Source: Botryllus schlosseri
Taxonomy: Eukaryota
Length of the DNA stretch: 64,000 nucleotides
Assembly: GCA_051294905.1 (NCBI GenBank)
Contig: CM119372.1
Span: 8,372,001 to 8,436,000 of the forward strand
Direction: 5' to 3'
Below the pieces are notes generated by a model. It did not search any database and was not told where the DNA came from. It saw nothing but the letters and a program-made list of their open reading frames with translations. Positions 1 through 64,000 of this stretch are shown here, piece by piece. Made by a program: the position numbers and the translations under genes. Within the stretch, counting starts at the first letter, position 1. The number at the start of each line of letters is the position of its first letter.

Positions 1-299
1 TTCGATATACAACTTGGGCAACAACTACAACAATGCTGGGGCTACGGTCTCCTCAGAGATAGCTGTCTGTGAAATGACTGATATAATTAGTAATAGGTGT
101 TAATCTAATCTGAATTAGTAATCCCGATAGGGCTCGTACTTCTATGACAACACCTAATTGCACCTGAATGCACCTGAACAGATAGCGCCATTCAGTGACA
201 AGACTGATTTTACAGAACATTGTGATAATTGTCACTGTAAATTGACATCTGCTGATGCGATGTTTCAAATGAAGTTCAGTCCTCACTTTGTAGTGTATT

Positions 300-814
300 T
301 AGGGCTGCATTTCAACTAAACAAACATGTTTAGAACGTGGGCCTTATTTCAAACGTGTTTTCATTGTTGTTGTTTTTGTATTTTAACGACGACGTCACGT
401 ACCTTTAATTATGACGCCACAGTAGACATTGACCCTTGGCTCCTTCGACGAAAATAGCTTTCGACCCTATTCTTAAACGGACCAATCTCTGACTATCAGG
501 TCAACATCGCTATGCAGCATTTTTACAGTCGGCGGTAATTATCACGAAAACGTCCATTCCGTACCAATGATATGCAACTACGTGCCGTAACTGTTCAACC
601 ATCGACGATTTCGAATGTTTCAACCATTCCTTATCGTATACGTCAACTATATTGGGCGCATATCGTGTGTAGTTTTTTCGAAAGTTTTTACAAATTTATA
701 GCACAAATATACAAAAAAATTCTCTTTTTCAATGGCCTTTTTTGAAAAACACTGTTTAAAACATGTTTCGAAAAAAACTGTTTTAAAGCACTGATTGTTT
801 TAAATGCAATCCTA
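300..814. mobile_element. Non-autonomous hAT-like MITE, family 1 (copy 1)
   Basis: Termini TAGGGCTGCATTT...AAATGCAATCCTA. Internal sequence is similar to the copies at 6049-6578 and 59087-59522. Confidence 0.7.
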
Positions 815-1275
815 ATTTTACGCAATCTCGTGGTGTTTTGATCCGATAAAATTTAAATACCATGACGGACTGACTTAATGCATTTTTCGATCATGCAAAA
901 TGTAGAAGTAAAACAGGCAATATAGCTCGATCAAAAAAGGACACCTATAATTGTGAATTGATTCTTGAACCGACTTGTGAGTAACGTTCGTTTTTTTGGG
1001 GGGGAGGGATAAGCCGCTTCTATCTAAACTCAACAATGTTTTCTAAAGAAACATTGTACATGCGCTCCATCACGCGACTTTACAAACAAATGAAAATACC
1101 TGTGAATATGATTACATCAATGAGTGCAATATATATTGAGATTACAACAAATATTTCGCTTCGATCGATGTGTTTTGTTTAGAATTAGAGTCGGAGTTAT
1201 ATGCTAATGGCAGATCGTATGTTTGAATAGTTTTTAGACGGTAGGTACTAATGTAATTTTGTGTCTGCGTTTAAG

Positions 1276-1565
1276 AACTGCGCTGTACGAGATAGAGCTA
1301 CATCACTATACCAAAATATCTCGCTCGTGTTGGAAGAATTTCAGAAGCGTGGTAACATTCACGATCTTGATACAGGCACAGAAGGTGGCAACTTCGTCTG
1401 GTCGTTGCGTATCTGTATGCGGGACGCTGTATCTGCTATGTCCAGAAGTAACTCGTATTTGGAAGAGAGTGGAGTTTGGTGTCCGGATGAGGAAAGTGGA
1501 GACAACCTGTCATCAGTAGTTGTATCGACTTCCACGAGCACAGCACGTGCCAAGGCAAAGCACAG
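1276..1565 (+). CDS. Putative internal exon of an uncharacterised spliced gene
   Basis: Open frame NCAVRDRATSLYQNISLVLEEF...ARAKAKH between an AG acceptor (1274-1275) and a weak GTACC donor (1566). It ends in phase 2, matching the phase-2 start of exon 5494. Confidence 0.4.
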
Positions 1566-1857
1566 GTACCTTCGTTGCAGAAGCTCTGTTCGTGTATTCA
1601 TATTTGTGTTGGTGATTCTACGATTATGCGCATTTTTACTCAACATTTTCACGAAAACATTCGGATATAGCATTGCTTTGCTAACAGTCTTGGTGAATAT
1701 TGATTTACAGGAGACAAATAGAATTTTCAAATGTGAATTATTCAATTAATTAAAAAATTGAATATTAGGTTTATGCGACACCCAATCTTTTGACGCAGCG
1801 TAGTAATATACACTACTATATAATAAATGAAGAGCTTCTTGGAGGTACAGAACTTCA

Positions 1858-2143
1858 ATATACAATTGAATAGTATATTCATGTTGAAATAAACCCGAAT
1901 ATTTTCGGCTGACACTCGTCAGGGGTAATCGTCAGCAACTAGTAGAGAGAATTGGAAAGAACATTGTATATCAACAATCGTATAACAAAATATGACGTCA
2001 TGCTGGTGACGTCATATTTTGTGATACGATTGTTGATATACAATGTTCTTTCCAATTCTCTACATAGTTGCTGACGATTACCCCTGACGAGTGTCAGCCG
2101 AAAATATTCGGGTTTATTTCAATATGAATATTCAATTGTATAT
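1858..2143. repeat. Fold-back palindrome (MITE-like), ~140-bp arms, 6-nt loop
   Basis: 1858-2000 is a near-perfect reverse complement of 2007-2143. The loop TGCTGG is flanked by TGACGTCA on both sides. Confidence 0.85.
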
Positions 2144-2987
2144 GATAAATGATTCATGGTACACTACCGTTCTAGATAATAATGGTAGATTTGTAGACAT
2201 GAATTTCTCTATATTTTTAAAGGTCGACCGCAATGTGGGAAATTGATAACTATATAAGTAGGCCCCTAATCGTACAACATTTTTGTGCAGCCGGCCAGAT
2301 ATATACATAACACCGTGAAACTGCCTCGCACCGTGAAACCTGTAACGGTGATAGCGAGACTAAGTAATGGACTGCAAATTATAATCGTTAATATCTGAAT
2401 GTGAATCGCGAGCAGCGTGAAAATAAATTTCACGTCATGGAATAAATGTTGCCAAAATATTCATGTATAAATTGAACAATCAATATATGAATACCAAGTC
2501 AGATTAAAACACATTTAGCGGGTCACAAGCCACTTAAAATTGGCCCGTCTCTGCTTAGCGGGCCGCAAAGATTTTTTTGCGGACCGCATAAGGATGCAAC
2601 TCCTGATCTAAGAGACTAAACTAGCACGCTGTTTATATAGTGGAAACTTGTGTCGTGGTGCGTTACGAGGCTTGCCATTACAATCTGTGTTATTGGGGTC
2701 GACCCATTAGCAACAATCGACAAACGCATCATCGTATAGCCGTATGAATAGCATGAATAATAAAAGGTTACCATGCAACACTGTAGCAGTGGTGTGGTAG
2801 GGTGGTAGGCTATTTGACGGAAGAATAATTGCAGATGCAGAAAGTTCTCTGCGACTCTAATGTCTGCGGGAATATGGATTAGGTGGTTTAATAACCCCAT
2901 AAGTGCAGTAAATGCCTAAAAGTCTCTAAACGTGAACCGAGTTTGACAATAATAAGTCTAAAATATTATCTCCATGAATGCTATAAC

Positions 2988-4639
2988 TAGGGATGGTGTG
3001 AACGTGAGGTTCACGTTCGCGTTCTGTGTGTGACCCTCAGAAATTTAGAGGTTCACGCTTACAAACTAGCATTGGTAGGTTCTGCAGTGTGAACCATTTT
3101 CATATATTACAATTTTACTTCATTATAACATCTTTGGTTGAAATTTATTGCATTTCAACTGCGGGCAACTATATGCATAGCGCTGACAGCATAAAAAATC
3201 AACACCGAACGAGCATGCACCTTGACGATCTCAAAAATTTCACTTCCTTTGTTACAAAAGTTTGCTCGAAATATCTAGCTTTCCGTTTGTGAATATTTAG
3301 TGACTCTCCGCCGTGAGCTTGACCCGAAATAACACAACATCAAGAGCGAAATACACTACATGTAGTCAGCGTCAGCGAATGATGCTTATTCAACCAATCG
3401 ATGGAGCTGATATCATTGTCTGATGCAAAATATCTAGCAGGTGTACGGGCTCAATCTTGACTTCATATGTTAATTGTATAATAAAACAAAATACGTGCGA
3501 TTAGGGTGTTGGCTACTGCTGTATAACTTGTCAATAGGGTAATATCGGTAGCAAGTATAGAAACCCGTTTTACACTCTGCTCAGTATCAACGTCGCAATA
3601 CTCAGATGCCGAATATATTGTCCGGTATGGCCTAGTTCAGTGGCTCTCAACCTTTTTGTCTTCGCGGACCCCTTTCGGACCGTCACGGAACCCGCGGACC
3701 CCCACGAAGTTTTAGTTAAAATTTATCTCAATTATCGTGCAATCGTCATCTGTCTTGTGGAAAATGATAACTGTATACCCTTAGTGATAAATATTAACAA
3801 AATGACTTTTCTTAAAAATGAGATCATACTATTCATGTAAAAACTGTATTGACTTCTATTATTTCCAAGCGAGGTCTCAAACTGCATTTCTGGAAATTAG
3901 TGGTCGTGTCTTGAAAATCCGCGCCTTCGATTTGATATGAACGAGTGCCGTAAATCCATTTCCACAAATATAGATGGTGGCGAATGTAATAATAACGATA
4001 CATTTTGGACGACGATACATTTGGGTCTCTAAACAGCAAAATGTTTGAATCAGTCGGCTTTAGCAATTAAAATGAGTTTGCACAGTAGGATATTTCATCT
4101 CAGACCGCCATTCTGTGTATGTGAGTTCTGAAGTTTTACTAGTAATGAAGCGAAACTGCCTCGTGATTTTCCGAATTAAAAAATACAAATCAGGTTATCA
4201 AATATTTTGAGGCTTCGCGGACCCCCTGAAAATGTTTCACGGACCCCCAGAGGTCCGCGGACCCCCGGTTGAGAACCGCTGGCCTAGCTAGACCGTTAAG
4301 GCGTAAGCTTATATTCCCTTGCAAGTCCTCGTCGTAATTGTTGGTAAAGCGACGGAAGATATTGATTTTATGGGATTATTATATCATTTGATTTCCTCAG
4401 TTTGGCGACGTTTAAAACGTCAATATGTATTTCAGCATTGTGGCATTATGTGGCCCGAGTCGTCGCTAGGTATCGTGTTCATTAATATAGGGGCGATCAC
4501 TTCACTGAAACGTAGGGTTGGAATTAGCAATATGACGTCACGTAACGTCATGAGGTTCACGTTCGCGTTCTTACAGAACCTTTCAAAAAGGTTCGCGTTC
4601 ACACTAACCTGAACCTTCCAGAGGTTCACACCATTCCTA
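2988..4639. mobile_element. Non-autonomous hAT DNA transposon, family 2, with a nested MITE
   Basis: TIR TAGGGATGGTGTGAAC / GTTCACACCATTCCTA. Perfect 8-bp TSD GCTATAAC at 2980-2987 and 4640-4647. Confidence 0.85.
3638..4281. mobile_element. hAT (Charlie/Buster-type) MITE
   Basis: TIR CAGTGGCTCTCAACC / GGTTGAGAACCGCTG, subterminal CGGACCCC repeats, and an 8-bp TSD GCCTAGTT / GCCTAGCT (7 of 8 match). Confidence 0.85.
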
Positions 4640-4686
4640 GCTATAACACGTCCACGGCGCAGATACGTGTTTTGCAAAATTATAGT

Positions 4687-4770
4687 AGCAGTCGTAGCTC
4701 AGTGGCTGTAGAGCACTAGTCTCGCAATTTGTATACAGGCCCGGGTTCAAATCGAGCATGTGATAGCAAC
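4687..4770 (+). mobile_element. tRNA-derived SINE head (degenerate)
   Basis: A-box-like TAGCTCAGTGG and B-box-like GGTTCAAATC at tRNA-like spacing, with no complete cloverleaf. Confidence 0.45.
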
Positions 4771-5493
4771 CCTTGCACAGGAGGCGTCAATTACCGAGAA
4801 ATTGCCATTTTGATATCACAAAGGTGATTCAGCAGTCACTAAACTGACATCTCACAGTGATAGATGTTTTTTTCGTAAAAATTGGCAAATTTCAAGTGGG
4901 CCTACACTCAAGCATCGTTTCTCCCGTGCAAGCAAAATTATAAAGCCCGTTGTTTCCTGCATTCAAATTCACATAAAATTAGCAACAGCAAGAGAGGTGG
5001 AATTTCGTTCGTACAAATTGGCTTGAAGCATAGCGATTGATTACATAAGCTTCGTTTTGATTGTAACGTGACAATATCAGTCAGGACGTCATGAATCGAA
5101 GACGTCCGTCTTCGCAAGACAGGTGGTGAAGTGAAGACTGAAACGATAGGAAACACCGTGCTTCGTTGACGTGATTTACGCCGTCGTGACTATAGTGACA
5201 GCAAATATAACCAAACGTGAAAAAGCGTCCGGAATCGATACTGCTGTAACTGGCTCTCGGACTGTCGCACTTTTCGGCGAATAGCATTGGCGAATTACCA
5301 CCAAGCACCATAAGCATTACTTGGCTGGCAACATTTCGCGCAAGCCTTGTAATCGGGTAATGGCGTCGTGGCGTGATGATAACGATTTTACCATCGCTAT
5401 GTTCCGTCTGCTAGACATAATATTATTCAATATGAAATGAATATCGCTATAATATGTGATAACTCTTCAAAATCATTCCTTCTGTCATTGCAG

Positions 5494-5747
5494 CGGTGGA
5501 TCTGTCGACGCGTCTGGGGATGTTGAAATCGTCGACATAAAAGACTCCGAGTGGCAGAGTTATCATAGTTATTGCTCTACAAGAAGGTCAAAGAAGACTA
5601 ACAATCGCAGACATAAAGAGGGTGATGAGTGCAAAAAGACAAAGCATTCATCAACAAGTTCTTTCAGGGGGCACTCCTCTACGCCGAAGCGTAGAACGTC
5701 TTCTTTTTCCAAAGTGTTCGGTTGCAACGGAAAGTTTCGTTCCGATG
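5494..5747 (+). CDS. Putative exon, S/K/R-rich low-complexity protein
   Basis: Pyrimidine tract plus CAG acceptor, open frame GGSVDASGDVEIVDIKDSEWQ...KFRSD, and a GTAGGT donor. Phase 2 to 1. Confidence 0.55.
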
Positions 5748-5829
5748 GTAGGTGGGACTTGATTTTATGCGTTTTTAACGTCAACATGGTCCGGTGCAAT
5801 TGACAAATAGTTTTCCTTGCTTCTCATAG

Positions 5830-5916
5830 TGTTTGGCAGACGCGCGTCCTTCCGAATTAAAAGTATTTCGAAAAGACGAAGTCATCAAGCTGATGATGAT
5901 GGTATCAGCTGGCCAG
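5830..5916 (+). CDS. Putative exon of the same gene
   Basis: Acceptor TTTTCCTTGCTTCTCATAG, frame VFGRRASFRIKSISKRRSHQADDDGISWP, GTAT donor. 87 nt, phase 1 to 1. Confidence 0.5.
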
Positions 5917-6048
5917 GTATAAAGAAGTTAATCACTTTCCAATTTGTTTCGGTTAAGTTAATTAGCGTGTCTCTCTCTGTATTTAGCAATCTATTCAGTG
6001 TCAGACTATACACCATTTAATACGTGTACAACTATAGTGCAGCCTACA

Positions 6049-6578
6049 AAGGGTTGCATTTAAAACAAAAATATATTTAAAACAAACATGTTTAAAACAA
6101 GGCTCTTGTTTAAAACATGTTTTCAAATTGTTTTTTTTAAGCCATGACGTCAAGAATATGCAATTATGATGTCATAGTCAATTGACATTGACAATTGAAA
6201 ATATAGGGTAAATATATTGCTCCTCTGACGAAATAGGTTTCCAAGCCCTGTCATATACGGAACAAAAACATTCTTAACCAGGATGACATCGTCATGCAGC
6301 ATTTTTACGGCCGGCAGTCATCATCATCATCAGAACATTCATTCCGTACCAATGATATAACGTACTATAGCTGTGGAGCCGACTATGTCGAGAGTTCCAA
6401 CCATTGCATATCGTACACGTCGGCTATATCGGTTGTAGATCGTTCATAGGCTCATACTGCATTTAAAAAAAGTATTTACACAATATGGCATAATCATACA
6501 ACAATAAAAAACATACAATTTAAAGGCCTTTGTTTAAAACATGTTTTTAAGCAACCACTTGTTTTAAATGCAACCCTA
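6049..6578. mobile_element. hAT-like MITE, family 1 (copy 2)
   Basis: Termini AGGGTTGCATTTAAAAC...GTTTTAAATGCAACCCTA. Homologous to 300-814. Confidence 0.75.
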
Positions 6579-8159
6579 CGTGCAATGGTGTACTGTAAGA
6601 CTTTACATTTAGGATTTGTGTATAGGCTTCTCGTGAAATCCATTAATAAATCAGTTTGGATATTGTCGAACATATGCATGCAGGGTGCGATTAACTTCCC
6701 TGACACCTTATACGTGACTACGGGGGTATAGGCTGCCTATAGTTTATGGATGTGATTCTTAACCGTTACTAACCTGGTGAACACTGGCGCTAATCAACCA
6801 GCTTTAGCGGAACCCATTAATAACAAAAATCGACCACAATGTTAAAAGAGCAAAACCAAATAAAATCTGATTTTCACACAAATCGAAAACATAATAATGA
6901 ATATATATTGCAAATCACTGTGACTTCTGCTGTTCCCTCTTAGATACCAGTTCAGAAATACGTGGCTTAACCTTGTAAAGTGTCATTGTATTGATCGGAC
7001 GAAACGCGACAGCGTGATGCCGATTGCTTAATTGCAAATGCCTATAAATATTTGAGATAGAATTGGCATTTCAGAAGGACAGGGTTACCATTTCGAACCC
7101 CAAGTTCCGTCGCGTACACCACTGCGCATGACGTATACCACCACAACAGCCACAATTCGACTGCTCATTGTATTGGGGCTAATTGCCTGAAACCAATGAT
7201 GGCCAAGACGGGTGTGACATCACATATCATATGTCTCAGGCCATCCCTGATGTTCCAGGGAAGACCGGATAAGAGCCACTGGTTTATAGTGTATACTGCC
7301 TGTAGGATTACTGGAGCTCATCTATCGATTTCATTGATGAATCGTGTGTTGTCACTTGCATCATTAATTCCTATTCAATACTTAAACCGCAATATATGTG
7401 TGCTATTGTCGGCACTGAGGTGGTTATTTGATTAATACATTTTACTATTTTTGGCCGATTTTGTATCCAGCATCATTGGCGACCGGTCTACAATAATCTG
7501 CTGCCCATTCCAAGCCACTGGTTAAAAACAAATTACGGTCAACAAACAACCCTCTCATAGCAAGTTTTTTAAATGTCTCATGGTGCCTTAAAAAAATCAA
7601 TGCAAAAAGTGGTTTCTATACTATCAATGTGACCGGCGTACCCGTTTCCCGGTGACCAGTTCTGCTATGATTGGTTCCGTGAATCACATTAAGCCGGTTT
7701 GAAGCTTTCGCCTTGATGGCAAGTGGTACCGAAAATGGATATTCACACTAATGTTTATGTCGAGAGTGGAACTAGTATACTTCCAAGGCCATCTTCAAAA
7801 TCCTATAGGGTAGGTTTGTGCTATTTTTAGTCTGCCTGGAAATTTATGATTTTCACATTTTGTTTTTTTCGGGATTGTGTTAAATATTCTCTTTTGATGG
7901 TTCATTGCACTCTCAGTTTCAGAACCGCTGCTCTAATAAGCCATTCTAACGACTTATATATCGTATGCCATTTTTACACGAGCCTCTAAAATTTGCTAGC
8001 AATAAACACAGTTGAGTAGCGACAATGTTTTGGCGCCGTCCTGTGACGATGCTATAGGATGCAGAGAATAATAATCGAGATTAATATTTCGAATCAGTTA
8101 TTTCCGTTGCCTCTCAGAGTAATTACATCCACGACACGATACATTACCGTTCTATTCAG

Positions 8160-8198
8160 ACCCCATCGTCTTCAAGAGAGAACCTAAGCTATCGACAG
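8160..8198 (+). CDS. Putative 39-nt exon of the same gene
   Basis: TTCTATTCAG acceptor, frame (D)PIVFKREPKLST, GTAAC donor. Phase 1 to 1. Confidence 0.45.
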
Positions 8199-8269
8199 GT
8201 AACGAATGAGCTTATGAATGCATTTCGCTAAAAGTTGAGCAAAACTATACTGTTCTTATCTACTTCCAG

Positions 8270-8532
8270 ATACAGAATCGGAAGGAGTGCGACTTGGGAG
8301 TCCCGCGGAAGCTTGCCCCAGCATCTCGAGCAGTCGCAACAACGGCCGGCTCCGTAACCACCACAGAAGAAAGGCCGGGAGCGAAAGAGGCTACTTGAAC
8401 AACAATACTTTTACACGGTCGACGATCTTTTCGCGCCCGTCCCTGACGTCGTCGACGATCAAGGAATCGGCTATCTATCAGCAATACGGAGATCGATCAC
8501 GTGACGAGACGTTTGTTTATTTGGGCGAGAAG
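8270..8532 (+). CDS. Putative exon of the same gene
   Basis: TCTACTTCCAG acceptor, frame (D)TESEGVRLGSPAEACP...ETFVYLGEK, GTATGT donor. Phase 1 to 0. Confidence 0.55.
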
Positions 8533-8820
8533 GTATGTTTTCTATATAGGCGCAACTCAAATCAACTGCAGTTGCGGCAAATTTCCAATAAAATTTGATT
8601 CGTTCCACGGACGAAGTTGATCGCGTTACGAAATCTATGGCAAACAATACAAAATAGCACAAGAGGAAAACTATGCAAGTTACTAGCAGACAGATATCGA
8701 GACTATATAATATCTATAAGCAGCCGCATTGATCTCCGAGTCGGATATCGAATTTATTTACACGGAGAAGTTTACTATTGTACCCTGCTCTTTCCACGCC
8801 TTAGTTGTCTTACTGTATAT

Positions 8821-9459
8821 TAGTGATGAGTGGATCGACAAATTCTCTGGTTCTACTCCGATCCTGTTTTTTAAAGCTCTGGTCCGACTCCTAGGCCGGA
8901 TTCCAGAAATGACCGTGATCCGGTCCGAAAAACTCTGATAATAATTATCTACTCACAGAATGGTATTTAATATTGATGGAAGAAGTTGCAAACAAGACAA
9001 TAAAAACCCAACGATCAAATCCAATCATTATCTGATGTAATTACACCAACTTTGACTTGGCATGTGGTATATTTCCATGAACTTTTCACTATAACTATTG
9101 ATTCGAGGGTAGGAGAGGGCGATATTCTGTCTAATTATTCACGAGGCTGAGCGCACTCACCAATTCACTCCGCGGTCCCTTGGACAACCGTGCGTAAAAA
9201 CTTCGGCTTTCTTGTGCGTGGAACAGATTTTTCTGTGAGCGGCGACTTTGTCAGCAGTGCGTGGCCGCGAACGCGCGCAGCTTAGAGGGAACATTGGAAG
9301 AGGGTAAGGCTGTCATATTCTTAGTAAAAAGAACTGATCCAGCTCCATCCGACTCCGGCCGTATCAGAAAAAGTACTGATCCGGCTCCGAACCTGTTCCG
9401 GTCAAAAATGAGAAAATCCGGCCGGATATCTAATCCGGCTCCGGTCCATGCTCCGCCCT
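8821..9459. mobile_element. Degenerate DNA-transposon relic with subterminal GATCC/TCCGG repeats
   Basis: Clusters of TCCGG/GATCC motifs at both ends. The right end terminates ...CCGCCCTA like the other TAGGG-terminus hAT elements here. No TSD was verified. Confidence 0.35.
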
Positions 9460-10133
9460 AATATGTATGGATAGTGTGGATAAAATAGTGACTGATTTTA
9501 CTCTTGAATAGTCCTACACCGAGAAGGAACGCTGTAAAATTCCAATCGCGTAGAAGAAAAGTCCATTGTTCAAATGCTTGCAACTCGTTGCTAACATCCT
9601 CTGCACCTGACTTCCTCAAACCGGCGAAACCGATGGAGTCTCGTGCCAAGTCTGTAGCAGTCATTATCCTTGACTTTGATTGGTTGTAAAATGCCTGCCG
9701 GAACTGACAAACCTATAAGCTGGTCCGAGGCCGACGATGACAGATCATACATATCATTTGAACTTGGAAACCGCCGTTATCTCAAATCACGGAGATACCC
9801 AAAATCACGTAATAATAATTGATTCAAACCAGTATTTAGGTGATACGTAGGCCTCATTCAAAGCAATCGGTCAATAGCTTTGTCACTGGATCATTGTTAC
9901 CAATAGCCACAGTCGTTGGACGGTGCTATTGGTGCCGCTGCAGAGAGTATACCTGGTCATTCCATGTCAACAGCATCATTCATTACTGGCCGGCGACTGT
10001 ACAGTGTACATCACACATGCCCGAAGCGATTCTTGATTCCAACACGGCTCGTAAAACTGCAAAAATATATTTATAAACGTATTCTTGGTTTCCTATGAAA
10101 ATTGTCTGATTTTGGAATAACTGTCGCTCTCAA

Positions 10134-10888
10134 TAGGGATGGTGTGAACGTGAGATTCACGTTCGCGTTCTGCGTGTGAACGTCGGAAGTTTCGAGGTCC
10201 ACGCTCACAAACGATCTTTGGCAGGTTCTGCGCTGTGAACCTTTTCCATATATTACAATTTTTCACGTCATTATAACATATTTGGCTGAAATGCTTTGCT
10301 TTTTGCACAACAGTTTGCTCGAAATATCCAGCTTTCCGTTTGTGAATATTTAGTGACTCTATGCTGTGAGCTTGACCCGTAATCACACAACATCAAGAAC
10401 GAAATAGACTACAAGTGAATGATGCTTATTCAACCGCTCAATGAAATTGATATAAAGAATATATCGTTTCCTAATGCAAAAATCTAGTAGGCGCATACGG
10501 TATCCATCTTGATTTGGTATTGTTCATGGTATTATAATAAATTAAATCCGTGCGATTGGCGTTTTGGCTACTGTATAACACGTGGTAATAGCGGTATCAA
10601 GTATAGAAACCCGTTTTACACTCTGCTCAATACCAATGTATAGCAATATTCATACGGCGAATACATTGTCCGGTCTCGCTTAGACCATTAAAGCGTAAAC
10701 TTACATTGCCTTACAAGTCATCGTCGAAATTGTTTGCAAAGCGATGGAAGACATTGATTTTATGAGATTACTTAAGCATTTCATTGCTCCAGTTGATACA
10801 TTTGGTGACGTTTGAAAAGTCAGCCTGTACAGTTGCATTGTGGAATAATGTGACCTGCGAGTCGTCCGTAGGTATCGTGTCCATTAAT
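10134..10888. mobile_element. hAT family 2, truncated copy lacking the nested MITE
   Basis: Starts TAGGGATGGTGTGAACGTGAG and is collinear with 2988-3637 joined to 4282-4487. Confidence 0.75.
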
Positions 10889-11326
10889 CCCTTCACTGCC
10901 TGTCTATATACATACGGTAGGAAAGAGTACAGAAATACATTATGTGGCGTCGAAAAGTTTTATTGCATGCTGACAGCTTCATAAGGCCATAGGCCTATAG
11001 ATTAAGGGTGGGGAACGCACCATTAGTCAAACAAATCGTATAGGCCTGTACCATATATCATAGCGTAATCCTATCACCCATATTGGTATATTCGATATTG
11101 CTCTCCAAATATTTTCTCATCGCAACTATAACCTTATCTAGCCAACATAAGTTGTTGGCTACGTACAGACGGCCAGAGCTGAGAATGTTGCCAAGCAAAC
11201 ATTTACTCTGAAACAAGTAATCTCTGCAATGTGAGTTAGACTTCACATCTGCCTCAATGAGATAATACATGCAATGATCGAGGTAGACGCTTTATTATTG
11301 TTATTTTTTCCAAGCGCTACAGAAAT

Positions 11327-14300
11327 ATGTCAGATCATGGTAAAATTAGAAATATCTATACACAAGTTCAACTGTTCGATGATAGCTTTCATGAACTCAT
11401 TCGACAAAGCAATGACCTTCTTCGAGATAAAGGAAGATGGGCTCTCCATAGGGACATGGGAGTATCAGAAAATGTTATCGATGCTTTGGATGCAATCAGG
11501 TCATTTCCGTACTTTGAATGCATTGAAAGACAGGAAAACGATGATAGAGAAGAATATGACCTGAGAAACGTCCCTTCTTCAACTTCAACCGAGTTTTCCG
11601 TAGAGGAGGCAGAAAACAATGATCCCATCAGCTCACACGACGAAGCATTTATGATAATCAGCGAAGAGATTCGACAATTATGTGATGCATTCGGAACAGA
11701 GATGCAGTTTAATCTTACTAAAGTGGCAAAATGCCTTTTAAGATTGGGTACTTTGTACACCGAAATGGCCATGAATGAAATTGGTTCCAAAATGGATCAG
11801 AAGTTGAATTTCATTCGAGCGGCAGTTTTAATAAATGCTGCCGTAGTGAGATTACGTGTCAGCGGACGAGAGGATGATTTATATTCCTCGATCCAACAAT
11901 TACGGGATTTCCATCAGAAGATGCTTAGATCCGGTGTTTCGACACATAATGGGAATTTTGTGGAATTCTCAGAGAATATCAAAGAAAAATTGGAGAAACT
12001 GCGTGCGAATGAAACGGGAAATTTGAATAAACTGAAGAGAATAAGACTATCATACAAACATACCGAGGATATGAATGAAAATGAAAAGACAGCGATATCC
12101 GAAGTCAGACTGCTAACAACTAATAACTCGAGTGATTATAAGGACATGATGGTGGAAGTTATAGAAAAATGCCTCCAAGTAATGGGAGATCCCCCGTGCG
12201 AATTCGCCATCGTCGGCCTCGGATCTTTGGCCCGCAAAGAAATCACACTATCGTCTGATTTTGAACACGTCATCATCCTGGAGAATGGTGCTCCTGACAC
12301 AGAAGAAGTTCGTGAGTACTTCAGATGGTTCACGGTCATTTTTCACGTCATAATCATCGGTCTCGGTGAAACGATCGTTCCAAGTGTCGATATAAAAGGA
12401 CTCTGCGATCACTACACCGTTGAAGATGAAAGTAACTGGTTCAGAGATGAATACACTCCTTGTGGGTTGTCATTTGACGGCATGATGCCGCATGCTTGTA
12501 AATGTCCCCTTGGACGACAAATCCCAACTAGGAATCGTAGTAACGTCGTCGAATTGATTCAGACCGCGCACAAGATGGCGGACTATCTAACGAAAGATGA
12601 ACAATTGAGGAACGGTTACATGTTGAACGATGTCCTCGGCACTTCGTGTTTCGTGTTCGGCGACAAGAGCGTTTACGACAGTTTTCGTGTTCGATGTTTG
12701 GAAATTCAACAGTCTCTTACTGCGGAGGAAATATTTGAAGAAAAGAGAGATTTGCTCACTCAAGCTGCGGTAGCGAGGTATTCAAATCGACTTATACACT
12801 CACGGCATTTGGATGTTAAGAAATTGATTTATCGCCCAATCACGGTATTGCTACATTACCTTGCGGCAGATTCTGGAATACGCTTTCAAAACAGTTTTGA
12901 TATTCTCGATGAATTGAAAGAAAGACAGATTATCAGCGATGAGTCGCATCACACATTATGTCACGCTTTGGGCATTGTACTGGAAATTCGAATTCGTTGC
13001 TACCAAACCAGGCACCGTCAAAGGAATATTGTAGCGGATAAAGACCTGGCTGATTTAGTGGGAGACAGGCATACCGGTGATTGCGAAACAGCAATCACAT
13101 TCCTCTTGTCAGCAGTACACAATATGACCTATCGACGATTCATACTGCACACAGAATACGATCAGATTTCCATCCCATCAAGAGAAAGTGATATTTGGCA
13201 CTTGCTTTTGGCAGAGGCAATGTTCCGTTACCAGCAGATTGACGCGCATTTCATTGAAAACATTCTTACCTTGGTGAAAGAATTGATCGAACAATACAAG
13301 AAACGAGAAATATCACTCGGTCGGGCACATCAATATATGCAGATACATATTGAAAGATTGAAATTTGGGCTGTACCAACACCTTGGTGGCAGCAGAGGAG
13401 ATCAAATATCATCCAACGAGCTTATAGATATATTTGAATGGTCTTGTGATATCGATGCCGGTCTTACAACCGACATAACTCATCGGCTTCAAACTCTCTA
13501 CAGTCGAGCGGCTGTTCTTTACAACAAAGGTAATTTCCAGGAAGCCGACAGATATCTCGAAATGTGCCTCGGCATTTTGGCGGATGACTCCAATCAAGTC
13601 AGTGAGGGTATGATCAATGGGCTATCGCAATTGGAAACGTCTCTGAAGCGAGAATTACTGAATACAGAAGAATCAATCGAATACTTTAGACATGCTTGTG
13701 AGCGACAGAAGAACACACTGTACGCGGAATATCTGTATAAGTGTGAAATCGGGAGGTCTCTCACTCAAAGTGATAAATCAAATGGCTACCAATTCTTGCG
13801 GGACATACTCGATGAATTGAAACTCAATACCAAATTGTTTGAGCCTAACAAGTACATTCTCCTAATGCGCCAACTTGGTGCAATGTTCATGGAATTCGGG
13901 TATCAGACGGTTGAGTTCAGCTCAGTTCTTGCACAATTAGTTACTGCAAGCGAGTTGAAAGTCCCAGGAGCTATTATAGGCCAAGATGACCAAGGTGTCC
14001 GAGTGAATAACTCGCAGCATTTCAAGTACAGCTTTGGAAGACGGCGTAACGTTGGAAGATATGCTAATTTTACGTTTCACAGCTCTCACCGCGAAGAACC
14101 CTTGAGAATGTCTATCTGGCAGAATAATTTTTCCCACGCTATGCAGGTGTTTTCATCTGTCACTTATGACGATATGATCACCCTGATTAAATACGTTATG
14201 AATGATCCGTTGGATTCGTCAATGCCGGTAGGCCTACTGCCCCATAACGAATACCTTACCACAGCCATGGCGCTGATGACTTTGTGCGAAAATGTGAAAA

Positions 14301-14968
14301 TCCGTGACATTACAGTATTTGAAGATTTGCTGCGATCTACATCGACAAAATGTAGAAAACTCAAAATACTTCAGCCATTTGTCTACGCATCCCTCAAGTA
14401 TATTTCCGCGTACAGTGCTTCCATGAGTCATATTATGTCTGTGCAGAATTTCTTATTCAAGTTGATATTTAAAATTCCAGTCCACTTGCAAAGTCATCCG
14501 TACACACTGGCGGCCTCGCACTTCATGAATTTTGATTTTCTCAAAAGCATAAAGTTAATCTGGACAATTCTTCATTCACCAGACACGTACAGTCATGATA
14601 TATTTATATTGGAATATTTCTTAACTAATGTTATGACAGTAATGCATTTATCAAAGTGTCGTGAAATATCTTTGAAACAATCGCTATATTATCAAATTTG
14701 CGTAACTCAAGGCCAGGATTTTATTGACGATTACTTGTTGCTGTCATACTACTACATCGGTGATACAACTCGCTTTGCTCTGTGTTATAACCTAGCTGTT
14801 GATTTCTTGGTTTTTGACCAGCGATCCTGCTGCGCGTTAGTTTGGAAACTCCTAAATTCAAAGCAACTGTGTCCTACATTGTACCAGATGTCAGTATCAT
14901 TGCTACTCGAATCAGTTGATAGAGTGTGTGAGCTTATTTTTGAATATCCTCTGCTTTCAAGATATTAG
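11327..14968 (+). CDS. Intronless 1213-aa protein: GlnD/GlnE-like (DUF294-type) nucleotidyltransferase, helical bundle, TPR-like C-terminal region (paralogue 1)
   Basis: Long ORF with a Pol-beta-superfamily motif, FAIVGLGSLARKEITLSSDFEH. This is followed by GLSFDG..P.ACK.PLGR, a DVKKLIYRP...NSFDIL...EIRIR bundle and TPR-like helices (AAVLYNKGNFQEADRYLEMCL). Full-length paralogue at 55303. Confidence 0.85.
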   Translation: MSDHGKIRNIYTQVQLFDDSFHELIRQSNDLLRDKGRWALHRDMGVSENVIDALDAIRSFPYFECIERQENDDREEYDLRNVPSSTSTEFSVEEAENNDPISSHDEAFMIISEEIRQLCDAFGTEMQFNLTKVAKCLLRLGTLYTEMAMNEIGSKMDQKLNFIRAAVLINAAVVRLRVSGREDDLYSSIQQLRDFHQKMLRSGVSTHNGNFVEFSENIKEKLEKLRANETGNLNKLKRIRLSYKHTEDMNENEKTAISEVRLLTTNNSSDYKDMMVEVIEKCLQVMGDPPCEFAIVGLGSLARKEITLSSDFEHVIILENGAPDTEEVREYFRWFTVIFHVIIIGLGETIVPSVDIKGLCDHYTVEDESNWFRDEYTPCGLSFDGMMPHACKCPLGRQIPTRNRSNVVELIQTAHKMADYLTKDEQLRNGYMLNDVLGTSCFVFGDKSVYDSFRVRCLEIQQSLTAEEIFEEKRDLLTQAAVARYSNRLIHSRHLDVKKLIYRPITVLLHYLAADSGIRFQNSFDILDELKERQIISDESHHTLCHALGIVLEIRIRCYQTRHRQRNIVADKDLADLVGDRHTGDCETAITFLLSAVHNMTYRRFILHTEYDQISIPSRESDIWHLLLAEAMFRYQQIDAHFIENILTLVKELIEQYKKREISLGRAHQYMQIHIERLKFGLYQHLGGSRGDQISSNELIDIFEWSCDIDAGLTTDITHRLQTLYSRAAVLYNKGNFQEADRYLEMCLGILADDSNQVSEGMINGLSQLETSLKRELLNTEESIEYFRHACERQKNTLYAEYLYKCEIGRSLTQSDKSNGYQFLRDILDELKLNTKLFEPNKYILLMRQLGAMFMEFGYQTVEFSSVLAQLVTASELKVPGAIIGQDDQGVRVNNSQHFKYSFGRRRNVGRYANFTFHSSHREEPLRMSIWQNNFSHAMQVFSSVTYDDMITLIKYVMNDPLDSSMPVGLLPHNEYLTTAMALMTLCENVKIRDITVFEDLLRSTSTKCRKLKILQPFVYASLKYISAYSASMSHIMSVQNFLFKLIFKIPVHLQSHPYTLAASHFMNFDFLKSIKLIWTILHSPDTYSHDIFILEYFLTNVMTVMHLSKCREISLKQSLYYQICVTQGQDFIDDYLLLSYYYIGDTTRFALCYNLAVDFLVFDQRSCCALVWKLLNSKQLCPTLYQMSVSLLLESVDRVCELIFEYPLLSRY

Positions 14969-15445
14969 TGATTTCGATGTAAGAGTATTTCTGTGCTGTA
15001 GGTCGCACCACCGTAACCGGCACCGCCACTATATATAATATATCTAGTTATACGCTTTGAAACAATCAATTTTCTCGCACATTGCATTATGATGTTGGTA
15101 ATAATAAGCACTAGAATCTGCTTTCATTGGCCGTTTTAAAGACACAATAAATATCGAGTACCATTTTCGAAAGATATCAACAGATCAGGAATTTGAGTGC
15201 GCAAATATGGTCAAAAGTCTCTGGAATGTTATCCAAGTAAACCCACATTAAGACGTTGGAAAACAACTGGTGAAAACCGTGGGATTCAACATTATGTTAT
15301 ATTCTTTTACGGAGCTGGCTAATCTTGATAGGTTTGAGAAATTTTAGAACACCTCGCGTCTGACGATTGCTCGATTTTGAGCCAATATTGAAGTAAGCTC
15401 TGGCGTTGTCTGGCTTTGGATTTTGAGTGGCTGTGTTGCAGGCCT

Positions 15446-15865
15446 GCAAGGCTCGAACAAGTCATGACTCGAACCAAGTCATATGACTCGAGACAGGGAC
15501 ATTTCATCGTAACTTTGAAGAATAGTGAAGTGACCACATTATTGGTATTTCGTCTATCTGTCCTGATAGTTAGAAAATATAGGGCCAGAAACTGTTAGGA
15601 CTGAGAAAAACTACGATATTATAAATGCGGGCCATTTTATATAGCTCGAGCAGAGTTGAAAAAAAGTGGTTTCAACCGGAGTGAGCTCAAAACTAGTGAA
15701 GAAAATGACTTGGAGTCGGACTTAAGTCACAACACTATGACTCTGACACGACCCTCTACTCACCGACTTGTACTCGGACTTGACTCGGTGGTGAATTGAA
15801 AATGACTCGACTTGACTCGAGTCAAAACTATAAAAGTGAGATTGACTTGTTTCTCGGAACCTTGC
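15446..15865. mobile_element. MITE-like element with GACTCG/GACTTG subterminal repeats
   Basis: Imperfect terminal inverted match GCAAGG...ACAAGTC / GACTTGT...CCTTGC and many GACTCG units. Confidence 0.5.
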
Positions 15866-15879
15866 GACTTGGTCACAAC

Positions 15880-16135
15880 CGTAGGTTGCTGGTTCGAGTT
15901 CGACAGAGGTCGACTCCAGAATAATTGCTTCTAAGTGTTGGAGGTTTATCTCGGCTCCTCCTCACCATGTCATCCACGTAAGCGGTGTCTTATAAAAAGT
16001 ATATAAGTGGGCCGTGCTGCAAGTCAGCAGCTATATGGAATGAAAGTTAAGAAAAACTGACCCGGTGTAAATTACCACTGTAGTCGACAAACACCATGAA
16101 CAACACAAACAACAACAACAACAACAACAACAACA
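15880..16135 (+). mobile_element. 5'-truncated tRNA-derived SINE with (CAA)n tail
   Basis: B box GGTTCGAGT, core GAGGTTTATCTCGGCTCCTC shared with two other SINEs, and a (CAA)n tail at ~16097-16135. Confidence 0.5.
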
Positions 16136-17439
16136 TATAACTCTTTGTTGAACAAATCAAAGAGAGAACCATACTGAAAATAGTTGTACAGTAGGGCTGT
16201 CCAAAAATACCATTTATTCAGATTCCAGCCATTCACTGATTAAATTGTCAGACTACCCTGAAAAGGTCGCACACCAAATTCGGCTCAATTTGAACAAGTA
16301 TATAAGCCTCCGCTGATCCAATTAAAATTTTTAATTCATTTGGGAATTTTTTTTTAATTTTTCTGTCCACCTCATGAAATTGTTGGGTTGTCTTCAAATA
16401 CGATGCAAGCTAAATTTGACTAAATTCCAACTAGTAGAGGTTGAGTTTCTTGTTGACAAATCTCGGATTACCCACCAATGTCCTATTCTTATGTGGCCAA
16501 ATTGTTTTTTTCGTTTTGCCCTTCAATTTGAGACCACGTCATTTTTAGAGAACAGTGCAGTAGTGAGGGTTGAATCGTTTGTTGCAGGCCCTCAGGCTAT
16601 TTAGAATGTAAACACTCTCATAATATACTTAACGTCGGACTATGGCCGGTCCATGCTTCCGAGAAATAAATAACATTCATTATACGTTAGATGATACTTT
16701 CCTTAGATAATATAGTATGTGTATTTAGGACTAATATTCTAATATGTGTATTTAGGACTAATGCGACTACTTCGAAAACGCGTACTGATCTGTTTTTGGG
16801 AATATGAATTCTCGCTTATTCTTATGTGAATTTAGAACTTTGTATTTTCGCGGATCAATAATTAATTAATGTTCATTTATAAACGCGTAACAGAAATCAA
16901 GCAAAAGTCGATATTACTGTGTAATGATTTTGATGTTGTTCCATACCGATTGGGAAGATAGCACACTCAATTTCGTAACCAACTACATAATCCCTAGTTA
17001 CGTAGTCAGACGCATAACGGCATTTACGCAAAATCGGTATTGCTTAGCGATAATTTTGATCACTATGTTTTATCGCTCGCCGCCAGACTATTGCCGTTTG
17101 TATTTATGAACAAATTTCGAAAACTATGATGTCTACGCAAGACTATATTCGCAAGATATTCTATTATGTGTATTTAGGACTGTGTATTTTCGCGGATAGT
17201 ATGAGCTCTCAGATAACACTCATCCACGTTGAACTATAGGCGTGGTTATTTGATGATGTATTAAAATTCTACGCACATTTCGCGCGATCAACATAATATT
17301 AATACCTAGTAACGATTCAACTTCATGACATTTTCAGTATTAAACAGAAATATAGACCTAGAATACTAACTTTTATTCATTAACGTAGTAAAACGCATAA
17401 CAGAATTCACGCAAAAGTCGATCGGTATTTGCAATAAAG

Positions 17440-17800
17440 CCTAAAAATTAGAGTCGCATCTTTTCGCAATTTATGCAGCTATTCGCGCAGACTTTGCCGC
17501 ATTTGCTGTATCTGAAGTAGAATTTCAGCGTCGTTATTCGCTATAAGCCGAGAAATGCACCTTCGCGCAATTTATATAGCCAAACGCATTAACTTTTCTG
17601 CATCTGAAGTAGAATTTCAGCGTCGTTATTTGTTATAAGCCGAGAAATGTACCTTCGCGCAATTTTTACAGGCAGTCTCACCCACTTTGCTGCGTCTGAA
17701 GTAGAATTTCAGCGTCGTTGTTTGCTATAAGCCGGGAAATTAGAGTCGCTGCTTCGCGCCATTTTACAGCCAGTCTCACACACTTTGCTGCATCTGAGCT
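17440..17800. repeat. ~92-98-bp tandem repeat, ~3.5 copies (mirror at ~28967-29327)
   Basis: Recurring TCTGAAGTAGAATTTCAGCGTCGTT...TATAAGCCG. Confidence 0.8.
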
Positions 17801-18874
17801 TCATACTAATATATGCATAATTTTTGCATGACGAGAATACGGGTAATACGGTCAATAAACGCCGGAGGCGAGTCATTTAAACCTTGTTGCTAGATAATAC
17901 CGCTTTCGGCTACAACAAAGTTGCCCTGCAACAAAAAATAGAAGCCCTAATGATCATGCAGAGGAAAGTTCAATTATACATCGGATTATTCGAATAGACT
18001 ATCTACATTGTATAGGTATGAAGTGAAATAGAACGGAGTTTACGCAAAAGTTGCTATTGATCATAGACCAAGCTTGCTTTCAGAGCTGGAAACTAAATGC
18101 ACATGAAAATTTAACTAGGTTTTCCCCACACGCATCAAATGTAGGCCTACTCAAGTGTTTATGAGATGGCGAATAGTTCGAAGGTTGTTGGCATGCAAGG
18201 ACGTCACATAGAATTGTGGAGTTTTCTGTAAACTATAATCCAGTGATCTATTTTCAATCACTATACTTTTAATAATCTAAAGTAAGTAGCCTACTTGAAT
18301 GTCATTAAAGAAAGCAGATTTGTATGAAAACTCGTTAAATAGAAGTAAAAGTAGCCTAGAAACATGACTACTTACTGAAAAATCGTTATGTAGAAGTGGG
18401 ATTAGTCTACGAACATAACCACTTACTTACTTTGAAATCTCTACTTGTACTTGTATTCATACTTTACCTTTACACGTCGTTTTTGTATAATGGATACTAA
18501 TTTTATTAAAAATTAAAAAGTGCGAAAAATTACATTTTATCCCGGAACGTAGCAGGAAAAATCGTATAAATTTTGTAAAGTAGATGGAAAACTACACTAT
18601 TCCGATGCAGTAAAGACTCTTACACTCTGGATTTTGTGCAGTATATACTAATTTTACATTGCGGAGTATTCCATAAACGTTAATCCAGTGATCCTCCTTC
18701 TATTTTCAATCACGATCCGCTTATTATTCTAGGCTTCGAACCCCACACCCAGTACGTTTTATGGGGATTAATATTTTTAGATTAAATATAGCGTATCGAG
18801 ACTTCGTGAAACTTACTTGGAAATAGTTATTTCTACCCTAATTTAATAGATTTCTCAGATATCGTAGCAACGGA

Positions 18875-18929
18875 ACTGGCTTGAGCGAGCGGTTAAGGCG
18901 TTGGACTTGAGTTTCAATGAACAAGTGTT
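18875..18929 (+). pseudogene. tRNA-Leu(TAA)-derived 5' fragment (mirror at 27838-27892)
   Basis: ACTGGCTTGAGCGAGCGGTTAAGGCGTTGGACTTGAGTTTCAATG resembles the 5' half of eukaryotic tRNA-Leu(UAA). The T arm is missing. Confidence 0.6.
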
Positions 18930-19092
18930 ATAAGTTACTCATGTTTACAACACAACCTAAACGCAAAGTGCACGAATTTCCATATTGATCAAATACCACA
19001 ATATTTGCTGGCTTTCAGAGTTAGTAACTAAGCGCGTAACAGAATTTACCTAAAAAAGTCAGTACTCCAAAATTTTTGTAAAGTATAGCTTT

Positions 19093-19151
19093 TTGGATTT
19101 AAGTTCCAATGAACAAGTGTTCACATATAGGTTCGAATCCCACACCCACTA
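19093..19151 (+). pseudogene. tRNA-Leu(TAA)-derived anticodon-to-3' fragment (mirror at 27616-27674)
   Basis: Anticodon arm TTGGA-TTTAAGT-TCCAA, long variable arm TGAACA-AG-TGTTCA, T loop GGTTCGAATCC. The 5' half is absent. Confidence 0.65.
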
Positions 19152-19611
19152 CGTTTTACGAGAATTAATATTTTTAGATTCAAATTTAGCGTATTGAGTA
19201 CTTTTTCTGCCTTTTTCAGCGCATTAGAGACGTTTACACTATGGATTTCGTGAGCTTTACTTGAGTTTTATAAATTAACGTAAAAGTAGTCATTTCCGAG
19301 TAAGTAAAACGTTCGTATTGTAGGTTCATTTCTGCTTAATACTATAATTACCATGGAGTTGAAGCAGTCCAATATCAAAAACACCCGAAAGTATTTGTTG
19401 CATATAGCTAAAAACCTAATTGAGTACTCTGAAGAAGTACAAGTTGCACAGTTTGTGGTATTTCTATGACATCGAAATTTAGCTGACCAGAACTTATACT
19501 TGAGTACTTCGAAATGTACAAGTACTTTACCTTCACACGACGTTTCTGTAAAATGAATACTGATTTTATTAAAATATAAAAAAGCACGAAAAATTACATT
19601 TTATCCCAAAC

Positions 19612-20675
19612 CATCATACGCATATCTGTTTTGCGTGAACATAGCATATACCTAAACATAGTCAATTTTGATAGCAGAATTGCCGTGTTAAACATTGAAT
19701 TCTCACCATGAAAGTCGGTACGCGGTTATAGGAGAGTATAACAATGCGCCATACCAAATCCCATCACACATTTCATGATGGAACAACTTTAAAACTAACG
19801 CGGCTCTACATCGACTTTTTGCGTACATCTGTTTTGTGGGAGCGCATAGCACGTACCCATACATAGCCAACTTTAATAACGGAATTACCATGCTTAACAT
19901 TGAATCCCAACTCGATACTTGATACGTAGTTGTAGGACATTATGGCAATGCACCATGCTGAATTTCATCACACATCTAATGATGGAACACCTCTGAAACT
20001 ATCGCAGTCGAATACCGACTTTTACGCATATCTGTTTTTCGTGAACATAGCATATACCCATACATAGTCAATTTTAATAGCAGAATTAGCATGCTAAACA
20101 TTAAATTCTCACCTTGAACGTTGGTACGCAGTTGTAGGACATAATAACAATGCATCATACCAAATTTCGTCAGACATTTCATGATGTAACACCTTTAAAA
20201 CCAACGCAGTTCTATACAAACTTTTGGCTAAATCTGTTTTTCCGTAGCGTAGCACGTACCTATACATAGTCAACTTCAATAACGGAATTAGCATGTTAAT
20301 AATCGACTCCCCACCGTGAAACTCGGTACGCAGTTGTAAGACATTATGACAATGCACCATTTCAAATTTTGTTACGCATTTCATGATTGAACAACTTTAA
20401 AACTAACGCAGTTCCATACCGACTTTAGCTAGAGCGTAGCACGTACCGATGCATACTCAACTTTAATAACGGAATTACCGAGCTAAACATTGAATGCGCA
20501 ACTTGAAGATTGGTTCACAGGTGTAGGACAGTATGATAATGGAACAGATCAAATTTCATCACACATTTCATGATGGAACAGCTTTAAAACTAACGCAGTT
20601 CTATACCAACTTCGCAGGAATCTGTTTGCGGGAGCGTAGCACGTACCTATGCGTGATCAACTTTAGTGATGGAAT
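19612..20675. repeat. ~202-bp tandem array, ~5 diverged units (mirror at ~26092-27155)
   Basis: CATGATGGAACAACTTTAAAACTAACGC-like motif recurs at ~19774, 19977, 20180, 20382 and 20569. Confidence 0.85.
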
Positions 20676-22479
20676 TACAGATGTAATTAAGTTTCAACAC
20701 TTTTACAACGATTCGTCTTGTTTCCTATAACATCCCACTCGATGCCCTCGTTATTAGGCTGTAATCTCAGCCTGAGCTATGTCTTGAAGCCTACGGGACT
20801 CTGCAAATTGTTTCGATTCATTCTCTCCGTTTCAATTCAAGATAAGGAAGCCCATTTCACTCAAAATATCGATGCCTACGGTACTCTACAAAATTTTCTG
20901 ATTAATTCTTCCTATGCTTATTTATCATAAGAAAGATGATTTGACACCTAAAGTACGAAATACTTGTTCGCTTGAGCTAAGCCGCAGCGCTCGGAGTGGA
21001 ATTTACTAACGCAGTCGATGGACATGATATTCTTCGATATGATCAACTGAAACCACGGATGTGGTGGGTTAGAGTCTTGTCGTGATGGTCCGTTTCGAAA
21101 TGCAAGCGGATGAACTAGACCAAAAGTTTCGAAGATGCGTTTTATAATTGCTCTAGGTGTGAAATAGACATCGCACTCTTGCGGGGAAACAACACGAATT
21201 CAGTCTTCACACCGCAGAAACACAGCCGCTTGGTTAACATCACAAAACCGCAATTGAACTCAAGATTGCCATACACGGAATCGCTGTTAACGATGTCTGA
21301 CTGCGGCGTTTCGACGAGTAACGAATTCTCGTATTTAGTATTGATTGTGACACATACTCAAAACAGCGACAGTTTTCACAACCCGGTACATACATTGAAC
21401 CAACTGATGTAAGGTGAAACACTACGTTCACACCAAAAAAAAGTTTGCAGGGTATGACCACCACCAACATATAGAGTAGTGAGTGAGTAATTAAACTACA
21501 TACCCCGATTTTACTATATTCCGAGATCCGGATCACGATTCAAGTCTACCTGAGAATCCGAACTACCCTGTGAAGTTGATATATCAAGTTGTGAACCGTG
21601 AAAGGGTTGTAATCTCGTTGAAATAGTATGCGACACATTTTTCCACAAGTCGAATGCATGTCGGTTCATACTAAGACCATGTTACGGTCAAATATGTGTG
21701 TTTTTCTGTCTCCAAGTCAGCTACCTCCACATTGAATGTACAGAGTCGGTGCATGTATGAGACTTCAGAACATGAATTTGTAATCCATGATGCTTGTAGT
21801 GCCGGCCATGATGTTATCCATGATGTATGTAATGTCACACACCTCCTTTACGCGAATACTTGTTATCTATGAACAATCGTGAAGTATACTGGATGTGTAA
21901 TGTCTTGTTATTTTCATGGAAACACGGGGGGTGTAACATGTTTGAATATTGTTCATTGGTTTGTCGATTCAGAGTTGATATCCGGATCCGGTTAATACTT
22001 TCTCGGGTTTCCGATTTCAAACTGAACGGTGGGATATGTATTGACCAATAAAGAGTGACACAATATAGTAAACATGTGTGAGAAAACTCACAAGTAACGC
22101 GGATTTGTTAGCGCGACGGGGACATAAATTCAACCATTATCCGTGTACCAAGCAGTTACCAAAGTCATGGAGGTTGCTAATTTCAACATATTGACTCTGT
22201 GGGAGGCTAAAGCACGAACCGGGACACACACAGACACACACACCAGGACACACAATATCCGTCGATTTCCAAAGCATACATTTCGATATACAAGAGCATA
22301 TTGTTATTTCATGTGGTTAACCGTTGATATAAATGCGATGCGATCGACGCGGGTATACTCTGAAACCGGTTGTCCGTTTATATGAGAAAAGATGCTGTGA
22401 AGGACTTTAAAAAGCGGCAATTGAGCATAGTTGTGTCGAGTTACCGAATGATTTTTTCCTTACATCAAAACAACTAGAA

Positions 22480-22580
22480 TGTATAAGCATAAAAAACATT
22501 CCCGCGCGCGCGTCTTAGGATTAGGTGGTAGGGTTAGGCAGGGTTTAGGAGCGCGCGGGAATGTTTTTTATGCTTATACA
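22480..22580. repeat. Perfect 30-bp hairpin with telomere-like loop
   Basis: TGTATAAGCATAAAAAACATTCCCGCGCGC (22480-22509) and its exact reverse complement (22551-22580) flank a TTAGG-rich loop. Confidence 0.9.
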
Positions 22581-23214
22581 ACTCAATGAATACCCATCGG
22601 CCTGCTTACTACATTTTAAATATTCTCTCCGCTATTGTGTACACAAGAATATACTTTTCTTAGTAACCAATTTCTCGTGAATTCCGAAACACATTGACGT
22701 GTGTTAACTTCTGGTATTACGTGATAATATCATTTTCATGTCTGATAATGTCACTTGTCAAGGTGATATAAACGTAAGCTCAAACTACTTTGACATACAC
22801 AGTCCTAAAAGTAGGTAGTTCCACCTGAAAAACCTCTTGAGTAGAGGGTAAGTTATCTACGGAAATAACCATCTATATTAGTTACTTTTAGATCCCTAAT
22901 TGTACTTTTGCGCAATATTTGAGTTTTAGGAAGTACCCTTCAAAGTGAGCCTACATCTTGGATATTATCCAAAACCACATAAATTTCGCTTCGAACGAGG
23001 TATCCTTTAAAATAAGGTAGAAGTAGTCATTTCCGAGTAAGTAAAACGTTAGTACTCTAGGTCCATTTCTGTTCAATACTCTAGCTATCATGAAGTTGAT
23101 GTACTCCAATATCATAAGGACTTGAGAGTATTTGGTGCATGTAGGCAAAAAACCTACTTGGGTATTCTCACAAAGTGCGAGTACTATACTTAACAATTCT
23201 GAAAGTTAGCGCAG

Positions 23215-24250
23215 TGGTATGTTCCATTGTCATAATGTCCTACACCTGTGAACCGATCTTCAAGTTGCGCATTCAATGTTAAGCTCGGTAATTCCGTTAT
23301 TAAAGTTGAGTATGCATAGGTACGTGCTACGCTCCGCAAAAGTCGGCATGGAACTGGATTAGTTTTAAAGTTGTTCAATCATGAAATGCGTAACAAAATT
23401 TGACATGGTGCATTGTCATAATGTCTTACAACGGTGTAGCGAGTTTCAAGGTTGGGAGTCGATTATTAACATGGTAATTCCGTTATTAAAGTTGACTATG
23501 CATAGGTACGTGCTACGCTACGGAAAAACAGACTTAGCCAAAAGTCTGTATAGAACTGCGTTGGTTTTAAAGGTGTTACATCATGAAATGTGTGACGAAA
23601 TTTGGTATGGTTCATTCTTATTATGTCCTACAACTGCGTACCAACGTTCAAGGTGAGAATTTGATGTTTAGCATACTAATTCTGTTATTAAAATTGACTA
23701 TGTATGGGTATATGCTGTGTTCACGAAAAGCAGATATGCGTAAAAGACGGTATTCGACTGCGATAGTTTCAAAGGTGTTCCATCATTAGATGTGTGATGA
23801 TGAAATCTAGCATGGTGCATTGCCATAATGTCCTACAACTACGTATCAAGTTTAGAGTTGGGATTCAATGTTAAGCATGGTAATTCCGTTATTAAAGTTG
23901 GCTATGTATGGGTACGTACTATACGCCCCCACAAAACAGATGTACGCAAAATGTCGATGTAGAGCCGCGTTAGTTTTAAAGTTGTTCCAATATGAAATGC
24001 GTGAGGAAATTTCGTATGCTGCATAATCACAATGTCCTACAACTACGTACCAAGTTTCAAGGTGAGGATTCACATATTAGCATGGTAATTCTGGTATTAA
24101 AGCTGACTATGTATATGTACATGTACTGTACACGCTAGCGAAACAGATGTAGGCAAAAGTTGCTATAGAACTGCGTTAGTTTTAAAGTTATTCCATCATA
24201 AAATGTAAATGTGTGATGCAATTTGGTATGCTGCATAATCACAATGCCCT
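23215..24250. repeat. Third, diverged copy of the ~202-bp array in the spacer of A
   Basis: Direct paralogue of ~26217-27000 (offset ~3002). ORF-track entries 23381 and 26383 are similar but differ at several residues. Confidence 0.85.
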
Positions 24251-24284
24251 GGAGCTCATTTAGATACGTGTTTAATGTAGTTAC

Positions 24285-27200
24285 ACATTCTAGTTGTTTT
24301 GATGTAAGGAAAAAATCATTCGGTAACTCGACACAACTATGCTCAATTGCCGCTTTTTAAAGTCCTTCACAGCATCTTTTCTCATATAAACGGACAACCG
24401 GTTTCAGAGTATACCCGCGTCGATCGCATCGCATTTATATCAACGGTTAACCACATGAAATAACAATATGCTCTTGTATATCGAAATGTATGCTTTGGAA
24501 ATCGACGGATATTGTGTGTCCTGGTGTGTGTGTCTGTGTGTGTCCCGGTTCGTGCTTTAGCCTCCCACAGAGTCAATATGTTGAAATTAGCAACCTCCAT
24601 GACTTTGGTAACTGCTTGGTACACGGATAATGGTTGAATTTATGTCCCCGTCGCGCTAACAAATCCGGGTTACTTGTGAGTTTTCTCACACATGTTTACT
24701 ATATTGTGTCACTCTTTATTGGTCAATACATATCCCACCGTTCAGTTTGAAATCGGAAACCCGAGAAAGTATTAAACGGATCCGGATATCAACTCTGAAT
24801 CGACAAACCAATGAACAATATTCAAACATGTTACATCCCCCGTGTTTCCATGAAAATAACAAGACATTACACATCCAGTATACTTCACGATTGTTCATAG
24901 ATACCAAGTATTCGCGTAAAGGAGGTGTGTGACATTACATACATCATGGATAACATCATGGCCGGCACTACAAGCATCATGGATTACAAATTCATGTTCT
25001 GAAGTCTCATACATGCACCGACTCTGTACATTCAATGTGGAGGTAGCTGACTTGGAGACAGAAAAACACACATATTTGACCGTAACATGGTCTTAGTATG
25101 AACCGACATGCATTCGACTTGTGGAAAAATGTGTCGCATACTATTTCAACGAGATTACAACCCTTTCACGGTTCACAACTTGATATATCAACTTCACAGG
25201 GTAGTTCGGATTCTCAGGTAGACTTGAATCGTGATCCGGATCTCGGAATATAGTAAAATCGGGGTATGTAGTTTAATTACTCACTCACTACTCTATATGT
25301 TGGTGGTGGTCATACCCTGCAAACTTTTTTTTGGTGTGAACGTAGTGTTTCACCTTACATCAGTTGGTTCAATGTATGTACCGGGTTGTGAAAACTGTCG
25401 CTGTTTTGAGTATGTGTCACAATCAATACTAAATACGAGAATTCGTTACTCGTCGAAACGCCGCAGTCAGACATCGTTAACAGCGATTCCGTGTATGGCA
25501 ATCTTGAGTTCAATTGCGGTTTTGTGATGTTAACCAAGCGGCTGTGTTTCTGCGGTGTGAAGACTGAATTCGTGTTGTTTCCCCGCAAGAGTGCGATGTC
25601 TATTTCACACCTAGAGCAATTATAAAACGCATATTCGAAACTTTTGGTCTAGTTCATCCGCTTGCATTTCGAAACGGACCATCACGACAAGACTCTAACC
25701 CACCACATCCGTGGTTTCAGTTGATCATATCGAAGAATATCATGTCCATCGACTGCGTTAGTAAATTCCACTCCGAGCGCTGCGGCTTAGCTCAAGCGAA
25801 CAAGTATTTCGTACTTTAGGTGTCAAATCATCTTTCTTATGATAAATAAGCATAGGAAGAATTAATCAGAAAATTTTGTAGAGTACCGTAGGCATCGATA
25901 TTTTGAGTGAAATGGGCTTCCTTATCTTGAATTGAAACGGAGAGAATAAATCGAAACAATTTGCAGAGTCCCGTAGGCTTCAAGACATAGCTCAGGCTGA
26001 GATTACAGCCTAATAACGAGGGCATCGAGTGGGATGTTATAGGAAACAAGACGAATCGTTGTAAAAGTGTTGAAACTTAATTACATCTGTAATTCCATCA
26101 CTAAAGTTGATCACGCATAGGTACGTGCTACGCTCCCGCAAACAGATTCCTGCGAAGTTGGTATAGAACTGCGTTAGTTTTAAAGGTGTTCCATCATGAA
26201 ATGTGTGATGAAATTTGATATGTTCCATTATCATACTGTCCTACACCTGTGAACCAATCTTCAAGTTGCGCATTCAATGTTTAGCTCGGTAATTCCGTTA
26301 TTAAAGTTGAGTATGCATCGGTACGTACTACGCTCCAGCTAAAGTCGGTATGGAACTGTGTTAGTTTTAAAGTTGTTCAATCATGAAATGCGTAACAAAA
26401 TTTGAAATGGTGCATTGTCATAATGTCTTACAACTGCGTACCGAGTTTCACGGTGGGGAGTCGATTATTAACATGCTAATTCCGTTATTGAAGTTGACTA
26501 TGTATAGGTACGTGCTACGCTACGGAAAAACAGATTTAGCCAAAAGTTTGTATAGAACTGCGTTGGTTTTAAAGGTGTTACATCATGAAATGTCTGACGA
26601 AATTTGGTATGATGTATTGTTATTATGTCCTACAACTGCGTACCAACGTTCAAGGTGAGAATTTAATGTTTAGCATGCTAATTCTGCTATTAAAATTGAC
26701 TATGTATGGGTATATGCTATGTTCACGAAAAACAGATATGCGTAAAAGTCGGTGTTCGACTGCGATAGTTTCAGAGGTGTTCCATCATTAGATGTGTGAT
26801 GAAATTCAGCATGGTGCATTGCCATAATGTCCTACAACTACGTATCAAGTATCGAGTTGGGATTCAATGTTAAGCATGGTAATTCCGTTATTAAAGTTGG
26901 CTATGTATGGGTACGTGCTATGCGCTCCCACAAAACAGATGTACGCAAAAAGTCGATGTAGAGCCGCGTTAGTTTTAAAGTTGTTCCATCATGAAATGTG
27001 TGATGGGATTTGGTATGGCGCATTGTTATACTCTCCTATAACCGCGTACCGACTTTCATGGTGAGAATTCAATGTTTAACACGGCAATTCTGCTATCAAA
27101 ATTGACTATGTTTAGGTATATGCTATGTTCACGCAAAACAGATATGCGTATGATGGTTTGGGATAAAATGTAATTTTTCGTGCTTTTTTATTTTTTAATA

Positions 27201-30200
27201 AAATCAGTATTCATTTTACAGAAACGTCGTGTGAAGGTAAAGTACTTGTACATTTCGAAGTACTCAAGTATAAGTTCTGGTCAGCTAAATTTCGATGTCA
27301 TAGAAATACCACAAACTGTGCAACTTGTACTTCTTCAGAGTACTCAATTAGGTTTTTAGCTATATGCAACAAATACTTTCGGGTGTTTTTGATATTGGAC
27401 TGCTTCAACTCCATGGTAATTATAGTATTAAGCAGAAATGAACCTACAATACGAACGTTTTACTTACTCGGAAATGACTACTTTTACGTTAATTTATAAA
27501 ACTCAAGTAAAGCTCACGAAATCCATAGTGTAAACGTCTCTAATGCGCTGAAAAAGGCAGAAAAAGTACTCAATACGCTAAATTTGAATCTAAAAATATT
27601 AATTCTCGTAAAACGTAGTGGGTGTGGGATTCGAACCTATATGTGAACACTTGTTCATTGGAACTTAAATCCAAAAAGCTATACTTTACAAAAATTTTGG
27701 AGTACTGACTTTTTTAGGTAAATTCTGTTACGCGCTTAGTTACTAACTCTGAAAGCCAGCAAATATTGTGGTATTTGATCAATATGGAAATTCGTGCACT
27801 TTGCGTTTAGGTTGTGTTGTAAACATGAGTAACTTATAACACTTGTTCATTGAAACTCAAGTCCAACGCCTTAACCGCTCGCTCAAGCCAGTTCCGTTGC
27901 TACGATATCTGAGAAATCTATTAAATTAGGGTAGAAATAACTATTTCCAAGTAAGTTTCACGAAGTCTCGATACGCTATATTTAATCTAAAAATATTAAT
28001 CCCCATAAAACGTACTGGGTGTGGGGTTCGAAGCCTAGAATAATAAGCGGATCGTGATTGAAAATAGAAGGAGGATCACTGGATTAACGTTTATGGAATA
28101 CTCCGCAATGTAAAATTAGTATATACTGCACAAAATCCAGAGTGTAAGAGTCTTTACTGCATCGGAATAGTGTAGTTTTCCATCTACTTTACAAAATTTA
28201 TACGATTTTTCCTGCTACGTTCCGGGATAAAATGTAATTTTTCGCACTTTTTAATTTTTAATAAAATTAGTATCCATTATACAAAAACGACGTGTAAAGG
28301 TAAAGTATGAATACAAGTACAAGTAGAGATTTCAAAGTAAGTAAGTGGTTATGTTCGTAGACTAACCCCACTTCTACGTAACGATTTTTCAGTAAGTAGT
28401 CATGTTTCTAGGCTACTTTTACTTCTATTTAACGAGTTTTCATACAAATCTGCTTTCTTTAATGACATTCAAGTAGGCTACTTACTTTAGATTATTAAAA
28501 GTATAGTGATTGAAAATAGATCACTGGATTATAGTTTACAGAAAACTCCACAATTCTATGTGACGTCCTTGCATGCCAACAACCTTCGAACTATTCGCCA
28601 TCTCATAAACACTTGAGTAGGCCTACATTTGATGCGTGTGGGGAAAACCTAGTTAAATTTTCATGTGCATTTAGTTTCCAGCTCTGAAAGCAAGCTTGGT
28701 CTATGATCAATAGCAACTTTTGCGTAAACTCCGTTCTATTTCACTTCATACCTATACAATGTAGATAGTCTATTCGAATAATCCGATGTATAATTGAACT
28801 TTCCTCTGCATGATCATTAGGGCTTCTATTTTTTGTTGCAGGGCAACTTTGTTGTAGCCGAAAGCGGTATTATCTAGCAACAAGGTTTAAATGACTCGCC
28901 TCCGGCGTTTATTGACCGTATTACCCGTATTCTCGTCATGCAAAAATTATGCATATATTAGTATGAAGCTCAGATGCAGCAAAGTGTGTGAGACTGGCTG
29001 TAAAATGGCGCGAAGCAGCGACTCTAATTTCCCGGCTTATAGCAAACAACGACGCTGAAATTCTACTTCAGACGCAGCAAAGTGGGTGAGACTGCCTGTA
29101 AAAATTGCGCGAAGGTACATTTCTCGGCTTATAACAAATAACGACGCTGAAATTCTACTTCAGATGCAGAAAAGTTAATGCGTTTGGCTATATAAATTGC
29201 GCGAAGGTGCATTTCTCGGCTTATAGCGAATAACGACGCTGAAATTCTACTTCAGATACAGCAAATGCGGCAAAGTCTGCGCGAATAGCTGCATAAATTG
29301 CGAAAAGATGCGACTCTAATTTTTAGGCTTTATTGCAAATACCGATCGACTTTTGCGTGAATTCTGTTATGCGTTTTACTACGTTAATGAATAAAAGTTA
29401 GTATTCTAGGTCTATATTTCTGTTTAATACTGAAAATGTCATGAAGTTGAATCGTTACTAGGTATTAATATTATGTTGATCGCGCGAAATGTGCGTAGAA
29501 TTTTAATACATCATCAAATAACCACGCCTATAGTTCAACGTGGATGAGTGTTATCTGAGAGCTCATACTATCCGCGAAAATACACAGTCCTAAATACACA
29601 TAATAGAATATCTTGCGAATATAGTCTTGCGTAGACATCATAGTTTTCGAAATTTGTTCATAAATACAAACGGCAATAGTCTGGCGGCGAGCGATAAAAC
29701 ATAGTGATCAAAATTATCGCTAAGCAATACCGATTTTGCGTAAATGCCGTTATGCGTCTGACTACGTAACTAGGGATTATGTAGTTGGTTACGAAATTGA
29801 GTGTGCTATCTTCCCAATCGGTATGGAACAACATCAAAATCATTACACAGTAATATCGACTTTTGCTTGATTTCTGTTACGCGTTTATAAATGAACATTA
29901 ATTAATTATTGATCCGCGAAAATACAAAGTTCTAAATTCACATAAGAATAAGCGAGAATTCATATTCCCAAAAACAGATCAGTACGCGTTTTCGAAGTAG
30001 TCGCATTAGTCCTAAATACACATATTAGAATATTAGTCCTAAATACACATACTATATTATCTAAGGAAAGTATCATCTAACGTATAATGAATGTTATTTA
30101 TTTCTCGGAAGCATGGACCGGCCATAGTCCGACGTTAAGTATATTATGAGAGTGTTTACATTCTAAATAGCCTGAGGGCCTGCAACAAACGATTCAACCC

Positions 30201-30208
30201 TCACTACT
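24285..30208 (-). repeat. Right inverted arm of element A
   Basis: Reverse complement of 16559-22482. Confidence 0.95.
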
Positions 30209-30888
30209 CAGTGCCCCTTCATTGTTCATTATGTTGAGGCGTGACACGTTCTATGGCAATGGTTCTTGCCGTGGGCACTATACCGTCCCCGTGGGTGATT
30301 ATGACACTGACGTAGGGGAAATACTTCGGGACGCACGGTCAGCATATATCAGTTTGTAGATTTTGACAGCCCACGACAGCGTATTTATGGCTGCTTTTCG
30401 CAACTATACTTACTTACTCACTTACTTAAGTAGCGAGTAAATTCTAATTGTACTTGAAGTAGCTTTGAACCGCTTCTAAAAGCATTGCTTCTGCTCGTAT
30501 TTGAGTAGAATTTTACGTCGCTCCATCTACCTTTATCTGAGTAGCTTTTTTGATTAATTTGACCACCTCTGCATGCATGACCAGAGCATGTTTTACGATT
30601 ACTCTTAGATCAAATCAAATATCTTTGAGCATTAAGTAAATTATCGTGGCACCGTCCCGCAACTGCATTCTCACAACTCCAGTAAGAATGAGTCTTCCTC
30701 GTGATTTGTTGACCAATAACCATGACTCCGCCTGGGGAATATAAATAATTGTGCGCTTGATACAACACCCTTCCAGCGATATATTCCTTGTATATTGGTA
30801 GTTGAATGCGGAATAAATCTATACCGAATCATGATAAATATTCAGAGACATACCTAATATATATACATATTGAGCGCAGCGATTGCAG

Positions 30889-30933
30889 AAATTGCCCGTT
30901 CCCGCGGTGAAGAGCAAACATCTTTCTCTGTCG
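30889..30933 (+). CDS. Putative small exon
   Basis: TTGCAG acceptor, frame KLPVPAVKSKHLSLS, GTAAAA donor. Phase 0 to 0. Confidence 0.4.
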
Positions 30934-31031
30934 GTAAAACATTCAACATGCAATTCATACGTGTAATTTATCGCCACACTGACATATAGGCCTATGTAGA
31001 CCTTGCTCTCGATATGTCTATCTTACTTCAG

Positions 31032-31101
31032 AAATCACACTCCGTAATTCCCGCTGCTCCTGTAAATGAAGAAGGACTAAAGAAGCAGTCACCTTCCATC
31101 G
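31032..31101 (+). CDS. Putative exon
   Basis: TCTTACTTCAG acceptor, frame KSHSVIPAAPVNEEGLKKQSPSI, GTAAGA donor. Phase 0 to 1. Confidence 0.55.
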
Positions 31102-31248
31102 GTAAGACGCAAGAGATGCCGCCTTCTCGGGCTTTAAGAATTCTCGATATGGTTATGTCTATCTATTTCTAGACTTCCCGTGCTATATCAATCAGCGATC
31201 GGCAATGCGCTTCATGTCCGCTAAATTAATCTGATTGATCTTTTCCAG

Positions 31249-31550
31249 AGAAAGTAGTCGAAAGTATCAACGTAAGAAACTTCGCGGATAAAAGCGACGA
31301 ACAGTCTTTAAAGCGGAGAACCTTTCAACTTTTCGCGGTCAACTTACATTGGTATTTCTTCATATCGGTATTCTCCCTTCTGCTCTCCCTCGTGCTGCTG
31401 AGCTTGATGATATGGCAAATTCAAAGCGTCGCCCATGCCACGGTTGAGTTACAAGAAATTCGACATCTTATTCCTCGCCGTACAGTTGCCGGCGAGGAAG
31501 CAGGCGGAGGATCACCATCTAACGAAAGTTTGGTTGGATTTCTTGTGTGA
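31249..31550 (+). CDS. Putative terminal exon with one transmembrane helix
   Basis: TCTTTTCCAG acceptor, phase 1. About 100 open codons, KVVESINVRNFADKSD...WYFFISVFSLLLSLVLLSLMIWQI...LVGFLV-stop. Confidence 0.6.
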
Positions 31551-31582
31551 TCACTGCGTTGCTATGGGCTGAGGCTGTATAG

Positions 31583-33169
31583 TAGGGTTGTCCATAATTT
31601 GGAAAATCTCAAAATTTATGCGTATCCATGTCTCATTCTATAGATTATAGTTAAAAAACGTCAATGAACCTGCAATAAGCTCACGGGAAAGTCGTTAACA
31701 TTTGTCTAAATGCGTTTGAAAGTAGCTGCCGTAGAGTGGGCGTGTTTGCGACCATAGAACGGCAAGCAGACTAGTAATCACGAAATCACGGCGTTTGATT
31801 AGCTAATCTGCTACGCTTCAATGATCACGACATTGGCGGCTTGTTGATCAGCTGGTAAAGGAATCGGCTAACGGCGGTGATTCTGTAAGCGCATTGTAGG
31901 TTGGTCCGCCAATCATTATTTAGGATTAATTCAGAACATGTTGAGTAACGAAACACATGATGAACAAAGAACAGCTGCTTCACAATATCTTTAAATACAT
32001 GACATGATGGCTTATTGTGAATGTAACCGTTGTAGCCTGTATGCCTTGATTTCATTGATGGAAAGCACAAAAACAAGCGGAAAAATATTGCAAAGGCGCT
32101 TATGCAAGTGGCAAACGAATTTCTAGTTTCAGAGGGGATGTATCGTCATTGAATACAGATAAGCTTGACATTGACACTACTTTGTCTGAACTTATTAGGC
32201 TGTTGTCGTGGTGAAGTCTTGAATGCTGTAAGGGCTGGATTAATCTGTCATTTATGCTTGGCACTTGTCAGAATATTGCAGCATAATGAATCATACCCGC
32301 AAGTGCTGTCAAAGTCTTCAATGATGCCGCGAAAAGAGGTCTAAAGATGAGCACAGACTATGCTGGTAGGACCAGCAAAAAGACAGTTTGCTTGCATTGC
32401 TTAGCATGTCCTTTATGAATCTTAGATCATTACCGGCTGCATGACGACTAATGCTTGAATCAAACCAGACATGGACATAAAAATGATGTATTGAAGCGGT
32501 GTGGTAGTTACACTCTTCTTCAGAAATCCAATGTAAGCTACCTGGTCGGCCCACATATCTTCTGAGCATACAGGATTGTGTCCAGAATCCATGTCACATG
32601 GTATGCTGCACCAGTTTGGCGATGTCTAATATACCTTACCTGCACCCAGAAAAACAGGATCACTTGGTGTGATCTCAAGCATATCAGATATGTAGGCTAT
32701 TTCTGGTGTCTATACTTACTTCTATAAGTTCACAATAAATTCGCTGTTTCACCTCTGTCATGCCTGCAATGGGTTATTGTTGCACTAAAGCTATCGGTAC
32801 TTAGTTTTAACACTAAAACATTCAATGACCAGATGTCTCAGTTTATTATTAAATCACCAACGTACAATGCGCTTACAGAATCATTGTCGTTAGCGAACTT
32901 CTTGAACTAGTATAAACACATAATCAGCAAGCCGCTGTGGTCGTGACCATTCAAGCATAGCTGATTAACCAATGAAGAGACATGATTTCGTGATTACTAG
33001 TCTTCTCGCCGTTCTATGGTCGCTAACACGCCCACTCTAAGGCAGCTACTTTCAAACTCATTTCCTATGAGCTTATTGCAGGTTCATTGATGTTTTTTTA
33101 TCAATAATCTACAGAATGAGACATGGATACGCATCTTTTTTGAGATTTTCCAAATTATGGACAACCCTA
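31583..33169. mobile_element. hATm-type DNA transposon deletion derivative with ~220-bp TIRs
   Basis: TIR TAGGGTTGTCCATAATTTGGAAAATCTC / GAGATTTTCCAAATTATGGACAACCCTA. Perfect 8-bp TSD CTGTATAG. Confidence 0.85.
32300..32690 (-). pseudogene. Degraded hATm-like transposase fragment
   Basis: Broken frames VFLGAG / RQTGAAYHVTWILDTILYAQKI / FYVHVWFD...AAGNDLRFIKDM resemble the recalled hATm motifs PGAxHHARWM..IY.LK and YVK.WF...AP.NDL.FLK. Confidence 0.55.
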
Positions 33170-36109
33170 CTGTATAGTCAAACCTTAAAACTATCAATTG
33201 CAAAACTCGATGACATTATCAAGGTGACAATACCTCATAAGTAAATGGAAATTGTAAAATATACCCTGGTTATTCAAGGGGATTTTATACATTAGCGCTT
33301 CAACTAAAGTTAGTCCTACATCTCGTCAGATCTAGCATACTTCTATTAACCACATTTCCAATCAACACTGTTACCCTCTTCACAAAGTAAGGGAGTTTGG
33401 ATCGGTTTTGCCGGTTACGAGTTCACTCTGAATCAATCCCAATAAGTTCTGTCGATGCGCGGACCTTGGATGCAGAATAGGCCATTTCGAATATAATTTT
33501 CGTCAACCGGGTTTGAACATCTGTAAATCTCCTTTTGAAATTGGATCACACTGATTTGTCACCATGACCATAGTCACGTCACTCCGAAGCCCCATGCGAT
33601 CGATTATTTCGTTTTATAATCAACATCAACTATTCATCACCAATCCTTAATTGGCTCTGACGATGTTTTTACCGTATTGTGTTGAATAATTTGACCACAT
33701 TTTGTGCCCTGCGCTGCGTTCGTGCTCACATACACAACGACTTACAACTACAACGACTCGTGACTCAACAGCACCACAATACCATAATGTCATTCATGTT
33801 CTTGGTTGATGAAGCAATAAAATTGAACTGAATATGGAATTGTTTTAGTTTCCAGCTGGCAATAATCTACAGCAAATTATCAATTATCCAAAAACGATGC
33901 GATGACAAAGCATGAAGCCAAAGGACGTCTGAGATGCGGAGAATTCTGTGTTGTGTTCCTCGAAGATATCCCTTAATCATGTACCCGAAGCAAGATATTC
34001 GATATAGCACAAATTGCGACCACATTTACCAACGATACAAAATACTAAAATAGACTGACGCGAACGAAAGCATGAGAAGAATAGGGTGATAGTGGCAAGC
34101 GCAAAGTAGCATCGCAATTCACAACGTATTTTTACTCAAATGCCATCGAATTTGGAATCTGGAGTCGTTACATTAATTCAATTTTAGGACAAGAAGTTTT
34201 TGATAAGGGAGAGTTTTTGCAATTAAACATAATTTCGACGCACTTCGTATGCTATTACCGGCGGTATGAAATTTGAGATAGGAATATTACCTCTATATTT
34301 TTCGCCGCAATCGAATTTAGTGACGACAGAATATTTCATCTATTGGTTATCGCCCTACGTATTTCATTCGTCAAGTTTAATATTTTTATCAGTTCAAAAT
34401 ATTGCAAGATGAAGATAGCGATGAAGAGTGAAATTAGCCGGAAAGACGATCCGCAAAGTGTGAATCAATCTCGCTCAAGCCTTGGCCTACAGGCAGTAAT
34501 ATCTGACGGCCATGGTCGCGAGCCGCAGTTTGGTCATCCCCGCTATATGCCATTGCGTGCGCCCGTATTTTAAGCAACACAGGTTTTGTAGTATGACGTC
34601 ACAAGTCACATTTCGCTGGGGATCAAGCTCTCGATACCGAGGTCCGAGAATATATAGTCAGTTACCGTGGTGCAGATGTTACTTTGACACGTAACAATCT
34701 CGCTCATTAAGGTGATGCTTGCTTTACAAAATCAGACGTAACAGTAACATAAGCACTTGAGTAAGTATATAGTGTACCTGTGCACATAGTATATATATAG
34801 CTGGTCGTACGTGTATTGATAAGAGATATCCATACAGAAAACGTAACAGTTCTATGATCACTACTACGCAATGTATCTTGTAATTGGTGAAGCAAGTTCG
34901 TGAAAAATCAAGCATGTCTAGTACTGTGTGAAACTCGAACCCACTGCGAACGTCACTGCAGATTGTGTTTAGTGAGTGGAATTAGTGGCGCTTATCACAA
35001 CTAAAGGCTTTTTGTGCCATGGACAGAGACAATTTAAAGTGACCAAACATTCATATTATATCACGAAAATGTAACGCATACATGTGTACACGTAAAAGGT
35101 ATAAATAGGTTTTATAACGTTCTTCGTGCCGACCTAACGTATTCAACCACGTGTTGCAATCACTGTACCCTCTAAGCTGCGCGCGTGCGCATGCGCAATT
35201 GCGTACTGCTGACACAGTATAGCGCGCACAGAAAATCCGTGCTTCGCACAAGAAATGTCAACATACCCTTCAAAAATGCTTTCACTATATGCGTTTCGCA
35301 CAACGTACCGATGCTTGTCTGCGTAAACTGGCGACTCATTTAAATGTGCAAATGCACATCACTATAATTCATAATGAAAATTAGTAATCAAACGAAGCGA
35401 CGCGATCTTGACAGAGACGTCGATTTCGACGCCAGTACGCTGAGAAACACCATCTCCTCTCTCGATCACACCAGCATTATACGAGCAAAATAATTCGGGA
35501 GCGAGTGCTAGGGCGGAGATCAGAAAGTGGGATTTTTATCTATTCATCAGGATTCAACAACCCAGGATTAAGGAAATCGGTTGATAGCAGCGCATAAAGT
35601 TAGTTATACTATCATGATTTAGCAAACCGTAACAAACTATAGATAATAGTAATCTATGTACGCAGTGTCCGTACATTGCGTAACATTCCTACGCGCAGAT
35701 ATTTCCGATAATGACCGTGATGATTGTCTCCTATGTAATGGCTTCGCTAAACAGTCAGACAAACAACGAACTATGTGATGATGAAAATTCTACCTACTAT
35801 AGTCGAAGTATCTTTATCGGCGGCCTGCCGTTTCATCCAATAAATTGACAACTCACAGCCAACATCGCGTTTTCGCATTATGATACAATAGATAACACCA
35901 CCTAATTGAAAACCCGGGACACCTCGAATAATAATATCAACACGCGTAAGGGGCCACTTTATCCAACTTTATGCGTCGCGATTACCAATTTTTAATCACA
36001 CGATTAGCATTCCTCCAGATCAGCTAACTTTATGATTGCCGCCCAAAATGCGTCCCGATTAGCAGTTTTTAATCACATGATTAGCCTCCCGGATCAGGCA
36101 ATGTCAGAA

Positions 36110-37575
36110 CTAGGCATGAGGTTCACGTTCGCGTTCTGTGTGAGAAGCTCTGGAATTTTGCTGGAAGGTTGGCGTTCACAAGCGAACCTTGGTAGGTTCT
36201 GCAGAGCGAAACTTTTTCAGATAATACAATTTTTCACGTCATTATAACGTATTCGGTTGAAATTCTTTGCATGTCAACTTCGGAACACTATATCTGCATG
36301 TCGCTGGCAGCATGAAAAGAAATTCAGCGCTAAGCGAGTATGCACCTTGCCAATTTCACAGATTATTTGCTCAAAAGTTTGCTCGGAATATTCACCTTTC
36401 CGTTTGTGAATCTTTACTGACTGACTGCTGTGAGCTGTGACCTCAAGAAAGAAACATGCCGCATAAAGGAAGTCAGTGAATTGTGCTTATTGTTAACAAA
36501 TCGCATCAACGAAACTCATAGAAGGAGTGCATGGATGCCTAATGAAAAAATGTCTAATAAACAGAAATTATATAGTACTTATTCAAAATTTTCTTCGCAC
36601 TTCGCGCTTTGGTATAATCAAATGTATAGTTTTTAATATGGGTACCCGCAGCGCACCAAATACTTTTGAAGTTTCGGCCAACATGCGACTTTCCGAAGCG
36701 TATGTTACCGAATAAAACCTTGGCCGAAAATTACACCCGCACCTTGGAAGCGACTGGCGCAGCGTGCCAAGCGACATCAATGGTTGTTGGTTCGAATCGG
36801 CTCCGCAATGTTTGTATGTGTTTATCCGGGGTTTATCCGGGCTCCTCATCGCCGATCCCGCTGTTAACGCAGCGTCTTGAAAAGAGGAAGAGTGAGAAGA
36901 ACTCCGAAGTCGGCAGTATAGACCAGAAAGTGGACGCAAGAAAGCGAGAGAGACTGAAGAATGGGAGTGCGCGTGCAAGAGAAAATCGTCCTCGATATCC
37001 AAATGGCGCACAAGGCCTGAACAGGCGATAAGCGCCACTGTCGTTGTTGTGTCATGATAATAAATAAATAAATAAATAATATAAAAAATAAATAAATAGC
37101 CTATTTTAGGGTTACCATATTTTGGGATCTGGAAAGGAGGACACTTTTCCAAATTGCAAAAGTTAGATTATAACAGTAAAACTTATCTTTCTGTTGATGG
37201 TAAAAAGACTCGCTTTTGGTTTGTGATAATGTGGGGGCTCAAGACCAACGTTTTGGAGGGGCTGCCGAATACTGTTTTAACCCTGGCTATGCTTACTGTA
37301 TCGTAAAAACCAAATCCGTCCGATTTGGGTGTTGGCTATACTGTTTAACTTGCTGTTGAGATAATATCTGGCGCAAGTACAGAAACGAGTGTTTCACTCT
37401 TAAGAAGGCATCTGTCCGCGGTCTAGTCAAGCTCTCGTCGAAATTGTTGGCAAAGCGATTTGTGAAATTATTATAGCATTTGATTGTTCTAGTTGATACA
37501 GTAGGGGGCGTTTAAGAAGTCAGCATGAACTTCAGCATTGTCGTATAATGTGGCCGAGTCGTCACTAGTTATCAC
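36110..37575. mobile_element. hAT family 2, older interrupted copy
   Basis: GAGGTTCACGTTCGCGTTCTGTGTGA at ~36118 and ATGTGGCCGAGTCGTC at ~37548 are collinear with 2988-4639. Interrupted by a SINE and other DNA. Confidence 0.6.
36744..37097 (+). mobile_element. tRNA-derived SINE with (TAAA)n tail
   Basis: A box TGGCGCAGCGTG, B box GGTTCGAATC, core GGTTTATCCGGGCTCCTC and a TAAA-repeat tail. Confidence 0.65.
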
Positions 37576-37983
37576 TAGGGCAAGTTTTTGTTGTAGTTAA
37601 ATCCGTGGAAAGTTGCATTTTTTGTTGCACTAAGTTGCACTAAAAGACCACATTTTGCTCGGTTGACTTCCCAGATTGACTAAAAAAAAAGTCAACTTTC
37701 CGGGTCAGCTCCCGAAATACCCGTTAGAGCGTTACTTCAGTGCTGATTTACGGTATATCAGACGAATTTGGCCGTGTATTTCACCAAAATCGAAACTACT
37801 TTCATGCAAAATCGAAAAAGTTGCAAAATATTGCAAAAAGTTGCATGAAAAAAAATGGACAAAAGTTGCACTATAAGATTCCTTCACACAGGTAAAAACA
37901 GCATTCTACATATCTTCCGAGTATTTAGGAAGCTGTCGTCAGCTGTAAAAAAATAGTTGCAAAAGTTGAAAAAACTTGCCCTC
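37576..37983. mobile_element. hAT MITE with AAGTTGCA subterminal repeats
   Basis: TIR TAGGGCAAGTTTTT / AAAAACTTGCCCTC. Perfect 8-bp TSD GTTATCAC. Confidence 0.85.
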
Positions 37984-38527
37984 GTTATCACGTATACAAC
38001 TTTACGGAAATGTAGGGTTAGAATTAGCAAACATTGTTCGAACAATCGGAGAGTTGCAACGGGTCATTGTTATAGCCATTGTGTTGCGGTTACCCGATTG
38101 TTCTGAACAATGTCGATATTTCAGACTTGGAGGACAGATTCTAGGTGGATCATTGCCTGATCATTATTTTAATTTATATTTTCGGAATCGGTGCAACAGT
38201 AGCTTTCGATCAAGACTAGATTCAGTAATTTCTGCGCTCGGGAAGATAGCTTTTGGATTGCCAGAAATCCTACAGTCGCTTACGCGAAACAACTCTCCAC
38301 TCCAGCCTCAGCGAAACAGCAAAAGCTGCAAAATCGGTCGTTGCCGTTCCATGTTTAATTTCTATACTCTCACCAAGCGATATTAAAAATAATTGAAATC
38401 CGTTTTAGATAGAATAGCTGTCGGAGTATATGCAAATGGACGAAAATACTATGATGCAGGGTGAGATTTTAGTTGATTTTCGAGCGGGAGAAGACTGCTC
38501 TGCAAAATATGTTGCAAAGCTAAAACA

Positions 38528-38907
38528 GGGGAGATAGTGTAGTGGTTACGATAAGCGCCCAGCACGCAGGCGAACCGCGTCCGATTCCCGCCGGAGGTTT
38601 ATCTGGGCTCCTCTTTCCCTGCCGTTGCCATTCTTACGGCGACAAAAAAGACCCGACGAAAGAAAGGATGAATGGAAAAGAACTAGTAGAAAGGACCACG
38701 GCTTCAAAGAGATCAACATCGAAAAAGAACTGTGACATCGGGCACTCTAGGCCGAGGTGGATGTTAGAGTAAAGGATCGCTACTGATGCGTGTCGTTCTA
38801 CATCCTCCTATCCGTTCATGACATCGCATTGTGTCTTATCGCATTGTACATTGTGTGTGACTTGTTCAGATAAAAATATAACCCAACCATGTTATATGTT
38901 ATGTTAA
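38528..38907 (+). mobile_element. tRNA-derived SINE
   Basis: A box TAGTGTAGTGG, B-box-like GTCCGATTCC, core GAGGTTTATCTGGGCTCCTC and an (ATGTT)n-like tail. Confidence 0.6.
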
Positions 38908-39559
38908 GCTAAAATAGCAAGCAACAAAATATTAAGCACAAAAGTCACGAGAAACCGGTGGGGATTGTAAGAAGGTGCAAGATGGTAAGGGAATCCAACC
39001 CCGAGAAAGTTAAAGTTCCCATCGACGATATTCTCCTAGCTATGAACAGTCGACGCGCGCGTCCACAATCTTATAGTCCCATTTCCTTGGGTATTTGGTG
39101 GAAAACATATGACACGTCACTCACTTTGCTACCACATCATACAACAGCACGGACTCTCCCTGCCAGAAATTTCGCAAAGGCACTATGTCAAGCAATGACG
39201 CACTATGTCGAGTTACCTTGCAACCATAGAGATCGCACGTGTGTTATAGTACATATTTTCAAATCTCCTAGTCTCAATTCGAAAACAGTGGCTTTCTGAA
39301 GAGAATGGCGCCAATGGCTATTTCAAGTTGAGACCACATCATGTTTAGAGCGCAGGTCCCCTTCGTCACGCCATCTGGTGTCACGTAATAAAACGAAATG
39401 TAAATGATGTAATTTGATTCAATCCATAAATCATGTGACTTGAATGGATGGATGCACGCGCGTCTGGTGCTACGCACTTTGTCCAAGGGACCAGACAGTG
39501 AGCTGGTGTGTTTGAGCGGACTTGTGAAGAATGATAGGGAACTTTGGTTACCATAGTTG

Positions 39560-39850
39560 TGGATGAGTCAGCAGACTTCGCATATAGATAGTTGCATTCT
39601 TCGCCTCTGCATGTCGTCGTAAGCACTCTCTTTGGCGGTGGTAATTTCTGCAATTCATCAGATAATGTTTAACGGTTTCATCAACACCTGACATACTTCG
39701 CACAGTTGTGAGTCGCTGCATATCCGATCTGGTTCAAATGGTAATTTAGTCTGCCATGCATCATTCTTGACCGCAGAACAGTCGAGTTCCCGAACCTTGT
39801 ATCCACATCAGGTATAGTCTCATTAGTCTGTCTTGAGCTGAGGATCGCAG
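39560..39850 (-). pseudogene. Non-LTR retrotransposon (LINE) ORF2 C-terminal zinc-binding relic
   Basis: Frameshifted RMMHGRLNYHLNQIGYAATHNC / VDETVKHYLMNCRNYHRQR matches the LINE motif H..LN.HL..IG...C..C...ET..H.L..C. Confidence 0.65.
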
Positions 39851-40079
39851 ATAATAAAGTTCGTAGGCCTACATCAAGGGTCGCCAACTCAATACGGCTC
39901 GCTGGCCACTTTTCAAATTTCGTAGCGGCCGCGGGCCGCATGAATGCCATATCGATATAAACTAGGCAACCACGTTTTAAAACTCTACGTCAGTACAACG
40001 CCGTGCTACCTAACATAGGCAATGGGCATAGTAACCACAAGAGAAAAAATATTATAGTAGTTATATAGATCGGTCGTGA

Positions 40080-40565
40080 GGTGGCAGGGGCTCTTATGGG
40101 CGCGGTGGCACGGTGCCGCGAAAACTCGTGGTGGCACGGTGACCCTTATGTCTTATGGCTGCGGCGGCACGGTGCCATTGTGTCTTATGGTTGTGGTGGC
40201 ATGGTTACCTTTTCGGGTATAGGCTGCGGTGGCACGGTGACCCTTATCTCTTATGGGTGCGGTCGCACATCGTATGGAAAACTCGTGGTGGCACATCGTA
40301 CTTTTGGACCCCCCCCCTCTCGGTCGCACATCGTAATGCGTTCTTATGGGTGCGCTCGCATATCGTACTTTCAGGTATACGCATCTGTCGCATATCGTAT
40401 TGAAAACTCGTGTTGGCACATCGTACTTTTAGGTATAGGCATCTGTCGCACGTCGTACTTTCGCATGTCGTATTTCGCGTATAGGCGGTGGTGGTGACTC
40501 GCCATGTGTTCTTATGGGTGCGGCCGTGAATCGCCCTTTCGTGTATAGCCATCTGTCGCACGGTG
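40080..40565. repeat. GC-rich subterminal repeats of B (mirror at ~53593-54079)
   Basis: Recurring TCTTATGG, GGTGGCACGGTG and GCACATCGTACTTT units. Confidence 0.8.
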
Positions 40566-40879
40566 TTGAATATGTATCAGATAAATAGTCATGTGAATGT
40601 ACCTTTGTTAATGTGTATATCGTAAATTATTATATATGATGTAGCTCAGTCGTGACAAATGACCGATCGTGTTCTAAGTCTTTCCTCGCTATTGATCGCT
40701 AGCTGAATAGTACTTTCAGATCGGATTATTCGCACCTTGTATACCGCTGTTTCGCACCTACAGAATAGTCTGCTGTTGACAGTCGTGACTTCACCGCGAT
40801 AGCGCAATTTTCGAATCAGTCGCATGGTAATGTTTTGCTATTTAGTTTACCACAGAGCCGGTGTAGACGACGACGATTC

Positions 40880-41470
40880 GAATACCAACAATAGCCGCGT
40901 TCACATACTAACACTCCAAAAAGGTGTGAAATATTTCCTACGACCACTCACAAGATAGCACATCAGAATAGTCATCTCTCGTGGTTTGATGTTACAAAGA
41001 TAGGGATCACGCACAAGTAATATTTTGGTAATAAGTTTGTCACATAACCGGCGCTTCCAATACCAACAATAGCCGCGTTCACATATTAACACTCCAAATA
41101 GGTGTGAAATAGTTTGCAAACCAGGCGATCGCTGACAAGATAATGTCTCAGACATACGCGACTTGATGTTACAGGCATATCGATCGCTCACGCGGTGAAA
41201 TTTTCGTAAGCAGTTTGTCACAGAACTCGTAAAGATTTAATAAGTAACGAATAACAGACCCCCAGTGTCGGTAACTTGAATAGCGACAAATTGTCACTTA
41301 TTTCTACTCTAACCCTAATCCTTTGTGAAGTGTACGCTTATTCAAAAAGGTGCGAAATAATTCTAAAATCCTACGATCGCTCACAAGATAACACCTATAA
41401 GACATAACCATCTCTCGTGACTTGTGGTTACATACATTGCAATCGCTACAATGTAATATGTTGGTAGTTT
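40880..41470. repeat. ~178-bp tandem repeat, ~3 diverged units (mirror at ~52688-53278)
   Basis: AATACCAACAATAGCCGCGTTCACATA.TAACACTCCAAA.AGGTGTGAAATA at 40881 and 41059, partial at ~41340. Confidence 0.75.
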
Positions 41471-44400
41471 GGTGCAGAACTGGATTTCACGAGTCTGATA
41501 TAATATGAATATTACCTATTAAGTAATAAGCACCGAATAACAGAACCGTCGCAGACGGTGACTTGAATATCCAAGATTTGATACTTTTCGCGATCGCTAT
41601 ATGTTTCACGTTCACTTTAGTTGTATGACAAGAATCATGCGAATATTCAAGCAATGTATCAATTTGACAACTTGAAATGAAACTTACTACACAGCTCAAG
41701 TTGATTCGTATCTGAATGTGTTAATCCGGTACAATTCTAATTAATTTGAGAAATCTTTTTAACGTGATCTTTTGATTCGATCGTAACCTGAATATTACTG
41801 ACGCCGACTTTCAGTCACATTGAATTATTCACACATTCGCGCCGCTGTTTTCACGCCTATAGAATCAATACCAACTATAACTCTACAAGAATCAAGAATC
41901 ACAAGTATGTGCATTATACAGTTATTGTCGTTGTCAACTTCAAATCAAACTCTTGATACAAACACGCATCTTATCACTTGTCAACTCTATCATGAAAATC
42001 CTCGAACCTGTATTATTAAGAATGTTATAGTACGGCGTCGGAATCCACTCGCGAGATGTACTAAAGGTAAATTGAGATCACCCAAAATGAAATATTTGGA
42101 CTTTGACATAGTCTGAATTGCAATAGATTGACAAACATGACTACCAACTTTCAACCCATACATATTTAGAGATTATGCGCATGTTGATTTGAAACAAGTA
42201 ATGACCATACAACTCTATTCACGACTGAGTTTTCCGTTTGTCAAATAGAGTTTCAGTAAATAATTTCACTATACTATCATGATATTCAAATGTGTTACCA
42301 CACACAATACAATCAATCAATGAAATAGCACCTGTTGTAAATATTTCTTACTTGACAACCACTTGTACATACCGCGATCGAGTTGCGACACGATGAGTTA
42401 AATCGGAATATTTCCATCTATTTGTCGAAACCTTGTACAAGCTATCTGGTTATTTTTTCGTTGCAATTGAGTTAACGGAAATAGTATTACGTCTCGACAT
42501 CTTACCATCTTACCATACTCCAAAAAGCCACCAAGGAAAAACCTAGTCAAGTAAATCGTTTGTAACTCACCCAATCAACTCAAACAGTATCAGTATGAAA
42601 ACAGTCAAGCATACACGAGTCCATACAATCGCCACAATCTAAAATCCATAGCAAGTTCGGTTTTAGGCATATACCGTCAACTCGTCTTTTTTGTTCAACT
42701 GTAAAAGTCGTTACTATTCTGCGAGACAAAGAAATTACTATGCGGTATATTTTGTAAGATAAAAGTAATTACTTCTCGGTGCCGGCGACTTGAGATTAAC
42801 ATAATATGTTTGAGTATGCGAGATTTGAAAGTCTGCCCAACATGTTGAGAATTCATTTCTTACAATCGAACGCAGGTGTTATATTGAAAATTATCATGAT
42901 GTAAACATAAGGATTGACACATTGATTTGACGTATGTAATAGTTGATCACGACTTGATTATTAAATTATTCGCGTTAATTAGACCCGCGTTGTGTTGAAA
43001 GTTATGACAGCAACAAACTTTTCGGAAACATTGTTATTAACATATTGATTTGTAAAACTATACTTGTCTGAAATGTTCTTGATTTGGAAGATATTCCGTG
43101 TCGGTACAAATCACTCTGCGTATTGCGGATATCAGCAAATATTTTACAAATGTAATTGTTTCCAGTACCCAAGACTAAAGATGAAACAACAATTTAGTTT
43201 GCTGATAAACAACCGGTACAATACTTTATCATCATATTCCGCGGTGAGAATTGAAACACTTTCGCGCATTACACGATGTCAAGATATCACACTAGGTGAA
43301 TTGGCATACCGCCGCTTGAATAATACCTAATCCGTTCGCACCATTTCACATACTTTGATCATTACAAAAGTAAATTGTGATATGTTTGTTAGATGCATCC
43401 AATTCAGTTAGAAATGTCTGGTGCACAACAATCGTAATATCAAAAAAGTACTTGCTACACTGTTATTTGCTAAACGTGTTTTGCATTGTTGTTCATTTGT
43501 AGTATTGATTGAAATTGTTCTTGAACCCTCAAATAATAATTCCTGACATGAAACCAAGCCGCTGAAAGTCGTTACCATCACGAAGATACAATGTGTACGA
43601 TGTTTGTCAAATGAGTCCTACCTGGCCAACAGAAAACAATTTTCACTCACTCGAAATGAAACCAATGTGATGGTCTCCAAACGATATTTTGTTTGTGTCA
43701 AATACTTTGCAATGAACACATTTGTGTGGTTGAGCTTTACATCATCAAGCTGTTATTTGTAAATCAAGATTTCGGTAAACTTGTAAATGTATCGTTTAAC
43801 TAACCGACATTTAGTGATTGGGGAACATACCAGACGATACACACCCGTCTCCGAAATACTGCATTGATCTTAATTTCCATCATCGTGATAATCGAAGTAC
43901 ATTTCTTTCGAATTCGTAACAACCGACTATGACATGATAAATTTTTGACAAGTTATGCTTGGAAGATTGGTTGCATATCGCGAAAAAAAAATAATATACC
44001 ACTCATATTGATACTGTTACTCCATTGATCGATATTTTCAAACGAGTAAAATTTATTACTTGAGTGTCCCCGCTTAATGTAAATGAAAACTCAGCCGTCT
44101 TTTAACATCACAAAGACATTGATAAAAAGTAGGCAATCAAACACAACACTTTGTACGACACTAATTATTGTTCCACACATCTCATTTCATACTAAATGTA
44201 TACGAAAGATATTCATGACACATGAAAATATTCCCATGCTACAAACCTGTACAATGATCGGTGGTGCTTTCAAACTGTTTCGATATCACAAGAACTTTAT
44301 TGTCTGAATGGGTGTTCATGTATCTTAATAATCAAATAGTTCAACACAGAACTAGTACGAACAGAAACATCAGAGTTGTTTACACAAAAGTTTGTATGTG

Positions 44401-45389
44401 CACAGTATGCGAATACCATGTGTAAGTCCAGCACAATTGCGGTATCCATCCGAGTTTAGTTAACGCAAATTTATTACAACAAGCCACGTAAACTTTCGTG
44501 AAAGAAAAGCATACTCACTTCCAGAGGGTTATGTCAACGCCATAGCAGTAAATCAGCTACTCCAACAAGAAAGTACATATGTTTTCTAGTCACGGTCCTT
44601 ACATCTTTCACATAGATCAATCTACTTTGCTAACGAAAAGTGCTGAGTCATCACATGATTGCCCTCACAACAAAACAGCTAGAAGATATTATCATACAAA
44701 AATATTCCTAACCCTTTGCGCACCAGTGACAAATCATACAACAAACATTTTTTGTGAGTCGAATTGTTGTTCAGTGTCAAGTCTACCTGTTGAAACGTAC
44801 ATTAAAACAACACAGTCACAATTCAATTAAAACCACGAATCTATTTTCATTTCGTCACATACAGAAAAATAAATTTTCTTTCCCCAACACATACTTGTAA
44901 CCAATCGCTTTCATTAAACACACAACTCCATAAAAGTATGTAATTTCTACAACATAGACATTCCGACGTAGTCAAGAAATATTTTTATTAATCAAAATCA
45001 TCGACTTCTGTTTACGGTGTTAGTGTGTGCATGTCATACACGTGGGGCCCGTATTAAAATGGACACGACACAACTGAATGTAAGGAGATAGAAGTCTATC
45101 GCATAGATTTACATGTGGTCTTCGCTACGGTTTCAAAAAAAAAAAACGAATCATCTCTTTTGCATTGATCTAGACCGAGCAAGTTAGTTAATGACCATGA
45201 TTGTGTTTGTCATATGCGAATGATAGGGTTACTGTCAAATCTACATACAACAACCTTCAGGCACTCTTAATAGCGATTTCATTCTCTCCCTTCGTAGTCA
45301 TATACCCCCAACTCGGCTTTTTTGTTCATCGACAGCTGCGTTTAACAAGACCAACGACACTGAACCCACGACGTTTACCTATGTAAAAT

Positions 45390-45900
45390 TACCACTTTCA
45401 CTTGGCAGTCCGTCGTTTACCTGGATAAACATATCATTTTCACTTGGAAATATATTTTTTCCTTGGCTAACAAACCTTTTTTCACTTGGAAATCTATTTT
45501 TTCCTTGGCTAACAAACCTTTTTTCACTTGTAAATATGTTTTTTCCTTGGCTAACAAACCTTTTTTCACTTGGAAATCTATTTTTTCTCTGGTTAACAAA
45601 CCTTTTTCCCCGGGTAACAAACCTTTTTCCCTGAGCAACAAGCCATTTTCACTTGGTGGTCCGTCGTTTACCTGAGTAAAAATATCATTTTCCTTTGGGG
45701 ATCTGGCGTTTACCCGGTGTAACAATACATTTTCGCTTGGAAAAATACTTTTACCTAGAGTAACTAATCATTTTCTCCTGGGTAACAATCCCTTTTCGTC
45801 TGGAAACTATCATCTAACTGAGTACCAATACCGTTTTCACTTGGAAATACATTTTTTCCCTGGGTAACAATACCATTTTCGTTTTGAAAACTGACAACCA
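45390..45900. repeat. 21/42-bp minisatellite (mirror at ~48258-48768)
   Basis: The 42-bp unit TTTTTTCACTTGGAAATCTATTTTTTCCTTGGCTAACAAACC repeats about 4 times, with degenerate 21-bp units around it. Confidence 0.85.
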
Positions 45901-47551
45901 CACCGGTCAATTTGATATTTTTGTATATTGTTACAACGAACAGTGACGGAAATATACACAGACTACCGGTTTCAGAGTACACCCCATCGGTCGTATCACG
46001 TCAATATCATCGGTTAACCACATACAATATACTCTTGTACACCGAAATGCACGCTTTGGAAAATTGGACAATAGGCTGCGATAGTTCTGTGATGTCCGGG
46101 TTCGTGCTTTAGATTTTCCAGAGTCAAAATGTCTGAATAAAACACCTCCTCGACGACGGTTGGTATGTGGATAACGGTGTTCGGAAAACGGTTGGATTTT
46201 TGTCGCCCATCGCGATAACAATTCCTGGTCGAGTTTTCCTCCGGCATGTTTGCTATATTGTGTCTTTATTGGTCAATGTATGTCTCGACATTCAGTTTGA
46301 AATCGGAAATGATAAAGTATGTAACCGGATCCGGATATCAACTCTGAATCGATAAACCAATGAACAATATTCAAAGTAAACATGTTACACCCTGTGTTTC
46401 CACGAAAAAATACCATCCAGACATACGTCGCGCTTGTTTGCCCACATCAGTATACGCGTAAATGGAGGTGTGTGACATTGCATGCAATGTGTTGGTATAC
46501 AAACATCGATCCACAGACATTATCATAACCGGTAGTTTTGATGTAGATCGAATGTCACCTGATAACAATGTCATACCAATAAGCCACATTGCAATGACTT
46601 TGAGTCAATCTGAAGCATGACATACAGACACACAAACATAGAAACCGTAACATGGGTATTCGCACGACTACCTTTGACAGGGAAAGTGAACTGTACAGTA
46701 CATACCAATATTGTGATCACAGTCAAATATGCGAACCGTGCACAATCATATACCCAGGTTTTTGTTGGATATGTACGAAACCGATAAATCGATACATTTC
46801 TTTTCCCTGGACATCAATAATACAATCGCCATTCAAATACATCACTCGAATGTGAGGTTCGTCTGGTGTAAAATCCATATCAAATAACACCAAAGTGTGC
46901 CTTCCGTGTTTTATCATTTCCACCGACGCTTCTTGTCTGTGTCGTAACACTATGGTGTGGGGACTTGAAAAACGACAGATTGTAAAACGGATTGACATGA
47001 CCAACTGAATCGATGTCAATAGCCTTGTGGTGATGACAGTATCAAAATGCTACCGATATGACGAGACCAACCCGATCTCTTGTAGCGATGACCGTTTCGA
47101 AATGTCACCGAACGAAATGGACCCTTACGATGATGTATTTTATGATTGTGTGTGAAATAACGAGGCAGTGTTTGTTCTATTGTGGTGTACGATTGCAGTC
47201 TTCATTCCACAGAAACACACCTTATTGGATCACAGTATCAGTCCGAGATTTGCAGAATCACTGTTCACGATATTTATCTGGAGTCGTTATGTGGGAGTAG
47301 CGACGTCCATACATCGTGACTGAAAGACTGATTGCAATCATTTCGAGCACCCGTGATTCGATAGTTCACCTTGGTCAAACGCTGCAGCAGAAACCTTCGG
47401 TGTCGACATCACGCTGGATATTGCCCGATGTATCCAATTGGTCTGGGTGGTCTGTCTGGAGATAGGGTCATGACTATCTTGTAATGTTACAACGCGATAA
47501 AACCATCGACTAAATCAGTGAACGATGTCGAAATATCGATGTAATAGCGCG

Positions 47552-50500
47552 GACTCAGAGTCATTGCAATGTGGCTTATTGGTATGACATTGTTATCAGG
47601 TGACATTCGATCTACATCAAAACTACCGGTTATGATAATGTCTGTGGATCGATGTTTGTATACCAACACATTGCATGCAATGTCACACACCTCCATTTAC
47701 GCGTATACTGATGTGGGCAAACAAGCGCGACGTATGTCTGGATGGTATTTTTTCGTGGAAACACAGGGTGTAACATGTTTACTTTGAATATTGTTCATTG
47801 GTTTATCGATTCAGAGTTGATATCCGGATCCGGTTACATACTTTATCATTTCCGATTTCAAACTGAATGTCGAGACATACATTGACCAATAAAGACACAA
47901 TATAGCAAACATGCCGGAGGAAAACTCGACCAGGAATTGTTATCGCGATGGGCGACAAAAATCCAACCGTTTTCCGAACACCGTTATCCACATACCAACC
48001 GTCGTCGAGGAGGTGTTTTATTCAGACATTTTGACTCTGGAAAATCTAAAGCACGAACCCGGACATCACAGAACTATCGCAGCCTATTGTCCAATTTTCC
48101 AAAGCGTGCATTTCGGTGTACAAGAGTATATTGTATGTGGTTAACCGATGATATTGACGTGATACGACCGATGGGGTGTACTCTGAAACCGGTAGTCTGT
48201 GTATATTTCCGTCACTGTTCGTTGTAACAATATACAAAAATATCAAATTGACCGGTGTGGTTGTCAGTTTTCAAAACGAAAATGGTATTGTTACCCAGGG
48301 AAAAAATGTATTTCCAAGTGAAAACGGTATTGGTACTCAGTTAGATGATAGTTTCCAGACGAAAAGGGATTGTTACCCAGGAGAAAATGATTAGTTACTC
48401 TAGGTAAAAGTATTTTTCCAAGCGAAAATGTATTGTTACACCGGGTAAACGCCAGATCCCCAAAGGAAAATGATATTTTTACTCAGGTAAACGACGGACC
48501 ACCAAGTGAAAATGGCTTGTTGCTCAGGGAAAAAGGTTTGTTACCCGGGGAAAAAGGTTTGTTAACCAGAGAAAAAATAGATTTCCAAGTGAAAAAAGGT
48601 TTGTTAGCCAAGGAAAAAACATATTTACAAGTGAAAAAAGGTTTGTTAGCCAAGGAAAAAATAGATTTCCAAGTGAAAAAAGGTTTGTTAGCCAAGGAAA
48701 AAATATATTTCCAAGTGAAAATGATATGTTTATCCAGGTAAACGACGGACTGCCAAGTGAAAGTGGTAATTTTACATAGGTAAACGTCGTGGGTTCAGTG
48801 TCGTTGGTCTTGTTAAACGCAGCTGTCGATGAACAAAAAAGCCGAGTTGGGGGTATATGACTACGAAGGGAGAGAATGAAATCGCTATTAAGAGTGCCTG
48901 AAGGTTGTTGTATGTAGATTTGACAGTAACCCTATCATTCGCATATGACAAACACAATCATGGTCATTAACTAACTTGCTCGGTCTAGATCAATGCAAAA
49001 GAGATGATTCGTTTTTTTTTTTTGAAACCGTAGCGAAGACCACATGTAAATCTATGCGATAGACTTCTATCTCCTTACATTCAGTTGTGTCGTGTCCATT
49101 TTAATACGGGCCCCACGTGTATGACATGCACACACTAACACCGTAAACAGAAGTCGATGATTTTGATTAATAAAAATATTTCTTGACTACGTCGGAATGT
49201 CTATGTTGTAGAAATTACATACTTTTATGGAGTTGTGTGTTTAATGAAAGCGATTGGTTACAAGTATGTGTTGGGGAAAGAAAATTTATTTTTCTGTATG
49301 TGACGAAATGAAAATAGATTCGTGGTTTTAATTGAATTGTGACTGTGTTGTTTTAATGTACGTTTCAACAGGTAGACTTGACACTGAACAACAATTCGAC
49401 TCACAAAAAATGTTTGTTGTATGATTTGTCACTGGTGCGCAAAGGGTTAGGAATATTTTTGTATGATAATATCTTCTAGCTGTTTTGTTGTGAGGGCAAT
49501 CATGTGATGACTCAGCACTTTTCGTTAGCAAAGTAGATTGATCTATGTGAAAGATGTAAGGACCGTGACTAGAAAACATATGTACTTTCTTGTTGGAGTA
49601 GCTGATTTACTGCTATGGCGTTGACATAACCCTCTGGAAGTGAGTATGCTTTTCTTTCACGAAAGTTTACGTGGCTTGTTGTAATAAATTTGCGTTAACT
49701 AAACTCGGATGGATACCGCAATTGTGCTGGACTTACACATGGTATTCGCATACTGTGCACATACAAACTTTTGTGTAAACAACTCTGATGTTTCTGTTCG
49801 TACTAGTTCTGTGTTGAACTATTTGATTATTAAGATACATGAACACCCATTCAGACAATAAAGTTCTTGTGATATCGAAACAGTTTGAAAGCACCACCGA
49901 TCATTGTACAGGTTTGTAGCATGGGAATATTTTCATGTGTCATGAATATCTTTCGTATACATTTAGTATGAAATGAGATGTGTGGAACAATAATTAGTGT
50001 CGTACAAAGTGTTGTGTTTGATTGCCTACTTTTTATCAATGTCTTTGTGATGTTAAAAGACGGCTGAGTTTTCATTTACATTAAGCGGGGACACTCAAGT
50101 AATAAATTTTACTCGTTTGAAAATATCGATCAATGGAGTAACAGTATCAATATGAGTGGTATATTATTTTTTTTTCGCGATATGCAACCAATCTTCCAAG
50201 CATAACTTGTCAAAAATTTATCATGTCATAGTCGGTTGTTACGAATTCGAAAGAAATGTACTTCGATTATCACGATGATGGAAATTAAGATCAATGCAGT
50301 ATTTCGGAGATGGGTGTGTATCGTCTGGTATGTTCCCCAATCACTAAATGTCGGTTAGTTAAACGATACATTTACAAGTTTACCGAAATCTTGATTTACA
50401 AATAACAGCTTGATGATGTAAAGCTCAACCACACAAATGTGTTCATTGCAAAGTATTTGACACAAACAAAATATCGTTTGGAGACCATCACATTGGTTTC

Positions 50501-53500
50501 ATTTCGAGTGAGTGAAAATTGTTTTCTGTTGGCCAGGTAGGACTCATTTGACAAACATCGTACACATTGTATCTTCGTGATGGTAACGACTTTCAGCGGC
50601 TTGGTTTCATGTCAGGAATTATTATTTGAGGGTTCAAGAACAATTTCAATCAATACTACAAATGAACAACAATGCAAAACACGTTTAGCAAATAACAGTG
50701 TAGCAAGTACTTTTTTGATATTACGATTGTTGTGCACCAGACATTTCTAACTGAATTGGATGCATCTAACAAACATATCACAATTTACTTTTGTAATGAT
50801 CAAAGTATGTGAAATGGTGCGAACGGATTAGGTATTATTCAAGCGGCGGTATGCCAATTCACCTAGTGTGATATCTTGACATCGTGTAATGCGCGAAAGT
50901 GTTTCAATTCTCACCGCGGAATATGATGATAAAGTATTGTACCGGTTGTTTATCAGCAAACTAAATTGTTGTTTCATCTTTAGTCTTGGGTACTGGAAAC
51001 AATTACATTTGTAAAATATTTGCTGATATCCGCAATACGCAGAGTGATTTGTACCAACACGGAATATCTTCCAAATCAAGAACATTTCAGACAAGTATAG
51101 TTTTACAAATCAATATGTTAATAACAATGTTTCCGAAAAGTTTGTTGCTGTCATAACTTTCAACACAACGCGGGTCTAATTAACGCGAATAATTTAATAA
51201 TCAAGTCGTGATCAACTATTACATACGTCAAATCAATGTGTCAATCCTTATGTTTACATCATGATAATTTTCAATATAACACCTGCGTTCGATTGTAAGA
51301 AATGAATTCTCAACATGTTGGGCAGACTTTCAAATCTCGCATACTCAAACATATTATGTTAATCTCAAGTCGCCGGCACCGAGAAGTAATTACTTTTATC
51401 TTACAAAATATACCGCATAGTAATTTCTTTGTCTCGCAGAATAGTAACGACTTTTACAGTTGAACAAAAAAGACGAGTTGACGGTATATGCCTAAAACCG
51501 AACTTGCTATGGATTTTAGATTGTGGCGATTGTATGGACTCGTGTATGCTTGACTGTTTTCATACTGATACTGTTTGAGTTGATTGGGTGAGTTACAAAC
51601 GATTTACTTGACTAGGTTTTTCCTTGGTGGCTTTTTGGAGTATGGTAAGATGGTAAGATGTCGAGACGTAATACTATTTCCGTTAACTCAATTGCAACGA
51701 AAAAATAACCAGATAGCTTGTACAAGGTTTCGACAAATAGATGGAAATATTCCGATTTAACTCATCGTGTCGCAACTCGATCGCGGTATGTACAAGTGGT
51801 TGTCAAGTAAGAAATATTTACAACAGGTGCTATTTCATTGATTGATTGTATTGTGTGTGGTAACACATTTGAATATCATGATAGTATAGTGAAATTATTT
51901 ACTGAAACTCTATTTGACAAACGGAAAACTCAGTCGTGAATAGAGTTGTATGGTCATTACTTGTTTCAAATCAACATGCGCATAATCTCTAAATATGTAT
52001 GGGTTGAAAGTTGGTAGTCATGTTTGTCAATCTATTGCAATTCAGACTATGTCAAAGTCCAAATATTTCATTTTGGGTGATCTCAATTTACCTTTAGTAC
52101 ATCTCGCGAGTGGATTCCGACGCCGTACTATAACATTCTTAATAATACAGGTTCGAGGATTTTCATGATAGAGTTGACAAGTGATAAGATGCGTGTTTGT
52201 ATCAAGAGTTTGATTTGAAGTTGACAACGACAATAACTGTATAATGCACATACTTGTGATTCTTGATTCTTGTAGAGTTATAGTTGGTATTGATTCTATA
52301 GGCGTGAAAACAGCGGCGCGAATGTGTGAATAATTCAATGTGACTGAAAGTCGGCGTCAGTAATATTCAGGTTACGATCGAATCAAAAGATCACGTTAAA
52401 AAGATTTCTCAAATTAATTAGAATTGTACCGGATTAACACATTCAGATACGAATCAACTTGAGCTGTGTAGTAAGTTTCATTTCAAGTTGTCAAATTGAT
52501 ACATTGCTTGAATATTCGCATGATTCTTGTCATACAACTAAAGTGAACGTGAAACATATAGCGATCGCGAAAAGTATCAAATCTTGGATATTCAAGTCAC
52601 CGTCTGCGACGGTTCTGTTATTCGGTGCTTATTACTTAATAGGTAATATTCATATTATATCAGACTCGTGAAATCCAGTTCTGCACCAAACTACCAACAT
52701 ATTACATTGTAGCGATTGCAATGTATGTAACCACAAGTCACGAGAGATGGTTATGTCTTATAGGTGTTATCTTGTGAGCGATCGTAGGATTTTAGAATTA
52801 TTTCGCACCTTTTTGAATAAGCGTACACTTCACAAAGGATTAGGGTTAGAGTAGAAATAAGTGACAATTTGTCGCTATTCAAGTTACCGACACTGGGGGT
52901 CTGTTATTCGTTACTTATTAAATCTTTACGAGTTCTGTGACAAACTGCTTACGAAAATTTCACCGCGTGAGCGATCGATATGCCTGTAACATCAAGTCGC
53001 GTATGTCTGAGACATTATCTTGTCAGCGATCGCCTGGTTTGCAAACTATTTCACACCTATTTGGAGTGTTAATATGTGAACGCGGCTATTGTTGGTATTG
53101 GAAGCGCCGGTTATGTGACAAACTTATTACCAAAATATTACTTGTGCGTGATCCCTATCTTTGTAACATCAAACCACGAGAGATGACTATTCTGATGTGC
53201 TATCTTGTGAGTGGTCGTAGGAAATATTTCACACCTTTTTGGAGTGTTAGTATGTGAACGCGGCTATTGTTGGTATTCGAATCGTCGTCGTCTACACCGG
53301 CTCTGTGGTAAACTAAATAGCAAAACATTACCATGCGACTGATTCGAAAATTGCGCTATCGCGGTGAAGTCACGACTGTCAACAGCAGACTATTCTGTAG
53401 GTGCGAAACAGCGGTATACAAGGTGCGAATAATCCGATCTGAAAGTACTATTCAGCTAGCGATCAATAGCGAGGAAAGACTTAGAACACGATCGGTCATT

Positions 53501-54103
53501 TGTCACGACTGAGCTACATCATATATAATAATTTACGATATACACATTAACAAAGGTACATTCACATGACTATTTATCTGATACATATTCAACACCGTGC
53601 GACAGATGGCTATACACGAAAGGGCGATTCACGGCCGCACCCATAAGAACACATGGCGAGTCACCACCACCGCCTATACGCGAAATACGACATGCGAAAG
53701 TACGACGTGCGACAGATGCCTATACCTAAAAGTACGATGTGCCAACACGAGTTTTCAATACGATATGCGACAGATGCGTATACCTGAAAGTACGATATGC
53801 GAGCGCACCCATAAGAACGCATTACGATGTGCGACCGAGAGGGGGGGGGGTCCAAAAGTACGATGTGCCACCACGAGTTTTCCATACGATGTGCGACCGC
53901 ACCCATAAGAGATAAGGGTCACCGTGCCACCGCAGCCTATACCCGAAAAGGTAACCATGCCACCACAACCATAAGACACAATGGCACCGTGCCGCCGCAG
54001 CCATAAGACATAAGGGTCACCGTGCCACCACGAGTTTTCGCGGCACCGTGCCACCGCGCCCATAAGAGCCCCTGCCACCTCACGACCGATCTATATAACT
54101 ACT
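47552..54103 (-). repeat. Right inverted arm of element B
   Basis: Reverse complement of 40056-46606. Confidence 0.95.
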
Positions 54104-54310
54104 TATTATATTAAAGAAATACAAATACAACAATAAATCATTATAATTATCACCAATTACATTTTATATGGAACTCCAAGCTGCGCAGTGCGCACGATAC
54201 CTGGAAACGCTCTTCAGCGACTAAGGAATCAATATTGGGGCTAGCGAGATACGTTACTAGCTGAAAGACCATCTCTACGTTTAGCTTGATCGTGTGGGGA
54301 AGCCATAAGC

Positions 54311-54621
54311 CAGTGGTTCTCAAACTTTTTTAGACGCGCCCCCTTTATGATACTGAAAAATTTCGCACCCCCTTATCGTCACTTCACAAAATGAAACCAG
54401 AATGCTAGCAATCCCAACGGATCGTTTGATGGCATGGAAGGTTATGACTGTTGATTAGAGAATTCTATAATATGAATTCCGGACTATACACAAAATTTGA
54501 ATCTGATATAAATCGCGCGGAGCGCAAACGAATTTTCAGTTGACCGCAGCTCCGTGCCCCCTTCGGATGCTGCTGTCACGCCCCCACAAGAGCGGCGCTC
54601 CCCCCAGTTTGAGAACCACTG
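54311..54621. mobile_element. hAT (Charlie/Buster-type) MITE
   Basis: Perfect TIR CAGTGGTTCTCAAACT / AGTTTGAGAACCACTG. The TSD is degenerate. Confidence 0.75.
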
Positions 54622-55302
54622 CCCTATCCCGTTTTCTAATTGTCTCGGTCTTGGCAGTGTTTGGGCCATTGTACGTTAAGGCAATATGCCCAGCCCATTC
54701 ATATCAGCTGATTATTCTCTCTCGATAGAATGCTCTTGCCATCGCGAAAGCCAAAGCTATAGTGACGAATAGTGATGTCGGGCACAAGAGAATAGCTTAT
54801 TTTGAAACAGCAACAACGATATGTTGAAACTGTAGTCAATTTCAGCATTTCAAGATGTCTTTCTTAGCTTTCTTCCGAAATCTCAAATCAAGTCGCGGGC
54901 CGCAAATATGACCTCGCGGGCCGCGTGTTGGTGACCCCTGGCCTTCATAGATATATACGCGTACTGATAAGTGCTTCGCGTAGAAAAACACTGTAGCAGT
55001 CTATGGCTACGACAACGAGAGATAGTGTCGTTTATGTGAAGCGTGCTTGTGAACAATAGATCAGGCTTCACATTAGATACCCCTATCCGATTGGGCGAAA
55101 GCCTACAATGAGCGTATCTCAATACATTTGTGTTAAGTAAACTATGTATTGAGACTTAACCAACCTTGGCATATCAGGACGCAAAGTTAAGTAGGCTATT
55201 GGTACAGCTATAGCTGTATACGTTATTATGTCAGGCACAGTCTAATGAAGTAGAGTAGACTGTACTTGAGTATTGTTATTCTTTCCAAACGTTACCAGAA
55301 AC

Positions 55303-58300
55303 ATGTCAGATCATATCAAAATAAGAAGTATATATACAGAAATTCGACTTTACGATGATAGTTTTCTGGAGCTCATTCGACAAAGCAATGAACTGCTTCG
55401 AGATAAAGGAAGATGGGCTCTCCATAGGGACATGGGAGTATCAGAAAATGTTATCGATGCTTTAGAGGCAATCAGGTCATTTCCGTACTTTGACTGCACT
55501 GACGGTGACGAGAATGACGACGAAGGAAAAGAAGAAGCTGAGCTGAAAAATAGCCCTATTACTTCAACCGAATTTTCAGTAGAGGAGTCAGACTACAGCA
55601 AACGCACTAGCTCAAACCACGAACCATTCGTAACGGTCAGCCAAGAGATTCGACAGTTCTGCGATGCATTCGGAATAGAGATGCAATTTAATCTTACTAA
55701 ATCGGCCAAATGCATGCTGAAATTGAGTACTTTGTACACCGGTATGGCGATAAATGAAAATGGATCTAAAATGGATCAGAAGTTGAATTTCATTCGTGCA
55801 GCAGTTCTACAAAATGCTGCAGTGATTAGATATGGTCTCAGTGGACGAGAAGAGGATTTGAATTCCTCGATCCAACAATTACAGGATCTCCATCAGAAGA
55901 TGCTCAGAGTCAGTGCTTCTATACATGATGGAGATTTTGTGGAATTCTCACAGACAATTAAAGAAAAACTGAAGGAACTTCGTATGAATGAAAAGGGAAG
56001 TTTAAATAACGTGAAAAGAATTAGACTTCACGACGAACATGCCAAGGATAGGAAGGAAAATGAAAAGGCAGCGATTTCCGAAATCAGACTACTAACAACC
56101 AATAACGCGAGTGATTATATGAAACTGATGGTGGAAGTTATGAACAAATGTCTCCAAGTAATTGGGGATCCCCCGTGCGAATTCGCGGTTGTCGGTCTCG
56201 GATCTCTGGCCCGCAAAGAAATCACACTATCCTCTGATTTCGAACACGTCATCATCCTGGATAATGGTGCTCCTGACACAGAAGAAGTTCGCGAGTACTT
56301 TAGATGGATGACGGTCATTTTCCACGTCATAATCATCGGTATCGGCGAAACGATCGTTCCCAGTGTCGATATAAAAGGACTCTGCGATCACTACTCGATT
56401 GACGATGAAAGTAACTGGTTCAGAGATGAATACACCCCTTGTGGGTTGTCATTTGATGGCATGATGCCGCATGCATGTAAATGTCCACTTGGACGACAAA
56501 TCCCGACTACGAATCGGGGTAACATCGTCGAATTGATTCAGACCGCGCACAAGATGGCAGACTATCTAACGAATGATGAACAATTAAAGAACGGTTATAT
56601 GCTGAATGATGTCCTCGGCACTTCATGTTTCGTGTTTGGAAACAAAGAAGTTTACGACAGTTTTCGTGTTCGATGTTTGGAAATTCAACAATCTCTTACC
56701 GCAGAGGAAATATTTGAAGACAAAAGAGATATGCTCAAACAAGCTGCGATAGCGAGGTATTCAAATCGACTTTTAAACTCACGCCATTTAGATGTTAAGA
56801 AATTGATTTATCGCCCAATCACAGTACTGCTGCATTACCTCGCGGCGTATTCTGGAATACGCTCTGAAAACAGTTTTGATATTCTCGATGAGTTGAATGA
56901 AAGAAATATTATCAGCGACGAGTCGCATCACACATTATGCCACGCTTTAGGAATCGCATTGGAAATCCGAATCCGTTGCTACCAAACGAGGCATCGACAA
57001 AGGAATATTGTAGCGGATAAAGAGCTGGCAAATTTAGTGGGAGAAAAGTATGTCGGTGATTGTGAAACGGCAATCACACTCCTCATGGCAACAGTACAAA
57101 ATCTGACCTATCGTCGCTTCATATTGCAGACGGAATGTGATCATATTTTCATCCCATCTAGAGAAAGCGACATTTGGCACCTGCTTTTGACAGAGGCACT
57201 GTTCCGCTATCAACAGATCGACGCAGATTTCATCCAAAACATACTGGTCTTGGTGAAAGTATTGATTGAACAATATAAAAAAGGAGAAATAACACTTGGC
57301 CGGACACATCAATACATGCAAATACATATCGAGAGATTGAGATTGGGGCTATACCAACACCTTGGTTACAACAGAGGAGGTAATATATCATCCAATGATC
57401 TTATAGATATATACGAATGGTCTTGTGAGATCGATTCCGGTCTTGCATTCGACATAACGCAGAGGCTTCAGGCTGTCTACAACCAAGCGTCTGTTCTGTA
57501 CAACGGCGGTGATTTCAAGGAAGCCGACAGATGTCTCGAAATGTGCCTCGTTATTTGTACGGATGACTGCATGGCAATCAGTGACGATACGATCGACAAT
57601 GTATCTCAATTGGAAATGGCTCTGAAACGAGAATTGCTGGATAAAGAAGAATCGCTCGAATACTTCAGCAGTGCTTGTGAACGACAAAGCAACACACTGT
57701 ACGGGAAATACCTGTATAAGTGTGAAATCGGGAGATCTCTCATTCAAATTGACGAATCAAAAGGCTATGAATACTTGCGGGACATATTCGATGAATTGAA
57801 ACTCAATTCCAAATTGTTTCAGCCGAACAGGTACACTCGTCTTATGCGCCAACTCGGTGCAGTATTCATGGAATTTGGCTATCCATTGGATGACGTTGAC
57901 GTCTACACGCAATTAGTTACCACGAGCGAGTTGAAAATCCCAGGAACCAAGGTGAATCAATTTGATCAAGGCTATCGATTGAATGAGTCACAACACTACA
58001 AGTACATCTTTGGAATGCGGCATAGCATTGGGAGACATGCTAATTTCACGTTCAACAGCGCTTACTACGAACTGCCTTTGGTGACATACATGCAGCGAGT
58101 TAGTTTTTTTCACGCTCTGAAGGTATTTTCATCTGTCACTTATGACGATATGATCACCCTGATCAAATTTGTTATGAACGATCCCTTGGGTTCATCAATG
58201 CCAGTACTCCTCGGTTACGAATTCATTACTACAGCAACAGCGCTGATGGCTTTGTGCGAAAATGTGAAAATCCGCGACATTGCTATATTTGAAGATTTGC

Positions 58301-58968
58301 TCCGATCTACATCGATCGGATGCAGGAAAATCAAAATTCTTCAGCCATTTCTCTACGCGTCCCTGAAAGATGTTGCCATGTACAGTGATTCCATGATTCC
58401 TATTATTTCCATGCAAAATGACTTATTCAAGATTATATTTGAAATCCCAGTTGGCTCACAAAGTCACCCGTACACACTGGCGGCCTCGAAGTTCTTGAAT
58501 TTCGATTTTCTCAAAAGCGCAAAGTTTATCTGGAAAATTCTCCATTCACCTTACACGTACAGTCATGATTCAATCATATTGGAATATTTCTTGACTAATG
58601 TGTTGACCTTAATGATCTCTAGAAAGAGAGAGTGTCCTCTCGTGCATTTATCAAAGTGTCGTGAAATATCTCTGAAACAATCGCTATATTATCAAATTTG
58701 CGTAACTCAAGGTCAGGATTTTGTTGACGATTACTTGTTACTGTCATACTACTATATCGGTGATACTACCCACTATGCTCTGTGTTATAACCTAGCTGTT
58801 GATTTCTTGGTTTTTGACCAGCGGTCCTGCTGCGCATTAGTTTGGAAACTTTTACATTCAGAGCAACTGTGTCCTACATTGTACCAGATGTCAGTATCAT
58901 TGCTTCTCGAATCAGTTGACAGAGAGTGCGAACTTATTTTTGAATATCCTCTGCTTTCAAGATATTAG
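55303..58968 (+). CDS. Intronless 1221-aa DUF294/GlnD-like nucleotidyltransferase plus TPR-like protein (paralogue 2)
   Basis: Collinear with 11327-14968 and has the same GSLARKEITLSSDFEH motif. ATG 55303 (MSDH) aligns with the paralogue start. Confidence 0.85.
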   Translation: MSDHIKIRSIYTEIRLYDDSFLELIRQSNELLRDKGRWALHRDMGVSENVIDALEAIRSFPYFDCTDGDENDDEGKEEAELKNSPITSTEFSVEESDYSKRTSSNHEPFVTVSQEIRQFCDAFGIEMQFNLTKSAKCMLKLSTLYTGMAINENGSKMDQKLNFIRAAVLQNAAVIRYGLSGREEDLNSSIQQLQDLHQKMLRVSASIHDGDFVEFSQTIKEKLKELRMNEKGSLNNVKRIRLHDEHAKDRKENEKAAISEIRLLTTNNASDYMKLMVEVMNKCLQVIGDPPCEFAVVGLGSLARKEITLSSDFEHVIILDNGAPDTEEVREYFRWMTVIFHVIIIGIGETIVPSVDIKGLCDHYSIDDESNWFRDEYTPCGLSFDGMMPHACKCPLGRQIPTTNRGNIVELIQTAHKMADYLTNDEQLKNGYMLNDVLGTSCFVFGNKEVYDSFRVRCLEIQQSLTAEEIFEDKRDMLKQAAIARYSNRLLNSRHLDVKKLIYRPITVLLHYLAAYSGIRSENSFDILDELNERNIISDESHHTLCHALGIALEIRIRCYQTRHRQRNIVADKELANLVGEKYVGDCETAITLLMATVQNLTYRRFILQTECDHIFIPSRESDIWHLLLTEALFRYQQIDADFIQNILVLVKVLIEQYKKGEITLGRTHQYMQIHIERLRLGLYQHLGYNRGGNISSNDLIDIYEWSCEIDSGLAFDITQRLQAVYNQASVLYNGGDFKEADRCLEMCLVICTDDCMAISDDTIDNVSQLEMALKRELLDKEESLEYFSSACERQSNTLYGKYLYKCEIGRSLIQIDESKGYEYLRDIFDELKLNSKLFQPNRYTRLMRQLGAVFMEFGYPLDDVDVYTQLVTTSELKIPGTKVNQFDQGYRLNESQHYKYIFGMRHSIGRHANFTFNSAYYELPLVTYMQRVSFFHALKVFSSVTYDDMITLIKFVMNDPLGSSMPVLLGYEFITTATALMALCENVKIRDIAIFEDLLRSTSIGCRKIKILQPFLYASLKDVAMYSDSMIPIISMQNDLFKIIFEIPVGSQSHPYTLAASKFLNFDFLKSAKFIWKILHSPYTYSHDSIILEYFLTNVLTLMISRKRECPLVHLSKCREISLKQSLYYQICVTQGQDFVDDYLLLSYYYIGDTTHYALCYNLAVDFLVFDQRSCCALVWKLLHSEQLCPTLYQMSVSLLLESVDRECELIFEYPLLSRY

Positions 58969-59086
58969 TGATTACGATATAAGAGTATATTTGCGTGTTG
59001 TAGAAACCCGTCACTAATATAGTCGCCTATACCTGTTATCTATTTTTCAAAATAATCAATTTTCTTGAATAATGTGGTCGAATATG

Positions 59087-59522
59087 TAGGGTTGCATTTA
59101 AAACAAATGGTTGTTTAAAAAACAGTGTTCTAAACAGGGGCCTTTTTAAAAAAATGTGTTTTTTTTTCGAGTGTATAAAGTTATGCTATATTTGTGTAAA
59201 TGCTTTCCAAAAAACATGTTGTATGACCCTACGGATAATTACCAGTCGATATAGCCGACGTACAGGATATGGGATGGTTAAAACCCTCCAAATAGTCCGT
59301 TCAACAGCTAATCAGCTATAGTACGTAGATATTTGTCAAAGGAGCTATATTTACCCTGCATTTTCAATTGTCAATGTCAATCCACTATGGCGTCACAATT
59401 GAATATTCGTGACGTCATGGCTTTTAAAAAACAAAATAAACAATAAAAAAACACGTTTTAAACAAGGGCCTCGTTTTAAACATGTTTGTTGTAAATTGAT
59501 TTTTGTTTTAAATGCAACACTA
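59087..59522. mobile_element. hAT-like MITE, family 1 (copy 3, inverted)
   Basis: Termini TAGGGTTGCATTTAAAAC / GTTTTAAATGCAACACTA. 8-bp TSD CGAATATG / CGAATAAG. Confidence 0.8.
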
Positions 59523-62500
59523 CGAATAAGTTGTCGCGAATGATCTTGCTTTAGAAGATTGTCATCATGCTGGGACTAGGGTAAATTTAAAACATTTTTT
59601 TCATATCGATGTGACTATGGTTAGCAATTGTTCATATACGTATATACAACAATACAAAAATGCGTTAGTTAGTATCAGATATAGTAGGAAATAACACATA
59701 AACCGTTCTCATAACGTCCCCGTGCGTGCCTTCAATATGCACGATTTCTACATACATTACGAACGTCAGCTGGTCCACGCAGACGCAAGTCACGATCGAG
59801 GCACAACCATCATTTCCCCGAATCCACGGACTCCGACCGCAAAACTGTGGTATTAGCTCGCCAGGAACAGCATCACCAAATATGCTGCTTTTAGATTGCT
59901 CAGCAAGAAGAATAATTCGTTGAACCGACAGCAGGATAGGCCAACCTGCGGCCATACAAGGAAATTGGTGCAGCCGTACGTGTAATTCAATTAGTACGTT
60001 TCGGCGGCTGTCGACATGCAAGTTTAATTTACGAATTGACTCCCGAATTTATTAGAGATTTAAATTAAGCTTGTAATTTTCTTCGCGCTGGGCGCGATTC
60101 AATGCTAATTTATTTTTCGATTTTATCATGGTAGCGCCCTTTGTAACCAGAGCCCCACAGCGCAAATGCGAACAGCGGCGGAAAATGACGCGTCCCATAT
60201 AGAAATACCAACTCGGAATTGTGTGCTCCTTACGAAATAAATTTGTTTCTGGTACGTTTCATGGGCGGTTCCAATATCTCTCCACTATAACGATAATACG
60301 GATTGGAGGTCAAGGATTATCAGCATGAATCAAAGTGACTAATACCAATTGGCTCACCCAAAGATGCATCATCATATCTAACTTTCTCTAAATTTTCGAA
60401 AACACCTCCTCCATCAACTCTACTGGCGAATCTGATCTGCGATGAGAAAGTATATCAATGTTTAATAGTAATATGTGAAACTACTATGACGAGATTCATT
60501 CGTGAACCTGAAAATATTTTCGCGCTTTGCGCGACCATGACCAGTCTCATATGTCCAGTCGAGATTCCTTTGCGTATATGGTAAGTCGAAACGAATAAGT
60601 AGATTAGTCCGGAATTCACAGGAAATGGACATTGGACATGGACAGTTTAACATGGATATTTGGCGTCCAGCTAGCTCATTGCGACCATGCCCTGGAATGA
60701 GGGTATACATGAGTTATCGAAATGCGGCCGTGGCCACTCTTGACCAACAGCAATAAGAGACGGAAATTGAAAACAGTTGATTTTGACATATTTACTGGGG
60801 GGGGGGGGCGAGCTCGAAGGGGGCCCCAAATTATTTCGTGAATTAGCATAAATTATAGAGTGTTTTTTGAAAATTTATGCAATTTTTTCCAAAATTTTTC
60901 GCGCTGGGCGCGATTTAAAGTTGCCAAATATCTTGATTATTTGGTACTCTTCCCCCAAGAAAAAACACGCAAGATTTATAGAAATGGACATATCGGCGTT
61001 GGCCATTAACACGCCACTACGCAGCAAGATATATAACGATTTAGGACTTATTACATACGACTCCAAGAAGTGTGCCAGAACGATCGGCAGCTCGGAAGCT
61101 TGGCCGAAACGGACTGCCCCTCCGAAGACCGAAAACTTCGTTATATATACAAAATAATAGGTTTAATTGTCCATAGGCGCCTAAATGACTGGCGCCATAT
61201 GTTCCTGTCTTGGCAATCTGAACCTCAGAAGACAAATACCATCCAGCAGGAAAAAAATATATGCCAGTGAAGAAATACCAATTTGAAATCGTGTGCGTCT
61301 TTTAGTTTAGTACGTTTGAGCGATTCTATATTTTTGATATAGCAGACAGGAGGTCACGAAATAAAATCATGTAACGAAGTCATACCAACGGGTCCGCCCG
61401 CCCGAAGATGTTTAATTATTATTTACAGGCCCTACAGTTTCCGGTAAATCTGATAACGTGAGCAGAGAGGACAAGATATTGATAGCAATATATATATCTA
61501 TGCAATTCCCGATCTTATTGGCCGATTGTATCATGAATTATCGAAAATTTTCGCGCTTCCGAGCTGGCTCACTAAACAGTGCAGCTAATTTCGTGGAAAA
61601 AGCGAACACTGTGATGAGGGGTCGGTTTATCACCCTATGAGAACCCCAAACCCAAGTTTTTGTGGGGGGCGGGGCTGACGAAGTGCTGTTTCGTTCCTGC
61701 CAACGGGTATACGCTCGAAGATGTCTAATTATTATTGGGTGGTCCTACGTTTTAAAACAGACCTCGCTCAGCTCTACCGGTAACTCTGATTACGTGAGCA
61801 GAGAGAGAGGATAAAATTAATGGCAATATATATGTAATTCCCGATCATATTGCCCGATTACATTCTTGAATTACTGAAATTTTTCGCGCTTCGCGCGTCT
61901 AGGCGGGAAAAGCTGTCTCACCAAACGGACACCCAATGCAGATGTCAAATCTCGTCAAAAAGCGGATAGCCAAAGGGGGGTCTGGGGGGCAAGGCCCCCC
62001 ATAAGTTAGGTTTATCACCCCATGGGGGGCCCAGGGCCAACGTTTTGGGGGGGGCTGACGAAGTGCTGTTACGGCCCTGGATCCCTGCTCTGTAGTTTAA
62101 CTATAGATTACTAACCTACGGAGCCTGCCATATTTTAATTTATATTTTCGGAATCAGTGAGACGGTAGCTTTCGATCAAAACCAGATTCAGTAAATTCTG
62201 CGCTCTGGAAGATAACTGTTGATTTGCCACAAATCCTACAGTCGCTGCCGCAAAAGAATTATGAGAATGGCCTCAGCGAAGCGGAACGAAGTTGCAAAAG
62301 CGGTCATTGCCATTCCATGTTTACATTCGAGATTCGATACTCTGTAAGGATTTCGATACTTTGCAGGGATATCAAATGGATATGCCGAGTTGCCGACTCG
62401 ACAGTGATATTACAGAATGAAAATGTTTACATTCTATAGTAATATGATCCTCATTTCATTTCCTGGTTCCTGCTGATGGAGCATTACTGAGACTGACATT

Positions 62501-62710
62501 TAGGCCTACACAGTAGACTTCTGCTTAGCAAACTTAGGTACCGCGTTATCGATTACTATACATGCGGAACTGGGGTGCATGATGCCTGTCAGCTGACACG
62601 GCTGTCGCCCTGTCGGCTGTCAGTATTTGCACCAGACAATCAGTACTGTTCAGATGCATTGCAGACATATTTAATTGATTCATTTGGTATTTGGCACAGT
62701 GCTGTGTCAT

Positions 62711-63841
62711 CGGTGACCGGTGAACTCGGCCCATGACGAACTCGGCCTATTGAACTCGGCCCATGACGAACTCGGCCTATGACCAACTCGACGAACTCGG
62801 CCTATGACCAACTCGGCCCATGGTGAATTTGTTAATAAAAATTATTATAAATGTCGTGAATTGTATTAATTGTGTGGAGACAATGGTGAATTGGTGGTGA
62901 TGGACATGTCGTATGAATGTTATTACCAATGGGGGCAGTATCGTCAAGGAATAGGGCCTAGACAGAAAAAAACCTCCTTGCACCAACTCAACTATTAATG
63001 TGAATTATATTACATAATTATTTTATTATCAAGTGATTAGGTTAGGGTTATGATTAGGGTTAGGTTAGGGTTAGGATTAGGGTTAGGTTAGGGTTATGAT
63101 TAGGTTAGGTTAGGGTTAGGTTAGGATTAGGGTTATGATTAGGTTAGGACTAGGGTTAGGTTAGGGTTAGGATTAGGTTAGGGTTAGGATTAGGGTTAGG
63201 TTAGGGTCATGATTAGGTTAGCATTAGGGTTAGGTTAGGTTAGGATTATGATTAGGTTAGGATTAGGGTTAGGATTAGGTTAGGGTTATGATTAGGTTAG
63301 GGTTAGGTTAGGATTAGGGTTAGGTTAGGTTAGGGTTAGGATTATGATTAGGTTAGGGTTAGGTTAGGATTAGGGTTAGGGGTTAGGGTCCAACACTCCC
63401 AAATTAACCATTTTCTCCGACAAATAATACAATTTACGACGTTTATGATCATTCATACTAAGAAATTCCCCACGGGCCGAGTTGGTCATAGGCCGAGTTT
63501 GTCATGGGCCGAGTTCGTCATAGGCTGCGCTCGCCATGGGCCGAGTTCGTCATGGGCCGAGTTTGTCATGGGCCGAGTTCACTGGCAATCCCCACGTGTT
63601 ATGACGGCGGCAAGTAAAACTTCAAATTCTGAGAACTGCAATACTGCCCTCCCCCAGCATTCGTACGACATGTCCATCACTCCCAAATTAACAATTTTCT
63701 CCGACAAATACTACAATTTACGACGTTTATAATCATTAATATCAAGAAATTCCCCACGGGCCGAGTTGGTCATAGGCCGAGTTCGTCATGGGCCGAGTTC
63801 AATAGGCCGAATTCGTCATGGGCCGAGTTCACTGGCAACCG
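62711..63841. mobile_element. Unclassified TIR element with telomere-like core and 6-bp TSD
   Basis: Termini CGGTGACCGGTGAACTCGGCC / GGCCGAGTTCACTGGCAACCG. TSD TGTCAT at 62705-62710 and 63842-63847. ~16-bp subterminal repeats ATGACGAACTCGGCCC. Confidence 0.8.
63036..63388 (+). repeat. Interstitial telomere-like repeat (TTAGGG/TTAGG/TTAGGA/TTATGA mix)
   Basis: Read directly from the sequence. Confidence 0.95.
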
Positions 63842-64000
63842 TGTCATCACTTGGCCAGTTGGCAGTTGGCCTATTATGGTACATGTCCTGCTCACACTCA
63901 GTCTCCGTTATTTTAAGGTTATTTAACAATATCATTGATTATAAATGTTTAGACATCATATGTTGCCTTCTTCCTTATAAGTTATATTGAGGTATGATGA

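Follow-up and report, generated by a model that had tools for sequence, protein, structure and literature searches.

The question raised by this locus is how a palindrome without recognizable genes came to carry the ends and the insertion footprint of a Maverick/Polinton. In the window, i.e. the whole 64,000-nt stretch of Botryllus schlosseri DNA analysed, an earlier note had given the element's coordinates, its AGTAGT/ACTACT termini and a perfect 6-bp target-site duplication (TSD), CAGTGC, all of which were exact on recheck.

16559..30208, element A, 13,650 nt, ends AGTAGT ... ACTACT
16553..16558, + strand, left copy of the target-site duplication CAGTGC, 6 bp
30209..30214, + strand, right copy of the target-site duplication CAGTGC, 6 bp
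16559..22486, + strand, left arm of element A, 5,928 nt
24281..30208, - strand, right arm of element A, inverted copy of the left arm
17502..17797, + strand, 92-nt tandem repeat, 3.2 copies (mirror 28970-29265)
19617..20680, + strand, tandem array of about 202 nt, about 5 copies, about 74% alike (mirror 26087-27150)

The near-identical 5.9-kb arms described in the note, making up 87% of the element, were recovered as a gap-free alignment with 17 differences over 5,928 nt (99.7% identity). Beyond the 6-bp duplication the two flanks differ, and a 6-bp identity between them would arise by chance with a probability of 3e-4. AGTAGT...ACTACT pairs with a 6-bp duplication were found in the window only at element A and at a second element, B, each with a duplication of its own. 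Vertebrate Mavericks end in 5'-(AGT)2//(ACT)2-3' or (AG)3//(CT)3, make 6-bp duplications, and have lengths of 12,723-24,620 with inverted repeats of 46-1,447 bp (PMC8097293); a second published range for the inverted repeats is 100-1,500 bp. The termini and TSD, which the note had called Maverick-type, match the first of these motifs, and such ends together with CAGTGC at both flanks bear out its view that the element integrated as a unit. It is likely that the insertion was made by a Maverick integrase.

Two other readings bear on this evidence. An assembly or library artefact (a fold-back chimera) is extremely improbable: palindromes are a known class of artefact and none of the contigs listed spanned a flank-element junction or an empty site, but both elements have asymmetric flanks and a 6-bp direct repeat, the arms of A differ at 17 positions, its centre is structured and high-copy, and among the runs listed 20, from 12 studies, contained the family. 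The second is that a different transposase superfamily (FB/Mutator-like, or some other group making 6-bp duplications) gave rise to a foldback element here, the AGTAGT ends being coincidental. In Drosophila FB elements the inverted arms are long and modular and contain tandem repeats, and coding sequence is scarce or absent; the arms of A are likewise modular, with tandem and dispersed repeats making up 2,402 of the 5,928 nt of the left arm. However, FB ends are different, FB and Mutator duplications measure 9-11 bp rather than 6 bp, and A and B both combine the exact published Maverick motif with 6-bp duplications, so that we consider this origin very unlikely.

By definition, Mavericks/Polintons carry genes for pPolB and a retrovirus-like integrase (PMC5499653). 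Over one arm and the centre of element A, 48 frames of at least 45 codons were present, the longest stop-free frame being 110 codons; 47 were scanned against Pfam, the omitted one lying mostly in the flank, and no curated cut-off was attained, 7 frames giving matches below threshold. By frame list and Pfam, A lacks genes for 1) pPolB and the retrovirus-like integrase, 2) ATPase, protease, and the capsid proteins, both major and minor, and 3) an SF1 helicase. The scanned frames of the arms contained no SSB gene, and neither frames nor Pfam revealed a core-gene remnant there; element A also held no Rfam family or tRNA. In RNA run X24 (about 6% of reads) depth was 0-3 on both strands, nearly all from partial alignments, and the flanking gene was equally low. 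The note's statement that integrase, pPolB, ATPase and capsid ORFs are missing thus agrees with the Pfam scan, and its proposal that the element depends on enzymes supplied in trans is supported by this lack of coding capacity. Since Maverick genes are absent while Maverick ends and footprint are present, A likely spreads as a satellite on helper enzymes. We consider it probable that A is a gene-less palindromic insertion of a many-copy family, integrated and copied by the integrase and protein-primed polymerase of a putative helper Maverick.

Comparison with element B bears on where this lineage may have come from.

40056..54103, no strand assigned, element B, 14,048 nt, AGTAGT/ACTACT ends
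40050-40055 and 54104-54109, element B's own 6-bp duplication, TATTAT
21824..22383, + strand, conserved non-coding core in A (mirror 24384-24943)
45952..46486, - strand, B's core copy in its left arm (mirror 47672-48206 on the + strand)
46723..46998, - strand, B's loop gene, 91 aa, no family name
21017..21325, - strand, loop-gene remnant in A (mirror 25442-25750 on the + strand)

Element B has arms of about 6,550 nt with 4 differences, and a loop of 945 nt. Its arms are unrelated to those of A except for the ends, which have nothing in common past six letters, and one 560-nt core that is 73% identical between A and B with indels off codon phase. A coding role for the core was rejected, as its frames shift and contain stops, and a Fe_hyd_SSU match (E 6e-5, below cut-off) was taken as chance; a structured RNA was likewise unsupported (folding z -0.06, no Rfam family). 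Exact scans with a core 26-mer gave no match in viral or metagenome contigs, and the terminal 19-mer of A gave none in viral contigs. The core probably acts as a cis signal, candidate roles being the loop-gene promoter or a packaging or replication signal.

Nine proteins of matching length are related to the loop protein of B, with identities of 45-85%; P0003 (TPR-like, 28%) was dropped as a chance match. No Pfam family and no PDB sequence below E 0.7 matched it. A first structural model was poor (pLDDT 44), and a second was all-beta (pLDDT 80; 2 of 5 models). Compared with alpha-crystallin/CS and AMIN beta-sandwich folds, the protein gave weak beta-sandwich matches (best Z 5.2 at an rmsd of 3.4 over 61 residues; Foldseek E 0.036; in the Atlas a TM of 0.57 to AMIN, below the threshold). 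Pattern matches in metagenome (250) and viral (31) sequences yielded no confirmed locus, and none of 6,672 candidates was a longer or fused form, which is weak evidence.

A whole copy of this protein was not found in element A. The remnant in A comprises an upstream region homologous to B's loop (47078-47304) and the frame LIISKNIMSI (21046-21017), which equals the start of relative P0005, a leader match expected 1e-6 times in the window and observed twice, once per arm. Once past codon three (ATG at 21025), A has no relation to the loop gene; ATG and core lie 799 nt apart in A and 674 nt in B. The kinship of A with B is thus shown through the core and the loop-gene leader, and because no more than this leader and three codons of the gene survive in A, gene loss and refolding within an old satellite lineage is the likely history.

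These findings bear on the note's interpretation of A as a fold-back/copy-back defective genome, taken here as a recent snap-back product in which each arm would be the terminal 6 kb of the helper copied back. The overall shape and ends of A fit it, AAV snapback genomes are known (PMC8235507), and the refolding step proposed below for A is itself a fold-back. On the other hand, 6 kb of a Maverick end should include genes, and no trace of a core gene was found; the arms of A and B are unrelated; and the family has its own 91-aa loop gene, whose divergence to 45% identity at constant length points to long separate evolution. The copy-back reading is therefore weakened, and we regard it as unlikely.

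The centre of A is consistent with gene loss and refolding in an old satellite lineage.

22480..22580, no strand assigned, apex hairpin, perfect 30-bp stem, z -8.05
22581..24280, no strand assigned, 1.7-kb insert in the right arm, adjoining the apex, with a 7-nt near-duplication at its borders

The 1.8-kb centre consists of a hairpin and an insert rather than a plain loop. The stem terminates in alternating CG and its loop contains TTAGG-type motifs; the palindrome probably has its true apex in this hairpin, and an alternative axis near 21884 was dropped in its favour. With the arms (87%) and the hairpin, element A is self-complementary over the whole molecule. The near-duplication lies at 22574-22580 and 24281-24287, and the insert between is a high-copy sequence. 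About three quarters of it resembles the arms, and at 23220-24135 this part repeats the 202-nt array in inverted orientation (91%). We somewhat favour the derivation of A's subfamily from a B-like ancestor by deletion, refolding and this insertion. From an ancestral order of core, gene, leader and core, a deletion would have taken out one core and the loop gene past its third codon, the molecule would have refolded at a different hairpin, now its apex, on the far side of the core that was left, and 1.7 kb of family arm sequence would have been inserted beside the apex, in A or its subfamily.

The family is many-copy, as seen from depth and from the second element with a different duplication in the window. 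Single contigs over the element reached 34-266 times the depth of single-copy sequence in run X5 and 17-25 times that depth in X6; these values are rough, as depths summed over contigs do not give copy numbers and the ratios differ about tenfold between the two runs. The note proposed a search for further copies; the depth and B, with its TATTAT duplication, speak for many, and copies of A's own subfamily are presumably dispersed too. At their ends A and B have six letters in common.

With 40 of 628 variant rows listed, the same letter was found in both arms at 18 of 21 arm variant sites, and at 6 of these 18 the letter accounted for less than 1% of the depth in X1 and likewise in X5, which indicates that rare changes occupy both arms. 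The arm differences in A increase toward the centre, only 2 of 16 lying in the outer half (p=0.004), or 2 of 17 when a site inside the 7-nt duplication is included (p=0.002); the 4 arm differences of B are too few for such a gradient test. Snap-back replication would predict both observations. Strand-displacement copying would start at a terminus, and the displaced strand would fold back as a 6-kb hairpin, which would immediately regenerate a double-stranded origin; starting at the open end, repair or renewed synthesis would then copy one arm onto the other. The chances are about evenly balanced that this process keeps the arms alike, best near the ends. Arm likeness is also expected from chromosomal gene conversion, and no replication intermediate was observed.

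A simpler alternative is a cut-and-paste foldback that borrows the Maverick integrase alone, its arms being kept alike by chromosomal gene conversion, with no extrachromosomal hairpin. It requires fewer steps, explains the ends, the duplication and the shared rare letters equally well, and is in accord with the many internal rearrangements (joints) in contigs of the A/B family. It gives no reason, however, for a non-coding palindrome of 13-14 kb instead of short MITE-like forms, and does not directly explain the outward-in gradient; we consider it unlikely.

Precedents exist for hairpin replication of the satellite proposed here. Palindromic minigenomes of phi29 and panhandle repair in adenovirus are known, and a hairpin plasmid of yeast pGKL1 was reportedly described by Kikuchi in 1985. 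As proposed for A, strand displacement in these protein-primed replicons gives an advantage to fold-back molecules still possessing an origin, but the replicons are extrachromosomal or in vitro and leave no integrase footprint. Non-autonomous Polintons exist as Repbase entries. AAV snapback subgenomes resemble A in being helper-dependent (A's helper being putative) and self-complementary with viral ends, but, as described, are short-lived, colinear with the parent and without integrated lineages (PMC8235507). Transpovirons are Polinton-related linear satellites with inverted ends and no capsid genes, like A, but their length is about 7 kb, they carry a gene for an SF1 helicase and travel with mimiviruses, and they are not palindromic (PMC5499653).

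Autonomous Mavericks/Polintons have the end motif, 6-bp duplication, length range and inverted ends in common with A, but A lacks their pPolB, integrase, ATPase, protease and capsid genes, and its 5,928-nt arms far exceed inverted repeats of 46-1,447 bp. In butterfly polintons the repeats reach about 2 kb and contain core genes, and polB-less variants exist (10.1101/2025.02.07.637071); Polinton remnants and repeat-only pieces are found in C. elegans (PMC11414722). Such non-autonomous derivatives have Maverick-type ends without the full gene set, like A, but in the portions of the published descriptions compared they are truncated remnants or cargo-bearing variants, and none is a near-total palindromic, many-copy family with a small gene of its own. 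In the literature searched no palindromic non-autonomous Maverick was described, though Repbase may list such elements.

By extension, we tentatively raise the possibility, which is less likely than not, that such elements belong to a class not described before: satellites of endogenous DNA viruses that live integrated in the genome and form an old lineage rather than helper wreckage. The palindrome would be a replication strategy providing instant origin regeneration and self-repair, the size would lie near the helper's capsid limit, and a movable fold-back axis would gain and shed modules. Gene-less A-type members might borrow the novel 91-aa protein, a candidate beta-sandwich, from gene-bearing ones, as parasites of a satellite.

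Maverick/Polinton replication has so far been almost entirely inferred, and the racket-like single-stranded intermediate is the standing Polinton model (PMC4196379; 10.64898/2026.07.28.741278). A recently active palindromic family offers countable predictions, namely correction fading toward the apex, a size window and free hairpin DNA, and the sequence common to A and B (six terminal bases, the 560-nt core and the gene leader) narrows the cis signals read by a helper. Hundreds of 6-kb inverted repeats should affect genome stability, assembly and annotation, the last because gene-based Maverick searches overlook gene-less palindromic elements. If the satellite class is real, these elements would be a genomic record of the single-stranded Polinton intermediate that has never been observed.

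Element A, a palindromic insertion with ends of the Maverick/Polinton type, had the ends, 6-bp CAGTGC duplication and 5.9-kb arms (87% of the element) that the earlier note had described:

16559-30208, element A, 13,650 nt, starting with AGTAGT and ending with ACTACT
16559-22486 and 24281-30208, arms of A, 5,928 nt, ungapped, differing at 17 sites

CAGTGC lies on either side of A, past which the flanks are unrelated; a 6-bp match between them has a chance of 3e-4. The claimed lack of an integrase, pPolB, ATPase or capsid ORF also stood, as the longest stop-free frame was 110 codons and none of 47 scanned frames reached the Pfam cut-off; Rfam and tRNA scans of A gave zero matches. The host appears to be an animal without CpG depletion (observed/expected ratio 1.0-1.3). 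According to PMC8097293, vertebrate Mavericks most commonly end in 5′-(AGT)2//(ACT)2-3′, have 6-bp duplications, measure 12.7-24.6 kb and carry repeats of 46-1,447 bp; A is the same in motif, footprint and length, but its repeats are fourfold over their range. Judging from ends and footprint, A would have been inserted by a Maverick integrase, and an element of another superfamily is improbable. Since the Polinton definition in PMC5499653 requires encoded pPolB and integrase, A is not an autonomous Polinton; it behaves like a non-autonomous Maverick.

The centre of A carries a hairpin placed exactly at the end of the left arm:

22480-22580, hairpin, perfect 30-bp stem, TTAGG-type loop, z -8.05

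A version of the 7-mer closing its right stem, differing by one change, occurs at 24281-24287, the point from which the right arm continues. Therefore, the best reading of A is a nearly complete palindrome of about 11.9 kb whose apex is probably this hairpin, with a 1.7-kb insert in the right arm just past it. Within the insert, 1,267 nt are arm-like, among them an inverted copy (91%) of the 202-nt array.

Parts of the window are present in at least 20 sequencing runs from 12 studies, the best-matching of which may be the source sample. Contigs of four runs were compared over 11200-24500; the depth of flank contigs was 13-18 in run X1, about 64 in X5 and about 3.5 in X6, and X1, with contigs mostly without differences, is likely the source sample. 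Within A, single contigs were 34, 35, 84 and 266 times as deep as the flank in X5, and 17-25 times as deep in X6, which we read as a family of tens to hundreds of copies, with the proviso that contig depth is not a copy number and that each element has two arms. The centre of A had the same depth as the arms. Joints revealed internal variants, such as 21927 to 23218 with about 29-fold flank depth in X5. Among the matches listed, no contig ran across the empty site or from flank into element. An artefactual origin of A is very improbable. In the left flank, 15463-15880 is a very high-copy interspersed repeat (summed depth about 1e6 versus 64 in X5) with the highest RNA read count of the stretch, on both strands.

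The best 40 of 628 variant rows were analysed, which include 21 sites in the arm. Both arms of A had the same letter at 18 of these 21 listed sites, and at 6 of the 18 this letter made up <1% of depth in X1 as well as in X5; at site 16628, the remainder in X1 was 22.6, close to single-locus depth. Family-rare letters shared by both arms show that one arm of A was copied on the other. At the remaining 3 listed sites, where the arms differ, the family letter was on the right arm. X5 lacked A's letter at 10 of the 21 listed arm sites, which hints that the X5 sample does not have this copy, although contigs cannot prove absence. Of 16 arm differences, only 2 fall in the outer half and the first 1.8 kb is free of them (p=0.004); their spread is uneven (Kolmogorov-Smirnov p=0.005, 17 sites). 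This gradient fits repair starting at an open end, which would equalise the arms outside-in; integrase-only transposition, with arms matched by chromosomal conversion, is an unlikely explanation of A.

A second giant palindrome with the same six-base ends and a different 6-bp duplication lies in the same window (TATTAT versus CAGTGC):

40056-54103, element B, 14,048 nt, AGTAGT/ACTACT ends, own duplication TATTAT, arms of about 6,550 nt with 4 differences (99.9%)
46723-46998, minus strand, loop gene of B, intact 91-aa frame

The four differences are too few for a gradient test. A and B have the only end pairs of this kind in the window, and their termini align over nothing beyond six bases. They have in common a 560-nt core of 73% identity, which is non-coding because its indels fall off codon phase and which folded no better than shuffled sequences; short blocks at 21075-21325 of A also match B's loop. 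In the best conserved stretch of the core (21950-22060), short palindromic sites occur together with a pair of CCAAT-like boxes, one on each strand, and we would guess at a promoter. B's arms contain, at 44663-44708, 46 nt with 80% similarity to the outer stem of the apex of A, and a TAACCC motif comes next; A's apex may have folded back at a site of this kind.

Conservation marks the 91-aa frame as a real gene, its protein having nine relatives (45-85% identity, 90-98 residues, all on short contigs). The predicted structure is all-beta with nine strands (pLDDT 80, 2 of 5 models) and has only weak structural matches (best Z 5.2, alpha-crystallin domains; an AMIN match under the bar); the protein belongs to a novel family. 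No copy of it was found in A. At the homologous place on A's minus strand, however, LIISKNIMSI equals the first ten positions of the relative P0005 (where TTG was presumably called as the start codon), once in each arm, with a chance expectation of 1e-6; past the third codon of the gene, A turns into unrelated sequence. ATG and core lie 799 nt apart in A versus 674 in B. About B's axis the order is core, gene, leader (the region just upstream of the gene), core, and each arm of A contains the leader and one core oriented inward. An X5 contig of depth about 895 joins 19865 to 21017, the exact end of the remnant, on opposite strands, which suggests a recurrent module boundary.

By descent, the A type would go back to a B-like element that lost one core and most of its gene in a single deletion and folded back anew at the apex. 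The earlier note had proposed a fold-back/copy-back defective genome; a recent copy-back of a helper, the supposed autonomous Maverick supplying enzymes, is rather unlikely, marginally more so than the conversion route. Fold-back replication has precedents in adenovirus panhandle repair, phi29 minigenomes and the pGKL1 hairpin plasmid. In the standing Polinton model, as given in PMC4196379 and 10.64898/2026.07.28.741278, a single-stranded racket intermediate is copied by protein-primed pPolB. On displacement, a strand of A would fold onto itself as a 6-kb duplex that already has an origin, a likely advantage over the helper. Taken together, insertion by a Maverick integrase, snap-back replication and B-like descent, each step of which we infer, probably account for A. 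The size of A and B near 13-14 kb hints at packaging, any limit being loose or absent.

Two intronless paralogous frames at 11327-14968 and 55270-58968 (about 1,210-1,230 aa, 83% DNA identity) each combine a DUF294 nucleotidyltransferase domain with a DUF294_C domain, a pairing of bacterial type found here in an animal; three runs put their depth near single copy. The gap from the first frame to A is 1.6 kb, and that from B to the second is about 1.2 kb. An AT-rich, MITE-like palindrome occupies 1858-2143 (286 nt, 91% self-complementary), with no clear duplication at the limits examined. At 62711-63841, inverted blocks of a 16-nt repeat enclose a mixed TTAGG/TTAGGG array (63037-63389), making up an interstitial telomere-like element.

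A resembles AAV snapback genomes (PMC8235507) and transpovirons in dependence, but is a member of neither. Butterfly polintons have repeats of about 2 kb and bear genes (10.1101/2025.02.07.637071), C. elegans has Polinton remnants and repeat-only pieces (PMC11414722), nematode Polinton repeats span 100-1,500 bp (10.1101/2023.08.22.554363), and passages of the review PMC6431247 showed no class of palindromic non-autonomous Mavericks. No description of such elements was found in the literature searched, in which subscription papers were thinly covered. Repbase has non-autonomous Polinton entries. What is new from this window is the record of gene loss and refolding, the apex-plus-insert anatomy and the gradient of arm differences.

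Follow-up and report, generated by a model that had tools for sequence, protein, structure and literature searches.

A gene-less 14-kb palindrome with Maverick ends in Botryllus schlosseri belongs to an abundant family of probable Maverick satellites

Introduction

Mavericks (Polintons) are believed to replicate with a protein-primed polymerase of their own and may also form virions; to our knowledge, neither such replication nor virion formation has been seen so far. Foldback (FB) transposons have arms made up mainly of short tandem repeats and a 9-bp target site duplication (TSD). Other known systems with inverted ends are copy-back or snap-back defective genomes and the panhandle end repair of protein-primed linear replicons, such as adenovirus and linear plasmids, and large sex-chromosome palindromes are kept alike by arm-to-arm gene conversion. 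Giant perfect palindromes are also a known type of assembly artifact.

PMC8097293 describes Mavericks as having a 6-bp TSD and the end motif (AGT)2//(ACT)2, lists terminal inverted repeats (TIRs) of 46 to 1,447 bp for intact vertebrate elements, and states that Maverick particles have not been observed. Our full-text literature searches returned no description of palindromic non-coding Maverick derivatives; none is described in passages of PMC3014272, PMC6431247, and PMC11414722, and PMC3185507 contains nothing about size limits.

Here we analyze such a palindrome, element B, within a 64,000-bp stretch of the B. schlosseri genome (GCA_051294905.1, contig CM119372.1), hereafter the window. Element B resembles a Maverick/Polinton in its (AGT)2//(ACT)2 ends, 6-bp TSD, TIRs, and terminal modules shared with a helper, but it has no genes, its interior is unrelated to that of the helper, and its TIRs reach 6.55 kb (93% of its length) against the 46 to 1,447 bp of the vertebrate survey (PMC8097293). 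With the Drosophila FB elements it has in common long inverted arms, a short center, a lack of coding capacity, and many copies; its arms, however, are mostly unique sequence rather than tandem repeats, its TSD is 6 bp and not 9 bp, and its ends are those of a Maverick. Copy-back and panhandle systems offer a parallel in the inverted repetition of one end, in the putative dependence on a helper for replication and packaging, and in the concerted evolution of inverted ends. Unlike copy-back genomes, element B matches its helper only in the TIR modules although inverted repetition is present, and its architecture is old and inherited instead of being made afresh. Arms that exceed 99.9% identity on either side of a unique spacer also recall the sex-chromosome palindromes, which are single-locus and gene-bearing, whereas the element B family is mobile and carries TSDs.

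Results

Element B is 14,048 bp long (window positions 40056 to 54103), with arms of 6,551 and 6,552 bp that flank a 945-bp center and make up 93% of the length. These measurements bear out a preliminary description, made from the sequence alone, of a 14.05-kb palindrome with near-identical arms of about 6.55 kb. The left and right arms are 99.94% complementary, with 3 mismatches and 1 indel. All three arm differences listed earlier were recovered (a poly-C/G length difference near 40309/53850, and positions 43102/51056 and 43847/50311), and one additional mismatch lies near 46600, about 6 bp away from the inner end of the arm. The termini read AGTAGTTATATAGATCGG... and ...CCGATCTATATAACTACT, so that the AGTAGT...ACTACT ends and perfect TATTAT TSD claimed in the same description can be read on both sides. 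The terminal 20-mer pattern has 2 matches in the window where 0.02 are expected, and the palindrome is therefore not a product of chance. The features of the element, in window coordinates, are as follows.

40050..40055, no strand assigned: left TSD TATTAT; the hexamer is single at paralogous uninterrupted sites
40056..46606, no strand assigned: left arm of 6,551 bp, which amounts to one giant terminal inverted repeat and is complementary to the right arm at 99.94%
40056..40247, no strand assigned: outer terminal module (type 1), starting AGTAGT; 91% identical to the helper TIR over element positions 1 to 184
40248..40480, no strand assigned: inner subterminal module (type 2), with six TCGCAYRTCGTA motifs at element positions 208 to 406
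40534..40813, no strand assigned: segment common to element B and the inner helper TIR, 92 to 93% identical to helper TIR positions 304 to 552
about 45437..45740 (start 45427 or 45437), no strand assigned: 42-bp tandem repeats in the arm, with a mirror copy at 48424 to 48762
46607..47551, no strand assigned: unique center (loop), 945 bp
47552..54103, no strand assigned: right arm, 6,552 bp, mirroring the left arm and terminating in ACTACT
54104..54109, no strand assigned: right TSD TATTAT

The GC-rich subterminal repeats that had been noted are also present, with a GC content of 0.47 over 40001 to 41000 versus 0.34 to 0.37 inside the arm and with tandem units of 33 and 32 bp at 40130 to 40478. 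In the outer type 1 module, the motif GGCACGGTG occurs at element positions 52, 78, 111, and 176. Tandem repeats cover just about 40130 to 40478 and 45427 to 45740 of the arm, the rest of which is mostly unique sequence.

In a scan for ATG-started open reading frames (ORFs) of at least 80 amino acids, none in element B exceeds 133 residues. Searching with 23 helper ORFs by tblastn returned only the TIR overlap, none of 35 ORFs of at least 60 amino acids reached a Pfam cut-off (two matches fell below the cut-offs), and Rfam gave no match. The earlier statement that there is no recognizable gene holds under these searches, which found none of the protein-primed DNA polymerase (pPolB), integrase, ATPase, protease, or capsid genes that mark an autonomous Maverick; the suggestion that decayed viral ORFs might lie in the arms was not borne out by them.

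Element B is a discrete insertion, bounded by Maverick (AGT)2/(ACT)2 ends and flanked by a 6-bp target duplication. The hexamer occurs once at all five paralogous uninterrupted sites, and a sister copy at C14:16425872-16439857 has different flanks and its own TSD, AACATG; together, the differently flanked second copy and the empty sites fix the insertion boundaries to the base. With a sister copy at another locus, element B has transposed at least once recently, and the recent insertion proposed earlier agrees with arms that are 99.94% alike, a perfect TSD, and sister arms that are 99.9% identical. The centers of the two copies, in contrast, are merely 89 to 91% identical, so recombination between family members is needed. 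The differences in one arm of the sister cluster in a 350-bp patch adjoining its center. A flip-flop of the center between the two copies was considered and dropped, since symmetric arms leave its orientation undefinable and the sole arm-specific marker is a homopolymer length. Three DNA runs yielded contigs of only 70 to 550 letters over 39300 to 47551, with flank contigs ending at 39928. Separately, 58 reads, all partial fits, came from about 6% of one raw RNA run.

The search for a helper with shared ends, which the preliminary description had proposed, led to an autonomous 15.8-kb element at C15:3373922-3389719 with a 552-bp TIR, the same end motif, and a 6-bp TSD. Its integrase combines rve and chromodomain matches (E 1.6e-16 and 1.2e-8), its ATPase is represented by weak matches, and PF03175, the protein-primed PolB family, is present in the homologs of its 1,300-residue ORF (E down to 1.9e-271). 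A 432-residue ORF provides a capsid lead only, in that a double-jelly-roll domain occurs in 14 to 30% of the members of its nearest Atlas clusters. PDB sequence searches with the 1,300- and 432-residue ORFs gave no hits, and no protease was identified in this element.

The TIR of this helper is 91% identical to element B over positions 1 to 184 and 92% identical over positions 479 to 728, and its GGCACGGTG motifs at 52, 78, and 176 match element B positions. These alignments identify the terminal modules of element B as belonging to an autonomous Maverick of this genome. Such modules, the end motif, and the 6-bp TSD, held in common with an element that encodes pPolB, an rve/chromodomain integrase, and an ATPase, together with the absence of genes of its own, agree with the earlier assignment to a non-autonomous Maverick family. 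Outside the TIR we found no DNA or protein similarity between element B and the helper, so a simple origin of element B from that helper by deletion or copy-back is ruled out.

Across the genome, 72 of the 113 scored matches to the helper integrase are full-length, stop-free, and 94 to 100% identical. On contig C1, element B's exact 20-mer begins four of the five end pairs that enclose an integrase match (cross-read by eye), and four other integrase-bearing elements with its first 20 bases are 74 to 86% alike over the next 144 to 238 bp. The best helper TIR found is 91 to 92% identical to element B, and not identical; the palindrome C7a is 98.5% identical to the same TIR over 328 bp. By sequence, an active helper, as implied in the preliminary description, is plausible. 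A second Maverick family (384-residue integrase, 65 to 67% identity) was considered as the source of the type 2 array and rejected, its TIR having no similarity to the ends of element B, of element A (described below), or of type 2.

The terminal 20-mer pattern has 639 forward and 642 reverse matches, with none in either orientation for the control, and element B, far from being a rare novelty, is a typical representative of a family comprising about 640 end pairs. Palindromes account for 16 of the 18 members of 13 to 15 kb that were tested, comprising all eight fully fetched elements of 13.1 to 14.8 kb and 8 of 10 further unselected ones (by mirror symmetry). Half of 40 end pairs fall in a length class of 13.48 ± 0.47 kb, as compared with 15 to 17 kb for the helpers. 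Within copies, the arms are 99.1 to 100% identical in all 16 palindromes, versus 72 to 95% between copies, and nearest relatives often differ by 5 to 10%. In a tree, the left and right arms of a copy are sisters, and the divergence between copies reaches about 0.3 substitutions per site. The center of element B has at least 40 relatives in the genome (89 to 99% identical) and is homologous across the family; arms of 6 to 6.7 kb and a homologous center are inherited across hundreds of copies.

A perfect 6-bp TSD and AGTAG..CTACT ends were present in all 12 elements with both ends read, including the autonomous element and the chimeric C8a. Despite its perfect TSD, C8a has arms that are merely 77 to 88% alike and two different end types, which indicates that arm symmetry is not enforced in every case. 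In C9/C7b-type members, the type 2 array of element B, identically spaced, makes up the terminus from about base 36, and the subterminal region of element B is a recombinant of two end types. A 30-mer for the module junction is not specific to element B (16 exact matches, 77 with up to 2 mismatches). Element A, at window positions 16559 to 30208, carries a 6-bp TSD (CAGTGC) and shares the end motif, but its termini differ and it has only about 535 bp in common with element B, at 73% identity, in keeping with the earlier view of element B as a second family.

Discussion

We consider it probable that element B is a gene-less, non-autonomous satellite of a Maverick/Polinton, mobilized in trans, with arms kept alike by TIR-type copying. 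The helper integrase would move element B, the helper protein-primed polymerase would probably copy it, and the subterminal motif arrays are putative recognition sites for both enzymes. The arms may be regarded as TIRs that have come to occupy 93% of the element. A single strand, once displaced or excised, would snap back into a panhandle or hairpin, and in every replication cycle one arm would serve to correct or template the other, as happens in protein-primed linear replicons, whose TIRs stay alike in this way. TIR-type copying in protein-primed replication is the cause of arm likeness that we favor. The symmetrical gain of a new outer end module at both ends would fit snap-back copying, and recombination between family members is allowed, not predicted, by this replication model.

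If this reading is correct, giant Mavericks have abundant non-coding parasites. Gene-less copies with Maverick ends, lock-step arms, symmetric end-module swaps, and a narrow length range amount to a natural experiment on the cis requirements of Maverick replication and integration. Hundreds of 14-kb near-perfect palindromes, perhaps at least 1% of the 495-Mb genome, also bear on assembly, on genome stability, and on possible sources of long double-stranded RNA.

A different account, possible although we think it rather unlikely, has a satellite moved by integrase alone, with arms kept alike in place by intrachromosomal arm-to-arm gene conversion and no snap-back intermediate. The high arm identity of all 16 palindromes, whose nearest relatives often differ by 5 to 10%, is what conversion would produce, and the 350-bp patch beside the center of the sister resembles a conversion tract. 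The perfect TSDs in 12 of 12 elements, however, indicate that the measured copies are young, so that conversion in place is not required to explain their arm identity. In the autonomous element, the two short TIRs are just as similar to each other (99.6%), although TIRs vary widely between elements; ordinary Maverick TIRs are therefore subject to the process as well. The diverged arms of C8a likewise speak against conversion in place.

More speculatively, the 13- to 14-kb palindromes might be packaged satellites resembling defective interfering genomes, in which a mirror dimer of 85 to 90% of helper length would fit the helper capsid and the arms would be rebuilt from one another, in a snap-back single strand, during each round of protein-primed replication. 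We regard this version as unlikely; were it true, the narrow length class just below helper size would be the first indirect sign that animal Mavericks have virions and parasites of their own.

That element B belongs instead to some other superfamily of foldback transposons (FB-like, as in Drosophila, or with another DDE transposase), its AG..CT ends being a coincidence, seems very improbable. Long inverted arms, a lack of genes, and subterminal tandem repeats would suit such an element, but an element that encodes pPolB and an rve integrase has these ends and subterminal motif arrays in common with element B, all 12 elements read have a 6-bp TSD, and the arms are mostly unique sequence. We give just as little credence to a host-maintained hairpin-RNA locus, whose long double-stranded RNA would give rise to small RNAs and so silence Mavericks by way of the TIR they share: the 6.5-kb perfect stem does include TIR sequence 91 to 92% identical to that of the helper, yet the copies number in the hundreds and bear transposon hallmarks, and nothing points to a conserved host locus. 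Hairpin RNA could nonetheless arise as a side effect of the structure of the family. Finally, an inverted-duplication chimera of long-read assembly, a type of error that giant perfect palindromes bring to mind and that public contigs here are too short to span, is hardly credible given that two copies, each with its own TSD, occupy different loci, that empty-site paralogs exist, and that 16 of 18 family members at separate loci show the same architecture with diverged sequence.

Structure and insertion of element B

Element B, the palindrome at window positions 40056–54103, is 14,048 bp long, and its two arms enclose a unique centre of 945 bp:

40056–46606, left arm, reverse complement of the right arm
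47552–54103, right arm, reverse complement of the left arm

The arms differ by 3 mismatches and 1 indel in 6,552 columns. The differences named in the preliminary description (poly-C/G length, 43102/51056, and 43847/50311) recur at the same positions in our arm alignment, and a further mismatch lies close to where the arm meets the centre, at a distance of ~6 bp. The AGTAGT...ACTACT termini and the TATTAT TSD reported there were read directly at both ends and flanks, and the GC-rich subterminal repeats are G+C-rich tandem units of 32–33 bp within the first ~450 bp.

Element B is a true insertion. In the source assembly (eukaryotic, 495 Mb, 219 contigs), a second copy, the sister copy at C14:16425872–16439857 (in coordinates, C plus a number denotes a contig), has its own TSD, AACATG; identity to B begins and ends precisely at the first and last base of B, and the flanks are unrelated. 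The insertion site of B is an abundant short repeat, and in 5/5 fetched empty-site paralogues the two flanks of B are contiguous and the hexamer is single (e.g., ...AGTAATATTATATTAAAGG...). Because of this second copy with its own flanks and TSD and of the empty-site paralogues, mis-assembly of B is very unlikely. Over the B stretch, three public DNA runs gave contigs of only 70 to 550 letters, and the flank contig stops at 39928. The repeat hosting B (39870–40055 and 54104–54500) has >2,000 first-look candidates, with copies 76 to 92% identical.

A gene-bearing Maverick shares the ends of B

A genome search with the first 345 bases of B returned 102 matches, many as +/− pairs 6.6 to 18.5 kb apart. 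One such pair, at C15:3373922–3389719 (15.8 kb, TIR 552 bp, TSD GTCGTG), bears genes, and we term this autonomous Maverick the helper. Its 359-aa ORF combines an rve core with a chromodomain; the ATPase matches of a 215-aa ORF, Pox_A32 among them, are weak. The 1,300-aa ORF has 315 homologues (lowest E 1.9e-271, best identity 37%), most of which contain PF03175, the protein-primed PolB family; it had no direct Pfam match, and PDB sequence searches with it found nothing. For the 432-aa ORF, a double-jelly-roll domain in 14 to 30% of the members of the nearest Atlas clusters provides a lead to a double-jelly-roll relation. No protease was identified among the helper ORFs.

Against the helper TIR, B is 91% identical at positions 1–184 and 92% identical at positions 479–728, and both carry the motif GGCACGGTG at positions 52, 78, and 176. 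A 14.06-kb palindrome elsewhere in the genome, C7a, matches the helper TIR at 98.5% over 328 bp. According to passages of PMC8097293, Mavericks are marked by (AGT)2//(ACT)2 ends together with perfect TSDs of 6 bp, and intact vertebrate elements have TIRs of 46 to 1,447 bp and sizes of 12.7 to 24.6 kb. Perfect 6-bp TSDs occur in 12/12 elements with both ends read (for three copies and C8a, by direct reading of the flanks). The earlier assignment of the B ends to Mavericks therefore holds, by termini, TSD, and modules common to a helper with rve and PolB-type ORFs, and the search for a helper that it called for has yielded the C15 element as a candidate.

In a genome search for the integrase, 72 of 113 scored matches (of 1,017 candidates) were full-length, stop-free, and 94 to 100% identical. 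On contig C1, 4/5 end pairs enclosing an integrase match start with the exact 20-mer of B, as cross-read by eye.

B itself is without recognisable genes, as the preliminary description had it. It contains no ATG-started ORF >133 aa, tblastn of the 23 helper ORFs matched B in the TIR overlap only, and an Rfam search gave no match; for remains of viral ORFs, Pfam on 35 stop-to-stop ORFs (≥60 aa) gave two matches, both below cut-off. No DNA is common to B and the helper outside the TIR modules. That B is a Maverick-dependent satellite is well supported. Full-text searches of the literature turned up no account of Maverick derivatives that are both palindromic and non-coding.

Family size and architecture

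The search for copies that the earlier description proposed places B in a large family: a degenerate end 20-mer has 639 forward and 642 reverse matches, with 0/0 for the backwards control. Joining each + match to the next − match in the first 100 of these 1,281 gave, among the matches listed, 40 pairs and 20 rows without a partner. Among these same listed matches, 15/40 pairs span 13 to 14 kb and 20/40 span 12.2 to 14.2 kb (mean 13.48, SD 0.47 kb); 6/40 span 6.6 to 11.9 kb, 11/40 span 14.9 to 19.1 kb, and the 3/40 above 30 kb probably reflect nesting or mispairing. That lengths cluster so narrowly just under helper size suggests a possible packaging constraint.

All fully fetched 13.1–14.8-kb members (8/8) are palindromic, with arms of 6.06 to 6.73 kb at 99.3 to 99.9% identity; the palindrome of C9 is in three blocks. 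Of another 10 end pairs on C1, picked in the order of the listing, eight are mirror images 4 to 5 kb from each end (99.1–100%) and two are not. The shorter members C1a, C10, and C7b (6.7 kb) have one complete arm and a portion of the other, and we read them as deletion forms.

A 15.8-kb end pair at C2:220104–235919, first taken as a helper, was ruled out by its B-like interior (94.8% identical to B positions 193–2000, with a short end of another type); length alone therefore cannot separate helpers from satellites. At C3:30392078–30431358, minus-strand end-module matches recur every 12,914 bp (30405501, 30418415, and 30431329), which suggests that family members lie there in tandem or in a nested stack.

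Arm evolution and recombination

Between copies, the arms are collinear and only 72 to 95% identical. In a tree of a 778-bp arm segment (18 rows; C10 and C8a, with no match ≥500 bp, are absent), copies are at most ~0.3 substitutions per site apart, and the left and right arms of each copy pair together, except for the two C14 arms, which are paraphyletic to B. The centre is homologous throughout the family. Given collinear diverged arms, within-copy pairing, and a homologous centre, the palindrome has a single origin and is inherited, with its arms homogenised.

The end of B is a recombinant. Positions 1–192 form a helper-type module, and from position 193 follows a terminus of another end type with six TCGCAYRTCGTA motifs, starting ~36 bases inside the ends of C9/C7b-type members; the new outer module is on both ends of B. 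The arms of B and the C14 sister differ at eight single-arm sites and two symmetric sites near the inner end, whereas their centres are only 89 to 91% identical, and common arms with differing centres indicate recombination among family members. C8a (C8:8233816–8252444, 18.6 kb), with a perfect TSD (AGCGTG), two different end types, and arms only 77 to 88% alike, is an old element or else a chimera. Within it, a perfect direct repeat of 548 bp suggests a nested insertion.

As to how B-family arms stay alike, our preferred inference is the same process as maintains TIR identity in protein-primed replicons. A single strand would pair in a snap-back or panhandle form, and one end would be copied or repaired from the other; such end upkeep operates in adenovirus and linear plasmids. 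In keeping with this process, the short helper TIRs are likewise alike within an element (99.6%) and diverged between elements (66–98%), B gained its new end module symmetrically, and all measured copies look young. Upkeep in place by arm-to-arm gene conversion, which would also keep the arms alike, is a plausible though less favoured alternative.

Other elements in the window and genome

A second Maverick family, with a 384-aa integrase 65 to 67% identical to the first, has members at C13:~17131011–17146429 and C15:~24445798–24462509. They measure 15.4 and 16.7 kb, carry TIRs of ~290 bp, and are flanked by TSDs of 6 bp (CATTGG and TAGTCA). The ends of this family have no relation to those of B, of element A, or of type 2 (the inner subterminal motif array of B). 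A third integrase family stands at 54 to 55% identity.

Element A (window 16559–30208) is another giant palindrome, 13,650 bp long, whose arms measure at least 5,940 bp and whose centre is ~1.8 kb. It has AGTAGT..ACTACT ends and a perfect 6-bp TSD (CAGTGC), but its termini are unlike those of B; it is 73% identical to the inner part of the B arm over ~535 bp. Two paralogous uninterrupted ORFs, at 11261–14968 (+; 1,235 aa) upstream of element A and at 55270–58968 (+; 1,232 aa) downstream of element B, each carry DUF294 and DUF294_C nucleotidyltransferase domains.
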